Source of the DNA: Henriciella sp.
GTDB taxonomy: Bacteria; Pseudomonadota; Alphaproteobacteria; Caulobacterales; Hyphomonadaceae
Assembly: GCA_965277015.1 (NCBI GenBank)
Contig: OZ255705.1
Coordinates: 2,902,475-2,966,474 of the forward strand
Direction of reading: 5' to 3'
Length of the DNA: 64,000 nt
In this document: positions 1-64,000 of the stretch, piece by piece
How positions within the stretch are numbered: the first letter of the stretch is position 1
Layout: each line of letters starts with the position of its first letter
Translations under genes and position numbers: made by a program
Notes under the pieces: model-generated
Databases searched by the model: none
The model's input: only the letters and a program-made list of their open reading frames with translations
What the model was told of the DNA's origin: nothing

Positions 1-25
1 TTTGACGAGCTGACTAGTGGGCAAT

Positions 26-1588
26 TCAAGCGGATTTGTTGCGGCCAGCGCCTTTGAGATCGCTCATTCGCACAGCGCCAAAGACGATTGCGGCGATGCC
101 ATAGATGGTCGCGCCGATGGCGATAAAGGCCAAAACCTCAACAAATTTGCCATAAGTCACCCAGCTTTGCAGTGTTTCGCGCTGGCCGATCAAGTAGATT
201 AGCGCGCCCCCCATGGCACTGCTCGCCAATGCCACAGAAACGAGCCGCGAGATCAGACGTGGGCCAGGACGGTACCAACCGCGTTTTTGCAAACCAAAGA
301 ATAGTAGCGCGGCGTTGATCCAGGCGGCGATGCTTGTCGCGATGGCCAATCCTGGGAATCCGGGCCAGCCTTGCGATTTGAACCAAAAGAACAATCCAGC
401 ACCGAGGACGGTATTGAGCGCCACAGTGAACAACACAAACCGCATCGGTGTCTTGGTATCCTCCCGTGCGAAAAAACCGGGTGCCAGAACTTTGATCAGG
501 ACGAAGGCCGGAACCCCCCAGCCATAATGTACCAATGCCAAACCGGCCTGATTGGCATCATTCAATGTGAAAGCGCCGCGCGCATACAGACCTTCAATCA
601 GATAGGCGGGCGCCACCATCAGTGCGATTGCTGCAGGAAGGGTCAGCGCCATGGCGAGGCCAATGCCATCGTCCATGAGTGTATTGGCGGATTTGCCATC
701 GTCAGTACGTGCTGCGCGGGCGAGCCGAGGCAGGATCGCGACCCCAACAGCGACCCCGACAATCCCAAGCGGCAGCTGATACAAACGGTCGGCATAGAAT
801 AACCAGGATTTCGCCCCTACTTCAAAACTCGCCAGGGCCTGGCTGACCAGGATGTTGATCTGCGTTCCGCTGGCGGCAATTGTCCCGGGGATGGCCAGCG
901 CGATAACTTTCCGAACCGCTGGAGTGAGCTTGGGCCAACCGAGTGACAAGGAGACTTTCTGGCGCGATACGCCCCACCATAGCAGAGCGGCTTGCGCGAC
1001 TCCGGCAATTGAGACCGCGATGGCTGCAAGGAAGGCTGTGTTGCGCTGATCGTCGCCGAGCAGAGCCGCCGTTATCAGGCAGATGTTGAGCAATGTCGGC
1101 GCCCCTGCAGAAAGCGCGAACCGGCCGGCTGAGTTGAGCACGCCCGACAGCAATGCCGCCAGCGCCATACAGGCCAGATACGGCATTGTGATCTGCGTCA
1201 GGAGAATCGCGAGCTGGAAGCTCTCGCTGCTCTCTTCATAGCCGCCATGAATAACTTTCATGATCCACGGCATGGCCAATTGTGCGACAATCACCAGGGC
1301 AGCGGTCGCTGCGAACAGACCCCGCATGGTCTGTTTTGCGACTTCGGTCGCGGCTTCCGGGCCTTCGGCTTCCAACGTTCGCGCATACGCTGGCACAAAG
1401 GCTTGCGCGAAAGCGCCTTCGGCAAAGATTCGCCGAAACAGATTTGGAAACATCAAGGCGGTGACGAAGGCATCGCCGATCGGACCGGCGCCAACTTTCG
1501 CGGCAATCAGAATGTCTCTGACAAAGCCGAGAATGCGGCTGCCCATGGTCAGTGAGGATTGCGTGAGCGTATTGCGCAGGAGACTCAT
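26..1588 (-). CDS. murJ: Lipid II flippase MurJ (MviN)
   Basis: 520 aa multi-TM protein with N-terminal SRILGFVRD, FPNLFRRIFAEGAF and ADRLYQLPLGIVG motifs; follows glnD as is common in alphaproteobacteria. Confidence 0.96.
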   Translation of the reverse strand: MSLLRNTLTQSSLTMGSRILGFVRDILIAAKVGAGPIGDAFVTALMFPNLFRRIFAEGAFAQAFVPAYARTLEAEGPEAATEVAKQTMRGLFAATAALVIVAQLAMPWIMKVIHGGYEESSESFQLAILLTQITMPYLACMALAALLSGVLNSAGRFALSAGAPTLLNICLITAALLGDDQRNTAFLAAIAVSIAGVAQAALLWWGVSRQKVSLSLGWPKLTPAVRKVIALAIPGTIAASGTQINILVSQALASFEVGAKSWLFYADRLYQLPLGIVGVAVGVAILPRLARAARTDDGKSANTLMDDGIGLAMALTLPAAIALMVAPAYLIEGLYARGAFTLNDANQAGLALVHYGWGVPAFVLIKVLAPGFFAREDTKTPMRFVLFTVALNTVLGAGLFFWFKSQGWPGFPGLAIATSIAAWINAALLFFGLQKRGWYRPGPRLISRLVSVALASSAMGGALIYLIGQRETLQSWVTYGKFVEVLAFIAIGATIYGIAAIVFGAVRMSDLKGAGRNKSA

Positions 1589-1603
1589 ATGAGGCTTTCC
1601 AGA

Positions 1604-4429
1604 CTAGAAACTATCCGCCGCGCTGGCCCGTTTGAGTTTACGGGCTGGCGTGCTCGGGCCGTCTGGTTCTTCGCGTCCAAGCGCGGCGAGGAGTTGGTCG
1701 CGCAATGACGATTTCATGGCCTCGTCGAATCCGTCGGGCAGCTCGACGTAAAACGCATCGAACACACGCTCGCCATATGATCCCACGTGTGCTGAGACGA
1801 TGGAGATGCCCGCATCTGCGAGGACTTTGCTAACATCGCTCAACAGGCCCGGGCGGTCTCGGCCCGAGACGTCAATCACGGTATAGGCCTGCGATGCATC
1901 GTGCGAGATCGAAACGCGAGGCTGAACAATGAATGCGGCTTTGCGTTGGTTCTGGCGAAGGCTCGGCTCAGGAATCTCTGTATCCGGGTCTATTGCCGCA
2001 CGTATCATTTTCTCCAGCCGATCCAACCGGTTTCGGTCATCCTTTGCAAACGGGTGACCATCGCCATCTTCGAGCACGAAGACGTCAACGATGCGCCCGG
2101 AAGGCCCGGTAAAGACTTGGGCGGCGACGGTTTGCGCGTCGAGCGCGCCAATCGCTTGCGTCATGCGCGCAAACAATCCGACACGATCTGGCGCGGAGAC
2201 AAACAAGACTGTTCGATCATGCGCCTCAGATGTGGCCTGGACGATGATTTCGTCCTCATCCGAAAGTCGCTTCGCGTGTTCGATCAGCGTTTCGGCGTCG
2301 AAGCCCGTCCAATAGGCTTCATCCATTTCCAGCATAACTTGCGGGACGGCGCCCAATTGATCGATGACAAGATTGCGATTGGTTTCTGCGCGCGCGGTCA
2401 GTTCTGCAGTGACGCTTTTCTCGTCGGTCCGTCCGCCGCGCAATGCGGCTTCGGTATTGTAATAGAGATCCCCAAGCAGCTGGCCTTTCCAGGTGTTCCA
2501 GACATTCGGTCCAACGGCACGGATATCCGCAACAGTGAGAATGTAGAGCAGGCGCAAATGCTCAAGATCCATGACTTTCGCGGCGAAAGTGACAATCGTG
2601 CGCGGATCGGCAATGTCGCGCTTCTGAGCGGTCTCACTCATTTCGAGATGGTTTCCGACAAGCCATGCCACCAGTTCGACTTCTGCCTCATCAAGGCCAA
2701 GACGCCGGCAAGCTTTGCGTGCGGTTTTCATACCTTCGATCTGTTGGTCACCGAGCCCTTTGCCGGTATCGTGCAACAGCATTGCCAAGTACAAGGCGCG
2801 CCGATTTTCGATCTTGCCGAACAGTTGGTGCGCCAGACTGAAACCGTCCTCACCCTGGTCCATCTTGGCAATATATTCCATCGCGCGGATCGTATGCTCA
2901 TCGACTGTATAGTGATGATACATATTGAATTGCGTCTGCGCGACGATGCCGCCGAACTCAGGCAGAAACCGTCCCAAAACGCCGGACTCATTCATCCGAT
3001 TCAGAGTCAGGCCAAGATTTTCGCTGTTCAACAATATATCCAGGAATACCTCGACCATATCTGGATCTGTGCGGTTCTTGGCATTGATCAGTTTGTCATT
3101 GCGGGTCGCGATGGTCAGCGAATCTGGATGCACATCAGTGCCTTGTTGATCGGCGAGTTGAAACAATTGCAGCAACGTCTTTGGATCGTCATGGATCGCG
3201 CCCGGATCAGCAAAGTTCAACCGGTTCCCAGAAAGCTCAAAACGCGGATCTGAAAGCGGCTTGGCTTGGCCCGATCCCGGCAAGAACCGGCGCCAGCCTT
3301 CGGGTCGAGCCTTTTGTTGTGCTTCAAGCTTCGCTGCCAGGATGCGGGTCAGGCCGCCGACATCCTTTGCGGCCAGGAAATAGCGCTTCATGAAGCGTTC
3401 AACACCCAATTGTTCGCCGCGATCCTTATATCCCATCCGGGCGGCAATTTCTGGCTGAAGGTCAAAACTCAGCCGCTCTTCAGGCCGTCCAGTAATATAA
3501 TGGAGATGACACCGCACGGTCCAAAGGAAGCGCGCGGCGCGCAGGAATAAATGGTATTCGTGCTTGGTGAAGACATGTGTCTTCATCACATCTTCCAGCG
3601 ACTCCGTGTCGTCCGGATGCATGTGCTTGACGATCCAATACAGCGTTTGCAGATCACGCAACCCGCCTTTGCTCTCTTTGACATTCGGCTCGACCAGGTA
3701 GCGTGCATTGCCTTGCCGGGCATGCCGGTTGTCACGTTCTTCGAGCTTGTCGGCGATGAACTCAGCATCCTGACCGGTCACAGCCTGTTTCGTGAACAAA
3801 TCGCGCGTTTCTTCTGCGAGATCCTTGTCGCCAAACAAGTATCGAGCATCGAGCAGGCTGGTTTTGATGGTGACGTCTTCTTTGGCCAGCCGTACGCATT
3901 CTTGTGGCGTCCGAAAGGCATGGCCGACTTTCAGCCCCATGTCCCACAGCGCATAGAGCATGTACTCAATAACGCTTTCGGCGTGCGGGCTGGCTTTGTA
4001 AGCGCGAATGAACAGCAAATCGATATCAGAGGACGGCGCCAGTACGGAGCGGCCATATCCACCGGTTGCAAAGACCGCCAGCCGTTCGCCCTCGGTTGGG
4101 TTTCGGGCACGGAAGACGTGCGTCGTAATGAAATCGAACAGCGCGTGCAGCACTTCATCCTGAACCGCCGATAGTAACCGAGCGGTATCCAACCCGTCAG
4201 CGCCTTGCTGCAGTCGTTCCTGGGCAATCAAGCGGCCGCGAAAAAGAGCGCCATGCAGGATATCGAGGGCTTCTTTGCGCGCTGCGGTCTCATCGCCTTG
4301 ATGCATCAGAGCGGCGGAGGTCAACTTCACGCGCAAGGCGCGGCCATCAATGATTGAGCTCAGCCGCCATTTGCCGGGGGTACGCTTCGCAGGCGTTTGG
4401 GTTTCGACCAGTTGAGCTTCATTAGACAT
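1604..4429 (-). CDS. glnD: [Protein-PII] uridylyltransferase/uridylyl-removing enzyme
   Basis: 941 aa; NTase motif GGYGR..LAPSSDIDL, EPNVKESKGGLRD, HD domain (HHYTVDEH, LLHDTGKG), two C-terminal ACT domains (DRVGLF, DRPGLL). Confidence 0.97.
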   Translation of the reverse strand: MSNEAQLVETQTPAKRTPGKWRLSSIIDGRALRVKLTSAALMHQGDETAARKEALDILHGALFRGRLIAQERLQQGADGLDTARLLSAVQDEVLHALFDFITTHVFRARNPTEGERLAVFATGGYGRSVLAPSSDIDLLFIRAYKASPHAESVIEYMLYALWDMGLKVGHAFRTPQECVRLAKEDVTIKTSLLDARYLFGDKDLAEETRDLFTKQAVTGQDAEFIADKLEERDNRHARQGNARYLVEPNVKESKGGLRDLQTLYWIVKHMHPDDTESLEDVMKTHVFTKHEYHLFLRAARFLWTVRCHLHYITGRPEERLSFDLQPEIAARMGYKDRGEQLGVERFMKRYFLAAKDVGGLTRILAAKLEAQQKARPEGWRRFLPGSGQAKPLSDPRFELSGNRLNFADPGAIHDDPKTLLQLFQLADQQGTDVHPDSLTIATRNDKLINAKNRTDPDMVEVFLDILLNSENLGLTLNRMNESGVLGRFLPEFGGIVAQTQFNMYHHYTVDEHTIRAMEYIAKMDQGEDGFSLAHQLFGKIENRRALYLAMLLHDTGKGLGDQQIEGMKTARKACRRLGLDEAEVELVAWLVGNHLEMSETAQKRDIADPRTIVTFAAKVMDLEHLRLLYILTVADIRAVGPNVWNTWKGQLLGDLYYNTEAALRGGRTDEKSVTAELTARAETNRNLVIDQLGAVPQVMLEMDEAYWTGFDAETLIEHAKRLSDEDEIIVQATSEAHDRTVLFVSAPDRVGLFARMTQAIGALDAQTVAAQVFTGPSGRIVDVFVLEDGDGHPFAKDDRNRLDRLEKMIRAAIDPDTEIPEPSLRQNQRKAAFIVQPRVSISHDASQAYTVIDVSGRDRPGLLSDVSKVLADAGISIVSAHVGSYGERVFDAFYVELPDGFDEAMKSSLRDQLLAALGREEPDGPSTPARKLKRASAADSF

Positions 4430-4480
4430 GGATGCGTGTCTAGCCCGTATTGCCCCGCTCTGGCTAGTTCCGCTGGCGCT

Positions 4481-5284
4481 TTAAACTGCGGATTGGCGGA
4501 GGGATTCCAGAGCTTGATCGAGGATTTCCTGGCTCGCTGCGCATACGAGTTGCCCGCCAGGTTTCGCTGGAGCCCCGTGCCAATCACAAGCCAAGCCACC
4601 GGCACCGCGAACGACAGGAATGAGCGCTGCCGCATCATACGGTGCGAGGCCAGATTCCGCGACCAGATCGATCGAGCCGCCAGCGAGACGGGCATAAGCA
4701 TAGGCATCTAATCCGTAACGTATGATCCGCGCGGTATCTCGCAGCGTTGTCCATGAGGTCTGTTCGGCCTGGGTCAGGATAAATGGATCGGTCGTGGAAA
4801 TCACTGCGTGGCTCAAATCATGACAGTCAGAGACCTGCAAACGCGTCTCAGATCCGGCAGCCCGCAAATAGGACCCTTCTGGCGATCCGACATAACGTTC
4901 GTCCAGAACCGGTTGATCGATTATCCCAACAATTGCGTTGCCGTGACGATCAACGAGACCAATCAGCGTCGTCCATACAGGCAGGCCGGCAACAAAAGCG
5001 CGCGTGCCGTCAATCGGGTCCAGGACCCAGGTCCAGCCGGTTGTGCCATCCTGACGGCCATATTCTTCACCCAGGATCGCATCTTGCGGACGCTGTGTGC
5101 GCAAAACATCGCGCATCGCGCGCTCGGCAGCTTTGTCAGCCTCTGTCACGGGATCGAAATCGCCGTCACTTTGCTTGTTTTCAACGCTGGTCAGGGCCCT
5201 GAAATGAGGCATGATTGCTGCGCGCGCAGCATCAGCCATCGCATGTGCGACGGCAATGGCATCAAAGTCTGGATTGGGTTGCAT
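4481..5284 (-). CDS. hisN: Inositol monophosphatase family protein, probable histidinol-phosphate phosphatase
   Basis: PVTEADKAAE, ILGEEYG, WVLDPIDGTRAF, GLAPYD motifs; GLPVWTTLIGL resembles the HisN subgroup. The IMPase family is secure, the HisN function less so. Confidence 0.8.
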   Translation of the reverse strand: MQPNPDFDAIAVAHAMADAARAAIMPHFRALTSVENKQSDGDFDPVTEADKAAERAMRDVLRTQRPQDAILGEEYGRQDGTTGWTWVLDPIDGTRAFVAGLPVWTTLIGLVDRHGNAIVGIIDQPVLDERYVGSPEGSYLRAAGSETRLQVSDCHDLSHAVISTTDPFILTQAEQTSWTTLRDTARIIRYGLDAYAYARLAGGSIDLVAESGLAPYDAAALIPVVRGAGGLACDWHGAPAKPGGQLVCAASQEILDQALESLRQSAV

Positions 5285-5316
5285 CGCTCGCGCTTAACCG
5301 CGAGACGCTGCTTTGG

Positions 5317-5715
5317 TCAAGCTGCGCCCGACCCGGACGTCTCGGATTCAAGCGCTTTTGCGAGTTCCAGCAGACGTCGACGAGGCCTTTCGCCCAAGCG
5401 ATAATACGCACGCACCAGTTCCAAGGTCTCTTTCTGGCTGAGAATATCTGCATCGAGGCGTTCGGCATCATTTGCCGCCATGCCCTGCATGTCTTCCGTT
5501 TCGAGGCCGTCAAAGAAATACTGAACAGAGACGTTCAGAGCTCTTGAGAGGTCATATAGACGTGAAGAGGTGACGCGGTTGGCTCCGCATTCGTATTTTT
5601 GAATCTGCTGAAACCTTACTCCCACCATACTGGCAAGGTCCTGTTGAGTCATGCCTAGCAAACGTCGTCGACGTCGAAGGCGCTTCCCTACATGCAGATC
5701 TGTTCTGTCCGTCAT
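5317..5715 (-). CDS. XRE-family HTH transcriptional regulator
   Basis: VGKRLRRRRRLLGMTQQDLASMVGVRFQQIQKYECGANRV, a typical alphaproteobacterial HTH_3 signature. Confidence 0.9.
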   Translation of the reverse strand: MTDRTDLHVGKRLRRRRRLLGMTQQDLASMVGVRFQQIQKYECGANRVTSSRLYDLSRALNVSVQYFFDGLETEDMQGMAANDAERLDADILSQKETLELVRAYYRLGERPRRRLLELAKALESETSGSGAA

Positions 5716-5916
5716 ACCGCACTCCCGGCTGATCGGGGCTACATCGTCGAGTCCCGAAAATGAATTATGCCAGACCTCTGAGCAAGACCCGTGCCGAAGT
5801 GAAAAAACACCCGTGATTCAAGGCGATAATGAAAGCCGAATGGCTTGCCCCTGGTGCGACGCATCCCATTGGCGCATCGAAGTTATGCGGCAGTGCAACG
5901 GATCAGGGGTTGTTTT

Positions 5917-5931
5917 TTGTGCGGTGCACAA
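5917..5931 (+). promoter_or_regulatory. Near-palindrome TTGTGCGGTGCACAA in the putative sRNA promoter
   Basis: Dyad directly upstream of the sRNA candidate; a TTGTGCA-like promoter element is known for mmgR-family sRNA genes. Confidence 0.5.
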
Positions 5932-5939
5932 TAAATTCG

Positions 5940-6022
5940 ACTGTAGCACTTTGGTGCTGACGCCTTCTGGCGTTTCCTCCCTTACCTAATATGGCCGCGC
6001 GGTTTAGCGCGGCCTTTTTTTT
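5940..6022 (+). ncRNA. suhB/MmgR (alpha-r8) family small RNA
   Basis: Two short hairpins (agcac/gtgct, acgcc/ggcgt), core TTTCCTCCCT at 5973-5982, then GGCCGCGC-6nt-GCGCGGCC + T8 terminator (5993-6022) on the + strand although both flanking genes are on the - strand; lies at the 3' end of an N-formylglutamate amidohydrolase gene, the known synteny of this family. 5' end is approximate. Confidence 0.8.
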
Positions 6023-6902
6023 ACGAATTCTCTCGTAGGGCGAAATCCACGATGTCTTCGATGATCCGCGAGACCTGGTCACGTGTGCGTCCAAAGCCTG
6101 CAGATTTCTCAACAGTCATTTCATCCATGTATAGTGCGCGATTGATTTCAATCTGTAAGACGTGAACACCGCGGCGCGGTCGGCCATATCGTCTTGTTGT
6201 ATAGCCGCCCGCATATGGCGCGTTGCGGGTGACGCTCAGGCCTTCCTGGCGACACCGGCGTTCAACGACTGATGTCAGCCGCGCTGAACAGCTCGAACCG
6301 AACCGATCCCCGAGGACAATGTCGGGCATGCTAGAGCGGCCAGGCTGACGAGACGGCATTGAATGACAGTCAATGACAATGATGTCAGACCAATTCGATT
6401 TCAGGCTCTCAATTTCGGTTTGAAGGGCTTGATGGTAGCGATCATAGACCTGATCGAGCCGAAACAGACCCTCTTTGCGCGTCATCTGATTGGCATATAT
6501 CTCGCGCCCACTGGCGCCGACCCGTGGGAAACAGCCAAGTCCGGCTTTCACGCGGGCACTTGGCATCCCAGCCATGCGCGGGACACCGTCTTCAAACATA
6601 CTGGCATCAAGTTCTCGCGCGTCGCGGTTCAAATCGACAAAGCCGCGCGCGTAATTGGCGCGCAAAAGCTGTGTCCCTTGCGTGGTCGCCTGCTCATAGA
6701 GTTCATCCACAAAAGCGTCTTCGGTGCGTTGCAAGTCTGCCAATGGAACGCAAAGCAGGGTTTGCATGGAGTCCGGATAGACGGTTCCACTATGCGGTGA
6801 TGCAAATATTACCGGCGCTCGCACGGAGTCCGCGCGCAACAGCGTATAAGCTTCAACCGCGTGTTCAATTGGTTCAGGGGAGACATCAAAGACAGTCCGC
6901 AT
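6021..6902 (-). CDS. N-formylglutamate amidohydrolase
   Basis: SPHSG, EDAFVD, RGFVDLNR, DCHSMPS, DIVLGDRFGSSC, NAPYAGGYTT, LQIEINRALYMDE motifs. Confidence 0.93.
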   Translation of the reverse strand: MRTVFDVSPEPIEHAVEAYTLLRADSVRAPVIFASPHSGTVYPDSMQTLLCVPLADLQRTEDAFVDELYEQATTQGTQLLRANYARGFVDLNRDARELDASMFEDGVPRMAGMPSARVKAGLGCFPRVGASGREIYANQMTRKEGLFRLDQVYDRYHQALQTEIESLKSNWSDIIVIDCHSMPSRQPGRSSMPDIVLGDRFGSSCSARLTSVVERRCRQEGLSVTRNAPYAGGYTTRRYGRPRRGVHVLQIEINRALYMDEMTVEKSAGFGRTRDQVSRIIEDIVDFALRENS

Positions 6903-7076
6903 GTCTCCAAGGTCTGTCTTCTGCGCCTCAGGTCAAGACCAAATTCCTGGGTTTAATGTTAATCCTGATGTGCCGAATGCGGAAAATGGCAGTTTATCTG
7001 AGAAATTTGCGGTATCTTCACTCCGGATTTACAGAATAATGGCAGACGGCATAGAGACGATCAGGGACGAAGACGA

Positions 7077-7436
7077 ATGAGCAAAATCTTGCTGGCAGAA
7101 GATGATCAGGCGATGCGCACTTTTTTGAGCGCGTCTCTGCGCCGCGCAGGGCATGACGTTCAGGATTTCGAGGACGGCGAAGGCGCGCTCGAAGCTCTGG
7201 AACGTGAAGTGTTCGATTTGCTGCTGACCGACATTGTGATGCCCGGCATTGATGGGATTGAACTCGCCCGCCGCGGGGCTGAACTCGATCCTGCCATGAA
7301 AATCGTCTTCATCACGGGGTTTGCAGCGGTCGCCTTGTCTGGCAGCGCGCCAACTCCGGCCGGGGCCAAAGTCCTTTCCAAGCCATTTCATTTGCGTGAA
7401 CTGGTTGATGAAGTCGAGCGAGTCATGGCCGCCTGA
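7077..7436 (+). CDS. cpdR: Single-domain response regulator CpdR
   Basis: 119 aa receiver-only protein; LLAEDD, TDIVMPGIDGIELAR, FITGFAAVAL, VLSKPFHLRELV match CpdR; context next to N-formylglutamate amidohydrolase and tRNA-Val. Confidence 0.9.
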   Translation: MSKILLAEDDQAMRTFLSASLRRAGHDVQDFEDGEGALEALEREVFDLLLTDIVMPGIDGIELARRGAELDPAMKIVFITGFAAVALSGSAPTPAGAKVLSKPFHLRELVDEVERVMAA

Positions 7437-7503
7437 TATCGGTTGCAGTTCAGGCTTGACTTGAAAGCGCCAAAAGGGGATTACCCCTCACTCTGAAACG
7501 GAT

Positions 7504-7578
7504 GGTCGATTAGCTCAGTGGTAGAGCACTGCATTGACATTGCAGGGGTCACAAGTTCGAACCTTGTATCGACCACCA
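7504..7578 (+). tRNA. tRNA-Val (GAC)
   Basis: Acceptor GGTCGAT/ATCGACC, D arm TAGCTCAGTGGTAGAGC, anticodon arm CTGCA-TTGACAT-TGCAG, GTTCGAAC T loop, encoded CCA. Confidence 0.97.
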
Positions 7579-7584
7579 TTTTCT
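7534..7584 (+). repeat. attL-type copy: tRNA-Val 3' half (51 bp)
   Basis: ttgacattgcaggggtcacaagttcgaaccttgtatcgaccaccattttct is identical to 14986-15036 and matches 35062-35113 with 3 mismatches. Confidence 0.95.
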
Positions 7585-7637
7585 CTGAATTATTACAGAC
7601 ACTTGTGCCGCCCGGCGAATTCCCAGCCTCATCGGAC

Positions 7638-7657
7638 TGGCAACGTTGTGGCAACGT
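7638..7657 (+). repeat. Direct-repeat pair TGGCAACGT-TG-TGGCAACGT (candidate tyrosine-integrase arm sites)
   Basis: Same pair recurs at 9767, 9963 (one mismatch, TC spacer) and 14861, each near an att core. Confidence 0.8.
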
Positions 7658-7914
7658 TAGTGGGTGCTCATCTGGAGAAATAAGCTTAGTTGTTCTGGGC
7701 ATTCAATCACGAGTCGATTCTCTTCTTTGTTTACATACCGAGGTGGTTTCGGAAGCGTATTCGAGTCGACATCGAATTGGTTCACTGCTTCTTTTAAGCA
7801 GGGGTCGATTCTCGTCCGTTCCTCCATGGGCATCGCGCGAAGCTTCTTACGCCAAGCACGTCGCCGCATGTGCCGGACATGCCTCCTCTTATCGAGACTT
7901 GAGCATCTCTTCAT
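7657..7914 (-). CDS. Small basic hypothetical protein
   Basis: 85 aa, Arg/Lys-rich N-terminus, C-terminal EQLSLF; start codon and expression uncertain. Confidence 0.35.
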   Translation of the reverse strand: MKRCSSLDKRRHVRHMRRRAWRKKLRAMPMEERTRIDPCLKEAVNQFDVDSNTLPKPPRYVNKEENRLVIECPEQLSLFLQMSTH

Positions 7915-8180
7915 TGAGTGAAATTTGCCCCCGGGATTGATCTCAGCTAGCGATTGCCGCTGATGCAGACGGAATTACCAACCAAGACCAGTTTCACTTA
8001 GGCTGGGTTCCACTTTAGTTGTTTTTACTAATGCAATTTGCAACCGTCGCAAGTAAAAGGCGATTCGTTCTCTGGCGAAAATGTGTAGGTTAGCTCTCTC
8101 TTATTTGCACCGGACGTGCCCAACCTTCCTAGAGTTAGGGCCGTAGTTACTTGCCGCCTCGTTTTCACAATATTTGCGTG

Positions 8181-8266
8181 ACGTGCAAAACTCATGAAAT
8201 ATGCACGGTATTCAGCAACCCAGCATTCATCGACAATTGCGGGCGTGCATATTTCAGGTGCAAATA
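8181..8266. promoter_or_regulatory. Putative res site / promoter of the serine recombinase
   Basis: 13-bp inverted repeat TGAAATATGCACG (8195-8207) / CGTGCATATTTCA (8244-8256) plus further GTGCAAA half-sites just upstream of the resolvase. Confidence 0.55.
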
Positions 8267-8293
8267 TAATCGGATTCTGATACGCTTTTCGGT

Positions 8294-8839
8294 ATGAAAA
8301 TCGGATATGCGAGAGTTTCGACAATCGGCCAATCAATCGAACGCCAGATTTCAAATCTGCGGGCTGAGAAAGTTGATAAGATCTATCGAGAGAAAGCTTC
8401 GGGGAAATCGGTTCGAGGAAGACCCGAACTTGAAAAAGCCATTGATGCGCTCGGCACGGGCGATGTTCTCGTCATCGCCGAGTGGGACCGCGCTACTCGC
8501 TCAATGATGGACGGTATTACGATTATCTCTCGCGTGGCCGAACGCGAAGCACTTGTGAAAGTCCTGGACAAGCCATGGCTAGACTTAACAACCCCGATGG
8601 GGAAGGGCATCCTAGCGCTGCTGTCTGCTATGGCCGAGGATGAACGAGAGCGCATTTTGCGGCGCGCGAATGAAGGCCGGGAAATAGCCAAGGCGAATGG
8701 TGCCAAGTTTGGTCGACGGCCTAAGCTCACAGACCATCAGAGATCTCGTGCATTGGAACGTCTGGCTTCTGGTGAAAGCCAGGACGCCATTGCGGCGGAT
8801 TATAATGTGCACCGCTCTACGATCTCGCGACTGCAATAA
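8294..8839 (+). CDS. Small serine recombinase (resolvase/invertase family) with C-terminal HTH
   Basis: MKIGYARVST catalytic Ser motif, EKASG..RPEL, DRATRS, ERERILRRANEG, FGRRPKL, HTH ..IAADYNVHRSTISR. Confidence 0.95.
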   Translation: MKIGYARVSTIGQSIERQISNLRAEKVDKIYREKASGKSVRGRPELEKAIDALGTGDVLVIAEWDRATRSMMDGITIISRVAEREALVKVLDKPWLDLTTPMGKGILALLSAMAEDERERILRRANEGREIAKANGAKFGRRPKLTDHQRSRALERLASGESQDAIAADYNVHRSTISRLQ

Positions 8840-8925
8840 GAAAACGTCCTAGCAGTGTATTGCACAAACGAAGAAAATATGTGTCGTTTGGCTTTAGGTG
8901 GATCAGTTCTTGGGTGGGGGTGGTA

Positions 8926-9606
8926 ATGACCGAAACTGTAAGCACGCATAGACTGTCAGAAAACAATATAGAATTTTGGCGGCGCCAAATACCTGGCGTA
9001 GTAGATTACGCGTACTCAGACTTAGGAAGTTTGGTCGATTCGGAAATACAGGTTGGCGACGACCTCACGGCCCTCGTCATCAATGACGAACTGGTCTCTT
9101 TCTTCACCACACGTTTTCTGCAAGTGGAGCAAGAGTGTGCGTTCGAGCGATATGATACATACGTTTACTTTGGCCTTTCAGGTACTGTCCAAACGTCAAC
9201 CCACAAAGGCCATCGAACAATCTGTGTAATAACCCGGCTAAACGAGCTGCGAGAAATTTCGAGGGCGCGCGTCGCTGCGATCGCATCCACCGCTTTCCCG
9301 CCAACCTATTTCCTGGCGGAAGCTACGTGTGATGGTATATTTCCGAGCAGATCCGGTGAGATCGGAGAGGCTGAATACGAAGTTTTCACCCAACTATTGA
9401 ACCAGATCCCATGCGCGCATGGAGCCCCTAAAAAAGGGGAGTACGTTTTACAAGGAGTGTCATCCGCTCGATACACACAAGACCAAGTAGAGTTATCAAT
9501 GAAATCCATAGATCGCCTTCCCGTGCTCGCGGCTTCGGGGTTGAAGGAATCCGATGGAGATAGGATGTTCTTCATGTGTGAATTGACAGGAAAACGTTCA
9601 GAATAG
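8926..9606 (+). CDS. Hypothetical protein, possibly GNAT-like fold
   Basis: 226 aa from the ATG at 8926; LVINDELVSFF followed by YVYFGLSGT..THKGH resembles the GNAT beta3-beta4-loop arrangement, weakly. Confidence 0.5.
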   Translation: MTETVSTHRLSENNIEFWRRQIPGVVDYAYSDLGSLVDSEIQVGDDLTALVINDELVSFFTTRFLQVEQECAFERYDTYVYFGLSGTVQTSTHKGHRTICVITRLNELREISRARVAAIASTAFPPTYFLAEATCDGIFPSRSGEIGEAEYEVFTQLLNQIPCAHGAPKKGEYVLQGVSSARYTQDQVELSMKSIDRLPVLAASGLKESDGDRMFFMCELTGKRSE

Positions 9607-9766
9607 GGTGGGAGCGTATAGTCTGTCTTATCCGTGGTTGTTGAGATCTAGGACGAACGCTCGCTGTTCCGTTTAGGGTGTACCTTAATATGGACGCCGA
9701 CCTTAGAATGGTTGGGTTCGACCTCGTGCCAATGCCCATCTCCACGATGAATTCCGAAAATGGGAC

Positions 9767-9899
9767 TGGCAACGTTGTGGCAACGTCGGGAGACTACGAT
9801 ATGTGTAAACTGGCAACGTTATGCTATGCTCGACTACGATACGCTACGTTAAACTACCGTAGTTACAGTGGTTTAGCCTTTTGCCTGAAGCTTGACATT
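9767..9899 (+). repeat. att arm block copy 1: TGGCAACGT x2, third site at +44, 10-bp CTACG repeats, core TTGACATT at +125
   Basis: Colinear without gaps to 14861-14993 (offset 5094 bp). Confidence 0.85.
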
Positions 9900-9962
9900 C
9901 CAAGCCAAGCTAGAATTAAATACAACAATTTCAAGCGCTTACTATTTTGAGTGCCGAAGGAG

Positions 9963-9982
9963 TGGCAACGCTCTGGCAACGT
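9963..9982 (+). repeat. Arm-type pair TGGCAACGC-TC-TGGCAACGT
   Basis: Same 11-bp period and orientation as the 7638 pair; 64 bp right of the 9892 core. Confidence 0.75.
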
Positions 9983-10264
9983 ACAATTGACCCCTGCAAC
10001 CGACGGAAAATGGGTCAAGAATTTTTGAGCCACTATCGCCCGTTCACTAATAGCTACGGGCGAAGGTAGAACCCAACCTTGGCAAGGTCCATCCAAGACC
10101 TAAGCAACTGAGTTTACAGGATATTTGTGGTACTTTGCGGCAAATATCGGAGGATGATGGAACTTATCAACCTTAATTCACGTTGCCACTTGACGAGATT
10201 GCGACTGGGGCAAATTTCCGCCTCCAGTTCCTACCTTTTCCATTTGTCCGTGGGACTGAGATAA

Positions 10265-11383
10265 CTAATTTAGAAATGGAGTTAGAAGTACGATTAACTC
10301 CGTTTGTCGTCGGCATTCGGTTTTCGCCAAAACCCGCTTGATGAGTGTTTGGGTTGTGTGTACGGAAACCGCTCGAGTCTTGTTGATCATTGGCAAAGAC
10401 GCGCCCTGCATCAAGAGTTGGGCAGTTTCTGCTTCAGCCCGCGTGAGCCCAAATGTCTCCTTCACAAGACTCATATTCAGCTTACGGGCTTTTCTGATGG
10501 GCTTGAGAATGAAGACCGCTGCTCCTGCCAGCTCTCCGGCAATCCCGACCCTATGAAATGGCATAATTGAAACGATATACTCAGGGCGGCCAAGATCATC
10601 CTTGGTTATAAAACTTCCACCAACGATATTTGAGCGTTTGCTGAGGGCTCTGTGTAGTTTAGCGGTGAATTCAGGGCGCCCAAGGAGAAGCTTCCTGTTA
10701 GAATCTAGCGTGACGCGCTTTTCGGATAAACATTCATCGAACGCCCTGTTGAATTCAACAACTGTAGTATCCGTTTTTAATATGGCTGCTGCATCGCCTT
10801 CGCCAGCAAAACTTAGCGCGTCGTCGGCTCGTCTCTTTTCTACGAGACGCGCAAGGTTAAATACTGGAGCGCAAACAGCCGCCGCGATCTCATGTCGTTT
10901 TGCTGCGTCATCATCAAATGCATCGTGCTCAAAGCGTCGATGCAATGCGACCCCTGCGGTAAGAGAAGCTGCATTAACTATTGGCACCGCAGAAAAGTGG
11001 CCTAGGCCAAGCGGCAAAATGAGCTCTTGGTACACTGCATCTTTTGCGATCTCATCACGCGTAATAAAGTCTCTATCACGGGTTGAGATCATCGGTCTCA
11101 TTCTTGGGATAGCTAGGACGCGAGGATTTATGTCCTGGAGTTCGGCCTCTAACTCCGCGAGCACTGGATCCATGTCCACAGAAAAGGTTGATTGCAGAAG
11201 TGTACGATTGCCGTCTGCGACCATTAAATGCCCTACATCCGCGTCACAGAAATCTGCGAATTGTTTCAAGGCGACTGGCATGATCTGTGGCTCAAAAACT
11301 GCTTCGACGAATAGTCTCTGCAGTTTCTCGAGTCTTCGGTCGCTTATCTCATTCAACATTATTGTTTGTGTACAATTATCCAC
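10265..11383 (-). CDS. LuxR-type HTH transcriptional regulator with N-terminal sensory (GAF/PAS-like) region
   Basis: C-terminal FGLTRAEAETAQLLMQGASLPMINKTRAVSVHTTQTLIKRVLAKTECRRQTELI; N-terminal region typical of the about 370 aa alphaproteobacterial subfamily. Confidence 0.85.
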   Translation of the reverse strand: MDNCTQTIMLNEISDRRLEKLQRLFVEAVFEPQIMPVALKQFADFCDADVGHLMVADGNRTLLQSTFSVDMDPVLAELEAELQDINPRVLAIPRMRPMISTRDRDFITRDEIAKDAVYQELILPLGLGHFSAVPIVNAASLTAGVALHRRFEHDAFDDDAAKRHEIAAAVCAPVFNLARLVEKRRADDALSFAGEGDAAAILKTDTTVVEFNRAFDECLSEKRVTLDSNRKLLLGRPEFTAKLHRALSKRSNIVGGSFITKDDLGRPEYIVSIMPFHRVGIAGELAGAAVFILKPIRKARKLNMSLVKETFGLTRAEAETAQLLMQGASLPMINKTRAVSVHTTQTLIKRVLAKTECRRQTELIVLLTPFLN

Positions 11384-11547
11384 CTAAGACGAGAGCGTTG
11401 AGCGGTTCGCAGCAATAAGTCAAATATCTTAGAATAAATTTCACTTGCGCGAACCACACAGAACGTCAATTTCCATTGTCTTATGCAGAGTAATAGAGCG
11501 TCAAAGAAGACGGAGATTTTGGCTGATGGTACCGTGGCGCTTGGCTA

Positions 11548-11892
11548 CTAACCGATAAATTTGTTCTTGGTAACTTCAATACGCGTCACTCCTCCACCGT
11601 TTACTGTCGCGCATCTGTAGCAAGAAGACTGTCTGACATCACGGGCCGCAAAACTCGAATTGCAGCCAGAATCAGTACTCCCATTGGCAAAGTGAATAGT
11701 CCAGCACAGCGCCACCGCATGGTTGTTCTGATTTTCGATTTTTAGATAGCCGCTTCCACCACTGCTATATTCCCAAGTGGAGAAGACAACATTGTTCTGA
11801 GTAAAGGATTTCTGATGTTTATCCTGAGCATGAGCGAAAGAAACGAACGCCAATCCAGCCAAAATTGTTAAAATACACACTCTTACTTTCAT
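11548..11892 (-). CDS. Small exported Cys-containing hypothetical protein
   Basis: Probable real start MKVRVCILTILAGLAFVSFAHA-Q (signal peptide), 114 aa, 4 Cys in the mature part; the longer ORF to 12630 overlaps a better gene on the other strand. Confidence 0.7.
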   Translation of the reverse strand: MKVRVCILTILAGLAFVSFAHAQDKHQKSFTQNNVVFSTWEYSSGGSGYLKIENQNNHAVALCWTIHFANGSTDSGCNSSFAARDVRQSSCYRCATVNGGGVTRIEVTKNKFIG

Positions 11893-12147
11893 TTTGAGAC
11901 TCCATTTGATTGTTTTGAGACGCGCCCCCCCACCCAGCCATGGAGCTGAGATAGATCCGTCTACAAACAAGGTTAATGGATCGGAGTTCCTAGTCGTCAC
12001 TAAACTTGGGTACGCCTCCGGCTCCCAACTAGTGTAAGAGAGCGATTCTGAGCATGCGCAAATCTGGTTACGCTTGAGAAAATGGCTGGGTGCAAAAATC
12101 GGTGGCTTCATGCTGGACTGGATCAAAAATACTGAAGGAACCGTCTC

Positions 12148-12786
12148 ATGGACATGAAAATCTTCGTTTCGCTTTTGAGTATGGCCATCGCACAGAACGT
12201 GACAGCAGAGACCCCGGTTTGGGATGATTATTGGGAACAACACCCCAAAGAAATGTTGTGTGGCACAGAAACTGTGCCATGGCCGGCGGATACAGATAGC
12301 CCATGGACTCAAATCATCATGAACTCTGATTACGGCAATTATACTCCCAAATCGATGGATGCTTTTGGCATGGAGAAACAAGTCTGGGCGGTAGACGCGC
12401 CGATTAGCCAAGAAATGTTCATCGTCTCGCCGGATGGCACCATCGAAATGTGGGCCCCAAACAACTTTTTCAAAAACCGCCCCAGAAAAATGGGAGTATG
12501 GAAAAAAGATGATGACGGACAGATTCACTTTCGAACCGAAAGCAATCCACAAGAGCATGAGTTTAATTGCAGGATTGTATTTTTGTACGAAACTAGCGGC
12601 GGGAACAATTTCTCCAAATTTGGTGATCAATGCGTTGCAGTCGCTTCGTGTGAAGAGTCAAAAAAACAAAACGGCAGCCCAGTAACTTGGTTACAGGATA
12701 CCGAGTTGAAACTTGGATTGATGGAACGAGTCGATGATGACGAAGAACCAAAAATCAACGAGGCATATATCGACTATCTTGACTAG
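12148..12786 (+). CDS. Exported hypothetical protein
   Basis: 212 aa, N-terminal hydrophobic signal-like segment, natural composition, GGAA upstream. Confidence 0.65.
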   Translation: MDMKIFVSLLSMAIAQNVTAETPVWDDYWEQHPKEMLCGTETVPWPADTDSPWTQIIMNSDYGNYTPKSMDAFGMEKQVWAVDAPISQEMFIVSPDGTIEMWAPNNFFKNRPRKMGVWKKDDDGQIHFRTESNPQEHEFNCRIVFLYETSGGNNFSKFGDQCVAVASCEESKKQNGSPVTWLQDTELKLGLMERVDDDEEPKINEAYIDYLD

Positions 12787-12847
12787 CACAATTGATGGCT
12801 GACGGGTGACGTATTGCCCCCCCGAACAATCATCATAATTTCAATTC

Positions 12848-13242
12848 TTGGATAAAACCGGAATAAGAAATTGCAGATACCGAACATACCTGTTCGAGCA
12901 TGAAGTCAGCAGGATCGAACAAACCGCTAATCGCGTTAGAGGATCTGCAGAATTGTACTTTGAGAGCGCTGAGGGGAAAGAACGCCTCATCAGAGCGGAT
13001 CTAGACTGTATTGAAGAAGCGCAAGCGACAGGAATGGCAGATCGTAGTTTGGTTTGCGCGCGGGGGCGCTCCGATCCAAAAGATCTTGCTGGGTGCACTT
13101 CTAACAATTCCGCTACTAAATCCAGGAATAATAAACGCTTCGAGAGAGCGATGGATTACATTGACACTCTCGAAGGCCAGGTAATACGCTCAACCTGCAA
13201 CGCGTCATGCACATCAGACAATGGTGCAGAAATTGATGACAT
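12848..13242 (+). pseudogene. Possible hypothetical gene truncated by the IS remnant
   Basis: About 130 codons of protein-like composition (TTG start) that run into the IS fragment at about 13243. Confidence 0.3.
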
Positions 13243-13745
13243 TTTATCGAGGGTCGGCGGAATCTATAATTCTCGCATGCAGGATACTTCATGTCTCGTC
13301 GTCCCCATCCGCGATCATGCTTTTTTGAGTAGGCGGTTCTCAAGAAGCGTCTCGGCTAGCGCTTCCTTCAGGTCGCGGGCCTCACGCTTCAAGCCAGTGA
13401 CTTCGCCGGACGTTGCCTGGCGCTGGGTGTTACCAGACAGGCGCTTCTTGCCTGCCTCCATGAACTCCTTCGACCAGTTGTAATACAGGCTCTCAGCGAT
13501 CCCTTCACGGCGGCAAAGCTCAGAGATGGAGCTCTCTCCTCGCAAGCCGTCCAGTACAATGCGGATCTTTTCTTCGGTAGAGAACTTCCGCCGTGTCTTA
13601 CGTTTAATCTAGCCAATGTGTTTATCAGCCGATCCATTCGGCCCTGTTCTCGATCTCATCTTCAATCCTCTCAAGGATAACGATGAGCCAAAACACTCCC
13701 TTAGCAAAACTAACTAAACTGTCTTATAGGCCGTGACGGGGAACA
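13243..13745 (-). mobile_element. IS3-family remnant (left end, orfA with in-frame stop, first codons of orfB)
   Basis: Terminus TGTTCCCCGTCACGG at 13745; orfA RKTRRKFSTEEKIRIVLDGLRGESSISELCRREGIAESLYYNWSKEFMEAGKKRL interrupted by TAG near its start; A6G slippery tract at 13320-13326; orfB start MKYPACE then truncated. Confidence 0.88.
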
Positions 13746-13804
13746 GGCAAGCGACCCGTTTACCGCGTAGCTCCCGCGGAAAAATGATTTGACATACAAT
13801 TTGA

Positions 13805-14497
13805 TTACTTTCCCGTTTCCTTCGTCAAACGGCATTGTGCGTTTCCTCGCGTACCGAACGGCTTGGTCGCTCCGTAACCGCCCAGACAGGCTGCGATACG
13901 AATCGACGAGTCGCTTGGCATACTGTATTGATTTGTTTTCCTCTCACCGGCGTTCAGCGTGACGTTGTGAGTGTAATATTTTCCAGCCTCTGAGTTGCAT
14001 GCTTTCCTAGATTTCGATGATCCAGTTTGACACCAATAAACATGCACAATCGCCCCGCAATTGTTTATCATTTCATATTGAGGTTCGTTATCATAAGACA
14101 CGCGAACCTTATTGAGTGCAACGCAACCGTTCGCGTTAAGTCGCTCAATATGAGAATTAGTTTCACCGCTTCTAGCCCCGTTAGACTGATATGAGTTGCC
14201 CCTTTCCGGTGTTGAAGAGCGACCGAACTGTTGCTCGTTAACACCATAATTTGAGGAGGAGTTCTGAGAGGGGCTTCCGCCAGAATTTTGAATCGCAGCA
14301 TTCAAGTTGTATCTGGTCTGCGTTGCGTTGAAATCTTCGAAAGTGGCGTGGCAAGTGAACTGCAAGGGGTTTGTATTTGGGACCATTGCCATGTAGGGCT
14401 GAGACGCTGGACAAGTTTGAATTTGGGCGTGAGTTAATGGCGCCGCGATCGCAAAAATAGATGCTGTTGCCGCTGTAAATGAAATTTGTCGAAGCAT
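13805..14497 (-). CDS. Exported Cys-rich hypothetical protein
   Basis: Start MLRQISFTAATASIFAIAAPLTHA-Q with GGAGA RBS; 230 aa, Ser/Asn/Gly linker, 8 Cys. Confidence 0.75.
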   Translation of the reverse strand: MLRQISFTAATASIFAIAAPLTHAQIQTCPASQPYMAMVPNTNPLQFTCHATFEDFNATQTRYNLNAAIQNSGGSPSQNSSSNYGVNEQQFGRSSTPERGNSYQSNGARSGETNSHIERLNANGCVALNKVRVSYDNEPQYEMINNCGAIVHVYWCQTGSSKSRKACNSEAGKYYTHNVTLNAGERKTNQYSMPSDSSIRIAACLGGYGATKPFGTRGNAQCRLTKETGK

Positions 14498-14860
14498 TTT
14501 TGTCTCTCCATCTGTCCCGTCGTCAATTTTGTCATGTTGATATTGATGCTGCGTCCCCTGTTTTGGTGACGGCCGGTCAATTTTTCCTCTAATATGCAAA
14601 ATACTGCGTGCAAAAGGGGAATGAATATCTGAATGAAGGATCATTCGTATTTGAATGGCGACTCAAACAAACGATGTATTGGTTTGGCCTTGTGTTCAGC
14701 GGAAGGCCACTTTTCGGCAAGTAGCCAGGGGCCACGAACGCCAGCTCAGCCGTGGAAAACGGCGGAGAAAACTGATTCATGATCCCGCGTATCACTCGAA
14801 ATTGGACAATTGAAGCTTTAGTCCCCTTTGAACTCGCACGTAAGAGCAGACATTAGGGCC

Positions 14861-14985
14861 TGGCAACGTTGTGGCAACGTCGGAACGCTACCGAGCCTGT
14901 AAAATGGCAACGTTAAACTACGTTAGACTACGATCCGATACGTTAAAATCCTATAATTACAGAGGTTTTGCTTTTACCCTAAAGC
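14861..14985 (+). repeat. att arm block copy 2
   Basis: TGGCAACGT at 14861, 14872, 14905; 10-bp repeats from 14915; core TTGAC at 14986, same spacing as the 9767 block. Confidence 0.85.
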
Positions 14986-15036
14986 TTGACATTGCAGGGG
15001 TCACAAGTTCGAACCTTGTATCGACCACCATTTTCT
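14986..15036 (+). repeat. attR-type copy of the tRNA-Val 3' half
   Basis: 51/51 identical to 7534-7584. Confidence 0.95.
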
Positions 15037-15192
15037 TCTGATTGACAATCGCTTGCGACGCTTATCGATTTTTCATTATTCCTGGACTGGCAAAGCAATG
15101 TCACTCTTGCCTTGAAAGCGGTTTTTCTTGCTTAAAAAGAGGGACACGGTGGCTGGGCGAATCCAAGCATTCTGTCCCTCTCTCGAAAAGAC

Positions 15193-15504
15193 TTAGCAGA
15201 GGCGTTCGACGCCTCGAATATTGTATGTGTTTCCGTCGTCGATATTCTCTATGATCGTCAGCTTATCAGGGCTAACCTTAAGCGTCATGTTGCCTCTACT
15301 GTAGGCAATCATGTCGTTTCTGACACTCTCCGCATAAGTGATGAGCTCAGATCCGCCAAGGATTTCGGGCGCAGTTACCATCCTGTATTGGCATGCTATA
15401 TCGAACGAACTGGAACTTTCCACGGGCTTCCAGCTCTCGCAAGCGGTTGTCAAAAGTAGAGAACCGATGGCTACTGACGCCTTGAGTGTTGAACTCATTT
15501 TCAT
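15193..15504 (-). CDS. Small lipoprotein, unknown function
   Basis: MKMSSTLKASVAIGSLLLTTAC lipobox; 103 aa. Confidence 0.7.
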   Translation of the reverse strand: MKMSSTLKASVAIGSLLLTTACESWKPVESSSSFDIACQYRMVTAPEILGGSELITYAESVRNDMIAYSRGNMTLKVSPDKLTIIENIDDGNTYNIRGVERLC

Positions 15505-15836
15505 TGTTTTTTCCTTTGTGTATCAACAAGGTTTGTGTCTACCGCCTCAAAGGCGGTCCACGCTTTGCGCTAATCCACGCACCCGAAGTGGGGGCAGATC
15601 GCTCCGCACGGTTTGGCGCTCGTCAAACGAAACTCCAGACGATGTGGAACCATTTTCGTAAGCCAAAAAAAACCCCATCTTTTTTTGGGGTTGGCGGACT
15701 CGCAAATCGTTGCCAATGAAAGTCTGATGGAGGCGAAATGCCCCAAATTTGCCCGAACTCGAGGGGCGAGACGACATTGACGTCAGAAAGCTCCTCCGTA
15801 CTCTAACTTGGATCATCCAGAGGCCCTCAAGCGAGA

Positions 15837-18086
15837 GTGTTATTTTATTTGGCACAACTGAATCGAATCATCTGGATGTTCGTTCTCTGCATCACGCTCA
15901 TGCCGACAAAGGCACTTGCATCGCCGATTAATACGTTGTCGTTAATCGACGACGTTGATACAGGTGAGGTGTCCGAACACGTGCTCGTTTCCTACCGATT
16001 TAATGGGCTGGTTACGCGCGAGGGTGTTCTGAGCAATCTGGATCAATTCGGACCCGTAAATTCGTCTCAGATAAATCTCGGTATCGAAGGTCAGCGAATG
16101 ATACTTCTGCTAGACCTTCGCAATCCAAGCGACGGGTCGGCCTCTTGGGTGCTCACAACACGCCGGCACTCGGCGGAGTTGTTTGAAATCTATGACATCA
16201 GTAGCGAAGAACGAGTGAGCTTAATCGGAGACGACCGACCCCGCCAGGATGCGTTGAACATTCGCCGCTTCATTGGCTTCGGCTCTGTCCTCCTATTCGA
16301 ACCAGGTGAGACAAAACTTCTGGCGATGGAAATGGTGCTGGAGAATACCAGCACAGTGCCAATTCAAATTTATAGTCACAGCACATTTCTAGATGAGTAC
16401 CTCGCACAAAATGGAAAGTTCATCGCGATCCTCTCGGCTATGGCTGTGATCTTATTGATCAATATCGTCCTGTTCGTTTTGAGAAAACAGTATTGGTATC
16501 TCTATTTGATCGCGGCGGAGATTTTTCTGTTCGTTCTCATCGCGCACTCGGTCAATTTTGTAGATGCGTTCGGGATGGCTGCTTTCCCGCAAACGAGCTT
16601 GCTGATCGCGGAACTCGCCAAATGTCTGTTCACAATTTTTATGGCCCAATTTGCCCGCGTATTTTTGGACACCAGAACGACGCTGCCCATATTTGAAAAA
16701 GCACTTCTCGCAATTATCGCCATAGGTTTGGCCTTTGTCGCTCTGTGGCTGGTGAGTCCGTTTCTGGGCACCTCGATGCGGACAACTCTGCGCCCATTGA
16801 CGTGGGCGTTTGTTTGCCTTTCCGCGCTCGTATTCCCAATTGCGGCTTGGCGAGCCATTGCGATACATGGCCGCCCGGCAATTCCTCTATTGATCGGTTG
16901 GTCCGGTTTTGCATTTTTTGGAGGATACGTATTCCTGATGGCGGTCGTGTTCCGCGGCAACGGCGCGCCCTATGCGGTCACTATTATGGGGTTCGCCGGA
17001 CTCACGGAGAGTTTCTTTGTAACGCTCTCTCTCGCGTGGCGGATTGTAAGTGACGAACGCCGACACAGCGAATTATTAGTCGAACAAGCGCAAAAATTGC
17101 GCGACCAGGCGCTTTTACGGGACCGCAATGCGCGACTCAAGGAAGACAAAGCGATGGCAGCCGCAACTATTCGCGATCAGAATGCGATGCTGAACGCCTC
17201 AGGACACGATACGAAGCAAGCCCTATTAGCGATCAACAACGCCACCCACTATCTTGAAGCCAGAGAAGAGGTGGGAGACACCGCGCTTGTTGATACCCTG
17301 AAAGCCTCCGCAGCTTTCCTTGACGACGTATTGTCCACGACTCTTCTGGCCAAGGGCGGTCATGCTGAAAGTCGCAATTGCGTTGCGCTGCAAGCCTTTC
17401 GCGCCGACAGTCTCATGATGTCACTTGAACGAATTTACCGTCCTCTTTTTGTGAAACGGGGGCTTCAGTTCAAGATCGATGTGGACCCAAATATCCACTT
17501 GCTTTCTGATCGTGCGCTCCTCACGCGGGTCGTCTCCAACTTCATGGCAAACAGCCTTCAGCATACAGTCAGCGGTGGCTTATACTGCTCAATTCAATTG
17601 GAGCGTGGGCGAGCGGTGATTTTGGTGCGTGACACAGGGTCAGGTATCGAGCCGGATCTGCTGAAGCATCTTTTGCAGGAAATGCCGGAAACGTTGCCAA
17701 CCAGTGCAGTCCAATCCGGAATGGGGTCTGGATTCAAGATTGCCCGTGAGTTGATAGTTCAAATGGCTGGCGAGTTGGTGGTCGATAGCGCGATAGGATC
17801 AGGCACCGAAGTCAGGATTACACTGCTTGGCACGGATACAGCTCCGACAGCGATTTCAACGGAACAGTTTAAGCCGCAAGTCGGCGTTGTCGTGCACGAC
17901 CTTGATGCTGTGGCTATCGATCAATTAAAGTCAAACGCGGCATCGATCGGAGTAACATTCGATGTCAGCTCCACAATGCGTGCCCGCGCCGCGGCCAAAA
18001 TTGGTCTGCTTGTCTACAAGCCATTGTTCGCAGAATTGCTACAGCACCCGTTGCTAATTGGCTCTAGATCAAGCCAATCTCTCTAG
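15837..18086 (+). CDS. 7TM-DISM sensor histidine kinase
   Basis: Signal/TM, DISMED2-like periplasmic domain, seven hydrophobic segments, H-box SGHDTKQAL, N-box NFMANSLQHT, G1 VRDTGSGI, G2 GMGSGF; partial receiver-like tail ending LVYKP. Confidence 0.85.
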   Translation: MLFYLAQLNRIIWMFVLCITLMPTKALASPINTLSLIDDVDTGEVSEHVLVSYRFNGLVTREGVLSNLDQFGPVNSSQINLGIEGQRMILLLDLRNPSDGSASWVLTTRRHSAELFEIYDISSEERVSLIGDDRPRQDALNIRRFIGFGSVLLFEPGETKLLAMEMVLENTSTVPIQIYSHSTFLDEYLAQNGKFIAILSAMAVILLINIVLFVLRKQYWYLYLIAAEIFLFVLIAHSVNFVDAFGMAAFPQTSLLIAELAKCLFTIFMAQFARVFLDTRTTLPIFEKALLAIIAIGLAFVALWLVSPFLGTSMRTTLRPLTWAFVCLSALVFPIAAWRAIAIHGRPAIPLLIGWSGFAFFGGYVFLMAVVFRGNGAPYAVTIMGFAGLTESFFVTLSLAWRIVSDERRHSELLVEQAQKLRDQALLRDRNARLKEDKAMAAATIRDQNAMLNASGHDTKQALLAINNATHYLEAREEVGDTALVDTLKASAAFLDDVLSTTLLAKGGHAESRNCVALQAFRADSLMMSLERIYRPLFVKRGLQFKIDVDPNIHLLSDRALLTRVVSNFMANSLQHTVSGGLYCSIQLERGRAVILVRDTGSGIEPDLLKHLLQEMPETLPTSAVQSGMGSGFKIARELIVQMAGELVVDSAIGSGTEVRITLLGTDTAPTAISTEQFKPQVGVVVHDLDAVAIDQLKSNAASIGVTFDVSSTMRARAAAKIGLLVYKPLFAELLQHPLLIGSRSSQSL

Positions 18087-18684
18087 CTCTTTGCAATATT
18101 TTTTTGTTGTTCTCGACGTTCAGTTTTTGCCTGATTTCGCGCAAATGGAAAGAAACGGTGGGCGGTGCGATGCGTAACCGATACCCGATTTCTTTGTTCG
18201 TCTCGCCACGGTCAATGAAGTGCAAGATCGCCATTTGCCTAGGTGAAAGGACAACGGATTGTGTTTCATTTATTGATATCAAGGTCTCGACGTAGCGGGA
18301 ATAATACTCAGCTCCATCAGTTGCTGATTCTAGAGCGGATAGGATCGATGCTGATACATCCCTCTTGCTAACTACCGCACGAGCGCCAAGCTTCATCGCT
18401 GTCTTGTAAGCCATCGCATCATCGCTGCCGCTTAAGACGACTACGGTCGCATCATGAACCGCCACCAGTTCCGCAAGGATAGATAAACCACTTAGATCGG
18501 GAAGCTCCAGATCGAGGAGTACGACATCGACCTGAACGCTTTCGACGAAGGGCAGCACCTCAGCGCCCGTTTTGAGAGCGCCCGCGACCTTGAAACGCCC
18601 AGCATTCAGAATGAGTCGCAACCCAGAATGCGTAAGATCGTGATCATCGACGATCAGAACGCTCTGTTGCCGTTGAGACCCCAT
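18064..18684 (-). CDS. NarL/FixJ-family response regulator (REC + LuxR HTH)
   Basis: LIVDDH, VLLDLELPDLSG, LSPRQMAIL..GETNKEIGYRLRIAPPTVSFHL. Confidence 0.93.
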   Translation of the reverse strand: MGSQRQQSVLIVDDHDLTHSGLRLILNAGRFKVAGALKTGAEVLPFVESVQVDVVLLDLELPDLSGLSILAELVAVHDATVVVLSGSDDAMAYKTAMKLGARAVVSKRDVSASILSALESATDGAEYYSRYVETLISINETQSVVLSPRQMAILHFIDRGETNKEIGYRLRIAPPTVSFHLREIRQKLNVENNKKILQRAREIGLI

Positions 18685-18835
18685 ATTATCCTCGACCTAA
18701 TCAAACGTCGGCGCTCATTTTAGGCGTCGCGCTGGGTATTGATAACCCCAAATTACTTTAGCGATGATTGGGCTGCTTAAACACGATAAACTCGGTTCTA
18801 GAACGAAGGAATACCAACTTAGATCGGAGATCATT

Positions 18836-19252
18836 ATGCTGAAGATATTGTCAGGAGCGCTTGTTGCTACGACGCTTTTTGCGGCTTTGGGCCAGCCCCT
18901 AGCAGATGCGCAAACAAGATCTGCAGAACAGGAATACAGGGATGTTACCCGATGCATCGCTATAGAAGCGGCGTTACTGAGAATGATGCATACTACCGAC
19001 CTCGACGAATACGCGATAGACACGCAGAAGCACAAAGTTGGATTGCTGCAAGGAATGTTGTTTGCTCTGGCAGAAAAACTAAATCTGCCTGAATCCACAA
19101 TGGCGGATGATCTATCTGAAGCGAGTATGGTGTTAAGCGCCGACGAGGCTCAAATCATGGAAACCATGAAGTTCTGCGCAACCCCAGAACGGGCCGCCGA
19201 AGTTGTGGCATTTTCATTTTCAAAGCAAAACTACATTCAACAATTTGAGTGA
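18836..19252 (+). CDS. Exported helical hypothetical protein
   Basis: GGAGA RBS then MLKILSGALVATTLFAALGQPLADA-Q; 138 aa with two Cys. Confidence 0.7.
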   Translation: MLKILSGALVATTLFAALGQPLADAQTRSAEQEYRDVTRCIAIEAALLRMMHTTDLDEYAIDTQKHKVGLLQGMLFALAEKLNLPESTMADDLSEASMVLSADEAQIMETMKFCATPERAAEVVAFSFSKQNYIQQFE

Positions 19253-19377
19253 CCCAGATTTGCCTTTTTCGAATGTCGGACTTTTGGCACTTGGATTCGT
19301 TTCGCGTTTCCTGGAGGAATGTGGCTCAGAGCTGCCGTGGGCTGCAATCCTGGAAATCATGATTTGAAGATGTACTC

Positions 19378-20097
19378 ATGAACCGTCACGATTTTCGAAG
19401 CGCGTTTGGCACAAATCGGCAGGTAACTCTGCCGGTTATTCACGTTCTAGACGAACCCCGAACGGCGGCAAATATCGAAATTTTGATGACCGTGGGTGCA
19501 CACGGATGTTTTCTCATCAATCACGATTTCCGCGCGGCTGAACTCGTTCCCATTGTTCGGACCATTCGCATGGAGTTTCCGTCTCTTTGGATCGGCGTCA
19601 ACTTACTGGGTGTCTCTGCTCCCGATGCATTTTATATGCTTGCAGATCTTCAACAAACCGGGTGCAGAGTCGATGGGTATTGGAGCGATAATGCCCAAAT
19701 CGATCACACTGTAATTGAGCAAGAACGAGCGACCGCCATCGACGAGGCGCGCCACCTCTCCGGTTGGAACGGCCTCTATTTCGGTGGGGTTGCATTCAAG
19801 TATCAGCGAACCGTTCCAATTGAGTCGCATCGCTCGGTTGCAAGGGTTGCGAGCCGACACATGGACATCATAACGACATCTGGGCCAGGCACAGGAGAAC
19901 CCGCATCTCCCGATAAGGTCATCGCATTTAGAGACGGCGCAGGCGACCATCCTATCGCGGTAGCGTCTGGCATCACACCAGAAAATGCCCGAGCATATCG
20001 CGAGGCTGATTGTTTTATCGTCGCAACGGGAATCAACAAGCCAGGCAACTTTTACGATATCGACGAGGACAGACTTAAAATGCTGCTTCGCACATGA
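19378..20097 (+). CDS. BtpA/SgcQ-family TIM-barrel protein
   Basis: LPVIHV, WIGVNLL, FGGVAFKYQ, TTSGPGTG, IAVASGITPEN, FIVATGI. Confidence 0.75.
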   Translation: MNRHDFRSAFGTNRQVTLPVIHVLDEPRTAANIEILMTVGAHGCFLINHDFRAAELVPIVRTIRMEFPSLWIGVNLLGVSAPDAFYMLADLQQTGCRVDGYWSDNAQIDHTVIEQERATAIDEARHLSGWNGLYFGGVAFKYQRTVPIESHRSVARVASRHMDIITTSGPGTGEPASPDKVIAFRDGAGDHPIAVASGITPENARAYREADCFIVATGINKPGNFYDIDEDRLKMLLRT

Positions 20098-20308
20098 TCC
20101 GACCTTGATGACTTCTTACAAAAAACGCTCGCTGACAAAATTTGTATGTTGGCTTTAGCTTACTCCGTCGTAATGTGCGGTGAGTTTAGGGAAATAAGGG
20201 GCGGAAACAACACTGACCGTTGTTTTAAGATCGGCGTTACTTCCTTTGAAAGCATAAGATGAATTCGGAGTTTGGACAACGAGTCCAACTCCAAACCGGA
20301 GATTGGGA

Positions 20309-21859
20309 ATGCAGACGATAGTAAAGATGAGCCTGTTGGTGATTGGCATTATTGCATCGGCGCACTTTGGCTTAGCACAGGAGGAGGACGTACAGGTTGC
20401 GTCGCCCGCGGAACAACACGCTTCAACGTCTTTTATGGTTTCGGTCGCGAATAAGGCGGATAACGCCTCTCGAACCGCCTCTGGTTTTATTGTCAATTCG
20501 CAGGGCTATGTTCTCACGTCCGCCTCGCTCATCGGTCGAGATGATGACGATACCTGGTTTGTTCAAGTTTCTGGAACCGTTGGCGTCATTCCGGCGACGG
20601 TTATATCGCTCAACGAAGATCTCGGGGTTGCGCTTCTCAAGACCAATGACGTTGAATTGCCGAATGTCGCAACATTCGCCTCTTTCGACCTGGAAAAGGG
20701 CGCGCCCGTCCAATCTTTGTCGATGGATGGCGACGGCACCGTCGCTGTCTCACCGGGTTCAATTGGCGATGCAGCCCTTCCAACCCGGAATAATCCACCG
20801 GTACAATATTTCGTTCATAACGCGCTTGTCACAGCAGAGGGTTATGGCGGAGCACTCTTGAATCGATGCGGCGAAGTCGTCGGGATAAACGTCACAAATC
20901 CGAACCTGTCGCGGAGAAGTGCGCGTCGTTTGCCGGCGCTCGATCAAAGTGTTTATTCACTAACGCTCGATCCGACGGCACAATTTTTGTTTGCGAGCGA
21001 CATCGATCTGAGTGTTGCACCTGGCCGATGCCTGAGTGCTGAAGAGGAAACAATTGAAGCCGTCTCAGTGACCAAGTCGACCGAAGAAGAGCTCGGTGAG
21101 GCGCAGCGCAAGCTCGACGAGCTTGAGGTGGCGCGACAGGAAGCCGAAGCCGAGCGGCAGGAACGACAAGACGAGGCTGACCGTCTTCGTGCAGAAGCCG
21201 ATCGATTGAAACAAGATAATGAAGCGTCCGAGGCGGAAATAGACGACGCAGATGCGGCAGCTGCAGAAGCCGAATCGCTCGCGGAACAAGCGTCCTTGAA
21301 GCTGAGCGACTTGCAGACCGAAATCGACACTCTTGATGGTCGCATAAAGGACCTCGAAAACCGACTCAAGGACGCGCAGCGGCGTCTGTATTATGTCCTG
21401 GCCGGCTCAGCAGCATTGCTAATTCTGCTTGGTCTGGGGCTCAGCATTATCATTCGCAACCGCGGATCAAAACTCGTCAACGTGTCGGCTGATTTGGATG
21501 CCGCGCATGAGAAGCTCGCGGAAACGTTTCCCGACGTTGAGTGCCGGGGCAAAGACGGCCAAAACGCGCCTCACGCTTTCCGGGTTTCTGGCGCTGCCCT
21601 GGTTCGTTCTCCGGAGGGATTGGTCATCGGTCGCCAGCCGGCGAGCGCCGATATCGTTCTAAATCATCCCGAGGTTTCTCGTGACCATGCGCGTGTGCAA
21701 ATCAAGGACGGCGAGCTCACGATCGAAGACCTCGGCTCTACCAATGGTACATTCGTCGATGGTGTGAAGCTCGAAAAGGGCAATCCGAGGCGATTGCAAG
21801 ACGGCAGTGAATTGAAGCTCGGTCAAATCACGCTCACTGCTAAATATATCGGAGCATAA
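20309..21859 (+). CDS. Membrane-anchored trypsin-like pseudoprotease with coiled-coil stalk and cytoplasmic FHA domain
   Basis: GGAGA RBS and ATG 20309; signal peptide; Trypsin_2-like fold with TSASLI / DLGVALLK / EGYGGAL in place of the catalytic motifs; about 100-aa coiled coil; TM; FHA (IGR, SRDH, STNGT). Confidence 0.85.
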   Translation: MQTIVKMSLLVIGIIASAHFGLAQEEDVQVASPAEQHASTSFMVSVANKADNASRTASGFIVNSQGYVLTSASLIGRDDDDTWFVQVSGTVGVIPATVISLNEDLGVALLKTNDVELPNVATFASFDLEKGAPVQSLSMDGDGTVAVSPGSIGDAALPTRNNPPVQYFVHNALVTAEGYGGALLNRCGEVVGINVTNPNLSRRSARRLPALDQSVYSLTLDPTAQFLFASDIDLSVAPGRCLSAEEETIEAVSVTKSTEEELGEAQRKLDELEVARQEAEAERQERQDEADRLRAEADRLKQDNEASEAEIDDADAAAAEAESLAEQASLKLSDLQTEIDTLDGRIKDLENRLKDAQRRLYYVLAGSAALLILLGLGLSIIIRNRGSKLVNVSADLDAAHEKLAETFPDVECRGKDGQNAPHAFRVSGAALVRSPEGLVIGRQPASADIVLNHPEVSRDHARVQIKDGELTIEDLGSTNGTFVDGVKLEKGNPRRLQDGSELKLGQITLTAKYIGA

Positions 21860-21863
21860 TGCG

Positions 21864-23336
21864 ATGTTTAAAAAGATCCTCATCTCAATCGCTATTGTCG
21901 CTCTTGCTGCAGGTCCTACAGCGCACGCTGACGCGGTCTCTTCGATCTCCAGCTGGTTCGGCGGGAGCCCAGAAGATCGGATCCCTCCCGATGACATTGA
22001 AAAATTGTCCAAGAGCGTCGTTAAAATCCTGACTTACACAGAGACGAGGGGCGAACTGAAAGGAGGCGGAACAGGCTCAGGAGTCATTCTGGACGATGAA
22101 GGCCACATCCTCACCAATTGGCACGTGGTCACCACGTCGATCGACCCAGTCGTTTCCGGCGTTGGTATCAAGCTCAACTACGAACTCGGTGAGGAGATCT
22201 GGGTCGCGACAGCAGATTCGTTGTCGCAGGTGCGTGCGGAACTGCTTTGGGTGGACGCTGAATTGGACTTGGCGCTGATCAAAGCCGTGCGGCCAATTGG
22301 TGAACCCGCCACCATTTCGACGCAGATGCCGGTTAGTGAGCGGAAAGTGACAGCGATGGGGTTTCCGGGCGCCGCCGAAGATTACAAAATTCGCCGTCAA
22401 ATTATCGAAGGCGGCCCGGACTCGTATGAGGAGTTGCGCGATGCACGTTTGAGCGAAATTGCTCTGACCCCGACGACTGGGATTTACGGCAATCTCCAAA
22501 ATCGACCATGGAACGAATTGGTCGCTAACAGCAAGCGCGTCAAAATTATTCAACACGACGCCGCTGTCAGTCACGGCAATAGTGGCGGACCATTATTCGA
22601 TGGTTGCGGCCGCGTGATTGGGATCAATACCCAGGTCACAATACGAGATTCGAACATTATTGCTGGTGTTTCCCTTGCATCGAGCATTGTAGAGGCGGTG
22701 CCCTATCTGCGTGATCAAGGGGTCAACTTTAATTTGCTAGACAATGTCTGCGAAACTTGGGTGCCGCCACAAGCCTTGGACACCTGGGATCTAATGTTGA
22801 TTTTGGCGACGCTGAGCTCGCTGGTCCTGGCAGCCGTCGCCCTCTCGCGGCGTCCTGTCAGACAAGCGATTTCAACCGGCGTGTCTCAATTAGTGAGTTC
22901 CGGACCAGCCAACTCTCGCCCATCCGAAACAGGCACCAACCAAAATCGCTATAAGCCTCGTCATAGTTCACCGCCAGGACCGCGGGCCAGCCAAGTCGGT
23001 CAAGTGCGAGTGATTTTGTCGGGAATCGCACAATCAAATGGTCACATTATCCGCATCGAGGTGGAGCCAAACGTGGCAAATAAGAGCGCCGATGGATTTG
23101 TCATCGGGCGGCAGCCGGAGCTTTGTCACCACGCGCTGGCTGACCCGATGGTTTCAAAACGGCAAGCTCGGTTTTTCTGGGACGCCTCGAAACTGATGCT
23201 GGAGGATTTAAACTCCACCAACCCAACCGTTGTGAACGGCGAAGAGTTGAAACCCTTTCAGCCACATTCCATCAAAACCGGGGACCGTGTTTTGATAGGT
23301 GATGTTGAACTTAAAGTGACCATGGCTCGAAACTAA
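21864..23336 (+). CDS. Membrane-anchored trypsin-like serine protease with cytoplasmic FHA domain
   Basis: Signal peptide; GTGSG, TNWHVV, LDLALIK, GNSGGPL intact triad; TM LMLILATLSSLVLAAVAL; FHA (IGR, SKRQ, STNPT). Confidence 0.9.
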   Translation: MFKKILISIAIVALAAGPTAHADAVSSISSWFGGSPEDRIPPDDIEKLSKSVVKILTYTETRGELKGGGTGSGVILDDEGHILTNWHVVTTSIDPVVSGVGIKLNYELGEEIWVATADSLSQVRAELLWVDAELDLALIKAVRPIGEPATISTQMPVSERKVTAMGFPGAAEDYKIRRQIIEGGPDSYEELRDARLSEIALTPTTGIYGNLQNRPWNELVANSKRVKIIQHDAAVSHGNSGGPLFDGCGRVIGINTQVTIRDSNIIAGVSLASSIVEAVPYLRDQGVNFNLLDNVCETWVPPQALDTWDLMLILATLSSLVLAAVALSRRPVRQAISTGVSQLVSSGPANSRPSETGTNQNRYKPRHSSPPGPRASQVGQVRVILSGIAQSNGHIIRIEVEPNVANKSADGFVIGRQPELCHHALADPMVSKRQARFFWDASKLMLEDLNSTNPTVVNGEELKPFQPHSIKTGDRVLIGDVELKVTMARN

Positions 23337-23371
23337 GCCCCCGTGAGACAAAACAAGCAGGATTTGCAGAT

Positions 23372-23626
23372 ATGAAACTCAAAAGACTCGGTCGCAGCTC
23401 ATTTAATGAGATCTCAGTTCAAGACCCGACGGTTTCTAGACGACACGCGGAAATCGTATTGCTGCCCGATGGCCGATTGTTCGTCACAGATTGTATGAGC
23501 ACGGGAGGCACCTTTGTTGAAATCAACGGCCGGTGGGAGCCGATTCGACAGGATTATGTGAACGCAGGTCAACAACTCAAATTTGGCGGCGTCGTCATGT
23601 CGACCGACCAACTGACACGCCGTTGA
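23372..23626 (+). CDS. Stand-alone FHA domain protein
   Basis: 84 aa; LGRS, VSRRHA, DCMSTGGTFV. Confidence 0.85.
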   Translation: MKLKRLGRSSFNEISVQDPTVSRRHAEIVLLPDGRLFVTDCMSTGGTFVEINGRWEPIRQDYVNAGQQLKFGGVVMSTDQLTRR

Positions 23627-23654
23627 TCAACGAATATTAGGAAAGGATACGAAA

Positions 23655-24341
23655 ATGCCAGTAGAGCATGATAAAGATGGAAACATCATCGAAACACCTG
23701 TCACAGACGTGCAGATCGGTAAAACCCAACGGACCCTTAGCGGGTCGACAGGGGCCGGAGAACCAGCAACCGAGGCCACGGATGTGTTTGGGCAAAAAAC
23801 CCAGGTTGTTGGCGCACCCCCGCTACAATCCTCCGAAAAGACAGCGCACGCTGACGAACCGTCGAAAACCGGAAGACGCGATTCTGCTCAAACCGGCGGA
23901 GCCTCGAAGCAACCAGCAACTGCATCACGCACTTCGCTCGTGGGAGGCCTTCCCGCAGATGAAGACGGCTCTGCTGGGCTGGCACAAAATGATGATCCAG
24001 TTGTTGGCTGGTTGGTCGTTGAGAACGGACCTGGTAGAGGGTCGGCTGTGCAAATCGGGACGGGCATGAACGCTGTCGGGCGCGGCTCGGGCCAACGCAT
24101 CAGTTTGAACTTTGGCGATAATGCCATTTCATCCGAGAAGCATTTTTTCGTGTCATACGACCCACGATCTAGCGAGTTCGCGGTCCACCGAGGTGACGGT
24201 ACGAACCTGACTTATTTGAATCAGCAGCCAATTTATGGGTCTGAGTCCCTTCAAAACATGGCGCAAATCGAGGTTGGCCAAACGACTTTGCGCTTTGTTG
24301 CGCTGTGCGGTGAAGAGTTTAGCTGGGGAGCGCAAGACTAA
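23655..24341 (+). CDS. FHA domain protein with Thr-rich disordered N-terminus
   Basis: C-terminal PVVGWLVV..GPGRG, VGRG, ISSEKH, GTNLTYLN; first about 110 aa low-complexity and Thr-rich. Confidence 0.88.
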   Translation: MPVEHDKDGNIIETPVTDVQIGKTQRTLSGSTGAGEPATEATDVFGQKTQVVGAPPLQSSEKTAHADEPSKTGRRDSAQTGGASKQPATASRTSLVGGLPADEDGSAGLAQNDDPVVGWLVVENGPGRGSAVQIGTGMNAVGRGSGQRISLNFGDNAISSEKHFFVSYDPRSSEFAVHRGDGTNLTYLNQQPIYGSESLQNMAQIEVGQTTLRFVALCGEEFSWGAQD

Positions 24342-24345
24342 GCGT

Positions 24346-25683
24346 ATGAAAGACTCCGAAACACCCCAATTGTTCCTGAAAGACCGCGTCGCCGGCGACC
24401 AGTGGATTGGTCAACGCGAACGCCAGGAAGATAATTTTCTTGTTATCGACCTGCGCGACGATGGTCATAACGAAGACGATGCTGTTCTTTGCATCTTAGC
24501 TGACGGCATGGGCGGTGCAGTAGGGGGATCGATCGCAAGCAAGATTGCGGTCGATACGTTTGCTGATGCTTATTTAAGCGCACCAAAGTCTCAATCGCCA
24601 GGCGAGCGATTGTCTGCTGCCTTAAGTGAGGTTACGTCCGCACTGCAGCAAAGAATCTCCGTCGAGCCCAGCCTGAAAGGCATGGGGTGTACATTGGTTG
24701 CCGCATTGATTGAACAGGATTCAGTGCGCTGGATCAGCGTTGGCGACAGCCCATTTTGGCTCCATCGCAACAATAGTTTGACGCAGCTGAACAAAGATCA
24801 TTCAATGAAACCGGTGCTTGATGCCCTGGTCGAAAAAGGTGAACTGACCAGAGACGAGGCGGATCGGGACGGTCGGAGAAATGCGCTCCGCTCGGCCATT
24901 GATGGAAATGAACCCCAACTGATTGATCTACAAGATAGTGGATATCAGCTGCAGCCGGGCGACGTCTTGATTTTGGCCAGCGATGGCTTGGAGACGCTTA
25001 AGGTCAAGCAGATAGAGAAAATCCTCGATCAACATCGCTATTCCTCTGTGATCGAGCGCGTTGAGAAGCTGCTTTTGGCAACGTCTAAGCAGAACGACCC
25101 GTACCAAGATAACACAACGGTCATTTTGATGGACGCTGTGATGTCTGAAAAAGGTATGAGAGCGATTGCCAATCCGACGCGCCGAGGTGACGGAATTTCC
25201 GTGCCGGCTTCGACTGTTCGATTGAGGGAAGCAACAAAGGCTCCAAGCGAGTCCCGGAAACCAATGCAATCGCCGTCCGGTAAATCGAGTCTGATTGTGT
25301 TCGTGCTTGCGAGTCTTCTATTCATCGCCTTCTTATTGCTGTTATACATAAGGTTTGGCGTCGGGAATGAAACGCAAGATACTTCGCCCGATCCCCAAAT
25401 ACATCCGAATGATACCCAGTCGCCTGAAAGCGACCTTGATAGCTCGAAACTGGGTCGCTCTCCGTTCGTTGAAGAAGAAGCTGGTGATGAAACAAGCGAC
25501 GCGGAAGCCAGAGACGAAAGCTTCGTTGAAGATCCGACTGAACCGCCTGAAAACCCAGATGCACCAGACCCAAATATAGAGGTCATTCCGGACAATGAAA
25601 GCGGCGGTGAAGGGCAAGGCGCCAGGGCCGACGGCATCGAGGAAGGTACAGAGTTAGACTCTGCAAGGGGCACTGATCAATGA
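24346..25683 (+). CDS. PP2C-family Ser/Thr phosphatase with TM segment and acidic periplasmic tail
   Basis: RERQED, ADGMGG, GCT, VGDS, DHS, SDGL, DNTT motifs; TM LIVFVLASLLFIAFLLLLY; ATG 24346 lies 4 nt after the upstream stop. Confidence 0.93.
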   Translation: MKDSETPQLFLKDRVAGDQWIGQRERQEDNFLVIDLRDDGHNEDDAVLCILADGMGGAVGGSIASKIAVDTFADAYLSAPKSQSPGERLSAALSEVTSALQQRISVEPSLKGMGCTLVAALIEQDSVRWISVGDSPFWLHRNNSLTQLNKDHSMKPVLDALVEKGELTRDEADRDGRRNALRSAIDGNEPQLIDLQDSGYQLQPGDVLILASDGLETLKVKQIEKILDQHRYSSVIERVEKLLLATSKQNDPYQDNTTVILMDAVMSEKGMRAIANPTRRGDGISVPASTVRLREATKAPSESRKPMQSPSGKSSLIVFVLASLLFIAFLLLLYIRFGVGNETQDTSPDPQIHPNDTQSPESDLDSSKLGRSPFVEEEAGDETSDAEARDESFVEDPTEPPENPDAPDPNIEVIPDNESGGEGQGARADGIEEGTELDSARGTDQ

Positions 25684-27653
25684 GTTACTCCAACGCTTTA
25701 AACAAAGGACAGGTCCTTTTTGACGACTATGAAATCGTTCGCGTGCTTGGCGAGGGCGGCTTCGGGATTACCTATCTCGCCTATCAAACCAACCTCAAAA
25801 AAGCGGTTGCGATAAAAGAGTACTTTCCTGTTGAATGGGCCGTGCGAACGCAGGATATGCGGGTCGAGTGCATGAGGGAAAATAAACAGGAGCTGTTCCA
25901 GTGGGGCTTGAATAGTTTCCTGCAAGAAGCGCAAACAATTGCCCTGTTTCAACATGCCAATATTGTGCGGCCAATCGATTATAAGAGCGCCAATGGCACG
26001 GCATATCTCATCATGGAATATGTCGAGGGAAAAACGCTCGAGCAAATTATCAAAGAACGCGGAACACTTTCGGCGGAGGAAGTTCGCTTCTTAATGGAGA
26101 AATTGCTCGCGGGCTTGGACCATGCGCACGAATTGAGCGTGCTTCACCGTGATATCAAACCGGCAAATATTGTTATTCGCGCCTCTGACGGTGAACCCGT
26201 ATTGATTGATTTCGGCGCGGCGCGTGAAACGGTCCAGAAGCGGTCGGCGCCAATCACCGCAATCGTCACGGCGCCTTATGCGCCTCATGAACAGTATTCA
26301 ACTCAAATGCAGAAACAGGGGGCGTGGACGGACCTGTATGCTGTATCGACAGTTGGATACGAATGCTTGACCGGTTCGCGTCCGCCCGACGGACCCGGTC
26401 GGGTCGAAGAAGATACGCACAATTATCTTGATGAAAGCAGGCACGACGACGCCGATCTGTGTCGTGCGATCAATCAGGGAATGCACGTACGCACCGTTGA
26501 CCGACCTACTGATGTTGAAACCTGGCTGGCCTATTCCGGAACCAAATTTATTCACCTAAAGCCTGGGATTATCAGCGGCGAAAACGGTAAAAGGGATGAC
26601 TCGAACTCGCCTCAAGATACCAAAAAACGCGGGAAGGATTCTGGCGGGTTTCGGACTGTACCCAGACCGCCAACACCCTTGGGAGGTAACCGCCAAGGGC
26701 AACCCCAGCAGCGACGCAACACGTTGGTGATGATCGGGGGGGGCATCGCGGCGATCGCTTTCGGCGTCTATTATGTTAATACCATTGGCGGCACCGAACT
26801 CGATCCTGATCGAGGCTCCGTCGATCGAAGCGCTGCCAATCAGGCGCCGAGCGGCGTAGATCGATGGCGGGATAGCGTTGACATTGAGGCGCTTGAAAAT
26901 GACATACCGATGCTGGTCCGAATCCCGGCAGGAAGTTTCGAAATTGGATCAACGCCTGATGAACTTGGGCATGACGATGATGAATCGCCCAAGACTCGCA
27001 TCACGATTGATTATGAGTATGCACTCAGCGAAACCGAAATTACGGTCGGACAATGGCAAGCGTGCACTGCAAATGGCTTGTGCGAAAAAATCGGAAACCT
27101 GCGCATCCCTGCCACGAATGAGTTGGTCAATGACCCGTCTAGACCAAGCGATCCAGTACGCGGCATTCGGCCGACTGATATACAAGACTATCTACAATTT
27201 TTAACGGAACGAACCGGGCATACGTATCGTCTGCCAACCGAAGCCGAGTGGACTTTTGCCGCCCAGGCGGGCTCCGACAATGTCTACCCTTGGGGGAACG
27301 ACGCACGCCTCGATTTGGCGAATTGTACGGATTGCATACCCGGGCGTACGCAGGCGTCTTTGATGCGCGTCGGATCATTTCCGGCGAATGCCTATGGCCT
27401 GTATGACATGCAAGGAAATGTCTGGGAGATCACTGCCGATTGCTGGACAAGAAATTTCAGTTCCATTCCGACGACGGGTGAAGCAACAAGAACTGAAGAT
27501 TGTCATACGCATCCAGTGAAAGGAGGGGCATATTCAAGCGGTATCGCTCAATTAAGAGTTGCGGCGAGGCAAAAATTCCAATTCGTCGAGAACGGCGAAG
27601 AAAAAGGCAGTTTCATCATTGGCTTTAGAGTGCTTCGAGAGATCCGCTCATAG
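25680..27653 (+). CDS. Hanks-type Ser/Thr kinase fused via TM to a periplasmic FGE-sulfatase (SUMF1/TagR-like) domain
   Basis: LGEGGFG, VAIKE, HRDIKPAN, DFG, APHE; TM; IPAGSFEIGS, YRLPTEAEW, YPWG, GLYDMQGNVWE, KGGAY, GFRV. Confidence 0.94.
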   Translation: MSYSNALNKGQVLFDDYEIVRVLGEGGFGITYLAYQTNLKKAVAIKEYFPVEWAVRTQDMRVECMRENKQELFQWGLNSFLQEAQTIALFQHANIVRPIDYKSANGTAYLIMEYVEGKTLEQIIKERGTLSAEEVRFLMEKLLAGLDHAHELSVLHRDIKPANIVIRASDGEPVLIDFGAARETVQKRSAPITAIVTAPYAPHEQYSTQMQKQGAWTDLYAVSTVGYECLTGSRPPDGPGRVEEDTHNYLDESRHDDADLCRAINQGMHVRTVDRPTDVETWLAYSGTKFIHLKPGIISGENGKRDDSNSPQDTKKRGKDSGGFRTVPRPPTPLGGNRQGQPQQRRNTLVMIGGGIAAIAFGVYYVNTIGGTELDPDRGSVDRSAANQAPSGVDRWRDSVDIEALENDIPMLVRIPAGSFEIGSTPDELGHDDDESPKTRITIDYEYALSETEITVGQWQACTANGLCEKIGNLRIPATNELVNDPSRPSDPVRGIRPTDIQDYLQFLTERTGHTYRLPTEAEWTFAAQAGSDNVYPWGNDARLDLANCTDCIPGRTQASLMRVGSFPANAYGLYDMQGNVWEITADCWTRNFSSIPTTGEATRTEDCHTHPVKGGAYSSGIAQLRVAARQKFQFVENGEEKGSFIIGFRVLREIRS

Positions 27654-27697
27654 CCATACCAACACTTCAAATAATCGACCAAACCGAGGGACAAACA

Positions 27698-28552
27698 ATG
27701 AGAAAAATTATCGCCAGTCTAACACTGGGAGTGTCAGTTTTCGCGACCGGATGCGCAACCACAATGGAGCAGTTGCAAGAATTTGAACTGCCAACGCAAT
27801 TTCCGAGCGTGTTCACTGATTCCTTTAACAAGATGTTCGATCAACAGAATCAAGCTGCCCTGTCGGCGAGAAAACAAGAGCTCGCCAGTTCTGGCATATA
27901 TGCAGATACGACCAAGGTGAAGTTGTCGAATTCGTATGCATCTTCCAGTCAAGCATACACCAAAACCACAGTTCAAGGTGTGGCGTTGGGCGCCGTGATT
28001 GGCGGCGTCGGGTGCAAATACCTGGCATCCACAAATGATACGCAGACCGGACTTTGTGCGGCGGCTGGTGGATTGGCAGGATTGGCGTTTGCCAACCTGG
28101 TGAATTCTGAAGCAAGAGAGCTCACCGACGACCGCGCTAAACTGGAAGCCGAACTTCAGCAAGCTGAGAACAATCGCGCCGCGGCTCAGGTTCTCGTCAA
28201 TGAAACGCAAGACAACATCGTATACTTGGAATCTGTCGTGGCTGGTTACAAGAACGACCTAGCGCAAAACAAGATTTCCCAACAGCAATATGAAGCGAAT
28301 ATCATCGAGGCGCGGCAGATTGCAATTGCGATGACGGCAGACTTAGACAAAGTTAAAAGCGATGTCGAAGCGCAGAAAAAACTATTTGCGACGGTTCAGA
28401 AGAATAGCGCCAAGGGTGAAGAACCCAAGAATCAAGATCTCATTCCGGCTATCGAGAAATCGATCAATGCGGATGACGAGTTCCTAAATACTGAGGTGAA
28501 ACTTGCCACTCAACGCGTTGTCGACTTCGAGAAAGATCTAGGCGCAGCGTAG
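27698..28552 (+). CDS. Lipoprotein with glycine zipper and coiled coil (TagQ-like architecture)
   Basis: Lipobox FATG-C; GVALGAVIGGVG..AAGGLAG glycine zipper; helical C-terminal half. Confidence 0.8.
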   Translation: MRKIIASLTLGVSVFATGCATTMEQLQEFELPTQFPSVFTDSFNKMFDQQNQAALSARKQELASSGIYADTTKVKLSNSYASSSQAYTKTTVQGVALGAVIGGVGCKYLASTNDTQTGLCAAAGGLAGLAFANLVNSEARELTDDRAKLEAELQQAENNRAAAQVLVNETQDNIVYLESVVAGYKNDLAQNKISQQQYEANIIEARQIAIAMTADLDKVKSDVEAQKKLFATVQKNSAKGEEPKNQDLIPAIEKSINADDEFLNTEVKLATQRVVDFEKDLGAA

Positions 28553-28561
28553 GAGCAGATT

Positions 28562-29086
28562 ATGGATCTCAGGAGATTAACAGCTATTTGCGTATCCGGT
28601 CTGGCGGCAACAGCATGTGCAACAACGACAGGCATCACCGACCCGCAAGAGTGTATTCAGAAGTATGGAATCGCAGCCAAGGTTTGTTTGGATGAGGTCG
28701 CGGCTCGGAATAAAGAGATTGAAGGTGAAATTCAGGAAATCGAGGTCGATACTTCTGAGACTCAATCGCAATTGGTGGTGCTGAAAGCTCGCCAGACAGC
28801 GCTTCAGAATGAATATGCGTCTTTGCGGTCGCAGCTTGATACTGAGGCGCAGGATTTGGCGGAAATGCGGTCAACGCTTACAAAGTTGCGGACAAATAGC
28901 CGACTGACCGAAGTGCAGTACCAAACGCTTCTCAACGAGCTGGAGTCGGTGAATTCGCGAATTCTCGTCTTTCAGGCGAAGCCAGTTCCAAACATGCCGA
29001 CTCAAGGCGATGTCAAAGAGATAGATGAATTCCTAGGCACTGAAGTTGCGATGATTAAGACGACGATTTCGAACCTCAGTTTCTAG
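28562..29086 (+). CDS. Coiled-coil lipoprotein
   Basis: Lipobox AATA-C; long heptad-rich helix; 174 aa. Confidence 0.8.
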   Translation: MDLRRLTAICVSGLAATACATTTGITDPQECIQKYGIAAKVCLDEVAARNKEIEGEIQEIEVDTSETQSQLVVLKARQTALQNEYASLRSQLDTEAQDLAEMRSTLTKLRTNSRLTEVQYQTLLNELESVNSRILVFQAKPVPNMPTQGDVKEIDEFLGTEVAMIKTTISNLSF

Positions 29087-29123
29087 CGTGCAACTCAACG
29101 TAATCGGAATTCACACACGATCG

Positions 29124-29158
29124 CAGCGACCGATCTCATAAAAAAAGGTCGGTCGCTG
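29124..29158. terminator. Stem-loop between convergent genes
   Basis: cagcgaccga ... tcggtcgctg 10-bp inverted repeat after the 28562 gene and 5 nt from the stop of the opposing gene. Confidence 0.6.
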
Positions 29159-29163
29159 TTCGT

Positions 29164-29826
29164 TCAAGTCAGAACAATTTCCAAGGTAGATTTTAGTGGG
29201 CCCAGGCTCGTAATCTGAAGCGTGTATGAGGCCACGCCGAAGCTGTTCCAGGTGCATGATTGCTTGAACTGTGGCCGCTCGGAATTACACAGAATTTCAC
29301 CGCGATCGTCGAGCAACGTCATATGATATCGTGCATTCTCATACCGCGACGAAATTACGATACTGAATGTGCCAGCTGATTTCACACTCAGCTTCAACGT
29401 GTCCGTCTGCCCTGAAGGCATCAGTCGGCGGCGAACGGTGCGTGCCCCTTGAACATGCCTGACAACTGTGCCGGCAAGACTGCGGCTGAACGCGCTATAG
29501 TCGAGATCTGGGAGCGTGCGGGAGACTTCCTCGATCATATCGGCAGATGAGACTGGGGCACTAGGTTGTTGGCCTGGGTCAGCAATGGTGCCTCGTCCGG
29601 CCAGGTTGGCGGTCGCCTGGTTCTCAAATTCTTCCTGCAGCTTGATGATGCGGAGGATGGCGTCGAGATCGCTTCGAGCCAGCGCAGTATCAAATTCTGA
29701 TCGATCGATGCCTTGTGCAGAGGCGGGAGTGACAGACCAGACGCCTATGCCAGCCAGTATCAATCCCAAGATAAACATAAAGGGCTTATAGTCGAAGCCA
29801 GTAATATTCCCCATTTGCGTCCCCAT
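29164..29826 (-). CDS. Exported protein with C-terminal PPC-like beta-sandwich
   Basis: Signal ..LAGIGVWSVTPASA-Q; helical N-domain; C-terminal LLDDRGEILC..CTW..YTLQITSLG resembles the PPC-like family with a GDGDTDLDL motif, here diverged. Confidence 0.65.
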   Translation of the reverse strand: MGTQMGNITGFDYKPFMFILGLILAGIGVWSVTPASAQGIDRSEFDTALARSDLDAILRIIKLQEEFENQATANLAGRGTIADPGQQPSAPVSSADMIEEVSRTLPDLDYSAFSRSLAGTVVRHVQGARTVRRRLMPSGQTDTLKLSVKSAGTFSIVISSRYENARYHMTLLDDRGEILCNSERPQFKQSCTWNSFGVASYTLQITSLGPLKSTLEIVLT

Positions 29827-29918
29827 GACACTTGGATCAACAAAGCTGCAGAAACTTGTATCTGCGCCAACGATCGATAAGATAATTTACTGCGTGGTTA
29901 TTATTAGGGATTCTTTGG

Positions 29919-30845
29919 GTGGCAAGTAAAGTCCTTCTCGTCGATGACGAGCCTGATCAGATCGCCCGGCTCGGAGAAGAGATGGCTGCGTTAGGGCTCC
30001 ACGTCGATAGTGCTGGCACCCTCGAGGACGCACGCACTTACCTTGCTTTACATACATACGATCTGATCATTCTGGATCGTGAACTTAAAACCGCATCGGG
30101 CGCCGATGACGGGTTGATATTATGCGCCGAAATCCGAGCGTCCGGTATTTCGGCAAGGATCATTTTCTACACAAATTTGGTTAGTCCGACGGATCACCGG
30201 CTCGGATGGTCGGCAGGGGCAGATGATTATATGGAAAAAGGCTGGCCCCTTGAGGTGACATTAGCGCGTTGTGAAGCACATTTGGCGCGACCAATTTTTC
30301 CTGCACAGGAAAAGCTGTCGGCAAAAGTATACGATCACCCAGGGATTGCCGAAGGACGTCGACTCGTCGTGGATGAGACGTCATTGGTGGTCTCGCGCAG
30401 GGAAGATTTTGAACTGGCCAAACATGGTGGCTTGATCAAACCAAAACTTGATCACGACCGTCGCGAGCATTACAAGAAAGTGAAAATGACAGATCTTGAT
30501 CTGGCGGTTTTCTTTCACTTGTATCGACAATCAGATAGTTGGGTGACGGAGCAAGATTTGTTGCGTGACGTCTGGGGCTATTCCCAAGCGCGCATTGATT
30601 CCATGATGGAAAATCCTGATCTGAACTCCGGTCTGGTGCACACCACGATTTCGCGAATGCGGCGTAAAATCGATACGCGACTGGAGCGCAAGAAGGATCG
30701 AAGTGTTAGCCTTCCGAGTGCGCGACCCTGGGCCTTTATCTCGACGAGCAATGACGAAGGGCAAACCTCGGTCAGTTATAAGTTTAATCGCGCAGATTCC
30801 ATTGTGAGTGCGATCGAGAGTCCAGATTTCCTGGATACGCTATAG
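29919..30845 (+). CDS. OmpR-family response regulator with an enlarged winged-helix domain
   Basis: LLVDDE, IILD, GADDYMEK; C-terminal LLRDVWGY..VHTTISRMRRKI. Confidence 0.88.
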   Translation: MASKVLLVDDEPDQIARLGEEMAALGLHVDSAGTLEDARTYLALHTYDLIILDRELKTASGADDGLILCAEIRASGISARIIFYTNLVSPTDHRLGWSAGADDYMEKGWPLEVTLARCEAHLARPIFPAQEKLSAKVYDHPGIAEGRRLVVDETSLVVSRREDFELAKHGGLIKPKLDHDRREHYKKVKMTDLDLAVFFHLYRQSDSWVTEQDLLRDVWGYSQARIDSMMENPDLNSGLVHTTISRMRRKIDTRLERKKDRSVSLPSARPWAFISTSNDEGQTSVSYKFNRADSIVSAIESPDFLDTL

Positions 30846-32360
30846 ATGCTTGAGCGCTTAAGGCTGGGTATTAGAGGGTGGTCATTTACTTGGCGGCTCA
30901 CCCTGATTTGTGTCATCCCCTTAGCGCTCGTTGCGATTTTGCTCAGCCATTTGGTCAATGGTGAAATTCGAGAACTCTCCCTTGATCTTGAAGCTCAGCT
31001 CTTGGAGCAGGAAGCAATTTGGCTAGGGCAGGAAATTCGAGCCATGGGCGCCATGCGCGATGAAATGCTTGTTTCGGGTCAGGAGTTCCCCTGTCTGGAT
31101 ACGGCGAGCTTATCGACCAGCGAGGAAAGCGCAAATCGAACGGGATTCAGCTTTGAAGAGCCGGTTTGTGCGGGGAACGAGCTAAGTGTGATCCCGATTC
31201 TGAACGAGACCTGTTTCTATTCCGCGTGTGAGGCTCAGATAAACCTGGGTCGGAGAGACACAAAGGTGCTCGCACGGATTTTGCCGATGGGGCAGTCTGG
31301 ATGCGGGGTGGAAGACGCAACAGGGCTTCCCGGTCCGAGTGGCTGCCTGATTGTATGGCGCGCGCTTGACCAGCATGAAGACCGCCTCGCAGGTCCCTTC
31401 TTTTGGCCAATAATTGCCCTGGGAGCGGGCGCGTTTGCAACCGGGTTGATTGTTTTTTTGCTCTCCAGGCGGTTCGGCAATCGCATTCAACGCATCAATT
31501 CGGCATTTGAATCATTTGCTAGCGGGAACCGTGAGGTGCGCGCCCCTACGTTCCCATATGATGAAGATCTGAACTCGCTCGCGGAGTCTACGAACGTGGC
31601 CTTGAGGCAAATTGAGCAAGATATGATCTCAGCGCGAAGAGTCAGCGCGTCCTTGTCTCACCAATTGCTGGCGCCAATAAAGCGGATGCAAACGCGCGTT
31701 TCAGACACGGTCATGGAGATGGATGCCTCCAAAGATCCACAGACGCATTATACGGACGCTCGATTGAAAACCTGGCGAAAGGAGCTGGAAGGTGTCAGCC
31801 GAGATGCAGACGGCGTGTTTAGCATGGGGCAATCCTTGCTCGCCCTCCTAAGTGCTAGTGGCGACACACAAGCGGCAAAGCAAAAAGACATCGTGGATTT
31901 GGACGAAGTCTGCATGTTGTGCGCTGCCCGATTCCGGAAACGAGCCGCTGAGAGTGGCATTGAGATCCGAGTCGACGCGGCGGGTATTGAAGTCGTCTCT
32001 GTGTACCATTCGATTGATCAGATCGTTTCGAATTTGATCGATAATGCCATCAAGTATGGTCCTGCTAATGCCAGAATATCGATTACTTGCGACGAGACCG
32101 AAACCGAAGCTTGGCTCGCTGTGCAGGATGAGGGCAATGGCCCGCCGGAAGATGTCTTGCGAGACGTATTCGACGACCACGTACTGGTGTCAGCAACAAA
32201 TTCCGCACGCGAAGGCCGCGGCGGTCATGGAATCGGATTGCTGACGGTCAGGCAATTGGCAGACAATTCCAATATAAGACTTGAACAGAGGCAGTATCAT
32301 CCTGGTTGGGCTGTTGTGCTTTCTTGGCCGGTCGGGTCAGGCCCCCGCTCCAAACCCTGA
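30846..32360 (+). CDS. HAMP-domain sensor histidine kinase
   Basis: Two TMs around a Cys-rich periplasmic domain; HAMP; H-box SHQLLAP; NLIDNAIKY, VQDEGNG, GHGIGL. Confidence 0.9.
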   Translation: MLERLRLGIRGWSFTWRLTLICVIPLALVAILLSHLVNGEIRELSLDLEAQLLEQEAIWLGQEIRAMGAMRDEMLVSGQEFPCLDTASLSTSEESANRTGFSFEEPVCAGNELSVIPILNETCFYSACEAQINLGRRDTKVLARILPMGQSGCGVEDATGLPGPSGCLIVWRALDQHEDRLAGPFFWPIIALGAGAFATGLIVFLLSRRFGNRIQRINSAFESFASGNREVRAPTFPYDEDLNSLAESTNVALRQIEQDMISARRVSASLSHQLLAPIKRMQTRVSDTVMEMDASKDPQTHYTDARLKTWRKELEGVSRDADGVFSMGQSLLALLSASGDTQAAKQKDIVDLDEVCMLCAARFRKRAAESGIEIRVDAAGIEVVSVYHSIDQIVSNLIDNAIKYGPANARISITCDETETEAWLAVQDEGNGPPEDVLRDVFDDHVLVSATNSAREGRGGHGIGLLTVRQLADNSNIRLEQRQYHPGWAVVLSWPVGSGPRSKP

Positions 32361-32480
32361 TACGAAACCAACGCCGCTAACAAAATCTTTCAGTGTCCCA
32401 TAGGCGAGCTCGCACCTAGCGTTAGTTCCACGGATGCAGGGATTGCCATCCGATTTTTTTAACTCATTTCGGGGGATAAA

Positions 32481-33065
32481 ATGTTTAGGATTGCTCTTCT
32501 TTTCGTTGCGGCGCTTGTACTCACAGCCACTGCCAGCGCGCAGTCAAAAAATAGCCTTTGTAATAACACTGCTTACAAAATGAATTTTGTGTTCAACGTT
32601 CTGAGCAACCAACGGCTTACAACATATGGGTGGTACAATGTGGACCCGGGGGATTGCCAAGACTGGAGCGTTGGCGTCGGTGAAAAAGCCTGGGTGACAG
32701 CATCTATTTATGGGCGACGCGATCTGTACTGGGACAATGGTGCGGACATTAAGCTGTGTGTTGGAAACACCAGTGATGCGTTTGAGGTCGATTATCCCGC
32801 CAATGGGTCTTATTGCCCGAGCAAAACGACGGTACGACCAGCATATCTCTTGAAAGGCGGATCCCGAGGCTTCACCTGGAGCGGTGGCTTGCCAGCGCGA
32901 CCGAGCTCAAAAGACGACGACGCTGCGTTGGGGGCTGCCCTATTGTTAGGTGGGATTGCGTTATGGGCATGGGGCGCTGATGCCGCCGATAAAGCCGATC
33001 AAGAAGCCTGCATGAGACGTTGTACAAAATCACGAGCGCGATGCGTGCGGCTTTGTACGCAGTAA
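32481..33065 (+). CDS. Exported DUF1036-like protein with hydrophobic segment and Cys-rich tail
   Basis: Signal peptide; LCNNT..GWYNVDPGDC matches the DUF1036 pattern; tail C-x3-C-x6-C-x3-C. Confidence 0.7.
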   Translation: MFRIALLFVAALVLTATASAQSKNSLCNNTAYKMNFVFNVLSNQRLTTYGWYNVDPGDCQDWSVGVGEKAWVTASIYGRRDLYWDNGADIKLCVGNTSDAFEVDYPANGSYCPSKTTVRPAYLLKGGSRGFTWSGGLPARPSSKDDDAALGAALLLGGIALWAWGADAADKADQEACMRRCTKSRARCVRLCTQ

Positions 33066-33228
33066 TCAAGACGTAGCGTGCGAATAGATATCGCTATCGC
33101 ATTTCGGTCATCTGAAAATTTACAACTGGGTTGCAGCTGTGTCGGGGCGAAAATACGGTGATCAACTCCGGTTCGAAATTTCGCAAATGAAATCATAGTT
33201 ATGAACTATTCTAATCGCTTGGGGAGGT

Positions 33229-34554
33229 ATGAGGTTGATACATCAGGATAGGGAAGAATATGAGCGATCGGTCAACCTTGCCGCTTTAACTTTCATTCGA
33301 GCGCTGCACAGCTTAGAAAGTGAAGCGCCTTTATCGAGCGAGCGCTACTGGCTCGCCGCGAAGGCATTGGTCAAACTGGATGATAATCTTGAAGTAGCAA
33401 ACGTTCAAAAGAAGTTTCTACAGGCTTTTGGCCAACAGATTGAGAGTGACGAGCGTGATCGAAGTGTTCATGAACTTGGGCGTCCAAACGCATCAAAGTT
33501 GTTGGCGAAGCGAGTTTGTGACGATTTGCATTACCTGTTCGTCGATAGCTTTGTGGGCGAAAATGTTCATGAGGCATTCGCCAATCAGCTTATTAAGGAC
33601 GATCGACTATACCAAGCGGTAATCAACGCGATTTCGGCTAATACGATTGCTGATCTTGAATCCAAACTGAATCCGGGCGGTGCTCTTTTGGATAAGTATG
33701 CGGTTACGGGGTCTCGAATTTTTGGTGCTACAGGTGCGGTTGTAACCGGTCATACATTTGCGACACGTTTACCCGTTGCGATCAAATGTGTTTGGAAGAT
33801 TCCAAAATCATATTCCAGCGCTCAAGACGGACAAGATTGGACCTATGGCCGTGTTGAGGTGGCAGGGCGCACGGTCGCTTCCTCCGGGTTTTCGAATATT
33901 TTAGACGTTTCGGCCCTAACGCCGGAAAACCTTTGCATGAATGAGGTTCGCTGTCTTTTAGCTCTGCCATCTGGACCTTGGCCGCGATGCTTGGACGTCG
34001 CCTTCCACAATGGCGTGGGATTTCTAGTGATGGACAAGCTGGAAGGCACGTCGCTCGATAAGGTGATACGCGACCGGGGGGCAATGGGCAGAAAACAAGC
34101 GATTTGGTTGATGGTGCAGATACTAGAAGCGCTCGAAATTGTGCACGAACACGGCTGGCTGCATGGAGACGTGAAGCCGTCCAACATCATTCTTGAGAGT
34201 GATTATCTCAAACTCATAGATTTCGGGGCGGCTGTTGAGTTGAAAGACGACAATGAGCATTTTAGATTCGGAACCCCGGACTATTGCGCGCCAGAAGCCC
34301 TGGACAAAATGTATCTACCTTATCGGCCTTCTGCAGATGTGTTCGGCGCGTTCTCCGTCGGGCTTGAGTGCCTGTTGGGTGTGCAGAACTTCCGAAAGAC
34401 GCGCGACATGTTGGACGTCGACAAAAATTCGCTGATTCAAGAACTGGGCGGTCGAGACTTGCTAGACGTGTTTCGAATTGGATTGTCTGAAAATCCAGAC
34501 CGGCGTTTTCAAACAGCTAAAGCCGCAAGCATTGAATTGTTGCGTCTAAATTGA
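33229..34554 (+). CDS. Cytoplasmic Ser/Thr kinase with unknown N-terminal helical domain
   Basis: VAIK, LVMDKLEG, HGDVKPSN, DFG, GTPDYCAPE, ADVFG; no TM segment. Confidence 0.9.
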   Translation: MRLIHQDREEYERSVNLAALTFIRALHSLESEAPLSSERYWLAAKALVKLDDNLEVANVQKKFLQAFGQQIESDERDRSVHELGRPNASKLLAKRVCDDLHYLFVDSFVGENVHEAFANQLIKDDRLYQAVINAISANTIADLESKLNPGGALLDKYAVTGSRIFGATGAVVTGHTFATRLPVAIKCVWKIPKSYSSAQDGQDWTYGRVEVAGRTVASSGFSNILDVSALTPENLCMNEVRCLLALPSGPWPRCLDVAFHNGVGFLVMDKLEGTSLDKVIRDRGAMGRKQAIWLMVQILEALEIVHEHGWLHGDVKPSNIILESDYLKLIDFGAAVELKDDNEHFRFGTPDYCAPEALDKMYLPYRPSADVFGAFSVGLECLLGVQNFRKTRDMLDVDKNSLIQELGGRDLLDVFRIGLSENPDRRFQTAKAASIELLRLN

Positions 34555-34588
34555 GGGCTAATGCGTGATGTACAGTCCTCTTTCCGCG

Positions 34589-34669
34589 GAGATTGAGGAT
34601 GCCCGGCTAAGGCGTGCCGTTGCTGATCTCACACCGGATAATCAAATCCTTCAGAAGGTTGTCCGTGGA
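34589..34669 (+). mobile_element. IS3-family orfA scar
   Basis: EIEDARLRRAVADLTPDNQILQKVVRG resembles the orfA C-terminus pattern ENARLRRAVSDLTLD..IL. Confidence 0.55.
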
Positions 34670-35061
34670 GCCATCTTGCTCGCGACCTTTATGCCGCCTA
34701 ATGGGTTGGAGGGGGGAGGTGAACGCCGCTACGAACCCACCGTCGATCCTAATAAATCGGTTGGGCCAGTCAGATTAGGCAGGTCAGAGGCGGTTCCCAC
34801 TGCACGCGAATGCCGGGGCGACGTTCGAGGCGATTTTAAGAAATCAACTATCCAAGACTGACAGCCGGCTGACACTTAACATTGATTATCCATAGGCATG
34901 AGCCGCTGCTGGCGGTGCCACCGCCATGCCAAATGGCCGATCAGGGGCTCGAAATGGTGTCACGCAAAATAAGCATGTTCTGGGGTCGCACTGAATTGTC
35001 GTGACCTGTTGTGGCAGATTATGACCCTGAAAAACCTATAATTTTTTGAACTTCGGCTTGG

Positions 35062-35113
35062 TTGACATTACAGGGGTCTCAAGTTCGAACCTTGTATCGG
35101 CCACCATTTTCTC
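35062..35113 (+). repeat. Degenerate attR-type copy of the tRNA-Val 3' half
   Basis: 49/52 identical to 7534-7585. Confidence 0.9.
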
Positions 35114-35281
35114 ACGCCCGCACTGACGCTGTCCCACTGATTCTGTGCGCGATCGCCTTTTTGAGACACTGAGAGGTCGTTCAGACGTGCTTTTTGCTGT
35201 CTTAGTTTCGCCTCGTCGGCGGATCTGGTGCTTGCAACACATCTTCCCATTCTGAACTCTGACCTCGAGATGAGGGTGTAA

Positions 35282-36640
35282 ATGCGTACGACGCAATTGA
35301 AGTGGATCGCCGTCAGTGTCTGCTTTGCTGTCACGCTGATTTTCAGCCTGACTTATTATTACCGCGCGCCGTTTCATGATCATTGGGATATTGTGCCGCT
35401 ATTTGCGCAAGGGCGAGACGGCACGCTGGCATGGGCCGATTTGTTTGCGTTGCATGGGTATCACTGGCACGCGTCTGGCTATCTCGTTCAGCTTGGCCTC
35501 GGTGAGCTGACGGCTATGGGCCATCAGGCCGAAAGTGCGGCCAATGTTCTGATCGCGATGTTCGGGTTCATCGCTTTGGCACGCATGCTGGGACGGGCCG
35601 CGAATTCGCTGAATGTTGCGAATGGTACGCGTATCTGGATCTTTGCGGTCTCGGCTTTCATGTTGTTTTCGCTGGATCAGGCCGGGAACTGGCTCTGGGG
35701 CTGGCAAATTGCCGTGTTCATCAATGTCGCAGGCGCCTTATGGACAATTGAACGGCTCACATGCGGACGGCCGACAATCCTGAATACGATGCTGGCAATC
35801 ATGGCGTCAGCCGCCGCGATATATGGCTTCGGTACGGGCTGGGTTCTGCTCCCGATAGGGTTTGCGTTATTACTTGTACACGGTGCGTGGCGAACACTTG
35901 AAGGGCGTGTGTCTCTGGCGATCTGGCTGGGCTTCACAGGCCTGTTGCTCTGGCATTTTCTTCAGGCTGCGTCATCGCCGTCCGCGGCGCATACGAGCAG
36001 TGCTTTTCCAGATCTGCTGGATGGTGCCGTGATGCTCGGCTTGATCCATTACGCCATGAACTTTCTGGCATCGCCAATTGTACGTTTCGCGCGGGACATA
36101 TCGGTGCCGATCACCTTGCTGGGGCTTGGCATTCTGATCTGGTCTAGCCGGACAATCTGGCAGGCTGATCGGGCGAATGCCAGGAAGGTCTTGGCGCCGT
36201 TTCTCTCGATGGCCATTTTTGCGCTTGGATCTGGACTTTTGACGGCGTTCGGGCGGTGGGAGAGTTTTGGGGTCAAGCAGGCCTTTGTCAGTCGCTATAT
36301 CACGTTCGGAACTTTCTTCTGGATCGCCATATTTGTCCTCGCCGCATTGGCGATCGCAAAATCCCGCCACCAAAAGCATCGAGGCTTGCTTGGCTTGCTC
36401 GGATTGCTGCTGGTCTTGAAAATTGGCAACATTCCCAGCGTGGTCAAAAAAAGTGTCCGACTGTCCGGCGACATTCACATTGCTGCGGATCATCTGGCTG
36501 AAACCTATCCGGCCACGCTGCCGGACACATATGCCGTCCTGCACAGCCCACAACAGAATGTGGATCAGCGTATCAAAGTCCTGCACGACCACCGTGTCAG
36601 CCTATTTGCGGATGTCCCGCGTGAAGACGATGCGGATTGA
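35282..36640 (+). CDS. Multi-TM membrane protein, putative GT-C-fold (GtrC-like) glycosyltransferase
   Basis: 452 aa polytopic; early periplasmic loop PFHDHWD..ALHGYHWH; late SRYIT motif; adjacent to GtrB- and GtrA-like genes. Confidence 0.65.
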   Translation: MRTTQLKWIAVSVCFAVTLIFSLTYYYRAPFHDHWDIVPLFAQGRDGTLAWADLFALHGYHWHASGYLVQLGLGELTAMGHQAESAANVLIAMFGFIALARMLGRAANSLNVANGTRIWIFAVSAFMLFSLDQAGNWLWGWQIAVFINVAGALWTIERLTCGRPTILNTMLAIMASAAAIYGFGTGWVLLPIGFALLLVHGAWRTLEGRVSLAIWLGFTGLLLWHFLQAASSPSAAHTSSAFPDLLDGAVMLGLIHYAMNFLASPIVRFARDISVPITLLGLGILIWSSRTIWQADRANARKVLAPFLSMAIFALGSGLLTAFGRWESFGVKQAFVSRYITFGTFFWIAIFVLAALAIAKSRHQKHRGLLGLLGLLLVLKIGNIPSVVKKSVRLSGDIHIAADHLAETYPATLPDTYAVLHSPQQNVDQRIKVLHDHRVSLFADVPREDDAD

Positions 36641-36766
36641 AGGTCGAAAGCAGACAATGCGTGGAGAGCCAGTCAAGCGATCTCGCGAAAACAATAGCCT
36701 TGCCGACAATAAGCGGCCTGCCCGCGTCCGACCGCGGCTTGCCTGATCATATCAATAGAGGGAATC

Positions 36767-37723
36767 GTGCCTGTTCAATCATCCCATATCTCCGTTGTGA
36801 TCCCGTTTCATAATGAGATGGAAAACATAATGCCCTTGTTTGCGCGCCTTATCCCGGTTCTGAACGAACTGTCGCAGCGTTGGGATATTATTTGCGTTGA
36901 TGATGGAAGCGAGGATGGAACGCTCGCGGCATTGAACGCTGCGCGGGCCAAGGATCTTCGTATCCGCATTGTCAAACTATCGCGCAATTTTGGAAAAGAA
37001 GCTGCGATCTCGGCGGGATTGCAAGTCGCTAATGGACGCCATGTTATGTTGATGGATGGTGATCTCCAGCATCCTCCGGAAACTCTACGCGAGATGATGG
37101 AGATCCAGGCGCGCGGAATTGATGTCGTATATGGCTTGCGTCATTCCAGGCGAACCGAGGGTCGATTGCGGAGCGCGTTTTCGTCTCTTTTCTATCATGT
37201 TTTCTCGCGCGCCGCAGACGTGCGATTGCCTGCGAATGCTGGCGATTTTCGCCTTATGTCGAGGCGCGTGGTTGAGGCGTTGAACGCCTTGCCGGAACAA
37301 ACCCGGTTCATGAAAGGCCTGTACGCCTGGGTTGGGTTTTCGCAACAGGCCGTCCTGTATGAGGTGGCTGAGCGATCCTCGGGCCGCAGCAAATGGTCTC
37401 TGGCAAAACTGTTTGGATATGCCTGGAACGGCATTGTCTCGTTCAGCGCCTTGCCGCTGAGAGTATGGTCGATCATTGGTATTCTGGTCGCGACTATTGC
37501 GCTTGCATATGCGGTGTTGATTGCCGTGAGCACAATGCTCCTCGGGCGCGATGTCCCAGGATATGCGACTTTGGCCGTGGCGATCTTTTTCCTCGGCGGC
37601 TTGCAACTTGTGAGCATTGGGATGCTCGGCGAATACATTGCCCGCATATTCTCCGAAACCAAACAGCGCCCGCTTTTCATTGTCGAAGACATGCAAGGGT
37701 TCGAGAAGGATGGTGATGACTGA
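36767..37723 (+). CDS. GtrB/YfdH-like GT2 polyprenol-phosphate glycosyltransferase
   Basis: VVIPFHNE, VDDGSEDGT, LSRNFGKEAA, DGDLQHPPE, GDFRLMSR, RFMKGL, two TMs, GEYIARIF.ETKQRP. Confidence 0.93.
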   Translation: MPVQSSHISVVIPFHNEMENIMPLFARLIPVLNELSQRWDIICVDDGSEDGTLAALNAARAKDLRIRIVKLSRNFGKEAAISAGLQVANGRHVMLMDGDLQHPPETLREMMEIQARGIDVVYGLRHSRRTEGRLRSAFSSLFYHVFSRAADVRLPANAGDFRLMSRRVVEALNALPEQTRFMKGLYAWVGFSQQAVLYEVAERSSGRSKWSLAKLFGYAWNGIVSFSALPLRVWSIIGILVATIALAYAVLIAVSTMLLGRDVPGYATLAVAIFFLGGLQLVSIGMLGEYIARIFSETKQRPLFIVEDMQGFEKDGDD

Positions 37724-38117
37724 CTGTGCGATAAGCATTTTGCAGCTCATTCGGTTCGGCTTGGTCGGCTTCGTTGCGACGCTGACGCATGCCAGTATTC
37801 TCTGGACGCTGGTCGAAAAAAGCCAGGTGCCGGCGACGATCGCGACCCTGTTGGGGTATTTGGTCGCTTTCGCCGTATCTTATCTCGGTCACTATTATAT
37901 CACGTTCCAGAGCAGGCGAGGGCATAAGAGAACCTTCCCGAGATTTGCACTGGTCGCGATCGGCGGCGCCAGTTTGCATGGAATGATTTTCTTCGTCGCG
38001 ACTAATTTGATCGGGTGGCACTACTGGACTGCCTTCGCGATCACGATTGTCCTCGTGCCAGCGATCGTATTCTTTGTATCGAAACGTTTGATCTTCACCC
38101 CGGGTGAAAGAGCGTGA
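37716..38117 (+). CDS. GtrA-family 4-TM flippase-like protein
   Basis: QLIRFGLVGFVAT..AVSYLGHYYITF..FPRF; overlaps the gtrB-like stop. Confidence 0.9.
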   Translation: MTDCAISILQLIRFGLVGFVATLTHASILWTLVEKSQVPATIATLLGYLVAFAVSYLGHYYITFQSRRGHKRTFPRFALVAIGGASLHGMIFFVATNLIGWHYWTAFAITIVLVPAIVFFVSKRLIFTPGERA

Positions 38118-38118
38118 A

Positions 38119-38194
38119 TGGTGCCGCTTAGGTGACTTGAACACCCGACCTCCGCATTACGAATGCGATGCTCTACCAGCTGAGCTAAAGCGGC
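38119..38194 (-). tRNA. tRNA-Thr (CGT)
   Basis: Reverse complement GCCGCTTTAGCTCAGCTGGTAGAGCATCGCATTCGTAATGCGGAGGTCGGGTGTTCAAGTCACCTAAGCGGCACCA; anticodon CGT. Confidence 0.96.
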
Positions 38195-38258
38195 GAACCA
38201 AACTCGAAGCGCTGACATACTGCTCGCGCGGCCAAATCGCAAGCGAAACGTAGACGTT

Positions 38259-39686
38259 CTAATCGTCGCTCGGCGCGTAATCGAGCGGTGGGGTGACGAC
38301 GTCTGTGCGCGGGGGTTTCGGCGACGAATTCGTTGTGCCCGGGGCGGGCAGTGCAATCGGGCGGCTGGCATCCAGCTCGCGCTCGGATCGCTCATAACGC
38401 GGATGGACCAGCGTGCCAGCATCGCCAAAAGCATAGACCAGTCGCGACCAGTCGGCCTGACCATATTGGAAGGCGCCGCCGCGAGGATCGATATCCGACC
38501 ATTCCTGTTCGCGCGCAGCGGTCACGGCCATCCGGCCCCATCGCTCAGCTTCGGTTAGATCGCCATAGCCGCGCAGCGCTTTTTCGAGCAACAAGCAGAG
38601 ACGCGCTGTTGGCTTTTCCTCGACCAGCAGGGCGAGAGATTTGACGGAGCTCAGCCAATCGCGGTCACGCATAGCCAGGTCCGCTTCAAGGATGCGGCTT
38701 TCACGATGATCAGGATTGGTCGCGATCAGTGTCTTGAGGCGCTCGGCGATCAGTTTTGGCGTTGCCGCGCTGTCGAGGCGCTGCAGGAGCTGTGACAGAG
38801 CTGGATGCGGGCGGGCTTTCCAGCCGAGTTCGAGAACACCCTGGGCTGCTTTGATCTTGTCATCGATCATCAACTGACGCGCGCCATGCCAGGCGGCGGG
38901 CGGGAAGGATGGCGCTGAACGAATGGCTTCGGCAAGCAGGCGTTGGGCCTCTTTGCGTTCATTATGCTGCAAATTGGCGGCCTGGGCAGTATAGAGAACT
39001 GCGCGGCGGCGACGCAGGCTTTCGCCGCTGATCTGACCGCGCTTCTCGCCTGTGGCCAATGTGGTCAGGGCCGCAGCCCAATTGCCCGCTGCGACCTGAC
39101 TGTCGAACAAGGCATTGAACGGCCAGTCGGCGCCGGACTTCATTTCCAAGGCTTCGCGGGCGCGCGCTTCAGCGGAAATGGCATCCCCGCGTGCGCTGGC
39201 GGCGGAGGCGGCGCCGCGAAGGCCAGCCAATTGTCCGCCGGGAAGACGCGCCAATTGCCCCCAGGCGCGCTCGGCCCCGGACCAGTCATCAGAGATCTCT
39301 GCAGCACGCGCTTCCAGCAGGAGTTTCAGCCGGTCATCTTCGGCATGCTGCGCGGCCTTCTTCGACAACTTGATGGCCAGAGCTGCGTCGCCGGCTTCAG
39401 CCGCAAGCAGGCCATCCGCGAGCGCCTTATTGGCGGCTTTTGTTTTTGACACGCGGCGCGACTTGCTGAACCGGTGCGGCAGCGTCACGAGACCCGTCAG
39501 CAGCGACCAGACCAGCGCTAATGCGGCGCCGACAAGCAGGATGGCCAGCAGTGCCCAAACCAGTTCGAATTCGTATAGAGTGCCATTTCCGAGATCGAGC
39601 GTAAGACCGCCAGGCAGGCGCGAGGCCCACATCACGAAGACGCCCGCCAGGACGATCAACAAGACGATCAGAAAAAGAATGATCAT
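38259..39686 (-). CDS. hemY: HemY-family membrane-anchored TPR protein
   Basis: Two N-terminal TMs, GLLAAEAGD..A, LLLEARAAE, helical repeats; follows hemD and the COG4223 gene. Confidence 0.88.
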   Translation of the reverse strand: MIILFLIVLLIVLAGVFVMWASRLPGGLTLDLGNGTLYEFELVWALLAILLVGAALALVWSLLTGLVTLPHRFSKSRRVSKTKAANKALADGLLAAEAGDAALAIKLSKKAAQHAEDDRLKLLLEARAAEISDDWSGAERAWGQLARLPGGQLAGLRGAASAASARGDAISAEARAREALEMKSGADWPFNALFDSQVAAGNWAAALTTLATGEKRGQISGESLRRRRAVLYTAQAANLQHNERKEAQRLLAEAIRSAPSFPPAAWHGARQLMIDDKIKAAQGVLELGWKARPHPALSQLLQRLDSAATPKLIAERLKTLIATNPDHRESRILEADLAMRDRDWLSSVKSLALLVEEKPTARLCLLLEKALRGYGDLTEAERWGRMAVTAAREQEWSDIDPRGGAFQYGQADWSRLVYAFGDAGTLVHPRYERSERELDASRPIALPAPGTTNSSPKPPRTDVVTPPLDYAPSDD

Positions 39687-40819
39687 GGGCGCTCTTCCGC
39701 AATCATAGTGAGGCGCAAAGCCTCAAGCGTTTGTTCCAACATGTGTCGGTTCTCGGCATTATCCATCCAATCTGTGAAGACAGGCTGAATTTCGGAGTCC
39801 GCGGCGCGAATATGTTCAATGGATTCAGCCAATTCTCCGGCGTCGAGCGCCGTGCGCGCCCGATCGAGATGGTCGCTCGACGTCACTTCGCCTTGCTTGC
39901 GCACCTGAATGCCGTCGCCAAACACGCCGCGGATCCAGCTCGAGCTGCCGCCCTCGGCGCGTGCCGAATTGTCGAGCGCGGTTTGAGCAAGCGCCGGAAA
40001 TGACGCGCGTAGGTCCGAAAGAGTGGGAACTGCTTGCGATGCCAGCGGGGCGAGGCGCGTCACGGCTTCATTGCCGGGCAGGGCGGTCGCCAGTTTCTGC
40101 TGCGCCGACAGGAACGGGCGTCCGCGACGCGCTGCGGCCTCGATGGCTGACAAAGCAAGCGCCGCTTCGGTTTTAACGTTCGTTGCATTGGCGGCATTCA
40201 AGCCATCCGAAGCGGCGTGCGTTTCCAGACGGTTGAGGCGGGTCTTGAGGTTTTCCAGCGTGGTTTCATATGTGCTGAGCTGCGTCACCAGAGCGTCCTC
40301 GATCGCGGTCACCCGATTGGTCAGGGCCGACAGATCAGGACTGTCATCGCTGGCGCCAGGTGATGTGTTGCCATCTGCCAGACTGGCCACGCGGGCGCGC
40401 TGCAGGACCGAAATATCCGCCTGCAGCGTCTCGATCTCGGTCCGGATATTGCGCAAATCCGTGCTGGCCCGTGTCCGGTCGGCCGACAAGCTGTCGGCGC
40501 GCGCCTGCAATGCAGCGATCTCGGTGTTCAGTGTTTCGGTTTTGGACTCGTCCTCATTCAATCCGGTCTGAACAGATGCAAGCTCTGACTGAACCGCCTC
40601 CATGACCTGTGATCCGGGTTGGAAGCCCGGCACATAGCCCGCAGTTGCGGCGGCCAGGCCGAATGCAGATAGAGTCACGACCGTTAATCCACCAAACGCC
40701 ATCCAGCCTGGTCCAGTGGCATGTTTTGGCGGTGCGGATTCATCGCGCGCAGCCGGTTCAAATTCCGCATCAATCGGGGCGTCGTCAGACGATAAAGGGG
40801 GCAGCGATGAATCAGTCAT
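39683..40819 (-). CDS. COG4223 / mitofilin-like coiled-coil membrane protein
   Basis: Start MTDSSLPP; one TM, long coiled coil, C-terminal AARRGRPF..LSDLRASF..DWMDNAENR; between hemD and hemY. Confidence 0.8.
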   Translation of the reverse strand: MTDSSLPPLSSDDAPIDAEFEPAARDESAPPKHATGPGWMAFGGLTVVTLSAFGLAAATAGYVPGFQPGSQVMEAVQSELASVQTGLNEDESKTETLNTEIAALQARADSLSADRTRASTDLRNIRTEIETLQADISVLQRARVASLADGNTSPGASDDSPDLSALTNRVTAIEDALVTQLSTYETTLENLKTRLNRLETHAASDGLNAANATNVKTEAALALSAIEAAARRGRPFLSAQQKLATALPGNEAVTRLAPLASQAVPTLSDLRASFPALAQTALDNSARAEGGSSSWIRGVFGDGIQVRKQGEVTSSDHLDRARTALDAGELAESIEHIRAADSEIQPVFTDWMDNAENRHMLEQTLEALRLTMIAEERP

Positions 40820-40868
40820 ATTCGGATCTCTGATAGCGTGTGTCCTGGCGACTGTATATTGCGTCGGT

Positions 40869-41600
40869 TCAGGCCGAAAGTGTGGCGATGGCTCGCTCAA
40901 GCGCGTTTAGCAATCCATCCTCGTTCGGGACATCAGCGATGAAGATGCGATCGATGGCGAGATTTGCGAGCGGACGGCTCGCCGGCGCGGAAATGGCAAC
41001 CAGTGCCGCGATCTGTAGCCCATGGCTTGCAATCATGCTGGCAAAGGCCTCTGCCCCTTTGGCTGAATGGATCAGGATGATCGCTGATTTGTCATGGGCG
41101 ATAAGATCCAGCACCGCAGTCGGCAATTGCTTGGCGGGCTGCATTTCATAGAGCGGCGCAAACTGAACAGTGAAGCCGAGCGCTTCAAGTTCGCGCTTCA
41201 GATTTCCAGCGGCTGCAGCATTCGCGACGTGCAAGAGTGGGGCGCCCATCGGTGCGCTTCTGGAGGCGATAAAGCGCGCCAGATCCACTGCGTTTCCAGA
41301 CGATTCGAGAACCGTCGTGAACCCGGCCTGCCGCGCCGCATCGGCGGTCGCGGGGCCGACGCACCAGGCCGCGATGTGCCGGTCATCTCGCTGTGCAGCA
41401 TAAGCGCGAACGCCATTGGCACTGGTGAAAACCAGGCCTGAAATGGCGCTTGATGGCGGTAATGCGGCACCTGTTTTTTCGTGGAGCTTCAGCGCCGGCA
41501 CACGCAAGGTTGGGTGGCCGAGCCGCTCCAGTCGCCGGATGGTGTCACTCGCCCCGGGTTCGGCCCGGGTGACGATGATTGGAACCCTCGAAACAGACAT
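40869..41600 (-). CDS. hemD: Uroporphyrinogen-III synthase
   Basis: IIVTRAEPG, VFTSANGVRA, WCVGPATA, LYEM, HSAKGA. Confidence 0.92.
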   Translation of the reverse strand: MSVSRVPIIVTRAEPGASDTIRRLERLGHPTLRVPALKLHEKTGAALPPSSAISGLVFTSANGVRAYAAQRDDRHIAAWCVGPATADAARQAGFTTVLESSGNAVDLARFIASRSAPMGAPLLHVANAAAAGNLKRELEALGFTVQFAPLYEMQPAKQLPTAVLDLIAHDKSAIILIHSAKGAEAFASMIASHGLQIAALVAISAPASRPLANLAIDRIFIADVPNEDGLLNALERAIATLSA

Positions 41601-41608
41601 TGGCGGCT

Positions 41609-42556
41609 CTAATCTGTGAACACAGGCAGGTCACCTCCGGCCTGGGTTCGGATGTCTTTTGCCAGCTCCGTGCCGAGCGCTGCCAGATCTTCAAGCGATG
41701 TCGACAGCAGCGCTTCCGCATGGGCGGTCCATTTGGTCTGGCCATTCGGGGTCAAAACTTCACCGCGTAAATGCCAGGTGCCGTCTACGTTTGTGAGCTG
41801 GGCCGCCATGGCCGTGCGGCAAGAGCCATCAAGCTCGGCGAGGAAGGCACGTTCCGCCGTCGCCATGGCGCGTGTCGCCGGATGATCAATCGCCGCGAGC
41901 GCTGATTGCGCGGCCTGAGACAATTGATCCGCCCGCGCGGCGACGGCGATAATCCCTTGCCCGGCTGCGGGTAATAAGTCGCTTATCGAAACCGGGTGAG
42001 CAAGATCTTCGAGCCCCAGACGTTTCAGCCCGGCCATGGCGAGGAACGTCGCGTCTGCTTCGCCGCGTTTGAGTTTCTCAATCCGAGTTTCGACGCGGCC
42101 TCGAAAGGGAACCACTTTCAAGTCCGGGCGCAGGGCCAAGGCCTGCGACTCGCGGCGCAGACTTGCTGTGCCCAGCACGGCGCCCTGCGGTAAATCCTGT
42201 AAGCGACGTATGCCATTTGTCGTCAGAAACCCATCTCGCGGATCGACCCGTTCGGGATAAGCGATCAGAGTCTGGCCGTCAGGAAGAATGCTCGGAACGT
42301 CTTTCAGGCTGTGCACGCCAATATCGACGTCGCCTTCATCGACCGCACGATCAATTTCGCGCGTGAATAGGCCCTTGCCGCCTGAATTGATCAATCGCTC
42401 AGACGTCAGCTGATCTCCTTTGGTGGTAAAGGCGACGATCTCGCTGAGCAGCGCCCCTTCGCTCGCGCGCTCGATTTCACGGGCGATGAGTTGCGCTTGA
42501 TAGAGCGCCAGCGGAGAACCACGCGTACCGATGCGGACGGGGATAGGGGCTTTCAT
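41609..42556 (-). CDS. hemC: Porphobilinogen deaminase
   Basis: IGTRGSPLALYQA, GKGLFTREID, VHSLKDVP, GTASLRR, LAMAGLKRL, GSCRT; start MKAPIPV. Confidence 0.96.
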   Translation of the reverse strand: MKAPIPVRIGTRGSPLALYQAQLIAREIERASEGALLSEIVAFTTKGDQLTSERLINSGGKGLFTREIDRAVDEGDVDIGVHSLKDVPSILPDGQTLIAYPERVDPRDGFLTTNGIRRLQDLPQGAVLGTASLRRESQALALRPDLKVVPFRGRVETRIEKLKRGEADATFLAMAGLKRLGLEDLAHPVSISDLLPAAGQGIIAVAARADQLSQAAQSALAAIDHPATRAMATAERAFLAELDGSCRTAMAAQLTNVDGTWHLRGEVLTPNGQTKWTAHAEALLSTSLEDLAALGTELAKDIRTQAGGDLPVFTD

Positions 42557-42635
42557 TCTGGCTCCGTTCCTGAGATGAGTTTCAGCTAAGGTTGAACCGG
42601 TTGGCGCGCAAGCCGAACCTGACAGGAGGGACATT

Positions 42636-43637
42636 ATGCGGCATTGGATCCTGGGACTGGCGCTCTTGATGGCAAATTGTGCGCCGACACTCGACGCCGA
42701 CGTAGATGACGGCCCATCGCACCCGATCTCGGTGTCGCCAATCTCTCGCTGTATGAACCTTGGCAGCGCACTGGAAGCGCCCAATGAAGGCGAGTGGGGA
42801 TATAGTGTCCGCCGCGTCGATCTGGAGCGTTTGAAAGAGGCGGGCTTCGATACAATCCGGCTGCCCGTGCGCTGGTCCGTGCATACTGACATGGAAGCGC
42901 CATACGCGATCGATCCTGCCTTGCTGACCCGGGTTGATGAGATCGTGACATGGGCAGGCGAGATCGGTCTGAACATCATCGTCAATGTCCATCACTATGA
43001 CTTGCTGAACGAAGACCCCGAAACGCATGAACCGCGCCTGGAAGCGATTTGGCAGCAGCTCTCAGCCCACTATGACGGGGCACCAGACAGCGTCATTTTC
43101 GAAACCATCAACGAACCCCATTCCAAGATGACCACGGTGCGAACCGACGCGCTTAATCGCCGGCTCCTGGCGAACCTTAGGCTGGCTCATCCGGACCGCT
43201 GGGTCATTCTCGGAACAGCGTTCTGGGGTAATCTCGAGGCGCTTGACGAGTCACAGCCCGACTATGATCCTAATGTCATGCTGACCTATCATGACTATTC
43301 GCCGTTTGATTTTACCCATCAGGGCGCCAGTTGGACCGACCAGACCGAAACCGGGCTGCGATGGGGCACGCGCCGCGATATCGCGGCCATGGTAGCCAAT
43401 CTGGACACAGCCGTCGCCATTCAGAATCGTACACGCATGCCAGTCTTTGTCGGTGAATTTGGAGTCTATCAAGGCGTACCTGTCGAACAGCGCGCCTTGT
43501 GGACGCGAACCATGCGGACAGGCCTGGAAGCTCGCGGAATGGCCTGGTGCTATTGGGATTTTGCAGGCTCGCTGAACGCATACGATGTCGGTAATGAAGC
43601 CTGGTTGCCAGAGATCAAAGCGGCTTTGCTGGACTGA
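42636..43637 (+). CDS. Glycoside hydrolase family 5 (endoglucanase-like), exported or lipoprotein
   Basis: [40 protein letters not shown] (acid/base), FTHQGA, VGEFG (nucleophile), WCYWDF; closely resembles Thermotoga Cel5A-type enzymes. Confidence 0.92.
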
Positions 43638-43677
43638 GCCGGTTTGCAGCAGCTCTGGATTTGCCTATATCGCGGCG

Positions 43678-44775
43678 ATGGACGGACATCTCACTCTGCT
43701 CGGCATCGAAACCAGCTGCGATGAAACGGCGGCAGCGATCCTGCGCCGGGATGCCGACGGCCAGGTCACGATTCTATCGGAATCGGTGCTTTCTCAAATT
43801 GATGATCACGCGCCTTATGGCGGTGTTGTTCCCGAAATCGCGGCGCGCGCGCATGCCGACATCACAGATACAATTGTTGCAAATGTGCTCCGCGATAGTG
43901 GTCTCGCGCTCAATGATCTCGACGGGATTGCCGCGACCAGCGGTCCGGGCCTGATTGGCGGTGTGATGGTCGGAATGATGACCGGCAAGGCATTGGCCAT
44001 GGCCAGTGGAAAACCCTTTATCCCGATTAATCACCTCGAAGGTCATGCGCTCTCGCCGCGTTTGGCCAGCGACTGTCCGTTTCCGTATCTGTTACTGCTG
44101 GTAAGCGGCGGGCATTGTCAGTTCATTGCTGTGAACGGACTGGGGGATTATCAACGACTTGGATCGACGATTGATGACGCTGCGGGTGAGGCATTCGACA
44201 AGCTTGCGAAAACGCTCGGGATTGGATTTCCCGGCGGTCCTGCAGTGGAGCGTCTGGCGCGACAAGGGCATGCATCGAGGTTCGACTTGCCGAGACCGCT
44301 TTTGAACCGGCCCGGCCTGGATATGAGCTTTGCAGGATTGAAAACAGCGGCGGCGCGAACCGTCGAAGCGGAAGACCTTGATGAGCAAGGAAAAGCCGAT
44401 CTATGCGCCTCATTTCAAGCGGCGATCGCAGATTGCCTGGCCGAAAAGACACGCCGTGCTTTGGGTGTGTTCAAGTCTCACCAAGAAAGTGATGTCCGCC
44501 TCGTGGTGGCCGGGGGCGTCGCCGCCAATCAGAGTATTCGCAACGCCCTTGAGGCCGTCGCCAGCGCAGCTGAGGCGGAGTTTATTGCGCCCCCTTTGCA
44601 GCACTGTACAGATAATGCGGCAATGATTGCTCTCGCCGGGGCTGAGCGTCTTGCAGCGGGCCTGGTGCCAGATGACGGACTAGCCTTTTCAGCCCGGCCG
44701 CGTTGGCCATTGGATGAAGCGTCTGCCTTGGCAAACCCGACTTATGGTGGTGGAAAACGAGGCGCGAAAGCCTAG
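43678..44775 (+). CDS. tsaD: tRNA N6-threonylcarbamoyladenosine synthase TsaD
   Basis: [53 protein letters not shown]. Confidence 0.97.
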
Positions 44776-45206
44776 AATTTGAAAGCCGACCGCAAACGGA
44801 TACCCGCTTCGATCTCTTGGTCTTCCCATTGCGCTGTATCATCAAGCTCTTCAGCGCCAATCGACAGTTCACCGCCGACAGAGATTCGAGGCGTGATGCG
44901 GAATTCGGCTTCCGCCAGCATTTCTTCCCGAGGAAGAGGTGATTCCTGATCACGAGAGGTCAGATCCAGGCTGAGGCTCCAGCGGTCACCCTTAATCCAT
45001 GCCAGATTAAAAGTTTGCGACGGCTGGGCTTGCCAGATTGGAGAATTGAGCTGCGCGCTATTGAAGCTGAACTTCTGGAACCAGTCAGGTTCAGCCTGAT
45101 CGGTTTCAGACATGGTCGGCGCTGGCATTTCAGGCACGTCTTGCTGGGCCATCGCCGGAAGGGCGAGGCCGCACAAAGTCGCGACTGATACCAATAGCAA
45201 ACGCAT
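44772..45206 (-). CDS. NtrZ-like periplasmic protein
   Basis: Signal peptide; [22 protein letters not shown]-terminus resembles the Caulobacter NtrZ family as recalled. Confidence 0.65.
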
Positions 45207-45244
45207 TTCTTGTTACTCCTGCGACATAGATAGCAGTGAGATCG

Positions 45245-45260
45245 GTTAAGAGAACCTTAA
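45245..45260 (-). promoter_or_regulatory. CtrA box TTAA-N7-TTAAC
   Basis: Minus strand TTAAGGTTCTCTTAAC, about 40 bp upstream of the ntrZ-like start. Confidence 0.7.
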
Positions 45261-46435
45261 TTTCCAGTTATCTCTACAATTTTCTGAGACAGTGTGATTT
45301 CGACAACAACACCCTGGGACGACCAGTTTTGGTTAATCGTCTCGGTTTTGTCATCAAGATAGCCGATTGCCAGCCGCGCAGACGGGCCGAAATCCTTGGC
45401 GGCGCCGATGCGCCAACTTTGCGCTTCCAGCTGCGCCCCGTCGTCTTCTGATTCGCCAAATTCTACTGAAAAATCAGTGTCATATGCGTTTTTATGCAGG
45501 CCGGCGCTCCAGGCATTATAAGTGCCCTGCGGCAGTCCATTATCGGACTCCAGCCAGGACGCCCCAAACGTCCAGTCATCCTGCTCGATCCGTGTCCCGG
45601 CAGACCATGTTTCGATTTGATCATAAGCCACTGCCAATCCGCGAGGAGACACATCAGCTGACGACCATGCAAGGCCGACATCGAATCGCCAGCCCGATTC
45701 GCGCAAACGGCGCGTTCCGTTCAACGCCAGCTCAATCGCATTTTCAGTCTCCAGAGCGATGCCGCCTGTGCCCGCCATAGGCCGGCGATCAAGGCCGTCG
45801 GCATTGGCATCTGGCGTATAGCTGACGCCGCCTCTAACGCCCAAAATACGTGGGCTTGCATACGACACTTTCAGGCTCGGACCCGTGAGATCATGTCGTG
45901 TGCGGACGGCGCTCAGACCTGTCGGATCCAGCAATGTGCTGTCCAGCCGGGCGTGCGACAGCGCCGAGCGCGTGCCTTCATGAAAGCGCGCACCAACTCC
46001 GAGATCCTTACCGACCCGAAGCTCGCCATAACCGCCATCGACTTGCAGATAAGCGGTTTCGAGACGTGTTCGAATGTCACTCGAGTCAATCGGCGCCCCT
46101 GCAGACAGACCGGAAAAGGCGCCCACTGGCGCCGCAGCGATAGGGCCGAAACCGCCAATTCCGCCTGGGCGATTTGGATGATCCGCTTGCAGACGCAACG
46201 CCCCGCGGGCGCGCACGCGCACGCCATTGTCGAGCACTTTCTCAGTCGTTCCGGTCAAAGACATCTCGCCCAGGACCGGTTCAGTGCTGATCGCTGCGTC
46301 AGAATCGCTGACCGGCGTAACGACGATAACGCTCTCAAAACCAAATTCAGTTTCCAGCGGCGCACCGCTCTGTGCAGCAACCATGGGCAACAGGAAAAAG
46401 CCCGGCATCAGCAAAGCAAAAACACGTATCGACAT
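45257..46435 (-). CDS. Outer-membrane porin
   Basis: Signal peptide; LDNGVRV, GYGELRVG, VSYASPRILG..GVSYTP, alternating beta-strand pattern. Confidence 0.8.
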   Translation of the reverse strand: MSIRVFALLMPGFFLLPMVAAQSGAPLETEFGFESVIVVTPVSDSDAAISTEPVLGEMSLTGTTEKVLDNGVRVRARGALRLQADHPNRPGGIGGFGPIAAAPVGAFSGLSAGAPIDSSDIRTRLETAYLQVDGGYGELRVGKDLGVGARFHEGTRSALSHARLDSTLLDPTGLSAVRTRHDLTGPSLKVSYASPRILGVRGGVSYTPDANADGLDRRPMAGTGGIALETENAIELALNGTRRLRESGWRFDVGLAWSSADVSPRGLAVAYDQIETWSAGTRIEQDDWTFGASWLESDNGLPQGTYNAWSAGLHKNAYDTDFSVEFGESEDDGAQLEAQSWRIGAAKDFGPSARLAIGYLDDKTETINQNWSSQGVVVEITLSQKIVEITGN

Positions 46436-46546
46436 GAGCGTCTTTTGATCCTCCCTGGACCTTCAGCATATCAGCACTGGCAGGCTGAGTTTGAGGTGTT
46501 ATAGAGTCAGTCTATCAACAAGGTCTTGCCAACGGGAAATGACGAT

Positions 46547-46975
46547 ATGAAGGCAGTTTCATCCCTCATCGCAGCAACACTTGGCGCGCTTGCGCTCACA
46601 GGTTGCGTATTCGGTGGCGGCAATAAAGCCGAAACAAGCGTGGTCGAAGAGATCGCCGGCGGCTCTAACCCATATCTATGGCGGGCAAGTCTCGACACGC
46701 TGAGTGCATTGCCTTTGGTCAGCACGGACCCTTTTGGCGGGACAATCATCTATGATTGGAAGTCGTTCGAAGGATCAGCCGACGAGCGTATCAAGGCGAC
46801 AGTCTATATTCTCGATTCGCGCCTTCGTGCGGATGGCGTCAAAGTCAGCGTCTTCCGCCAGACGAATCAAGACGGCACGTGGGTTGATGCAGACACCGAT
46901 CCTGAGACCGGCATTCAGCTCGAGAACGCGATTCTCGTACGGGCCCGAAATCTCAAAGCGTCTGAACTCGACTAA
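46547..46975 (+). CDS. DUF3576-family lipoprotein
   Basis: Lipobox LTG-C; [33 protein letters not shown]; conserved upstream of leuS. Confidence 0.88.
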
Positions 46976-46998
46976 GATTTACATGGATGGGGGAGGCG

Positions 46999-49590
46999 AT
47001 GGCCTCAAGATATGATCCGCAAACTGCGGAACCCAAATGGCGTGACGCTTGGCAAAAAGCGGAGCTGTTCAAAGCCCTGACGCCGGCGGACGCAGGCGAT
47101 ATGCCCAAAGCATACGTCCTCGAGATGTTCCCGTATCCGTCTGGGCGCCTGCACATGGGGCATGTCCGCAATTATGCCATGGGCGATGTCGTTGCGCGCT
47201 ATAAGAAAGCGAAAGGTTACAACGTTCTGCACCCGATGGGGTGGGACGCGTTCGGGATGCCTGCCGAGAATGCGGCAATGGAAAAGAACGTCCACCCAGG
47301 CGAATGGACCTATCAGAATATCGCCGCGATGAAGGCGCAGTTCGAAAAGCTCGGCCTGTCACTGGACTGGTCCCGCGAGTTCGCAACGTGCGATCCGGAC
47401 TATTATGGTGAGCAACAACGCCTGTTCCTGAAATTCATGGAAAAAGGCCTCGTCTATCAGAAGAAGGCCAAGGTAAACTGGGACCCGGTCGACAATACGG
47501 TGCTCGCCAATGAGCAAGTGATCGATGGCAAAGGCTGGCGCTCGGGCGCCGAAGTTGAACAGCGCGAACTGGTACAATGGTTTTTCCGCATCACCGATTA
47601 TGCCGAGGACTTGCTCACCGAGGTTCAGAAACTTGACCGCTGGCCGGACAAAGTCAGGACCATGCAAGCCAATTGGATTGGCCGGTCTGAAGGTCTTCAA
47701 ATGCGATTTGAATGGGCAGGCGCTGCGCCGGAGAGCCATTCGAATGGGATTGAAATTTTCACCACGCGCCCGGACACTCTATATGGGGCAAGCTTCATTG
47801 CGCTGTCGCCGGATCATCCTTTAACCATCGAGATGGCTGCGGATAATGCGGATCTGGAGGTATTTCGCGCCGAATGCGCAAAAGTCGGAACGTCCGAAGC
47901 GGATATCGAGAAAGCCCCAAAAATGGGCTTTAATACGGGGCTTCTGGTCAAGCATCCCTTCCTCGAAGGGCAGACACTGCCTGTCTATATCGCGAACTTT
48001 GTCCTGATGGGGTATGGCACCGGCGCGATTTTCGCGTGTCCGGCGCATGATCAACGCGACTTTGATTTCGCGCGCAAATATGACTTGCCGATCCTGCCCG
48101 TCGTGAAGCCGTCAGATAAGGAAACAGCCTCTGCGGCCTGGGTCACGTCTGGCCAAGGCGCAGACATGGACGCTGCTTATACAGGCCCTGGTTCGATTAT
48201 GAATTCCGGCTTTCTGGATGGCAAAGAGATCACTGACGCCAAGTCTTTGGCAATTGGCCAAATCGAAGACATGGAGCTTGGCCAAGGCACCGTAAATTAT
48301 CGCCTGCGTGATTGGGGCGTCTCGCGCCAGCGCTATTGGGGCTGTCCGATCCCGGTCATTCATTGTGGTGATTGCGGGATTGTTCCAGTGCCGGTTGTAG
48401 ATCTGCCTGTGAAGCTTCCGGACGATGTCAGTTTTGACAAACCCGGCAACCCATTGCTGCATCACGCGACCTGGAAAGATGTCGACTGTCCAAAGTGCGG
48501 AAAAGCGGCGCAACGCGAAACAGACACGCTTGATACATTCAATGATTCGAGCTGGTATTTCGCCCGGTTCGCCAGTGTTGATGACCCTGCAGAGCGTGCT
48601 TACTGGCTGCCAGTAGACCAATATGTCGGCGGGGTTGAACATGCCGTGTTGCACTTGCTCTATGCGCGCTTTTTCATGCGCGCGATGCGAGATGTTGGCG
48701 AAGTAGATCTGCCCAGCGGCGAGCCATTTGCTGGCTTGTTCACGCAAGGCATGGTCACGCACGAGACCTATAAAACCGACGATGAGCGCTGGATCACGCC
48801 CGACGAAGTCGAAGACCGCAATGGCGGGCTTTTCGAAATCGGAACGCAGCACGCAGTAACAGTCGGTGCGATTGAGAAAATGTCCAAGTCGAAGAAGAAT
48901 GTCGTCGACCCGGACAACATCATTTCAACGTTCGGCGCCGACACCGCCCGCTGGTTTGTGCTGTCCGACAGTCCGCCTGAACGGGATGTCGAGTGGACCC
49001 AATCCGGCGCTGAAGGCGCGGGACGGTTTGTCCAGCGTGTCTGGAGCGTGTTTAACGCTCTGAGCGATGCGCCGCGCGACAGGCAGCAAAGCGACAGCGA
49101 TGCGGCCACGGCACTGCGACGCTCAACGCACAAAGCTGCGCACGCTGTTGATAAGGCCATTGAAGAGTTTCGTTTCAACTCTGCGATCGCGACGATCCAT
49201 GAATGGGTCAGCACATTGAAAAAAGCTGAGCAAGGCGGCGAAGAGCTGCTTCATGCTCGCATCGAGGGCGCAGCGATGCTGGCGCGTTGTCTGACCCCGT
49301 TTATGCCGCATCTGGCGGAGGAATGCTGGGACATGATGGGCGGCGAAGGGCTTTGTTCCGCTGCCGCCTGGCCGGAAGCCGATAAAAGCCTGTTGGTCGA
49401 AGACACGGTCACCATGCCGATCCAGGTCAATGGCAAACGCCGCGCTGAAATCACAGTCTCGAAGAGTGCGAGCAAGGATGACATTGAAGCCACAGCGCTC
49501 GCAGAACCGGGTCTGCAAAGCTTTGTTGAAGGCAAACCAATCAAGAAAGTGATTGTCGTTCCGGGCCGGATCGTCAATATCGTTGTGTGA
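46999..49590 (+). CDS. leuS: Leucine--tRNA ligase
   Basis: [14 protein letters not shown] (HIGH), FTTRPDTL editing domain, [17 protein letters not shown]. Confidence 0.98.
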
Positions 49591-50054
49591 TGAGACAGCT
49601 TGCTATCGCCTTCCTCGCCCTGACCCTCACTGCTTGTGGGTTCACGCCGCTTTATGCAGGAGGCGGCAATGCGGGCAATATCAATATTGAAACCATTGAA
49701 GGACGGGCCGGGCATGCGCTTCGTAAAGCGCTTACTCAGGAACTCGCGCCGGGCTTGCCGGGTCTGGATGGACCTGCCATCCTGAATATCGTTCTCAATG
49801 AGAATATTGGACGGTTGGCGCTGCAGCCGGACGAGGCTGCGACGCGGACCGATATTATTGTCAGCGCCCAGTACGTCCTGGCCTTCGAAGGCGACGCCCT
49901 GTCAGGCACGAGCGCCGCGGAAACCAGCTTCCTGGTGCCGGATGCGCCGTTCTCTGACATCACCGCGCAAATCGATGCTACGGATCGAGCGATGCTTATC
50001 CTGGCGCGGCGCATCGCCGATGATTTGCGCATCAAAATGGCGAATGCCGAATGA
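49590..50054 (+). CDS. lptE: LPS assembly lipoprotein LptE
   Basis: LTA-CGFTPLY lipobox; between leuS and holA. Confidence 0.9.
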   Translation: MRQLAIAFLALTLTACGFTPLYAGGGNAGNINIETIEGRAGHALRKALTQELAPGLPGLDGPAILNIVLNENIGRLALQPDEAATRTDIIVSAQYVLAFEGDALSGTSAAETSFLVPDAPFSDITAQIDATDRAMLILARRIADDLRIKMANAE

Positions 50055-51082
50055 AGTTTCAGGGCAATAGCGCTGAACGTTTTGCCAGAAAGCCTGATCC
50101 TGCCTGCCCGTTCGCACTGATTTTTGGCGAGGATGAAGGCGTTGTGGCTGACCAGGCCAATGCGTTGATTAAAGCCTGGGAAAAAACCACGCCAAGCACA
50201 GTTCTGACGCTCGACGAAGATGATGTGAAACGCGAGCCAAGCCGGTTATTCGACGCCCTGGAGGCAGTATCCTTGCTCGGCGAAGGCACGATCATCCGCA
50301 TTCGCACCAAGGGCGAGAAGTTGTTCGCGATCATCAAAGACGTTCTGGCTTTACCGTCAGAGCGCGTCGCGGCGAAGCTGGTTTTGCAGAATGGCAGTCT
50401 GAACACACGATCCAAACTGCGCACGGCATTTGAAGCCGCGCCAAACGCTGCGGCGCTGCATCTTTTCTCGGATACAGCATCGGATATGTCCGAACTGGTG
50501 CGGGGGTTTTTGCAATCGCGCGATGTTGAGATTGATACAGATGCCATGTCGGTCTTCGTTGGCGGCTTGCCTGGGCATCGCAGCCTGGCAAATGCCGAAA
50601 TGGAGAAACTGGCCGTCTATGCACATGGCTTAGACCGCCCCGTGAGCGTTTCTGATGTGCGGTCACTGTGTGAGACAAATGCCGATGAAAGCGCCAGAAG
50701 CGCCGTTCTGATGGCGTTGAGCGGTGAAGCTGAAGCGGCGCAAGCGGAAATGGATAGGGTGCTTGATACGGGCCTGTCACCCATCAGTTTTGTGCGTCTA
50801 TTCGAAATGGAAGCCAGCCGTATGCTGGAGGCTCAAGCCCTTCAAGGGGAGGGTGGATCAGGCAATGTGGGCATGAAACTGAAGCCGCCGGTCTGGAAGT
50901 CAGATTGGCCTGCCTTTCAGGCGCGGTTGAAGAAATGGCCAACGCCGCGATTGATCCGGCTGGTTGAGCGCCTGCATGATCTGGAATTGATGGCAAAATC
51001 ACCCGGCGGCGCAGGCCTTGCCGAACCGGCGACACGAGAGCTTTTCATTACGCTTTACAAAGTTGCAGCGTCTGCGCGCTGA
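50051..51082 (+). CDS. holA: DNA polymerase III delta subunit
   Basis: LIFGEDEG, SLLG, SKLR..FE, EMEKLAVY, KPPVW; leuS-lptE-holA synteny. Confidence 0.92.
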   Translation: MKFQGNSAERFARKPDPACPFALIFGEDEGVVADQANALIKAWEKTTPSTVLTLDEDDVKREPSRLFDALEAVSLLGEGTIIRIRTKGEKLFAIIKDVLALPSERVAAKLVLQNGSLNTRSKLRTAFEAAPNAAALHLFSDTASDMSELVRGFLQSRDVEIDTDAMSVFVGGLPGHRSLANAEMEKLAVYAHGLDRPVSVSDVRSLCETNADESARSAVLMALSGEAEAAQAEMDRVLDTGLSPISFVRLFEMEASRMLEAQALQGEGGSGNVGMKLKPPVWKSDWPAFQARLKKWPTPRLIRLVERLHDLELMAKSPGGAGLAEPATRELFITLYKVAASAR

Positions 51083-51151
51083 TGTGTTCACGAATGAATG
51101 ACTGGAAGTTTCGCGAGACCTTTGTCATGGAGGCTGGGGAGGCGTTCAACC

Positions 51152-51910
51152 ATGTTTTCTTTTAGACCCCTTTTTCTGATTGTCGTGCTGGCGCAATTTC
51201 TGGTGCCGCTGCTGCCAAATTTCGGCATCGGCATGGCAATTGGTGACCGGGCTGTCGCAGAGGGCATCCTGCCCGAATTGCCGACAGGCGTGTTCTTTTC
51301 GATCTGGGGTGTGATTTTTCTGGGGCTGACTCTGACAGCAATCCAGCATTGGCGAGCCCCAAGCTATACCAGTGAACGCATCGCGCCGCCGCTGACCCTG
51401 GCGGCGTTCGGAAATCTGATCTGGATGCTGAGCGCTCAAAGCCTCGGCTTGGTCTGGCTGGATCTGTTGCTGCTTTTACCTATCGCGTTCTTTACTTGGG
51501 AAGCGGCCTACAGGTTGGACCAGTCCGGAGACTATGACGGTACGCCGCGCAGCATTCTGCACGGCCTGACAGTCGGTTTGTTCGCGGGCTGGTTGACCGT
51601 TGCGGTCTCGATCAGTGTGCCAGACGTCACACGCTGGTTATTGGCGCAGGGCGTCAGCGACGCTGTTTGGCAATCGCTTTGGCTGACGCTTGTTCCTGCG
51701 TCGCTCTTGGCCCTCGCCTTTGCCAATTATGTCAGCCGCAATGGCTGGTATTTCGTAGCGCTCGCTTGGGGATTGCTTGGCGTGGTCGTGAATAATTGGG
51801 CGCGGCTCGAAACCCACGCGCTTGCCATCGCTGCGGCTGTAATCGGGCTGTATATCTTGCTGCGCCGGATAAGATTTGGCGCCAGCGGCAGCTATCCTGC
51901 GAAAGCCTGA
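51152..51910 (+). CDS. Trp-rich multi-TM membrane protein (TspO-related, tentative)
   Basis: FSIWGVIF, NLIWM, GWLTVA, LAWGLLGV; about 8 hydrophobic segments. Confidence 0.6.
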   Translation: MFSFRPLFLIVVLAQFLVPLLPNFGIGMAIGDRAVAEGILPELPTGVFFSIWGVIFLGLTLTAIQHWRAPSYTSERIAPPLTLAAFGNLIWMLSAQSLGLVWLDLLLLLPIAFFTWEAAYRLDQSGDYDGTPRSILHGLTVGLFAGWLTVAVSISVPDVTRWLLAQGVSDAVWQSLWLTLVPASLLALAFANYVSRNGWYFVALAWGLLGVVVNNWARLETHALAIAAAVIGLYILLRRIRFGASGSYPAKA

Positions 51911-54900
51911 GATTGCGCGTTCAGCGTTTCAATCAGATTGGCTTCAATCGTTCCCGATGTCGGCAAACCATTATCGGCCTGGAATGCGCGGATTGCGGTG
52001 CGGGTTCCGGCGCCGGCTAAGCCGTCCGCGGGGCCAGCGTCGTAGCCAAGGCCATTCAGCACTTCTTGTACCGCTTTAACCTGGGCGCGGCTGGCCTGGG
52101 TCCAGTCCTGGGGCCCGAAATTACCGTTTGCTGCAGCATTTGGCGTTGCCTTGACCCAGGTTGACGCCCGTCTTTGAGCCTGTTGTGCCTGGTCCAGCGG
52201 CAGCGCATCGCGCAAGGTTGCAACATTGCCCGGTGCGCTTGCATCACCATTCGCAGCGGCAATTTCATACCAATACAAGGCTTCGGTCTGGCTCGGTGAG
52301 ATACCGAGACCATTCTCGTAAAGCAGGGCCAGATTATACTGGCTATCCACGACGCCAAAATCGGCGGCCTTCTTAGACCACTCGGCCGCTGCAGCGTATG
52401 ATTGTGCGCCGCCTTCACCGTCAGCATAGAAAACTGCCAGGTCGTGCATCGCTTTGATGTTTCCGCCATTTGCCGCACGCTCTGTCCAGGCGCGGGCTTC
52501 TGCAAAGTCGCGTGGGACGCCGATACCGCGTTCATGCAGTTTCGCCATGCGATATTGTGCAGCTGGCAGGCCTTTTTCTGCGGCCTGACTGATCAGGTCA
52601 GCGGCGGCGGCAAAGTCCTGAGCTTCCAGACGTTCTAGGCCAAGTTGGAATTGCGCGACTGGGTTGCCGTTGCTCACAGCCTGTTCGATGGTCATGGAAG
52701 CTGGAATGATCGGCAGCACGACGGGTGCCGCGATTTCGGCAATTGGCGGCGCTTCGGCAGGTTGCGCCTCAATCACCCCTGCGACGCTGCCTTCGTCTTC
52801 GAACAGCGTTTCGTCCAGCGTCTCAGACGCGGGTTGTTCAAACTCGACACCGACAAGGCTCGGTTCTGTCGGGGCTTCGATTCCCGCCTCTGCGAGCGTG
52901 GTTTTGGTCTCAACCGCTGGCGCGTTGGATTCCGTGAACGGGATCTTGCCGCGTAAGGCGACCCATGCGCCGGCCCCTGCCGCAGTGAGGGCAAATACAG
53001 ATGCCGCTGCGATGATCGGGAATTTGCTAGGGCTGCTTGGTTTAACTGTGACGGAGGCTGCTGAGCGTCGACCGCGGCGTGATTTTGCCTCTGCTTTCGA
53101 GTCCGACGCAGCTGCGATTGCGGCATCGCGCGCGCGAGTTAGATAGTCATCGGGAGCGTCATCGTTCGGGTCGAACTCGTCAAGATGTTCGGTATCTTCT
53201 GCGACCAGGTCCTCGGTATTGTGCGCCAAATCGACATCGTCAAAGGTTGGCAGCAGGTCAATGGCTTCTTCGGACGTTTCTTCAGACGAGAAAATGTCGG
53301 AATCGCGCGCTTCTTCCTGCGACTCATCCCAGCTGCCAAGTTCGGCCAGCGGGTCATCCGTATTTGGCGATTCTTCATCAAAGAACACGTCAGATTGATC
53401 CGCGTTATCCGCAGCTTCTGGCGCATAGTCATGATCTGTTTCAGGCGCGGCATCAGGCTCGGCCCATGCGTCATCCAGAGATATTGTATCAGGTTCTGCG
53501 CTGTGGGCGTCGCCGGGCTGATCGTCAAAATCCGGCAAGCCTGCAATGAAATCAGTTTGTTCAGCGTCAGCCTCGGCAGCTTCAGATTCCAGGGCGGCGA
53601 TAGAGTCTGCAAAATGTTCGGTCTCGATCGGATCTGGGTCTGGCTCGGGTGCCGCCTCGAGCACAGGTTCCGGCTCTGGAGTTGGTGCAGGGTCTATTTC
53701 GATCGGTGATCTGTCGACCTCCATGGCCGGCATGTCAGGCAGGGCGGCGGCGGCCGGCTCCGCCAGTGGCGGTGCATTGAAATCTTCCAGCGCTTCTAGA
53801 CGCGACGCCAGAGAGACGATCGCTCGTTGCACCGGCGAAACCGCTGTTGCTGTTTGACTCTGCATATCCGTTAGACGCTCTGAAATGTTCGACAGGGCGT
53901 CGGATAGACGGGCTTCCTGCCGCGATTCCGAGCCAGCAACTTGTTCAGCCAGTTGACGCTGGCTTTGCTCCTGACGCGCCTGGACGTGTTTGATCGCCGT
54001 GGCCACCTGCTCACCGACTTGCTCAATGGCGCCAGCGCTGCGGCGTTCGCTGTCCGCGATACGTTGATTCATCGTTTCTGACAGTCCAACAACTTGCTCG
54101 CCGACTTTTTCGATGGCGCTGGCGCTGCGGTTTTCGCTTTCTTCAACATGGCGAACCAGCGTTTCTGAAAGATGGCTCAACTGACCGTCAACGCCGTCCA
54201 GTCTGGCACCTATATCCGTCGACTCGAGGGCGTTTACGCGTGTTTCCAGCGCGCCCATCAATTCCGGATTATTGCCGGATGCGGCGCGCTCAATTTCATC
54301 GGCCAAATGACGACGTGATTCATCAACACTGACGCGCAGGTCTTTTGCGAGCGCGTCAAAGCGCTGCTCCAATTCGTGGCGCAGCGCATTGGCCTTTTCA
54401 GGATTTGCGTCTTCGGCAACCCGATTAATCCGTTGGTCGAGGCTGGCAAATGTGCCTTCCAGCGCTTGCAGCGCCGTGTCTGTGGTTTGTTCGGCGCGGT
54501 TGAGGCGTTCCTGGACGCGCAGCAAAGTGCCTTCCATGGAAGAAATCGCACCGGAGACATCGCCTTCAACGGTTTTCATGCGCGCCGTGACATCATCTAC
54601 ATTTGCGAGCTTGGTCGCGACAGAAGATTCGATGTTCGAAACACGTTCAGACAGGTGACGTGATGTGCCTTCGGCGCGAAGCTCGGCTTGCTCGACAGCC
54701 TTTTCCACGCGTTGGGCGGCTTCGGCCAAAGTGGACTCTACTTTGATCTCAACGCCTTCAACCCGGTCATTCAATTCACCAAATCCAGCTTCGACCCGGC
54801 CTTTCATGGCCATGGAGTCGTCCTGGTTCAGACGGCCTTCTTCATAGACATGCGTTGCAAGCTTCCCAAGCGCGTCTTCCAGCGCTTTCATCGCTTCCAG

Positions 54901-55344
54901 ACTGCGGCGGCCGCTTTCATCAGCTTCCAAGGCGCCGACTTTATCGTGCAGCATTTCATGCGTTTCGCGCAGTTCGTCGACCATACGCTCGACTTCTGCA
55001 GTCATAGCCGAGGTTGAGTTTTCAGAGCTTTCGAGACGTGCCAGCAAGCCGAGAACCGATTGGTCGATACCCGTGATGGCTAGAGTGGAGCGAGCTTCAA
55101 CGGCTTCAATGCGTTGCGCCAGACCGTCCAGGGCATGGGGGCGGCTTGGCTCGGAAAACGCACTGGTGAGCGGAGACTCTTGATAGCGACCCATATCGCG
55201 CGGGCCCGCTTCGCTGTGACCATCCAGCAGCAAATTGTTGATATAATCGCCTAGCGTTATGCCTTTAAGGCGGGCTTTTTCTTTGGCGATTGCACGGGCG
55301 CGATCGTCCACCCCTTTAACGCTCCAAGACCCATACTGGCTCAT
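51892..55344 (-). CDS. podJ: Polar organizing protein PodJ
   Basis: N-terminal WSVKGVDDRARAIAKEKAR, long coiled coil, acidic Pro-rich region, TM, Sel1 repeats, C-terminal peptidoglycan-binding domain (GPADGLAGAGTRTAIRAFQ). Confidence 0.9.
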   Translation of the reverse strand: MSQYGSWSVKGVDDRARAIAKEKARLKGITLGDYINNLLLDGHSEAGPRDMGRYQESPLTSAFSEPSRPHALDGLAQRIEAVEARSTLAITGIDQSVLGLLARLESSENSTSAMTAEVERMVDELRETHEMLHDKVGALEADESGRRSLEAMKALEDALGKLATHVYEEGRLNQDDSMAMKGRVEAGFGELNDRVEGVEIKVESTLAEAAQRVEKAVEQAELRAEGTSRHLSERVSNIESSVATKLANVDDVTARMKTVEGDVSGAISSMEGTLLRVQERLNRAEQTTDTALQALEGTFASLDQRINRVAEDANPEKANALRHELEQRFDALAKDLRVSVDESRRHLADEIERAASGNNPELMGALETRVNALESTDIGARLDGVDGQLSHLSETLVRHVEESENRSASAIEKVGEQVVGLSETMNQRIADSERRSAGAIEQVGEQVATAIKHVQARQEQSQRQLAEQVAGSESRQEARLSDALSNISERLTDMQSQTATAVSPVQRAIVSLASRLEALEDFNAPPLAEPAAAALPDMPAMEVDRSPIEIDPAPTPEPEPVLEAAPEPDPDPIETEHFADSIAALESEAAEADAEQTDFIAGLPDFDDQPGDAHSAEPDTISLDDAWAEPDAAPETDHDYAPEAADNADQSDVFFDEESPNTDDPLAELGSWDESQEEARDSDIFSSEETSEEAIDLLPTFDDVDLAHNTEDLVAEDTEHLDEFDPNDDAPDDYLTRARDAAIAAASDSKAEAKSRRGRRSAASVTVKPSSPSKFPIIAAASVFALTAAGAGAWVALRGKIPFTESNAPAVETKTTLAEAGIEAPTEPSLVGVEFEQPASETLDETLFEDEGSVAGVIEAQPAEAPPIAEIAAPVVLPIIPASMTIEQAVSNGNPVAQFQLGLERLEAQDFAAAADLISQAAEKGLPAAQYRMAKLHERGIGVPRDFAEARAWTERAANGGNIKAMHDLAVFYADGEGGAQSYAAAAEWSKKAADFGVVDSQYNLALLYENGLGISPSQTEALYWYEIAAANGDASAPGNVATLRDALPLDQAQQAQRRASTWVKATPNAAANGNFGPQDWTQASRAQVKAVQEVLNGLGYDAGPADGLAGAGTRTAIRAFQADNGLPTSGTIEANLIETLNAQSQAFAG

Positions 55345-55428
55345 GCCCGGTACTCCGACTTCAGGCGCGTTTGATTCGAAAAACGCACCAATTTACCCAT
55401 TTCTGGTAGTGAAATGAAGCGATCGCCC

Positions 55429-55443
55429 TTAATTCCGGGTTAA
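55429..55443. promoter_or_regulatory. CtrA box upstream of podJ
   Basis: TTAA-TTCCGGG-TTAA, 85-99 bp upstream of the podJ start. Confidence 0.7.
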
Positions 55444-55512
55444 AAAGGTAAACAGATCAGCTTTAATTCGTAAGGTTTGTTCATATCCGGAATCTGAAGA
55501 GTCAAAGCTGAC

Positions 55513-55530
55513 GTTGACGTTCGCGTAAAC
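55513..55530. promoter_or_regulatory. LiuR-type operator
   Basis: GTTGACGTTCGCGTAAAC, near-palindrome just upstream of the MerR gene; nearly identical to 58017-58034. Confidence 0.7.
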
Positions 55531-55549
55531 ACGAGGCATAGTTACAGGC

Positions 55550-56029
55550 ATGCCAGATACCGTAACTTCTCTTTCTATCGCTGACTCTCGCACCTATTCC
55601 ATATCGGAACTTGCCCGAGAGTTTGGAATCACCCCTCGCGCACTGCGCTTCTATGAAGACAAAGACATGTTGCATCCGGCTCGGGATGGCATGACGCGTG
55701 TCTACTCTCATCGCGACCGCGGTCGCGTGAAGATCATCGTGCGCTTGAAACGGCTCGGTTTGCCGCTCGCAGATATTCGCGAAATCCTCGACCTGTATGG
55801 GCTCGAAGATGGCCAACGCGCCCAGATGCGTATGTCGCTGGTCAAGTTCCAGAACCAGATCAAGGAACTGGAAAGCCAACGCGAAGACATCGAAATGGCG
55901 CTGCAAGAGCTGCACAATGGAATTGAGTGGCTGGAAGGCCAGCTCGACAAGATTGGCCCCGGCGAAGAAGAGGCGCAAAACCTCAAAGCTTATGACGCGG
56001 TTGCGCGTCGCCAGCTCGACGAAGCCTAA
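55550..56029 (+). CDS. MerR-family regulator (LiuR/GnyR-like)
   Basis: YSISELAREFGITPRALRFYED, RVYS.RDR.R, LGLPLADIREILDLY; precedes acyl-CoA catabolic genes. Confidence 0.9.
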   Translation: MPDTVTSLSIADSRTYSISELAREFGITPRALRFYEDKDMLHPARDGMTRVYSHRDRGRVKIIVRLKRLGLPLADIREILDLYGLEDGQRAQMRMSLVKFQNQIKELESQREDIEMALQELHNGIEWLEGQLDKIGPGEEEAQNLKAYDAVARRQLDEA

Positions 56030-56131
56030 ATGATTACAGTTCGACCGTTAAGAGTTGAATGACCTTTCCAGACCGTGGCGCTACACCAAGCGTCACGGTT
56101 TTAATACATAATATCACTGAGGGAAAACCAG

Positions 56132-57913
56132 ATGCCACGTTATGATGCACCTGTTCGCGATATGCAGTTCATCTTGCACGATGTTCTATCCATCCAGAAT
56201 TATTCCAACCTGCCAGGGTTCGAAGATGCGACGCCAGATCTGGTCGACGCTATTCTCGAAGAATCCGGCAAGTTCGCAAAAGAAGTTCTGTTTCCGCTGA
56301 ACAAGATTGGCGACCAGCAAGGCTGCGTGCGCAATGCTGATGCCAGCGTGAAAACGCCCGACGGTTTCAAAGAAGCGTATCAGCAAATGGTCGACAATGG
56401 CTGGCTGTTGCTCGGCAAGTCGCCTGAAATGGGCGGACAAGGCCTGCCTTATGTCGTCAACATGGCGGCCAATGAGATGAACTCATCTGCGAACATGGCG
56501 TTTGCAATGTATCCCGGCCTGACTTCTGGCGCGTTTGAGGCCCTGATGGCTGGCGGCTCTGACGAGCAGCGCGCCATGTACGGACCGAATATGGCGTCCG
56601 GCAAATGGGCCGGCACGATGAACCTGACTGAGCCGCAATGCGGCACCGATCTCGGGTTGATCAAAACCAAAGCCGTCCCACAGCCCGACGGATCGTATAA
56701 AATCACGGGCCAGAAAATCTGGATCTCCGGCGGTGAGCAGGACCTGACAGAGAATATCATCCACCTCGTACTGGCGCGCATAGAAGGTGCGCCTGAGGGG
56801 ATCAAAGGCATCTCGCTTTTTGTTGTGCCGAAATTCATCGTCAATGAAGATGGCACGCCGGGCGAACGCAATGCGGCGTCATGCGGCGGCCTGGAAGAGA
56901 AAATGGGCATTCACGGCAATGCCACATGCGTGATGAATTATGACGGTGCGACGGGCTGGCTGGTCGGCGAAGAGCATAAAGGCATGCGCACCATGTTCGT
57001 GATGATGAATGAAGCACGCCTCGGCGTCGGCATGCAGGGCCTCGCGCAAGCAGAAGTCGCGTATCAGAATGCAGTTGATTTTGCCAATGACCGTCTGCAA
57101 GGGCGGTCCCTGAAAGGCACGCAGGCGCCGGACAAACCTGCCGATCCGGTTATTGTACATCCCGATGTCCGCCGAATGCTGATGGATCAGAAAGCCTTTA
57201 TCGAGGGCGCCCGGGCGTTCACATACTGGACGGCGCTATATGGCGACCTGCACCACAAGTCACCGGATGAGAAAGTGCGTGAGAAGGCCAGCGATTACAT
57301 GGCGCTTATGACGCCCGTCTTGAAGGCCTTCCTGACCGATCGCGGTTTCAAAATGGCCAATGAGGCGTTGCAAATTCACGGTGGCTCTGGGTTTACCCAG
57401 GAATGGGGGCTGGAACAATTTGTGCGCGATTGCCGGATCACCTTGATCTATGAAGGCACGAACGGCATTCAGGCGCTCGACCTGGTTGGCCGAAAACTGG
57501 CGTCAAATGGCGGCCGCGCCGTGTTCAGTTTCTTCGCTGAAATGGATGATTTTATTGGCACGCATGAAGGCAATGCCGAGCTCGAGCCTTTCATTGAAGG
57601 TCTGAAGACAGCCAAAGCGCAGCTGCAGGACGGCACAACCTGGCTGATGCAGAATGGCATGAGTGACTTTAACAATGCCGGTGCAGCGTCTGCGGATTAC
57701 TTGCAGCTGTTCGGTCTCACCGCGCTGACTTATATGTGGTCGCTCATGGCGAAAGTGGCGCTCGAGAAGAAGGGCGACGATCCGTTCTTCGACGATAAGA
57801 TCACCACGGGTAAGTATTATATCTCTCGCGTTTTGCCAGAAGCCTCGTCTCATCTGGCGAAGCTGAAAACAGGGGCCGACCTGATGATGGCTCTGCCAGC
57901 AGACCGGTTCTAA
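56132..57913 (+). CDS. Acyl-CoA dehydrogenase (about 600 aa type with C-terminal extension)
   Basis: GTMNLTEPQCGTDLG, KIWISGG, EEKMGIHGNATC, QIHGGSGF..EWG, IYEGTNGIQALDL. Confidence 0.95.
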   Translation: MPRYDAPVRDMQFILHDVLSIQNYSNLPGFEDATPDLVDAILEESGKFAKEVLFPLNKIGDQQGCVRNADASVKTPDGFKEAYQQMVDNGWLLLGKSPEMGGQGLPYVVNMAANEMNSSANMAFAMYPGLTSGAFEALMAGGSDEQRAMYGPNMASGKWAGTMNLTEPQCGTDLGLIKTKAVPQPDGSYKITGQKIWISGGEQDLTENIIHLVLARIEGAPEGIKGISLFVVPKFIVNEDGTPGERNAASCGGLEEKMGIHGNATCVMNYDGATGWLVGEEHKGMRTMFVMMNEARLGVGMQGLAQAEVAYQNAVDFANDRLQGRSLKGTQAPDKPADPVIVHPDVRRMLMDQKAFIEGARAFTYWTALYGDLHHKSPDEKVREKASDYMALMTPVLKAFLTDRGFKMANEALQIHGGSGFTQEWGLEQFVRDCRITLIYEGTNGIQALDLVGRKLASNGGRAVFSFFAEMDDFIGTHEGNAELEPFIEGLKTAKAQLQDGTTWLMQNGMSDFNNAGAASADYLQLFGLTALTYMWSLMAKVALEKKGDDPFFDDKITTGKYYISRVLPEASSHLAKLKTGADLMMALPADRF

Positions 57914-58016
57914 GATTGGAATCCGTGCCGGGGCGGTCCGTTCGCATGAGTGGACTGCCCCAGCCTGACATCTTCTCGTTACGTCACGACTGGTCAAAAC
58001 CCGATTGATCGCCTAT

Positions 58017-58034
58017 GTTGACGTGAACGTAAAC
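58017..58034. promoter_or_regulatory. LiuR-type operator
   Basis: GTTGACGTGAACGTAAAC upstream of the 58063 gene. Confidence 0.75.
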
Positions 58035-58062
58035 GTCACAATCATTATCCTGGAGTATCTTT

Positions 58063-59226
58063 ATGTCCGATGTCCTCAATGTCCCTCCATCACAGTGGCG
58101 TCAGGATGAAGAAATCAAGATCTTTAGCGATGCCGTGGCGCAATTCTTCGACAAGGAATTGAAGCCGCATGTTGAAGGCTGGCGCGAAGTCGGCGCTGTC
58201 CCGCGGGATATCTGGTACAAAGCTGCAGAGCAGGGCCTCTTACTGGTTTCCGCGCCCGAGGAATATGGCGGTGCGGGCGGTGACTTTCGCCACGATGCGG
58301 TGATTATCGAACAGCTCGAACTACAAGGCATAGCCGGGTTCGGCATCGGTTTACACAATGCCATCGTTGCGCCCTACATCATCCATTACGGCACAGAAGA
58401 CCAAAAACAGCGTCTCTTGCCGAAGCTGGCATCTGGCGAACTGGTTTGTGCCATCGCCATGACAGAGCCGGGCACCGGGTCAGATCTGCAAGCGATCAAG
58501 ACCACAGCGACCAAGGATGGCAATGGCTATGTGATCAACGGCTCCAAGACCTTCATCACCAATGGCCAGACCGCCAATCTGGTTCTTGTCTGCGCTAAGA
58601 CAGATCCAACCAAAGGCGCCAAGGGTATTTCGATCATGCTGGTCGAAACCGACGAAGTTGATGGCTTTGAACGCGGCCGCAATCTCAAGAAAATCGGCCA
58701 GCCTGCTGCTGATACGTCAGAACTGTTTTTCAATGATGTAAAAGTTCCGGCATCAGCGTTGCTCGGCGAAGAAGAAGGCAAGGGCTTCATCCAGCTGATG
58801 CAGCAACTCCCGCAGGAACGCCACATTATCGGCATTCAGGGCATTGGCATGATTGAACGCGCGATCAAGGAAACCGTCGCCTATGTGAAGCAGCGCAAAG
58901 CGTTTGGCGGCACAATCATGGATTTCCAGAACACTCAGTTCAAGCTCGCCGAATGCAAAACTGAAGCGACAGTTGCGAAGGTCTTTGCCGAACATTGTAC
59001 TGAGTTATTGCTGAAAGGCGAGCTTGATGCGGCAACCGCGTCGATGTCGAAATACTGGATCTCGGATCTGCAATGCAAGATCATTGACGAATGCCTGCAG
59101 CTGCATGGTGGCTGGGGCTATATGGATGAGTATCCAATCGGCCAGATGTATCAGGATGCCCGCGTCCAGCGCATCTATGGCGGCGCCAATGAAGTGATGA
59201 AAATGCTGATTGCGAGGACGCTGTAA
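58063..59226 (+). CDS. Acyl-CoA dehydrogenase (long-chain type)
   Basis: AIAMTEPGTGSDLQ, NGSKTFITNG, QLHGGWGYMDEY, QRIYGGANEVMK. Confidence 0.95.
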   Translation: MSDVLNVPPSQWRQDEEIKIFSDAVAQFFDKELKPHVEGWREVGAVPRDIWYKAAEQGLLLVSAPEEYGGAGGDFRHDAVIIEQLELQGIAGFGIGLHNAIVAPYIIHYGTEDQKQRLLPKLASGELVCAIAMTEPGTGSDLQAIKTTATKDGNGYVINGSKTFITNGQTANLVLVCAKTDPTKGAKGISIMLVETDEVDGFERGRNLKKIGQPAADTSELFFNDVKVPASALLGEEEGKGFIQLMQQLPQERHIIGIQGIGMIERAIKETVAYVKQRKAFGGTIMDFQNTQFKLAECKTEATVAKVFAEHCTELLLKGELDAATASMSKYWISDLQCKIIDECLQLHGGWGYMDEYPIGQMYQDARVQRIYGGANEVMKMLIARTL

Positions 59227-59228
59227 GC

Positions 59229-59657
59229 TTGCCCGATAGCCATCTCCTCACCGATATATTTCCAAAGCCCGCCGAGAGCTCCAAGTCTCTCGGATTTGAG
59301 CTGGTCTCGCTCGATATGAGCAAGATGGAAACCCGGGTGCGGTTCGACGGCAAGACGGTATTCACCAATCCAGCCGGCTATATTCAAGGCGGCTATCTCT
59401 CGGCCATGCTGGACGACACAATCGGCATGCTCGCGACCGTCAAGACCGGCACGCGGGCCTTTCCATCGACAATAGATCTGCACACGACCTTTTTACGACC
59501 CGTGAGAGTCGGCGCGATTGAAGTCGCCGCCCGCCTTCGCAATATTGGCCGACAAGTGATCTTCGCCGAAGCCGACCTTTATGACTCGCGCGGCAAGGAA
59601 GCTGCTCGAGCCAGAGCCTCGCTCGCCATCAATCCCATGAAGGCGCCCGCAACATGA
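59229..59657 (+). CDS. PaaI-family hotdog thioesterase
   Basis: NPAGYIQGGYLSAMLDD, TIDLHTTFLRP; TTG start. Confidence 0.88.
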   Translation: MPDSHLLTDIFPKPAESSKSLGFELVSLDMSKMETRVRFDGKTVFTNPAGYIQGGYLSAMLDDTIGMLATVKTGTRAFPSTIDLHTTFLRPVRVGAIEVAARLRNIGRQVIFAEADLYDSRGKEAARARASLAINPMKAPAT

Positions 59658-59694
59658 CGAACCATTTTGAAGTTACGAACAGGAGAAACCTCCC

Positions 59695-60900
59695 ATGACT
59701 GAAGCCTATATTTATGACGCAGTGCGAACCCCGCGCGGCAAAGGCAAAAAATCCGGCAGCTTGCACGAAATCACCGCGCTCGACCTGTCTTCGCAAACCT
59801 TGAAAGCGATCCGCGATCGCAATGATCTCGACACCAAATATGTCGATGATGTCGTGCTTGGCTGTGTCTCGCCGGTCGGTGAGCAAGGCGGCGACATTGC
59901 TCGTATCGCGGTTCTGAACGCAGATTACGCTGAGACGACCGCTGGTGTTCAAGTCGACCGCTTCTGCGCCTCAGGCCTGGAAGCTTGTAATATGGCAGCC
60001 GCGAAAGTCATGACCGGCGAAGCCGACATGGCCATCGGCGGCGGCATTGAAAGCATGAGTCGCGTGCCAATGGGCGCGGCTGGTGGGGCTTGGTCTTCTG
60101 ACCCGCAAATTGCGTTGAAATCCTATTTCTCACCGCAAGGCGTCGGCGCGGATACAATCGCCACCAAGTGGGGCTTCTCCCGCGATGATGTTGATGCTTA
60201 TGCGGTTGAGTCTCAGCAGCGTGCCGCACGGGCCTGGGAAGAAGGCCGGTTCTCGAAATCAATCGTTGCCGTCAAAGATCAGATGGGCGGCACCCGCCTA
60301 GACCATGACGAACACATGCGCCCGCAAGCGGACATGCAGTCGCTCGCCGCGCTGAACCCGTCTTTCGCCGGCATGGGCGCGATGGGCTTTGATGAAGTCA
60401 TCAAGCAGCGCTATCCGGAACTGGAAGCGATCAATCACGTCCACCATGCGGGTAACTCGTCGGGTATCGTGGATGGCGCGTCTGCGGTTCTTTTCGGGTC
60501 GAAAGAAATGGGCGAGCGTCTTGGCCTTAAGCCACGCGCCCGCGTCAAGCAAATGGCGTCGATCGGATCCGAGCCAGGCATCATGCTGACCGGCCCGACA
60601 GATGTGACCCTGAAAGCTTTGAAAAAAGCTGGTATGGATGTTGGCGATATTGACCTCTATGAGCTCAATGAAGCGTTCGCGTCAGTTCCGATGTTGATGA
60701 TGCACTTGCTCGGCATTTCGCATGACAAGATGAACGTCAATGGCGGCGCGATTGCGATGGGCCACCCGCTCGGCGCAACAGGCGGCATGCTGCTCGGAAC
60801 CATGGTCGACGAACTTGAGCGTGCTGACAAAGAGACCGCTCTGGTCACGCTTTGTGTTGGTGCGGGCATGGGCACCGCGACGATTATTGAGCGCGTTTAG
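59695..60900 (+). CDS. Acetyl-CoA C-acyltransferase (thiolase)
   Basis: [10 protein letters not shown] (catalytic Cys), [29 protein letters not shown]. Confidence 0.96.
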
Positions 60901-60903
60901 AGC

Positions 60904-61107
60904 ATGAAGAAACAATCAGCTCTTCCCATAGGCATTGGCGTCGGCGTTGCAATTGGTGCCGGGGTCGGGGCCGCGACAGGAGACCTCGCCATCTGGCTTC
61001 CGATTGGTATTTCAATCGGTGCTGCGCTTGGCGTCGTGTTTATGTCGGCAGGGGCTGATTTCGAAGAAGACAACACAGACGAGGGCCACGAGCCCCGCAA
61101 GGATTAA
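60904..61107 (+). CDS. Small glycine-zipper membrane protein
   Basis: 67 aa, GIGVGVAIGAGVGAATG..GISIGAALG; fills the gap between thiolase and the multifunctional enzyme with 3- and 5-nt spacers. Confidence 0.75.
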   Translation: MKKQSALPIGIGVGVAIGAGVGAATGDLAIWLPIGISIGAALGVVFMSAGADFEEDNTDEGHEPRKD

Positions 61108-61112
61108 GTAAA

Positions 61113-63347
61113 ATGAACCTCGAAACATTCTCTTTCGATATTGACGCTGACGGGATCGCGCACGCTGTATTTGACGTGCCAGGCCGCAGCATGAACACGC
61201 TGACCGGAAAGGCCATCGCGGACATTATCGCGATCACCAAGGAAGTTGGCGAGAATGACAAGATCACGGGTCTGGTTATCTCATCTGGCAAGCCGTCCGG
61301 CTTTTGCGCCGGGGCAGACCTTGGCGAAATGAACGAAAGTGCTGGCGGCGGCAAACCGGAAGCGGAAATGTCTGAAGCCGAGCTAAAAGCCAAACAATTC
61401 GAGCGTGGCTTTGCCCTCAACAAGACTCTGCGCGAACTTGAAACCTGCGGTAAGCCAATTGCTGTCGCGCTGAACGGTCTGGCGCTTGGCGGCGGCCTCG
61501 AAGTGGCACTGGCCGGGCATTACCGTGTCGCCGCGAACGATAATCCAAAGCTGCAATTCGGCTTGCCAGAAGCCAAGATTGGTCTGCTCCCCGGCGCCGG
61601 CGGAACCCAGCGCCTGCCGCGTCTGATCGGTGTGCAGGAAGCCCTGCCAATGATCTTGCAAGGCACCAGCATCAAAGCCGACAAGGCCCACAAAATGGGT
61701 GTCGTGAATGAGCTCGCGGCGTCTTCGGATACTGTTGCCAAGTGTAAGGAATGGATCAAAGCCAATCCTGATGCGAAAGCGCCTTGGGATGAAAAAGGCT
61801 TCAAGATGCCAGGCGGTGTGGTCCACCGCGCGCCGGGCGCTGGCCAGGTTGCAACCATGTCCAACGCGATGCTCGCAGCAAAGACTTATGGCAATTATCC
61901 TGCACAGAAAAACATCCTGTCTTGCGTCTATGAGGGTACGCAAGTGCCGATCGATGCCGCGCTGCGGATTGAGACGCGTTACTTCATAAACACCCAGCAA
62001 CGCCCGGAAGCGAAAGCGATGATCCGCTCGCTCTTCCTGTCGATGCAGGAATTGTCCAAAGGCGGAAACCGCCCTGCGGGCTATCCAAAGACCGAGTTCA
62101 AAAAGATCGCCGTTATTGGCGCCGGTCTGATGGGGGCGGGCATTGCTTATGTGCAAGCCAAAGCCGGTATCCCGACCGTTCTCGTCGATGTCTCGATGGA
62201 GAATGCTGAAAAGGGTAAGGACTATTCGCGCCGCCTGGTTGAGAAAGCCGTATCGCGCGGCAAGTCGAGCCAGGAAAAAGGTGACGCCTTGCTCGACCTG
62301 ATCACCACGACGGATAATTATGACGACGTCAAAGGCGCCGATCTGGTGGTCGAAGCTGTGTTCGAGAATCCAGAGCTGAAGGCCAAAATCACCAAGATGG
62401 CCGAAGACGTGATCAGCGCTGATGCGGTGTTTGGATCCAACACATCGACTCTGCCGATTACTGGTCTGGCCGAAGCGTCTCAGCGTCCTGAGAACTTCAT
62501 CGGTATCCACTTCTTCTCACCGGTTGAGCGGATGGGTCTGGTTGAGATCATCACAGGTGAAAAGACCAGCGAAGAAACCCTCGCCAAGTCTGTCGATTAT
62601 GTCCTCGCGATCCGCAAGACGCCGATCGTCGTCAATGATAGCCGCGGCTTCTACACTTCGCGCTGCTTCGGGACCTATACTCAGGAAGGCATGGCAATGC
62701 TGGCCGAAGGCATCAAGCCTGCGATTATTGAAAATGTCGGGCGTCAGTCTGGTATGCCAATGGGCGCACTGGAAGTATCTGACTCGGTTGGCCTCGACAC
62801 CGCCCTGAAAGTCGGACGCCAAATGGCGCAAGCCGCCGGCATTGATTATAATGCCAATGAGCTTGGTCAGATGATGGCCTGGCTGGTTGAAGATCAGGGC
62901 CGGGTTGGTCGCAAAGCTGGCAAAGGCTTCTATGACTATAATGAAAAGGGCAAACCCGCCCGCCTGTGGCCCGACCTGAACAGCCGCATCGATGTCACAG
63001 TCGATGAATGCCCACCAGAGCTGAAAAAGCACCTGACCAATCGCTTCCTGGTGCGCCAGGCGGTCGAAGTTGCGCGCTGCTTTGAAGAAGGCGTCATCAC
63101 GGATGCCCGCGACGCGGATATCGGCTCAATCCTGGCCTGGGGCTTTGCGCCTTATACAGGGGGCTGCGCTTCCTACATGGATCTGATCTGGGGCATTCCG
63201 GAATTCGTCGCCGAAGCCGACGCACTGGCTGAGAAGTATGGCGACCGGTTCAAAGTCCCGCAGCTGCTGCGTGACATGGCCGCGAATGGCGAGACGTTCT
63301 ACTCGCGCTTCCCTCCGGGCGGTGTAAAAGCGAAAGCCGCAGCCTAA
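61113..63347 (+). CDS. fadJ: Multifunctional enoyl-CoA hydratase / 3-hydroxyacyl-CoA dehydrogenase (FadJ/FadB type)
   Basis: GFCAGADL, ALGGGLE, GLPEAKIGLLPGAGG, VIGAGLMGAGI, EAVFEN, SNTSTL, HFFSPV. Confidence 0.93.
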   Translation: MNLETFSFDIDADGIAHAVFDVPGRSMNTLTGKAIADIIAITKEVGENDKITGLVISSGKPSGFCAGADLGEMNESAGGGKPEAEMSEAELKAKQFERGFALNKTLRELETCGKPIAVALNGLALGGGLEVALAGHYRVAANDNPKLQFGLPEAKIGLLPGAGGTQRLPRLIGVQEALPMILQGTSIKADKAHKMGVVNELAASSDTVAKCKEWIKANPDAKAPWDEKGFKMPGGVVHRAPGAGQVATMSNAMLAAKTYGNYPAQKNILSCVYEGTQVPIDAALRIETRYFINTQQRPEAKAMIRSLFLSMQELSKGGNRPAGYPKTEFKKIAVIGAGLMGAGIAYVQAKAGIPTVLVDVSMENAEKGKDYSRRLVEKAVSRGKSSQEKGDALLDLITTTDNYDDVKGADLVVEAVFENPELKAKITKMAEDVISADAVFGSNTSTLPITGLAEASQRPENFIGIHFFSPVERMGLVEIITGEKTSEETLAKSVDYVLAIRKTPIVVNDSRGFYTSRCFGTYTQEGMAMLAEGIKPAIIENVGRQSGMPMGALEVSDSVGLDTALKVGRQMAQAAGIDYNANELGQMMAWLVEDQGRVGRKAGKGFYDYNEKGKPARLWPDLNSRIDVTVDECPPELKKHLTNRFLVRQAVEVARCFEEGVITDARDADIGSILAWGFAPYTGGCASYMDLIWGIPEFVAEADALAEKYGDRFKVPQLLRDMAANGETFYSRFPPGGVKAKAAA

Positions 63348-63373
63348 GGCCGCGGCTTCCCAGAACTAAAAAG

Positions 63374-63405
63374 AAAGGCCGGAGCGTTCTGCTCCGGCCT
63401 TTTTT
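63374..63405. terminator. Bidirectional intrinsic terminator
   Basis: aaaggccggagc-gttct-gctccggccttt with A and T tracts, between convergent genes. Confidence 0.9.
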
Positions 63406-63407
63406 AA

Positions 63408-64000
63408 TCAGGCGCCGTCTTCGACAATCGGCGTGAGAAGGATCTCTACGCGTCTATTGGCAACACGGCCTGCCTGAGTAGAGTTGTCAGCGATCGGCTG
63501 GCTTTCGCCCATTCCAATCGCTCGCATCCGAACCGATTGTACCCCGCTATTCGCGAGATAGGACTGCACCGATGTGGCCCGGCGCTCGGAAAGGTCCTGA
63601 TTATAATCATCCGGACCGTCAGAGCTGGCATGACCAACGACATCAACCGCTGTTTTCGGATACTCGATCAGCGTTGTGCTGACTTCATCGAGCGGGCCAT
63701 AGAAGCCGCCCTGGATCGCAGCGCTGTTCACGTCGAACGTAATGCCAGATGGCATGGTCAACGCAATCTGATCACCGACGCGTTGAACTTCGATACCTGT
63801 TCCTTCGGTTTGACGACGCAATTCTTCTTCCTGTTTGTCCATATAGACGCCAACAGCCGCGCCGCCGAGGGCGCCAATAGCCGCCCCGATTGCAGCGTTT
63901 CTCTTATCGTCACCGCCAGCCATCATGCCGACGCCAGCGCCAATAATTGCACCGCCTGCAGCTGTGCCGAGGGTTCGGTTTGAAACATTCTGACAGCCCG
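63408..64000 (-). CDS. OmpA-family lipoprotein with glycine zipper (YiaD-like), 5' end outside the window
   Basis: Frame is open to the window edge (..GCQNVSNRTLGTAAGGAIIG); GVYMDKQEEELR, VVGHASSDG, NQDLSERRA, NRRVEI. Confidence 0.92.
   Translation of the reverse strand, partial: GCQNVSNRTLGTAAGGAIIGAGVGMMAGGDDKRNAAIGAAIGALGGAAVGVYMDKQEEELRRQTEGTGIEVQRVGDQIALTMPSGITFDVNSAAIQGGFYGPLDEVSTTLIEYPKTAVDVVGHASSDGPDDYNQDLSERRATSVQSYLANSGVQSVRMRAIGMGESQPIADNSTQAGRVANRRVEILLTPIVEDGA

Follow-up and report, generated by a model that had tools for sequence, protein, structure and literature searches.

A probable accretion array of three degenerate, integrase-less elements behind the tRNA-Val(GAC) gene of a Henriciella genome

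We analyzed a 64,000-nt stretch of a Henriciella sp. genome (the window) that carries repeated att-like sequences downstream of a tRNA-Val gene. Positions 7534 to 35112 are best read as a tandem accretion array of three degenerate members (units A, B, and C) of one family of integrative mobilizable elements (IMEs), a reading to which we assign a probability of about 0.7. Overall, the locus is a clear but ordinary case of islands that piled up and decayed.

The tRNA-Val(GAC) gene (positions 7504 to 7578, forward strand; ARAGORN; Rfam RF00005, 71.6 bits) is present in a single copy in the genome, as determined with ARAGORN. This gene serves as the target of integration, and the island now provides its 3' half. 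The attL core and identity block (7534 to 7584, forward strand) contains TTGACAT of the anticodon loop together with the tRNA 3' half and the 6 nt that follow it. It forms a perfect 51-bp direct repeat (51/51) with positions 14986 to 15036 (forward strand), a displaced tRNA-Val 3' half representing the attR of unit B or of A and B together. The locus thereby shows a regenerated target tRNA at one end and the repeated, displaced 3' fragment at the other. The first-pass annotation had ended the array at 15036, missing the oldest displaced half at 35062 to 35112 (forward strand; 48/51 identical to the other copies) and, with it, unit C. One substitution in this third copy would break the anticodon stem. 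Unit A extends from behind tRNA-Val to 9899, unit B to 14993, and unit C from 15037 to 35112, including the terminal tRNA half. The GC content ranges from 0.46 to 0.53 across the array, compared to 0.556 for the genome. In a related genome (G071), a fragment matching 35062 to 35112 sits about 370 bp from a tRNA-Thr gene, and the same tRNA-Thr is located at 38119 in the window.

Pairs of TGGCAACGY sites with 11-bp spacing start at positions 7638, 9767, 9963, and 14861, and these four are the only pairs fitting the pattern in the whole 3.4-Mb genome. Single sites number 13 in the window against 1.5 expected, a count reached in 0 of 100 shuffles. The left pairs at 7638 and 9963 and the gap-free terminal blocks described in the first-pass annotation were confirmed: the blocks at 9762 to 9902 and 14856 to 14996 align without gaps and are identical at 111 of 141 positions (79%). 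The geometry proposed for them also held in both units, with a pair at +0/+11, a third site at +44, phased repeats, and the core TTGACATT at +125. All 30 mismatches lie outside the 35 binding-site and core positions (P = 5.6e-5). CTACGWT repeats phased at 10 bp are located at +27, +67, +77, and +87 in unit A and at +27, +57, +67, and +77 in unit B.

In unit A, the P' arm pair (TGGCAACGTTGTGGCAACGT; 7638 to 7657, forward strand) lies 104 nt from the core start. The P arm (9762 to 9899, forward strand) contains sites at 9767, 9778, and 9811 and CTACGWT repeats at 9794, 9834, 9844, and 9854, followed by the box TTACAGTGGTTTAGCC and the core TTGACATT at 9892 to 9899. The left end of unit B (9900 to 10000, forward strand) consists of a decayed, truncated tRNA-half-like spacer, the box TTTCAAGCGCTTA, a P' pair at 9963 to 9982 whose first site is TGGCAACGC, and then TTGACCCCTGCAA. 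Together, 9762 to 9899 and 9900 to 10000 form an attP-like junction without a tRNA 3' half. A counterpart of this junction is 81% identical in G071, where the DNA on both sides is different, and a similar one is found in G130. The P arm of unit B (14856 to 14993, forward strand; sites at 14861, 14872, and 14905, then CTACGWT repeats, box, and core at 14986 to 14993) is 87% identical to the P arm/attR of another relative (G080).

Comparison with relatives revealed that the arm/box/core layout recurs at tRNA-Val. The elements found there encode a tyrosine integrase of 394 to 400 aa (PF00589) that abuts and overlaps the P' pair; this cognate integrase is present beside the att end in G184, G100, G147, G008, and L027. 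Its open reading frame passes through the P' pair into the tRNA and spans the att core, so that the C terminus differs between the integrated and excised forms, and the counterpart of unit A's P' pair falls inside its 3' end. In many genomes, the arm block occupies a fixed place (+114 to +125) relative to the anticodon loop of tRNA-Val, at the distal end of the integrase-bearing islands, the integrase-side pair is about 83 to 104 nt past the core, and the arm-repeat sequence covaries with the integrase subfamily. In one further genome (L049), 181 bp separate two P arms, of which the first lacks a core. As would be expected from the first-pass proposal that these are att sites of a tRNA-targeting tyrosine integrase, the same arms bracket varied cargo, including IMEs of about 24.5 kb. 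The G184 and G100 elements (24.5 kb each) share a backbone of about 13 kb; that of G184 carries a MobA/VirD2 relaxase, a T4SS coupling protein, ArdC, and an HTH_17 protein. G008 and G147 have only the integrase and the att sites in common with these two. Because the same pair, box, and core layout flanks elements with this integrase and varied cargo, the interpretation of the repeats as its predicted arm and core binding sites is supported. The integrase family is present in 58 of 262 genomes of the taxonomic family and in 24 of 72 of the genus.

In the genome studied here, the cognate integrase family is absent (E <= 1e-30). The genome-wide search for an integrase beside such arms, suggested in the first-pass annotation, yielded a single remnant outside the array, an 86-aa fragment at genome positions 5179 to 5436 beside a Gly-type P-arm relic. 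PF00589 had no match in the whole window, the family HMM matched only a tail at 7484 to 7702 within 7400 to 36000, and Pfam and the family HMM detected no integrase, relaxase, or coupling protein in 7580 to 35060. The earlier statement that neither A nor B encodes an integrase was thus right for tyrosine integrases (Pfam and family HMM) and too broad otherwise, as unit A encodes a serine resolvase and keeps an integrase 3' stub (7658 to 7699, reverse strand; codons ...KLISPDEHP upstream of LTLPQRCQ). This region matches the integrase by tblastn (54% over 50 aa; E = 6e-8), aligns with integrase C termini, and corresponds to family HMM positions 350 to 397 only; the HMM detected nothing else of the integrase in unit A. 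Since the last integrase codons are kept, unit A probably descends from an integrase-bearing element.

Relatives display a deletion series from the full integrase to 148 aa and then to about 40 aa. In G145 and G130, the integrase is cut to aa 247 to 394; in G211 and G206, only about aa 352 to 394 remain, with transposase-like sequence just beyond in G211. Both of the latter keep attL, and no recognizable P arm pair was found in either. The end points of integrase loss lie within about 22 to 32 nt of the P' pair in three genomes, a clustering tighter than random deletion would give, albeit with n = 3. The integrase-truncated unit is 99.76% identical between G145 and G130, two species-level genomes (both incomplete metagenome bins) with different right flanks, which hints at recent movement of an integrase-defective unit.

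The cargoes of units A and B are unrelated, as first described. Unit A encodes the small serine recombinase of the resolvase/invertase type (8294 to 8839, forward strand; PF00239, 1.3e-31) and a hypothetical 226-aa protein (8926 to 9606, forward strand) with no Pfam or NCBIfam match and no identical protein found on record. Copies of the recombinase that are 85% identical occur in G050, G069, and G072 without arms or a tRNA nearby, and its linkage to arms was found nowhere besides unit A. Unit B is a mosaic. It contains an inverted relic of a tRNA-Gly-type attR (10050 to 10215, reverse strand; arm site at 10180 to 10188, box, and core CCTTGCCAAGG at 10079 to 10089), whose tRNA-Gly 3' half has suffered an internal deletion, and a pseudogene of an IS3-family OrfA (about 13315 to 13660, reverse strand; PF01527) with IS copies in many genomes of the genus. 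Its remaining cargo comprises a putative 372-aa regulator (10265 to 11383, reverse strand) with no Pfam or NCBIfam match and a putative C-terminal LuxR-type HTH, and three small proteins with signal-peptide-like N termini (11548 to 11892, reverse strand; 12148 to 12786, forward strand; 13805 to 14497, reverse strand). Homologues of the regulator show 46% identity or less and are scattered through the family, none of them within islands of this type. No integrase stub was found in unit B. Unit C (15037 to 35061) is the remnant of an older 20-kb island with low GC and signaling-gene cargo, in which no integrase, relaxase, or coupling protein was found. Its P' side has a box at about 15042 to 15058 and, at the right distance, a degenerate pair (TGGCAAAGCAATGTCACTCT; 15088 to 15107, +102), while its P arm (about 35000 to 35061) is eroded and internally deleted. 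The eroded arms and the 48/51 tRNA half mark unit C as an older member of the array.

These features are in line with cis-mobilizable elements (CIMEs). CIMEs, site-specific accretion, and tandems of decayed elements have been described, for instance for ICESt1/ICESt3 in Streptococcus thermophilus and for tandems of IMEs (PMC5704250, which cites Pavlovic 2004 and Bellanger 2011). Judged from their sequence, units A and B appear CIME-like: each combines a P' pair with a complete, core-containing P arm, resembling functional attL and attR, and integration and transfer genes are gone across 7580 to 35060; the arms of unit C are eroded. As in CIMEs, the units are bounded by attL/attR and stand in tandem with related elements at one target, and movement would be expected only with the integrase of a related element. 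Unlike the described cases, the host is an alphaproteobacterium, the target is the tRNA-Val anticodon loop, all three units lack an integrase with no helper element present, and one internal junction has no displaced target half.

Under accretion and decay, an integrase of this family would recombine within the TTGACAT anticodon loop of tRNA-Val(GAC). It would act on a P arm in which a pair of TGGCAACGT arm-type sites and a third such site are followed by CTACGWT repeats in 10-bp phase and a box resembling TTCAATGGCTTAGC, and on a P' arm made of a box and a pair. Successive integrations may have taken place at the tRNA or at a resident att site, or A and B may have entered together, and every newcomer would have displaced one tRNA 3' half. 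The integrase and transfer genes would have been deleted later, partly via IS activity. As the genome lacks the cognate integrase, the array is presumably frozen now, and excision would require an integrase, and probably also an excisionase, from a related IME.

Decay of once-autonomous islands, which the first-pass annotation had listed as its alternative, fits better than its preferred model, although in the strict form it would call for a larger island holding the cargo of A or B. Descent by deletion is suggested by the stub in A and the series in relatives; B has no stub, and no parent island with matching cargo was found in any relative. Other observations also run against accretion and decay. 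Integrase loss is clean rather than eroded, with no pseudogene body in A, B, or C. The A|B junction has no usable tRNA 3' half though both flanking arms are intact, an outcome not predicted if elements simply integrated in series into a working tRNA and then decayed neutrally, and the same junction type recurs in G071 and G130. The clustered loss end points (n = 3) and the nearly identical integrase-truncated unit of G145 and G130 belong here as well.

It is conceivable, though we lean against it, that A and B entered in a single event as one 7.4-kb composite, with the junction (9762 to 10000) being an older scar or a passenger attP from a previous host. This proposal differs in nothing but the sequence of events and fits within accretion and decay. 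The outer repeats are identical while the internal junction retains just TTGACATT and a decayed, shortened half, a homologous junction exists in another species, and the transfer of whole accretion-formed composites is documented (PMC5704250). However, the end result would be just the same had a B-type element inserted into the attR of unit A when A was already resident, an attP of A that matched the host tRNA would likewise lead to identical outer repeats, and the A+B composite was not seen elsewhere.

The first-pass annotation favored an integron-like array served in trans. The findings do not support this picture, although mobilization in trans as such may have occurred. In this unlikely scenario, A and B would be propagating minimal cassettes that a helper integrase repeatedly moves and stacks, either at the tRNA or at the att sites that resident islands offer; the B-type attP, having lost its tRNA-restoring half, could use only the attR of an island already in place. 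In its favor are the intact arms of A and B, with all site positions kept despite 21% divergence elsewhere in the arm, the clean absence of the integrase, and the loss end points just past the P' pair. The tRNA-less junction in three genomes has a similarly shortened spacer, suggesting a lineage, and stands as an orphan between unrelated DNA in G071; the nearly identical truncated unit lies in differing contexts in G130 and G145; and, with tRNA-Val(GAC) in single copy, a B-type attP could not integrate there harmlessly. We consider it similarly improbable that an att-module lineage (P arm, TTGACAT, truncated tRNA half, box, and P' pair) can no longer restore the tRNA and spreads via resident-island attR sites or composites, always with a borrowed integrase. 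If it does, the tRNA-Val locus would be a cassette-capture platform built from lambda-type att sites, and the lineage would include unit B, the orphan of G071, and the junction of G130. Against helper-driven cassettes stands first the lack of a cognate integrase in the genome. No second copy of A or B was found anywhere searched, more than three true pairs occur in this genome only, out of 262, and arrays of small cassettes were seen nowhere else in the family. The A stub and the G145 truncation point to descent from integrase-bearing elements, B is a patchwork rather than a streamlined cassette, C is eroded, and G211 and G206 keep attL without a recognizable P arm pair. Site conservation between A and B could predate integrase loss, and G130 and G145 are incomplete bins.

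The idea that the repeats are replication-origin iterons, regulator operators, or chance repeats, prompted by 9-mers at one helical turn with a second phased repeat, is effectively excluded by the comparative data, given the fixed position of the block and the pair relative to the core and integrase in many genomes, the change of the arm-repeat sequence with integrase subfamily, and the shuffling and genome-wide counts that dismiss chance.

Other known systems place the accretion-and-decay reading in context. Tandem islands at tRNA and tmRNA genes are cataloged by Islander/TIGER (PMC4383910) and likewise involve a tyrosine integrase, an attP centered on the anticodon loop, a regenerated tRNA, displaced 3' fragments marking island ends, and arrays at one gene. 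In contrast, Islander calls a tandem only if each member has its own integrase, and it would therefore miss or merge this array. With the tycheposons of Prochlorococcus, older elements are pushed away from the tRNA by newer ones, and fragmented integrases and scattered partial tRNAs stay behind (bioRxiv 10.1101/2020.12.28.424599). Integration at a tRNA, displacement of older elements, and residual degenerate elements with partial tRNAs are shared features; neither the integrase family nor the host is related, the elements of the relatives examined here are IMEs with a relaxase, and the arms are fully intact in two integrase-less units. The likeness to integrons is limited to the picture of gene-carrying units between recombination sites beside one entry point. 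Here, IntI, attI, and a Pc promoter are all absent, a tRNA gene stands at the head of the array, the recombination sites consist of double-stranded arms and cores of the lambda type rather than folded attC, and each unit holds 2 to 5 or more genes on both strands with their own signals. Integron membership was rejected, as the window has no tyrosine recombinase and no cassettes made of a single promoterless ORF and attC. The lambda attP, with Xis and IHF sites in its P arm, also has direct-repeat arm sites on both sides of the core, and here a second phased repeat occupies the interval from the P-arm sites to the core, the usual place for excisionase or bending-protein sites. The elements here differ in being IMEs, not phages, with binding sites predicted from sequence. 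In phage Mx8, intP and attP overlap, and the integrase ORF of the relatives similarly crosses the att core.

The locus is a clean case of accretion followed by decay in a host outside the Firmicutes, the group in which CIMEs were defined. For an undescribed IME family of marine alphaproteobacteria, the att architecture is now defined in full, from the arm pair and third site through the phased second repeat and the box to the anticodon-loop core, and its att sites are a ready substrate set for integrase work. The junctions without a tRNA half, together with the near-identical truncated unit in two species, offer a concrete test of trans movement. Finally, a 27.6-kb stack of foreign DNA such as this one would escape island finders that require an integrase.

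The integration target is tRNA-Val(GAC) at 7504-7578, the sole gene of its isoacceptor in the 3.4-Mb single-contig genome. A perfect 51-bp direct repeat, comprising the anticodon loop TTGACAT, the tRNA 3' half and 6 nt more, lies at 7534-7584 and 14986-15036. The array reaches beyond 15036, as a third tRNA 3' half (48/51) is found at 35062-35112; Rfam gave no match besides the tRNA over 7000-36000. In one relative (G071), the counterpart of the displaced tRNA fragment lies about 370 bp from tRNA-Thr, which is at 38119 in the window. Therefore, the whole of 7.5-35.1 kb is inserted DNA, and it holds the stacked units A (to 9899), B (to 14993) and C (15037-35112). The approximately 3 kb between the oldest tRNA-Val fragment and tRNA-Thr (35113-38118) contains a 452-aa ORF without a Pfam match and a GT2 glycosyltransferase. 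G071, with a gap of about 370 bp, lacks an equivalent of this segment, which may be an even older insertion.

Pairs of TGGCAACGY with 11-bp spacing start at 7638, 9767, 9963 and 14861, with no others of this pattern in the genome, and single sites in the window number 13 against 1.5 expected. The arm blocks of units A and B (9762-9902 and 14856-14996) align without gaps, 111 of 141 positions being identical. Both carry a third site at +44, the core at +125 and a second repeat, CTACGWT, with 10-bp phasing. All 30 mismatches lie outside the 35 positions of the sites and core (P = 5.6e-5). The first-pass annotation had described this arrangement correctly for A and B. It had also interpreted arms and core as att sites of a tRNA-targeting tyrosine integrase, and comparison with relatives, where the same layout stands beside integrases, confirmed this reading at the sequence level. 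In an alignment of 14 P arms, the shared order starts with the pair and the third site, continues with the CTACGWT repeats and a TTCAATGGCTTAGC-like box, and ends at the core, about 30 nt beyond the box; the P' arm, on the tRNA side, consists of a box and a pair.

To place these arms, we scanned relatives at one genome per species, several of them fragmented MAGs, and found the arm pair in several Hyphomonadaceae and related MAGs. In these genomes, the P arm (attR) has its pair 114 to 125 nt upstream of the TTGACAT core, followed by the tRNA-Val 3' half, and the P' arm (attL) has its pair 83 to 95 nt downstream of an intact tRNA-Val. Past the P' pair, the opposite strand encodes a 394- to 400-aa tyrosine integrase (PF00589), whose ORF traverses the P' pair (...RPLTLPQRCQ...), continues through the tRNA 3' half in antisense and ends in the host-derived 5' anticodon stem, so the C-terminal ~40 aa would have to differ between the integrated and excised forms. 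This read-through is seen at L027:5322-6506 (-), at L051:3-1142 (+) and at the attL of G184, G100, G147 and G008. The complete elements of G184 and G100 measure 24.5 kb. That of G184 encodes the integrase, a MobA/VirD2 relaxase, a T4SS coupling protein, ArdC and an HTH_17 protein, the last a candidate excisionase, and is thus an integrative mobilizable element (IME); G100 has a backbone of about 13 kb in common with it. G008 and G147 have only the integrase and the att sites in common with G184 and G100, so the att-integrase module brackets varied cargo in relatives, a point on which the first-pass annotation had asked for a check.

Sister subfamilies of the integrase target tRNA-Gly(GCC) and have other arm repeats (GGGCAACGA, ATGTACACGAG and TGGAACTCGAA). 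Co-variation of the arm repeat with the integrase subfamily is expected of arm-type integrase sites. Across G071:C6, G181, G052, G045 and G035, the repeat varies by subfamily (GGGCAACGT, GGGCAACGA, ATGTACACGAG, TGGAACTCGAA) while the layout stays constant, and this series is a natural set for studies of arm-site specificity. Among the matches listed in a metagenome scan for GGCAACGT...CTTGACATY, most were due to chance and one was a real locus (L234). Searches of plasmids and NCBIfam returned nothing but distant generic tyrosine recombinase matches (<=29% identity).

The earlier statement that neither A nor B encodes an integrase stands for tyrosine integrases; A does encode a small serine resolvase (8294-8839) and keeps an integrase 3' stub. 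The stub comprises about 40 nt of 3' coding sequence past the pair and reads KLISPDEHP-LTLPQRCQ, where intact genes read ISPDELP or LEDRP-LTLPQRCQ; A therefore derives from an integrase-bearing element. We rejected the resolvase as the cognate recombinase, as 85% identical copies occur elsewhere without nearby TGGCAACGT sites or a tRNA. G050, G069 and G072, three further species of the genus, have the resolvase gene with about 110 bp upstream (8182-8839) at 81 to 85% identity, in contexts without these att sites, and the gene seems to move on its own.

Unit B encodes a putative regulator of 372 aa, which matched no family and which by our own reading may contain a LuxR-type HTH; its homologues are scattered, none within islands of this kind. 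Three small proteins with signal-peptide-like N termini and an IS3 OrfA pseudogene are also present, together with an inverted tRNA-Gly-type attR relic at 10050-10215 (-), in which an arm site, a box and the core CCTTGCCAAGG accompany a tRNA-Gly half that has suffered a deletion. The unit as a whole is a mosaic. Homologous relics occur at G033:C52, with the half intact, and at G028:C1; in the window the tRNA-Gly 3' half is internally deleted. A 26-nt inverted repeat (81% complementary; 9699-9724 and 10064-10089) brackets the junction between A and B. The Gly-type core relic forms the right arm of this repeat, and the left arm, which resembles a tRNA anticodon arm, may be a further att relic just upstream of the P arm of A. 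Exact-protein look-ups of the A and B cargo gave no match, and a DNA search of the genus with A and B turned up no parent island, its matches being confined to the resolvase gene and to IS copies, in unrelated contexts.

Unit C is 20 kb of low GC with signalling genes and no integrase. Its P' pair, at 15088-15107, is degenerate and stands 102 nt from the core (104 nt in A); its P arm has an internal deletion. A tight co-directional cluster on this old island DNA (20303-29086) encodes two trypsin-like/FHA proteins, FHA proteins, a PP2C phosphatase, a Ser/Thr kinase fused to an FGE-sulfatase domain, and coiled-coil proteins.

Within the bacterial family, 58 of 262 genomes have the family integrase, and within the genus 24 of 72 do; the genome under study lacks it. 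The proposal that a tyrosine integrase beside such arms might be found elsewhere in this genome was not upheld: tblastn recovered no cognate enzyme, just an 86-aa fragment (genome 5179-5436). An HMM built on 38 family integrases gave no match over 7400-36000 other than a tail at 7484-7702 (profile positions 350-397). The remaining PF00589 matches in the genome comprise two full-length ORFs, each about 300 aa long and read by us as Xer-like on length alone, one tRNA-Met-linked integrase, and fragments. The tRNA-Met-linked integrase (genome ~25.4-25.9 kb) was rejected as a helper, since tblastn did not match it to the family integrase and it has no such arm pairs. The array is therefore without a resident helper. 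The 86-aa fragment, which has an in-frame stop, belongs to a second family relic outside the window (genome C1:5179-6790) that includes a tRNA-3'-end-like piece and, at ~6650-6790, an inverted Gly-type P-arm relic (GGGCAACGT pair, box and core TTGCCAA), beyond which the DNA is not tRNA sequence. The tRNA-Met gene that has its own integrase is about 20 kb away.

We favour tandem accretion followed by loss of integrase and transfer genes. IME-family elements would have accreted in tandem at tRNA-Val and then lost these genes, leaving two units with intact arms, resembling cis-mobilizable elements (CIMEs), and one older eroded unit. Decay of once-autonomous islands, which the first-pass annotation had listed as its alternative, is thus preferred on the stub in A, the intermediate stages in relatives and the eroded arms of C. 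Among those stages, a 9.95-kb unit at tRNA-Val (G145:C34) has its integrase cut to aa 247 to 394, G211 and G206 retain only about aa 352 to 394, with transposase-like sequence immediately past the remnant in G211, and in L049 a distance of 181 bp separates two P arms, the first without a core. Tandems mostly consist of decayed elements, and CIMEs have lost integration and transfer genes and kept attL and attR (PMC5704250). Newer elements displace older ones away from the tRNA, giving fragmented integrases and partial tRNAs (bioRxiv 10.1101/2020.12.28.424599). Together with the mosaic B, the stub, the stages and the eroded arms constitute this published picture. Islander recorded 125 tandems and demands an integrase in every member (PMC4383910), and would therefore miss this array. 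Because the genome has no cognate integrase, the array appears to be immobile at present.

Mobilisation in trans is a minority reading that we consider unlikely; what speaks for it is a recurring tRNA-less junction, a nearly identical unit in two genomes and clustered end points of integrase loss. Both arms and the core are in place at the A|B junction (9762-10000), and after TTGACATT a shortened, decayed, tRNA-half-like spacer stands instead of a tRNA half; had a displaced half simply decayed neutrally, the flanking arms would not have been spared. A junction 81% identical to A|B forms an orphan attP-like module in G071 (L066:18395-18625; G071:C14, ~113.4 kb), within an island carrying a DUF6538-type tyrosine integrase and with unrelated DNA on both sides. 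G071 has no tRNA near it and no further such arm pairs. Directly after the B-type P' pair (9985-10000; L066:18606-18622), TTGACCCCTGCAA is conserved between the window and G071; it is the reverse complement of TTGCAGGGGTCA, the tRNA-Val segment after the anticodon loop. In the simplest account, a B-type element whose attP lacked the tRNA-restoring segment integrated into the attR of a resident A; alternatively, A and B came in together as one composite. For accretion, each of these routes has been documented (PMC5704250). A third tRNA-less junction lies at the head of contig G130:C265, and the unit behind it matches the integrase-truncated G145 unit at 99.76% identity over 9.86 kb, with different right flanks. 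The two copies belong to two species-level genomes, L276 (G145:C34) directly at tRNA-Val and L277 (G130:C265) behind the tRNA-less junction. If not a binning artefact, this would suggest recent movement of an integrase-defective unit. The end points of three independent integrase losses lie about 22 to 32 nt from the P' pair.

The integron-like cassette array that had been proposed is not borne out, as integrons have IntI, attI and attC, whereas this locus lacks all three and its units are multigenic, with genes on both strands. Among the features seen here, we judge only the recurrence of tRNA-less junctions to merit follow-up.

Follow-up and report, generated by a model that had tools for sequence, protein, structure and literature searches.

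Proteases of the HtrA family, whether membrane-anchored or periplasmic, are tied to envelope-stress transcription in the DegS-RseA-sigmaE and DegP-CpxP-CpxAR circuits. The magnetosome pair MamE/MamO consists of an active HtrA-like protease and a degenerate, conserved pseudoprotease partner. In the H1 type VI secretion system (H1-T6SS) of P. aeruginosa, a membrane Hanks kinase acts downstream of a lipoprotein and an FGE-fold periplasmic sensor, with a PP2C phosphatase to reset the pathway and an FHA protein to read the phosphothreonine (pThr) (PMC13713981). Clusters that carry TolQ-like and vWA proteins are published as the pair of TolQ-like and transpore-helix-vWA proteins alone (PMC12204202). 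We analysed a 64,000-nucleotide stretch of Henriciella sp. DNA (the window), and found no published description of the threonine-phosphorylation gene set in it. What is new here is a motor-less variant of the FHA/PP2C/kinase/tethered-protease family, in which two helical proteins of the periplasm and a two-component system take the motor's place. We read it, with evenly balanced confidence, as a horizontally acquired, self-contained trans-envelope threonine-phosphorylation module, and as a rare motor-less variant of the FHA/PP2C/Hanks-kinase family with FHA-tailed periplasmic proteases.

The operon at 20309-29086 consists of eight co-directional genes with gaps of 4, 35, 28, 4, -4, 44 and 9 nt. 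Our ORF check reproduced exactly the ORFs and spacings given in a preliminary description of this DNA, and its list of domains for the eight genes was borne out by a Pfam search, together with a hydropathy scan for the single TM segments. The eight genes it had named as components thus stand, but the list was incomplete and the unit does not end at 29086: the conserved unit comprises eleven genes, namely the operon, the reverse-strand gene hyp220 and a response regulator/histidine kinase (RR/HK) pair; its model lacked a conserved two-component system and a periplasmic PPC-domain protein. The features are as follows.

14986-15036, forward strand: left tRNA-Val 3' repeat (100%)
20133-20145, forward strand: conserved palindrome TGACAAAATTTGT ahead of the operon, a candidate -35 region or operator
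20309-21859, forward strand: pPro; signal peptide, dead trypsin-like domain, periplasmic coiled coil of ~120 aa, TM, cytoplasmic FHA
21864-23336, forward strand: Pro; signal peptide, HtrA/DegS-like protease, TM, disordered linker, cytoplasmic FHA
23372-23626, forward strand: FHA84; bare FHA protein (Pfam FHA, 5e-13)
23655-24341, forward strand: FHA228; disordered Thr-bearing N-terminus, then FHA (weak Pfam match)
24346-25683, forward strand: PP2C; PP2C_2 and TM, fast-evolving acidic periplasmic tail
25680-27653, forward strand: STK-FGE; Hanks kinase, juxtamembrane linker, TM, periplasmic FGE-sulfatase domain
27698-28552, forward strand: Lpp284; exported glycine-zipper protein, two invariant Cys, C-terminal bundle of three long helices
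28562-29086, forward strand: Lpp174; lipoprotein, invariant lipobox Cys19, Cys31/Cys42 pair, coiled coil
29117-29163, no strand: hairpin with a 14-bp core between convergent genes; probable bidirectional terminator
29164-29826, reverse strand: hyp220; exported, helical N-terminal half and PPC/collagen-binding-like beta-sandwich, divergent from RR308
29919-30845, forward strand: RR308; receiver domain and OmpR-type winged helix
30846-32360, forward strand: HK504; histidine kinase, two TM, periplasmic domain of ~150 aa
32481-33065, forward strand: exported DUF1036 protein, retained with the unit in the nearest relative; dN/dS 0.03
33229-34554, forward strand: STK441; soluble non-RD Hanks kinase with VAIK, HGD and DFG present and an N-terminal domain of no known type
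35062-35112, forward strand: right tRNA-Val 3' repeat (94%)

The stem-loop previously placed at the operon end proved to be a strong hairpin (-30.9 kcal/mol, z = -5.8), with equal stability in 0 of 200 shuffles; a simple terminator scan had missed it because it lacks a T-run. Upstream, the pattern TGACAAA[N0-1]TTTGT has one occurrence in the window, where 0 are expected, and 2 sites genome-wide, and also precedes the first gene in L110, L005, L093 and L003. Comparison of the operon upstream region with the hyp220/RR intergenic region found no common operator.

The first two genes encode a tethered protease pair. Pro matches Trypsin_2/Trypsin, TM and FHA, and its triad (H87, D135, S240) is intact and invariant, whereas pPro, which matches Trypsin_2 followed by coiled coil, TM and FHA, has lost the catalytic triad in 4/4 orthologues (His to Ser/Ala, Asp to Gly, Ser to Tyr/Phe). 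The dead protease is under purifying selection (dN/dS 0.09), and Pro gives a value of 0.08. In both proteins the catalytic domain is predicted to be periplasmic and the FHA domain cytoplasmic. Pro shares the trypsin fold and the His-Asp-Ser triad with HtrA/DegP/DegS (S1C), but Pfam finds no PDZ domain, TM and FHA standing in its C-terminal place, and NCBIfam HtrA models score Pro at 61-65 bits against cut-offs of 416-470, below membership.

The functional residues of the kinase, PP2C and FHA proteins are all retained in our alignments, including the pThr-binding residues of the four operon FHA domains, that of FHA228 among them. The N-terminus of FHA228 carries an invariant Thr93 within [KR]T[RSQ][LI][VH]G and a second motif, QKTQ[LV]AG; the protein is probably a kinase substrate or adaptor. 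Its family has 2184 representatives at E<=1e-30, and its gene always adjoins the PP2C gene in the clusters compared. In PP2C, dN/dS is 0.05 for the domain versus 0.44 for the tail. STK-FGE keeps its active-site residues (K46, HRD D158, DFG D177), and is predicted to be an active Hanks kinase. Two threonines of its juxtamembrane linker, T314 and T326, are invariant and lie in TxxR motifs; these and the conserved Thr motifs of FHA228 could be docking sites. The nearest structure to its ectodomain is PvdO (5hha, E 4e-32), a non-FGE protein, giving a PvdO/TagR-like fold. The catalytic, copper-binding Cys pair of FGE is absent, the site reading GGAYSSGIAQLR, and the ectodomain is predicted to be a non-catalytic, disulfide-rich FGE fold.

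The last two genes had been described as coiled-coil lipoproteins. Both products are helical and both have a lipobox here, but that of Lpp284 (284 aa) is not conserved, since ordinary signal peptides replace it in 2/5 orthologous lineages. Its outer-membrane location is uncertain because it is not lipidated in all lineages. Homologues of Lpp284 form only 3 clusters among 5.8 billion proteins, and sequence and profile searches detected no relatives outside this system. Lpp174 is probably a paralogue of Lpp284 (hhalign probability 82%, E 1e-5), and neither protein has a Pfam family.

The system is mobile cargo of a 20-kb island between the two tRNA-Val repeats. The site is empty in two congeners examined (G502 and G506), and none of the 13 further species sampled within the genus has the Pro marker. 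The host genome that we searched is complete (3.40 Mb, single contig). Every FHA and both Pkinase matches above the Pfam cut-offs lie inside the island, and the only PP2C found by tblastn is the island's own. On this sequence basis the island holds the bacterium's only threonine-phosphorylation set, which is self-contained. The set consists of a sensor kinase, a phosphatase, four phosphothreonine readers, a live/dead tethered protease pair and a two-component regulator.

On paper this locus resembles the H1-T6SS pathway, since a lipoprotein and FGE-fold sensor, a Hanks kinase, PP2C and FHA readers are found here too. The preliminary description had seen no T6SS structural gene, and this holds for the complete genome, in which neither TssC (PF05943) nor Hcp (PF05638) has a match. 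Independence from T6SS loci, set as a test beforehand, was likewise borne out: TssC is absent from 9/11 carrier genomes and lies on a different contig from the system in the other two, and no T6SS gene occurs in the flanks of any locus examined. The proposed relation to TagQRST-PpkA-PppA-Fha1 fared differently, as we found no homology or descent and all NCBIfam matches fell far below cut-off. An orphaned or redeployed TagQR-PpkA-PppA-Fha module, which lost its T6SS and gained a protease output, would account for the functional analogy (PMC13713981) and for weak matches of the FHA domains to TagH/Fha1 (TIGR03354). These matches reach only 37-54 bits, however (best 53.7, cut-off 120.25), and clear orthologues of five components are found in the TolQ-like/vWA clusters instead. 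In this locus kinase and FGE fold form one protein, whereas TagR is separate; STK-FGE has no vWA ectodomain; the unit has no TagS/T-type ABC transporter; and there are four FHA proteins, two of which are membrane proteases. With a TagQ-type lipoprotein in mind, Lpp284 was checked against Pfam, PDB and NCBIfam (in the last, above cut-off), which gave no relative and did not reveal TagQ homology; the lipoproteins as a pair lack detectable homology to anything named. This reading was already disfavoured, and we consider it very unlikely.

The claim that the eight-gene set is conserved as a unit was confirmed by the same gene order in five further loci. All eleven genes keep their order in L001/L002, L005, L093 and L110, and eight are visible on the truncated L003. 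Identity to the five other loci is 35-45%, and 91% for one, and their mobile backgrounds differ. The RR/HK pair with divergent hyp220 is present in 5/5 complete loci of this type, hyp220 being kept in L001, L005, L093 and L110, and no protein of the unit is better conserved than RR308 (52-57% identity). The nearest relative also has the DUF1036 protein and the second kinase, and a homologue of STK441 adjoins the unit in L003 (34% identity) and in L110. Against the 91.5%-identical relative, all 12 genes compared gave dN/dS of 0.03-0.18, which indicates purifying selection.

Since the unit is conserved, the reading that no integrated system exists is largely refuted; on that view the two-component system and the kinase, FHA and protease genes adjoin each other without acting together, and the proteases are ordinary HtrA paralogues for quality control that bear incidental FHA tails. 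HtrA-like proteases are ubiquitous, and tblastn found two further HtrA-like genes in the host besides the island pair. Order and content are nevertheless kept at ~35-45% identity in five loci, kinase, PP2C and FHA genes accompany the trypsin-TM-FHA architecture wherever it was inspected, purifying selection maintains the dead protease, and the genome offers no other FHA, kinase or PP2C as partners. We regard such independence as exceedingly improbable.

Judged from sequence, the closest relatives of this system are a large, experimentally uncharacterised FHA/PP2C/Hanks-kinase cluster family with FHA-tailed proteases. Orthologues of FHA84, FHA228-PP2C, the Hanks kinase and Pro/pPro were found by tblastn in L006, L007, L094, L095, L091 and L096-L103 at 27-50% identity. 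The family usually carries a TolQ-like motor and a vWA protein, and this locus is a rare motor-less variant: a genome-wide search at E<=1e-4 gave no homologue of either a MotA/ExbB/TolQ-like protein or its vWA-like partner, and the five sister loci also lack both genes. The phospho-relay and proteases thus do not require the predicted motor in order to occur. In L100, a third variant, the genes directly downstream encode an ECF sigma factor and a CpxP/Spy-family protein, and the kinase bears peptidoglycan-binding domains.

Motor-bearing relatives adjoin known defence genes, which points to a role in conflict rather than in envelope homeostasis. The system may be an anti-phage or conflict (defence/abortive) system, in which a periplasmic, lectin-like FGE domain would detect an invader-derived molecule or envelope breach and the relay would unleash the protease, which would destroy invader proteins, receptors or the envelope of the cell itself. 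Carriage on a tRNA island and sporadic distribution are consistent with this, as are the PADLOC-recognised genes beside the relatives: HEC-01A and AbiEi/AbiEii at L094, a type II restriction-modification pair by L006, and a Ppl/mad3-like ATPase and a Schlafen-type protein by L007. Toxin-antitoxin pairs flank L094 and L095, and L095 has three paralogous kinase-FGE sensors. FGE/FGS domains have been proposed as invader sensors (PMC7159879, PMC8195603). Hanks kinases also occur in known defence systems, but the corresponding PADLOC hits cover just the generic kinase domain; against PADLOC-DB 2.0 no component gave a full-length defence match, all hits being generic kinase-domain, protease-domain or coiled-coil matches, and none qualifies for a known defence family. 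Moreover, the FGE ectodomain is under purifying and not diversifying selection (dN/dS 0.11), and the unit encodes neither a retroelement nor an effector of the nuclease/NADase type. Mobile-element genes, not defence genes, flank the loci of this type (in a small neighbourhood sample), and the partner conserved with the unit is, as is typical of stress signalling, a two-component system or, in L100, an ECF sigma factor. Taken together, a defence function appears doubtful.

Returning to the trans-envelope phosphorylation module, we propose that an envelope or periplasmic cue would be read by the FGE ectodomain together with Lpp284/Lpp174, and would switch the kinase on; TagQ/TagR, which dimerise PpkA, are a precedent for this step (PMC13713981). 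Activated STK-FGE would then phosphorylate its own linker and FHA228. The FHA tails of Pro and pPro, along with FHA84, would dock on the pThr sites, so that the live/dead pair is assembled or positioned, and PP2C would reset the phosphorylation state. Pro may cut a periplasmic partner, the most attractive candidates being hyp220 or the HK504 sensor domain, and through this cleavage the circuit would gain control of RR308-dependent transcription, on the model of DegP/CpxP/CpxAR and DegS/RseA, in which proteolysis feeds into envelope-stress regulons. The tie between protease and two-component system is possibly real, judging by gene order and analogy. Signalling across the membrane may run inside-out, as the preliminary description suggested, or the FHA tails may do no more than hold the proteases at the kinase. 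More specifically, and only tentatively, the system may be a mobile plug-in sentinel of the envelope, in which pThr in the cytoplasm governs a protease on the other side of the inner membrane. The live/dead pair would dock on the sensor kinase by its FHA tails, and the activated protease would remodel the envelope or release the two-component system. If this were true, the phospho-relay and tethered proteases would be the functional core of a family of >2000 clusters, and the TolQ-like/vWA motor an exchangeable accessory.

With MamE/MamO the locus shares a live/dead protease pair, and NCBIfam weakly matches Pro to MamE and pPro to MamO. These matches score only 45-46 bits (cut-off 800), Pro/pPro lie outside any magnetosome context, and MamE/MamO lack the FHA tails and phospho-signalling. 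The DegS/DegP circuits are similar in that an HtrA-like protease lies beside regulator genes, with hyp220 divergent from RR/HK in the manner of cpxP and cpxRA; L100 adds its ECF sigma factor and CpxP/Spy-family gene to this likeness. Pro differs in being without PDZ and linked to a cytoplasmic FHA, and hyp220 is a PPC-like beta-sandwich and no CpxP homologue (model pLDDT 79.5; best Foldseek match 5sv5, E 3e-7). The mycobacterial FhaA-FhaB(FipA)-PstP-PknA/PknB cluster and GarA/OdhI also feature an FHA protein with an N-terminal phospho-acceptor Thr, and FHA228 weakly matches the NCBIfam FhaB/FipA and OdhI models, with all scores below cut-off. Further likenesses to the mycobacterial cluster are a receptor Hanks kinase, juxtamembrane pThr docking sites (candidates in this locus) and a membrane PP2C whose tail is extracytoplasmic, while this locus differs in its Gram-negative periplasmic setting, its protease partners and its lack of rodA/pbpA linkage. 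The TolQ-like/vWA clusters share FHA84, whose orthologues are present in both cluster types, the FHA228-PP2C pair, a Hanks kinase with a variable ectodomain (FGE included) and live/dead trypsin-TM-FHA proteins. They have the motor and vWA protein where this locus has Lpp284/Lpp174, hyp220 and the RR/HK pair instead.

Eight open reading frames were found at the positions assigned to them in the preliminary description, with exactly the same spacings (4, 35, 28, 4, -4, 44 and 9 nt), and the domains proposed for the eight proteins were all borne out by Pfam. Trypsin_2 and FHA domains were detected on both pPro and Pro, the dead and live protease-TM-FHA proteins, followed by FHA on the 84-aa protein (FHA84), a weak C-terminal FHA on the 228-aa protein (FHA228), PP2C_2 on the fifth protein, and Pkinase with FGE-sulfatase on the sixth, the kinase-FGE protein. 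The last two products, Lpp284 and Lpp174, are without any Pfam family. Features discussed here are as follows.

7504-7578, tRNA-Val
7585-15036, island 1
8294-8839, small serine resolvase of island 1
15037-35112, island 2, carrying the system
15837-20097, left part of island 2
20133-20145, palindrome
20309-21859, + strand, pPro, dead trypsin-like protease-TM-FHA
21864-23336, + strand, Pro, live trypsin-like protease-TM-FHA
24346-25683, PP2C phosphatase
29117-29163, hairpin
29164-29826, - strand, hyp220
33229-34554, STK441, second kinase

A hydropathy scan placed single TM segments at residues 366-384 of pPro, 310-328 of Pro, 317-335 of PP2C and 348-366 of the kinase, and an N-terminal signal peptide or lipobox was present in pPro, Pro, Lpp284 and Lpp174. 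The stem-loop described after the operon is real and has convergent genes on either side. It has a folding energy of -30.9 kcal/mol, and none of 200 shuffles was equally stable; the promoter/terminator scan stayed at background level and did not pick it up.

Homologues at 35-45% identity were found on contigs L001/L002, L003/L004, L005 and L093, together with a near relative, the 91.5%-identical locus L110. The eight genes had been proposed to form one system, and in all of these loci their order is indeed kept as a unit. Where the contig goes on, tblastn added three genes, namely a reverse-strand gene of ~220 aa, a ~306-aa response regulator and a ~500-aa histidine kinase; the response regulator is the best-conserved protein in the unit (52-57%). 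The DUF1036 gene and the second kinase are also retained in L110, and in L003 an STK441 homologue lies immediately upstream of the unit. Window position 20097, in the intergenic region preceding pPro, is the left edge of the module, since nucleotide similarity to L110 begins there. All 12 genes compared with L110 gave dN/dS values of 0.03-0.18. The palindrome TGACAAAATTTGT, of the form TGACAAA[N0-1]TTTGT, is a conserved element ahead of pPro in five loci with protein identity of only 35-45%, and occurs once in the window and at two sites in the genome. No 8-mer common to the operon upstream region and the hyp220/RR308 (response regulator) intergenic region was found.

The tRNA-Val gene is an integration hot spot. 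Its 3' 51 nt are repeated at 14986-15036 (100%) and 35062-35112 (94%), while in two congeners, G502 and G506, the tRNA directly adjoins the homologue of window 35282-36640; therefore 7584-35112 is inserted DNA. It consists of two tandem islands, with a copy of the tRNA 3' end closing each of them. Island 1 has a small serine resolvase alone, and no integrase was seen in island 2. Another congener, G507, carries a different 17-kb insert with the same kind of bounds, and G514 and G096 have different cargo at tRNA-Val. The left part of island 2 encodes a 7TMR-DISM histidine kinase, a LuxR-type response regulator, a 162-aa membrane protein and a BtpA-like protein. In L110 the corresponding genes do not accompany the module, so they look like separate cargo. 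At the sister loci, the flanking genes are a serine recombinase with DUF2924, a phage integrase with ArdC, or transposase fragments. None of the 13 further species sampled from the genus has the Pro marker, and elsewhere in the family it turned up in just 2 of about 87 genomes.

In the complete genome, FHA matches over the cut-off were confined to this operon, the two Pkinase matches over the cut-off were both island kinases, and no second PP2C was found by tblastn. From the residues and topology, a closed phospho-circuit is almost unavoidable. The cell offers the kinase and phosphatase no further FHA partners, and the FHA proteins no further kinase.

Alignment of four orthologous pairs of pPro and Pro showed that Pro retains its triad (H87, D135, S240), and that the corresponding positions of pPro are Ser/Ala, Gly and Tyr/Phe in all lineages aligned. 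A Cys248/Cys296 pair is common to both proteins, which fits a periplasmic location, and in pPro ~120 extra coiled-coil residues separate the protease fold from the TM helix. As its dN/dS against L110 (0.09) is as low as that of Pro, pPro is a maintained pseudoenzyme rather than a decaying gene. The pPro type is rare (about 13 clusters among 5.8 billion proteins), and the trypsin-TM-FHA architecture is widespread. A scan of the genome collection with the Pro alignment used generic HtrA motifs and returned ordinary HtrA genes, with one useful locus, L013. A 2008 survey lists one FHA-FHA-trypsin architecture and nothing further of the kind (PMC2605481).

The kinase of the sixth gene has the VAIK Lys46, HRD Asp158 and DFG Asp177, activation-loop threonines T193 and T197, and two invariant threonines in TxxR motifs, T314 and T326, in the cytoplasmic linker ahead of the TM helix. 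Its ectodomain, with six invariant Cys, has PvdO as closest structure (5hha, E 4e-32), and is a binding module because the two catalytic Cys of true FGE are absent. A test for retroelement-type hypervariation of this sensor was negative (dN/dS 0.11). STK441 is a soluble non-RD kinase, with HGD replacing HRD, and its N-terminal domain of ~230 aa matched no Pfam family. FHA228 retains the Gly-Arg, Ser-x-x-His and Asn residues typical of FHA domains. Its Thr93, in [KR]T[RSQ][LI][VH]G, is invariant, and a further motif, QKTQ[LV]AG, is present; its layout is like that of GarA/OdhI and FhaB/FipA, with sub-threshold NCBIfam matches. The periplasmic tail of PP2C is acidic and disordered. It is 70% identical to L110 with a dN/dS of 0.44, against 97% and 0.05 for the catalytic domain.

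Among the exported proteins, Lpp174 carries a lipobox Cys that is invariant, together with a Cys31/Cys42 pair. Lpp284 has an invariant glycine zipper with two Cys; in L001 and L003 its lipobox gives way to a plain signal peptide. Lpp284 falls in three clusters only among 5.8 billion proteins. Its C-terminal half models as three long helices (pLDDT 85-91), for which the fold search gave no significant match; sequence and PDB sequence searches were likewise uninformative beyond a helical bundle. The idea that Lpp284 and Lpp174 are hidden paralogues is plausible, since their profiles align at 82% probability. The hyp220 model combines a helical segment with a PPC/collagen-binding-like beta-sandwich (mean pLDDT 79.5, Foldseek E 3e-7).

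More distant trypsin-TM-FHA members, in the loci inspected, always occur with kinase, PP2C and FHA genes in another layout. These related clusters contain a block of FHA84, a MotA/ExbB-like protein, FHA228 and PP2C, accompanied by pPro/Pro, a 269-316-aa vWA-like protein, and kinases with FGE, ankyrin, Lcl_C or Sel1 ectodomains. At E<=1e-30 the FHA228 profile retrieved 2184 representatives out of 1.84 billion, and within the class 8 of 400 genomes carry an FHA228-type protein. Neither motor protein (MotA/ExbB/TolQ-like or vWA-like) has a homologue in this genome, and for this reason the cluster type of the window is a rare motor-less derivative. A third layout, also motor-less, was observed at L100 6658-17728 (G351:C2). 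Its core comprises pPro, Pro, a 990-aa kinase with two PG_binding_1 (peptidoglycan-binding) domains and an FGE fold, FHA84, a 467-aa FHA protein and PP2C, with co-directional downstream genes for an EF-hand protein, an ECF sigma factor, a 110-aa protein and a CpxP/Spy-family protein. The motor-bearing L095 1-17773 has three paralogous kinase-FGE genes (899, 863 and 918 aa) with one FHA/PP2C/protease core, and a PIN/Phd toxin-antitoxin pair.

Because the periplasm lacks ATP, it is a standing question how the cell interior controls proteolysis there. In the mechanism that we propose, the FGE ectodomain, probably together with Lpp284/Lpp174, would gate kinase activity; phosphothreonine on the kinase linker and FHA228 would recruit FHA84, as well as pPro and Pro through their FHA tails, and PP2C would return the circuit to its resting state. 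We favour a link from the protease output to transcription, because the response regulator/histidine kinase pair is invariable and the periplasmic gene divergent, as in the cpxP-cpxRA layout, and because L100 has ECF sigma factor and CpxP-like genes. The protease might remove a periplasmic inhibitor or trim the sensor domain of the histidine kinase. If true, a protease with a cytoplasmic phosphothreonine reader as its sole regulatory domain, paired with a dead twin that is itself conserved, would offer one answer to this question.

The main rival is a role for the module in defence. The module is mobile, one relative (L095) has three sensor-kinase paralogues, and PADLOC placed defence genes alongside motor-bearing clusters in three relatives with long flanks: HEC-01A and AbiEi/AbiEii (L094 660-5274), a type II restriction enzyme with methylase (L006 14109-17195), and a Ppl/mad3-like ATPase with a Schlafen/AlbA protein (L007 3319-7299). 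However, the sensor domain is not diversifying (dN/dS 0.11), and a classical effector is absent. The host is a clean test bed without crosstalk, and island-free relatives provide a natural empty-site control, which makes it a good experimental entry point. The motor-less version also helps to tell the roles of phospho-relay and protease apart from that of the TolQ-like motor.

The core proteins are common to a family of at least 2184 sequence clusters for which we found no experimental study, and full-text literature searches gave no description of this gene set; one report treats the TolQ-like/vWA pair only, with kinases and FHA domains unmentioned (PMC12204202). The claimed absence of a T6SS extends to the complete genome, which has neither TssC nor Hcp, and independence from T6SS genes is likewise upheld among 11 carrier genomes, TssC being absent in 9 and on another contig in 2. 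In the T6SS pathway, TagQ/TagR gate PpkA activity (PMC13713981). The analogy drawn with that system may describe how the sensing end works, but membership fails on each testable feature, and the system is best classified as a new variant, lacking the motor, within an uncharacterised family of Hanks-kinase/PP2C/FHA envelope modules.

Follow-up and report, generated by a model that had tools for sequence, protein, structure and literature searches.

A predicted HtrA-fold pseudoprotease encoded beside its live paralogue in a kinase/phosphatase cassette of Henriciella sp.

Two adjacent genes of Henriciella sp., here termed A and B, encode membrane proteins that each combine a trypsin-like periplasmic domain with a cytoplasmic FHA domain, and in A the catalytic residues have been replaced. 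The locus raises the question of what a protease-fold protein that is predicted not to cut contributes directly beside a live paralogue. In eukaryotes, the control of live paralogues by pseudoenzymes is well documented; to our knowledge, the studied bacterial case is MamO with MamE. The stretch analysed, referred to below as the window, comprises 64,000 nucleotides of contig OZ255705.1 (assembly GCA_965277015.1), and all coordinates are positions within it. The features of the two genes are:

20309..21859, plus strand: gene A, a 516-aa bitopic pseudoprotease (ORF, Pfam, AF2, Foldseek, dN/dS)
20432..21037, plus strand: periplasmic chymotrypsin-fold domain of A, without a catalytic triad (HMMER alignment to MucD 8k2y and MamO 5hm9; column counts in 162 homologues)
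20525-20527, 20624-20626 and 20843-20845, plus strand: triad-position codons of A, Ser73 (TCG), Gly106 (GGG) and Tyr179 (TAT) (HMMER alignment)
21038..21397, plus strand: charged alpha-helical region of A (AF2 secondary structure; Cys-to-TM spacing)
21398..21466, plus strand: transmembrane helix of A (hydrophobic stretch LAGSAALLILLGLGLSIII within AF2 helix 310-405)
21533..21850, plus strand: cytoplasmic FHA domain of A (Pfam FHA, 3.7e-22; motifs read from sequence)
21864..23336, plus strand: gene B, a 490-aa bitopic live protease (Pfam, AF2, Foldseek, dN/dS)
22017..22751, plus strand: periplasmic protease domain of B (triad counts, AF2 model)
22122-22124, 22266-22268 and 22581-22583, plus strand: triad codons of B, His87, Asp135 and Ser240

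The start of gene A was placed at the ATG at 20309, which has a GGAG sequence 8-11 nt upstream, and the 95% identical orthologue at locus L024 likewise begins MQTIVK, matching this start. From its N-terminus, A consists of a signal peptide, a dead DegS-like head, a helical stalk or hairpin, a transmembrane (TM) helix and the FHA domain; B consists of a signal peptide, a DegS-like head, a TM helix (residues 307-328), a disordered linker and an FHA domain (residues 381-489). Pfam searches matched A to Trypsin_2 (1.1e-13), to FHA/Yop-YscD_cpl and, weakly and below cut-off, to two coiled-coil families, and matched B to Trypsin_2 (1.6e-21) and FHA (8e-16). No PDZ domain was found by Pfam in either protein; the TM helix and FHA domain stand in its place. 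In the AF2 models of both proteins (pLDDT 92.1 for A), a hydrophobic helix at the N-terminus precedes a beta-barrel domain, which is followed by a TM helix and, at the C-terminus, by an FHA sandwich. Both are type-I membrane proteins. A sequence-only reading of the locus had proposed that the two proteins share a topology of signal peptide, TM helix and FHA domain, and the Pfam and AF2 results bear this out, with the signal-peptide cleavage sites (GLA/Q in A, AHA/D in B) read by eye rather than with a predictor. Foldseek searches with the A model returned DegS (E 3.7e-13, target-normalised TM-score 0.74), MamO (0.77) and HTRA1 (0.80), and the B model matched DegS, HTRA1 and DegP; for the two models against the protease domains of DegS, HTRA1, MarP and MamO, target-normalised TM-scores lay between 0.74 and 0.81.

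The helical region of A is modelled as two helices of ~57 residues separated by a 5-residue break (DNEAS). The spacing from the Cys to the TM helix has a median of 118 residues in 86 A-types, compared with 11-30 in most B-types, and this ~118-residue region, which B lacks, is a second conserved difference between A and B; the protease head of B lies only ~10 residues from its TM helix. On the model, the region would either fold into a hairpin in the periplasm or extend as a stalk, and the 5-residue break together with the high model confidence would favour a folded-back hairpin that places the head of A beside that of B. If extended, the two helices would span ~17 nm, with the head of A far from the membrane-proximal head of B.

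To compare the active sites, the protease domain of A was aligned with HMMER to the solved structure of MucD (8k2y). The catalytic His, Asp and Ser positions correspond to Ser73, Gly106 and Tyr179 of A, the same three replacements that had been proposed from a manual alignment, and the six motifs on which that proposal was built are all present in the translations (TSAS, LGVAL and EGYGG in A; TNWH, LDLAL and GNSGG in B). The position of the oxyanion-hole Gly193 is occupied by Glu177 in A; a Gly is kept there in 7 of 106 A-types versus 11 of 11 B-types. The His-Asp-Ser triad and oxyanion Gly of HtrA are thus absent from A, while B has both, and His87, Asp135 and Ser240 are invariant among 45 B-type homologues. 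Column counts showed that His170, Cys187 and Cys241 of A are invariant; B carries the same family signature as His231 with Cys248/Cys296, and the paired cysteines, correctly noted in both proteins from the sequence, are common to the whole family. The description of the locus as a dead trypsin-like protein beside a live one therefore stands, with the triad lost in A and kept in B. Since A retains the fold and has lost the catalytic residues, we conclude with high confidence that it is a conserved non-catalytic pseudoprotease, and its DegS/HtrA-fold domain is predicted to be unable to cut peptide bonds.

Homologues of A were collected as 106 cluster representatives (clusters at 50% identity). 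The sequence-only reading had asked whether loss of the triad is conserved across orthologues, and it is: the nucleophile Ser occurs in 0 of the 106 A-type representatives, with Tyr or Phe at the position in 84, and clusters that bear the family signature without the Ser number 106 out of 117. As His and Asp are still present in 23 of the 84 Tyr/Phe clusters, the nucleophile was probably the first residue to go. One branch of the tree (support 82) separates all A-types from the rest, so that one change suffices. Against the 95% identical orthologue at L024, dN/dS was 0.088 for A and 0.082 for B; within A it was 0.083 for the dead domain and 0.061 for the helical stalk region, and the other cassette genes gave 0.08-0.18. 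Conservation in A is highest at positions 170-198, the former L1/L2 active-site region. The former active-site cleft is the best-conserved part of the protein and carries an aromatic Tyr or Phe where the Ser was.

Judged from the tree and the substitution rates, A arose by a single ancient duplication of the live B-type gene, followed by strong selection. The converse reading, that A is a duplicate which lost its activity recently and is on its way to becoming a functionless pseudogene, would fit the loss of all three catalytic residues and is given next to no probability. The dN/dS of A, overall and in the dead domain, is as low as that of B, neither A nor the orthologues aligned with it have a disrupted reading frame, and loss of the nucleophile is common to 106 clusters of one clade in which Tyr/Phe is conserved. 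A decaying duplicate was thus ruled out by dN/dS and the single-clade phylogeny.

The association of A with B was then compared between loci. In the window 4 nt separate the stop codon of A from the start of B, whose GGAG lies immediately 5' of the A stop codon, and the two genes overlap by 8-11 nt in L006, L010 and L024; from this arrangement A and B are predicted to be translationally coupled. The two occur together in seven of the eight A-bearing loci that could be judged: they adjoin in the window and in L006, L010, L024, L008 and L022, and both lie within the cassette in L011. At L009, an A-type is found beside a protease-less stalk/TM-FHA protein in the place of B, with no live paralogue within 10 kb, and regulating B therefore cannot be the sole role of A. 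Conversely, L025, L026 and L027 each have a B-type but no A, so the live protease has no general need of a dead partner. When a single protein was used to search for related loci, the matches came from unrelated phyla and did not go beyond the level of the FHA domain.

The pair stands at the head of a cassette whose gene order is common to L006, L010 and L024. The remaining features of the cassette, and the island that holds it, are:

23372..24341, plus strand: two soluble FHA proteins of 84 and 228 aa (Pfam; conserved in L006, L010 and L024)
24343..25683, plus strand: PP2C phosphatase with a C-terminal TM helix (Pfam PP2C_2; NCBIfam Stp1-like, 5.4e-41, below cut-off)
25680..27653, plus strand: receptor Ser/Thr kinase (Pfam Pkinase 1.9e-37, FGE-sulfatase 1.2e-42)
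27698..32360, no strand assigned: remainder of the conserved cassette (Pfam; blastp between loci; order as in L006, L010 and L024), namely
27698-28552 and 28562-29086: two coiled-coil lipoproteins
29164-29826, minus strand: divergent 220-aa gene
29919-30845: response regulator
30846-32360: histidine kinase
14986..35112, no strand assigned: 20-kb tRNA-Val island holding the cassette (51-nt direct repeats)

The likely start of the PP2C gene is 24343 rather than that of the longest ORF, because the ORF from 24235 overlaps the previous gene. The receptor kinase is composed of a cytoplasmic Hanks kinase, a TM helix and a periplasmic domain of the FGE-sulfatase fold. The mobile island is flanked by 51-nt direct repeats of the 3' half of tRNA-Val (14986-15036 and 35062-35112; the tRNA-Val gene lies at 7504-7578, and the tRNA copy of the repeat at 7534-7584), and G+C is reduced across 8-36 kb. 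The cassette is missing from all 200 genomes compared within the order. Scans for promoters and terminators gave results at chance level. Assignment to a known defence system was rejected, since PADLOC gave no system-level match and returned only generic kinase (PD-T4-6, MAD6) and trypsin-domain (RT-Protease, LmuA) matches with coiled-coil noise.

All FHA domains detected in the genome lie within the cassette, and the two kinases above the Pfam cut-off genome-wide, both of the Hanks type, lie within the island; the phosphothreonine circuit is self-contained in the island. From this co-location of the Hanks kinases, the cassette PP2C and all detected FHA domains, the phosphothreonine marks read by A and B are most likely written by the cassette kinase and erased by the cassette PP2C. 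Candidate phosphothreonine sites are the juxtamembrane part of the kinase, the 228-aa FHA protein with its Thr-rich tail, and residues 336-374 of B, in the disordered linker. The FHA domain of A (79 bits, above the Pfam cut-off) has intact GR, SRDH (SxxH) and NG phosphothreonine-binding motifs. That of B (58.7 bits, also above cut-off) has GR, SKRQ and N-P motifs that are only partly canonical, and because Gln replaces the His of SxxH its phosphothreonine binding may be atypical.

These results are on balance compatible with A acting as a non-catalytic partner of B or as a sensor subunit within the kinase/phosphatase cassette, a model that we consider probable, if only just, when taken as a whole. 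An envelope signal would switch on the kinase, and A and B would be recruited to, or clustered at, phosphothreonine sites through their FHA domains. The dead periplasmic head of A would then be a non-catalytic partner for B, its cleft binding a ligand or substrate, or would act as an allosteric subunit; this step is modelled on dead MamO, which promotes proteolysis by MamE. The ~118-residue helical region could extend the reach of A or offer a surface for docking, possibly of the two coiled-coil lipoproteins, and the output would probably pass through the adjacent two-component pair. The kinase-substrate relations, the contact between A and B, the substrate and the output are those that we infer. 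The sequence-only reading had suggested a heteromeric receptor-protease in which the dead subunit senses or gates: a physical A-B heteromer is plausible, and sensing or gating is a reasonable hypothesis for the dead subunit. In its most elaborate form the model becomes an inside-out switch on a mobile island, in which the phosphothreonine state would assemble FHA-anchored live and dead subunits, the dead cleft and arm would choose or present a periplasmic target, and phosphorylation would gate proteolysis across the membrane. This full version is rather unlikely and is put forward tentatively; no characterised bacterial example of phosphorylation gating proteolysis across the membrane was found in the literature.

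Alternatively, A may act alone as a stalked periplasmic binding or sensing head, with B as a separate output or housekeeping arm. Close to the peptidoglycan or the outer membrane, the dead cleft would bind a ligand, which could be a peptide, a lipoprotein or part of the cell wall, and its state would be relayed across the membrane to the FHA/kinase/phosphatase hub. DegS is itself a peptide-activated sensor, and the conserved stalk of the 86 A-types with no counterpart in B, the stalk-FHA neighbour of the A-type at L009, the B-types found without A and the peak of conservation in the former active-site region would all suit such a role. However, in most A-bearing loci A lies next to B with predicted translational coupling, the His and Cys-Cys signature, specific to the family and present in both proteins, hints at a ligand or interface that they have in common, and the hairpin favoured by the model would bring the head of A to that of B. 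We regard this possibility as a serious one, yet on the whole unlikely.

The shared cleft signature (His170/His231 and the Cys pair) also speaks for a further reading, in which A serves as a decoy or as a negative regulator: by holding the substrate or activating peptide of B uncut, or by poisoning B oligomers, it would keep proteolysis off until phosphorylation alters the A:B arrangement. A bulky Tyr or Phe at the nucleophile position, as in 84 of 106 A-types, is in keeping with this, and inactive paralogues have been discussed as decoys in conflict systems (PMC7159879). The nearest precedent, MamO, nevertheless promotes rather than inhibits the proteolysis of its partner, the L009 A-type has no B to restrain, and the sequence holds nothing to separate inhibition from activation. 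An inhibitory A is quite improbable, and A as a non-catalytic partner of B or a sensor subunit is the reading retained below.

The A-types constitute a second lineage of dead HtrA-like proteins in bacteria, of single origin and comprising 106 clusters at 50% identity, whose hallmarks are the Tyr/Phe nucleophile swap, the invariant His and Cys pair, the stalk of conserved length and a phosphothreonine reader on the cytoplasmic side. The cassette offers a compact, transplantable system in which to ask how Ser/Thr phosphorylation in Gram-negative bacteria couples to the periplasm, and could reveal what kinase sensors of the FGE-sulfatase fold detect. No description of this gene combination was found in a literature search, and the A/B pair is undescribed in PMC7159879 and PMC12204202.

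With DegS and other HtrA (S1C) proteases, A and B share the chymotrypsin fold, and B also the triad and GNSGGPL loop; DegS is likewise anchored in the inner membrane and is a signalling protease. Unlike these proteins, A and B have no PDZ domain and are anchored C-terminally to the protease domain, the anchor being followed by the cytoplasmic FHA domain. Their family signature is a His where the HtrA 'TDA' motif has Thr, together with the conserved Cys pair, and the NCBIfam model degP_htrA_DO scored 27.7 bits on A and 65 bits on B, far below its cut-off of 416. MarP (Rv3671c) of Mycobacterium tuberculosis, whose structures 3k6y and 3lt3 rank near the top of the Foldseek matches to the A model, resembles A in being a membrane-anchored, PDZ-less periplasmic chymotrypsin fold, and MarP has a functionally relevant disulfide. 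It differs from A and B in being anchored by N-terminal TM helices and in having no FHA domain and no known dead paralogue.

MamO is the best protease match of A by sequence in the PDB (5hm9, E 5e-7) and in NCBIfam. Although itself dead, this HtrA-like protein promotes the proteolysis that depends on MamE (PMC4794232), and MamO/MamE resembles A/B in pairing a dead HtrA-like protein with a live HtrA protease in one gene cluster. As in A, the oxyanion-hole Gly193 of MamO is replaced by Glu. MamO, however, keeps the His and Asp with Thr for Ser, and has a TauE domain, a di-histidine metal site and a place in magnetosomes, whereas A retains none of the three residues (with Tyr for Ser) and has a stalk, one TM helix, an FHA domain and a kinase/phosphatase cassette. 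Membership of A in the MamO family was rejected (NF040961 scored 45.9 bits, its cut-off being 800; no TauE), and on the same far-below-cut-off score and absent TauE a magnetosome role was also rejected.

The cassette as a whole resembles the threonine-phosphorylation pathway of type VI secretion (TagQ/TagR-PpkA-PppA-Fha1) in combining a Hanks kinase of the membrane with a PP2C phosphatase, FHA readers, a periplasmic FGE-fold sensor element and lipoproteins; these components act upstream in that pathway, where TagR carries an FGE-sulfatase region (PMC13713981). In contrast, the FGE fold is fused to the kinase in the cassette, and the genome lacks a type VI secretion system, neither VipB/TssC nor Hcp being found in its complete 3.40 Mb. 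The type VI pathway also has no membrane FHA proteins with protease-fold ectodomains, of which the cassette has two. A second resemblance is to motor clusters, for which a core of TolQ-like and TPH-vWA proteins has been proposed (PMC12204202, which makes no mention of FHA domains, kinases or trypsin-like partners). The cassettes with diverged A/B homologues at L008, L009, L011 and L022 encode a MotA_ExbB channel and a TPH partner, a protein of 270-320 aa whose N-terminal TM helix bears an Asp, along with FHA proteins, PP2C and kinase. The window cassette differs in having no MotA_ExbB or TPH-like gene and in having the two lipoproteins and the two-component pair. Through the live/dead pair, the motor-less cassette of the window is thereby tied to a wider set of unstudied MotA/TPH-vWA cassettes in which the same pair occurs.

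The two trypsin-like genes are adjacent:

20309-21859, + strand: A, the pseudoprotease ORF, 516 aa numbered from the ATG at 20309
21864-23336, + strand: B, the live protease ORF, 490 aa

The longest ORF of A starts at TTG 20303. ATG 20309 was taken as the true start because GGAG lies 8-11 nt upstream and because the orthologue at L024, a related locus in another genome, is 95% identical and begins MQTIVK. Pfam Trypsin_2 and FHA domains are found in both proteins. AlphaFold2 models, built from family alignments of 74 sequences for A (pLDDT 92.1) and 45 for B (pLDDT 77.7), give both proteins the same layout: a hydrophobic helix at the N-terminus is followed by a beta-barrel domain, then a TM helix, and an FHA sandwich forms the C-terminus. 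The common topology proposed by the sequence-only reading was thus recovered, with signal-peptide cleavage sites read by eye. In Foldseek searches both ectodomains match DegS, HTRA1, DegP, MarP and MamO (target-normalised TM-scores 0.74-0.81), and Deg5, Deg1 and Deg8 are among the top PDB sequence matches of B.

The A ectodomain was aligned by HMMER to solved HtrAs, including MucD 8k2y. The His column reads 'gyvltSasli' in A against 'gyvltnnHvi' in MucD 8k2y, the Asp column 'edlGvallk' against 'rtDvavlk', and the Ser column 'egYggall' against 'gnSggplf', so that A has Ser73 for His, Gly106 for Asp and Tyr179 for Ser. The same three substitutions had been read from the sequence beforehand, and all six motifs quoted then for the two genes are present. 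Glu177 of A occupies chymotrypsin position 193, normally the oxyanion-hole Gly. B has His87, Asp135 and Ser240 with the loop GNSGGPL; codon coordinates were verified for both genes.

The protease domain of B also contains a low-confidence loop insertion at window 22143-22181 (B residues 94-106) and a helical insertion of ~28 residues at window 22368-22451 (B residues 169-196), both absent from canonical HtrAs. The B-type (triad-bearing homologue) at locus L006 carries an insertion of its own where the helical one lies, and distant B-types at L008 and L011 lack both. The FHA domain of B reads SKRQ at window 23154-23165 (B residues 431-434), the family consensus being SRRH; the pThr-binding His of SxxH is Gln in B and in L006, and His in L010.

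A phmmer search with the A ectodomain against 1.84 billion cluster representatives returned 442 proteins at E<=1e-3, of which 40 reached E<=1e-10; this indicates a small family. Among 162 matches aligned, 117 carry a signature that ordinary HtrAs lack. In place of the Thr of the HtrA 'TDA' motif they have a His (A His170, B His231) nine positions ahead of the nucleophile site, and they also carry two paired cysteines, Cys187 and Cys241 in A and Cys248 and Cys296 in B. The alignment shows this lineage-specific signature to be common to A and B, and the paired cysteines noted earlier as kept in both proteins proved to be family-wide. An FHA domain is detectable in 90 of the 117, with a TM between protease domain and FHA in 89; essentially none of the 45 non-signature HtrAs has either.

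Homologues were sampled by similarity to A and B, and in those neighbourhoods, rather than in all sequence space, the nucleophile Ser is gone from 106 of the 117 signature proteins (A-types), replaced by Tyr or Phe in 84, Ala in 12 and other residues in 10; the 11 that retain it are B-types. The oxyanion-hole Gly is present in 7 of 106 A-types versus 11 of 11 B-types, and a second alignment, of 45 B-type homologues, shows no variation at His87, Asp135 or Ser240. Both His and Asp are retained in 23 of the 84 Tyr/Phe proteins and both are gone in 43; the former group suggests that the nucleophile was probably lost first, the rest of the site eroding afterwards in some lineages, A's included. The best-conserved stretch of A, residues 170-198, is the former active-site region. 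A tree of 199 ectodomains (105 A, 52 B, 42 other HtrAs) was computed with FastTree, and every A-type falls on one side of one branch (support 82, one change; 0/500 label shuffles as low). This tree, a quick one that includes some long branches, supports, short of proof, a single origin of the A-types. The sequence-only reading had named orthologues that mostly keep the triad as the sign of recent decay that would count against it; the 106 proteins lacking Ser and the single A-type branch are the opposite of that pattern.

Drift of A towards a pseudogene was refuted by comparison with the near relative at L024 (A 95% amino acid identity, dS about 0.26), which gave these dN/dS values:

A, whole gene: 0.088
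A, dead domain: 0.083
A, helical region: 0.061
B: 0.082
other cassette genes: 0.08-0.18

The whole-gene and dead-domain values exclude recent decay of A. Its sequence rules A out as a serine protease, yet the gene is maintained.

A and B stand at the head of a signalling cassette, in which B is followed by:

84-aa FHA protein
228-aa FHA protein
PP2C phosphatase with C-terminal TM, likely start 24343
Hanks kinase joined via a TM to a periplasmic FGE-sulfatase domain
two coiled-coil lipoproteins
minus strand, divergent gene, 220 aa
response regulator and histidine kinase, the last genes

The longest PP2C ORF (from 24235) runs ~100 nt into the previous gene, and translation more likely begins at ATG 24343 (MKDSETPQ...). 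Cassette gene order is kept at L006/L007, L010 and L024, where A is 43%, 35% and 95% identical to the window protein and the flanks are unrelated. More distant A-types are hosted by a second cassette type, which carries a MotA_ExbB gene together with a protein of 270-320 aa. The N-terminal TM helix of this protein is highly conserved, reads SALDLFASALGAF and contains an Asp. These proteins, one or two per locus (L008 13045-13995, L011 11401-12363, L022 15986-17770, L009 12888-13697), give a weak vWA match, are related to one another across the four loci and fit the TolR-like trans-pore-helix (TPH) vWA partners proposed in PMC12204202. Neither the MotA gene nor the TPH gene of this related type is present in the window cassette.

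A usually adjoins B and is translationally coupled to it. Among the MotA_ExbB cassettes, A adjoins B at L008, four cassette genes lie between B and A at L011, and at L022 (10001-15929) one A is followed by three tandem live B paralogues. The two kinases of L022 carry PG_binding_1 and beta-helix sensor domains in place of FGE-sulfatase while the protease pair is kept; the sensor module is therefore swappable. B-types also occur in kinase/PP2C/FHA cassettes without any A, at L025 (Thiorhodovibrio frisius CP121471), L026 and L027, so that of the two the live Trypsin-TM-FHA protein is the more general, with A added in only a subset of cassettes. Beside the cassettes of L008, L009, L011 and L025, toxin-antitoxin pairs and AbiEi/AbiEii, Schlafen-AlbA_2/HATPase_c_4 and AAA_15/AAA_21 genes occur at several of the loci, and these flanks look like a defence-island or variable-region context; the cassette itself has no PADLOC system match.

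Direct repeats of the 51-nt tRNA-Val 3' half border tandem islands:

7534-7584: tRNA copy, 100%
14986-15036: 100%
35062-35112: 94%

The cassette lies in the third, a 20-kb unit between the 14986 and 35062 copies, in which Pfam scans identified no integrase; the G+C content of the cassette region is below that of the rest of the window. An orthologue of A was found in none of 200 genomes of the same order, and in at most one other among 400 genomes of the phylum. The cassette is a rare one, gained by horizontal transfer.

In the complete 3.40-Mb genome, FHA domains were detected only in A, B and the 84-aa protein (that of the 228-aa protein is too weak for the genome-wide scan), only two kinases exceed the Pfam cut-off, both inside the island, and three ordinary DegP-like genes lie elsewhere. 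The FHA domains of A and B are cytoplasmic, and the detected FHA readers, the Hanks kinases and the cassette PP2C are all within the island. The phosphothreonine circuit appears to be complete in itself and to have been imported as a single unit. The second island kinase (window 33229-34554, 441 aa) matches Pfam Pkinase over profile positions 64-204 only, with no Pfam match in its first ~250 residues, and is preceded by a DUF1036 protein (32481-33065).

HtrA proteases act as trimers, and Deg5/Deg8 form hetero-oligomers. In the mechanism proposed here, the receptor kinase and PP2C would set pThr marks that recruit A and B via their FHA domains, and the dead head of A would partner B non-catalytically, either by binding a ligand or substrate or as an allosteric subunit. 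A documented precedent is MamO, a dead HtrA-like protein without Gly193 that promotes MamE-dependent proteolysis (PMC4794232).

A might instead work alone, as a sensor head carried on a stalk, as suggested by L009, a MotA_ExbB locus where A lies beside a stalk-TM-FHA protein without a protease domain, and by the B-only cassettes at L025, L026 and L027. The region between the last Cys and the TM of A is predicted by AlphaFold2 to form two helices of ~57 residues each with a 5-residue break, DNEAS; across 86 A-types the median distance from that Cys to the TM is 118 residues (most fall between 105 and 140), against 11-30 in most B-types. The region may fold back as a hairpin, placing the A head beside the membrane and adjoining the B head, or may extend as a ~17 nm stalk, placing it near the wall or outer membrane, a choice that bears on whether A and B form a heteromer. 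A role for A as a decoy or inhibitor is a further rival to partnership with B.

A and B share the HtrA fold but are not strict HtrA family members, because they lack a PDZ domain and score far below NCBIfam cut-offs, and A lacks the triad. Identification of A as MamO was rejected on NCBIfam comparison; MamO resembles A (Glu177) in missing Gly193. The cassette resembles the TagR-PpkA-PppA-Fha1 pathway of Pseudomonas (PMC13713981) in its kinase, PP2C and FHA components and in the FGE-fold element. That pathway regulates the T6SS, whereas neither TssC nor Hcp was found in the complete genome, so the cassette does not qualify as a T6SS threonine-phosphorylation pathway. No description of FHA-anchored live/dead trypsin-like pairs was found in the literature searched. 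Pairing of a pseudoprotease with a protease is already known; what is new here is the architecture of the pair and the signalling setting in which it occurs.
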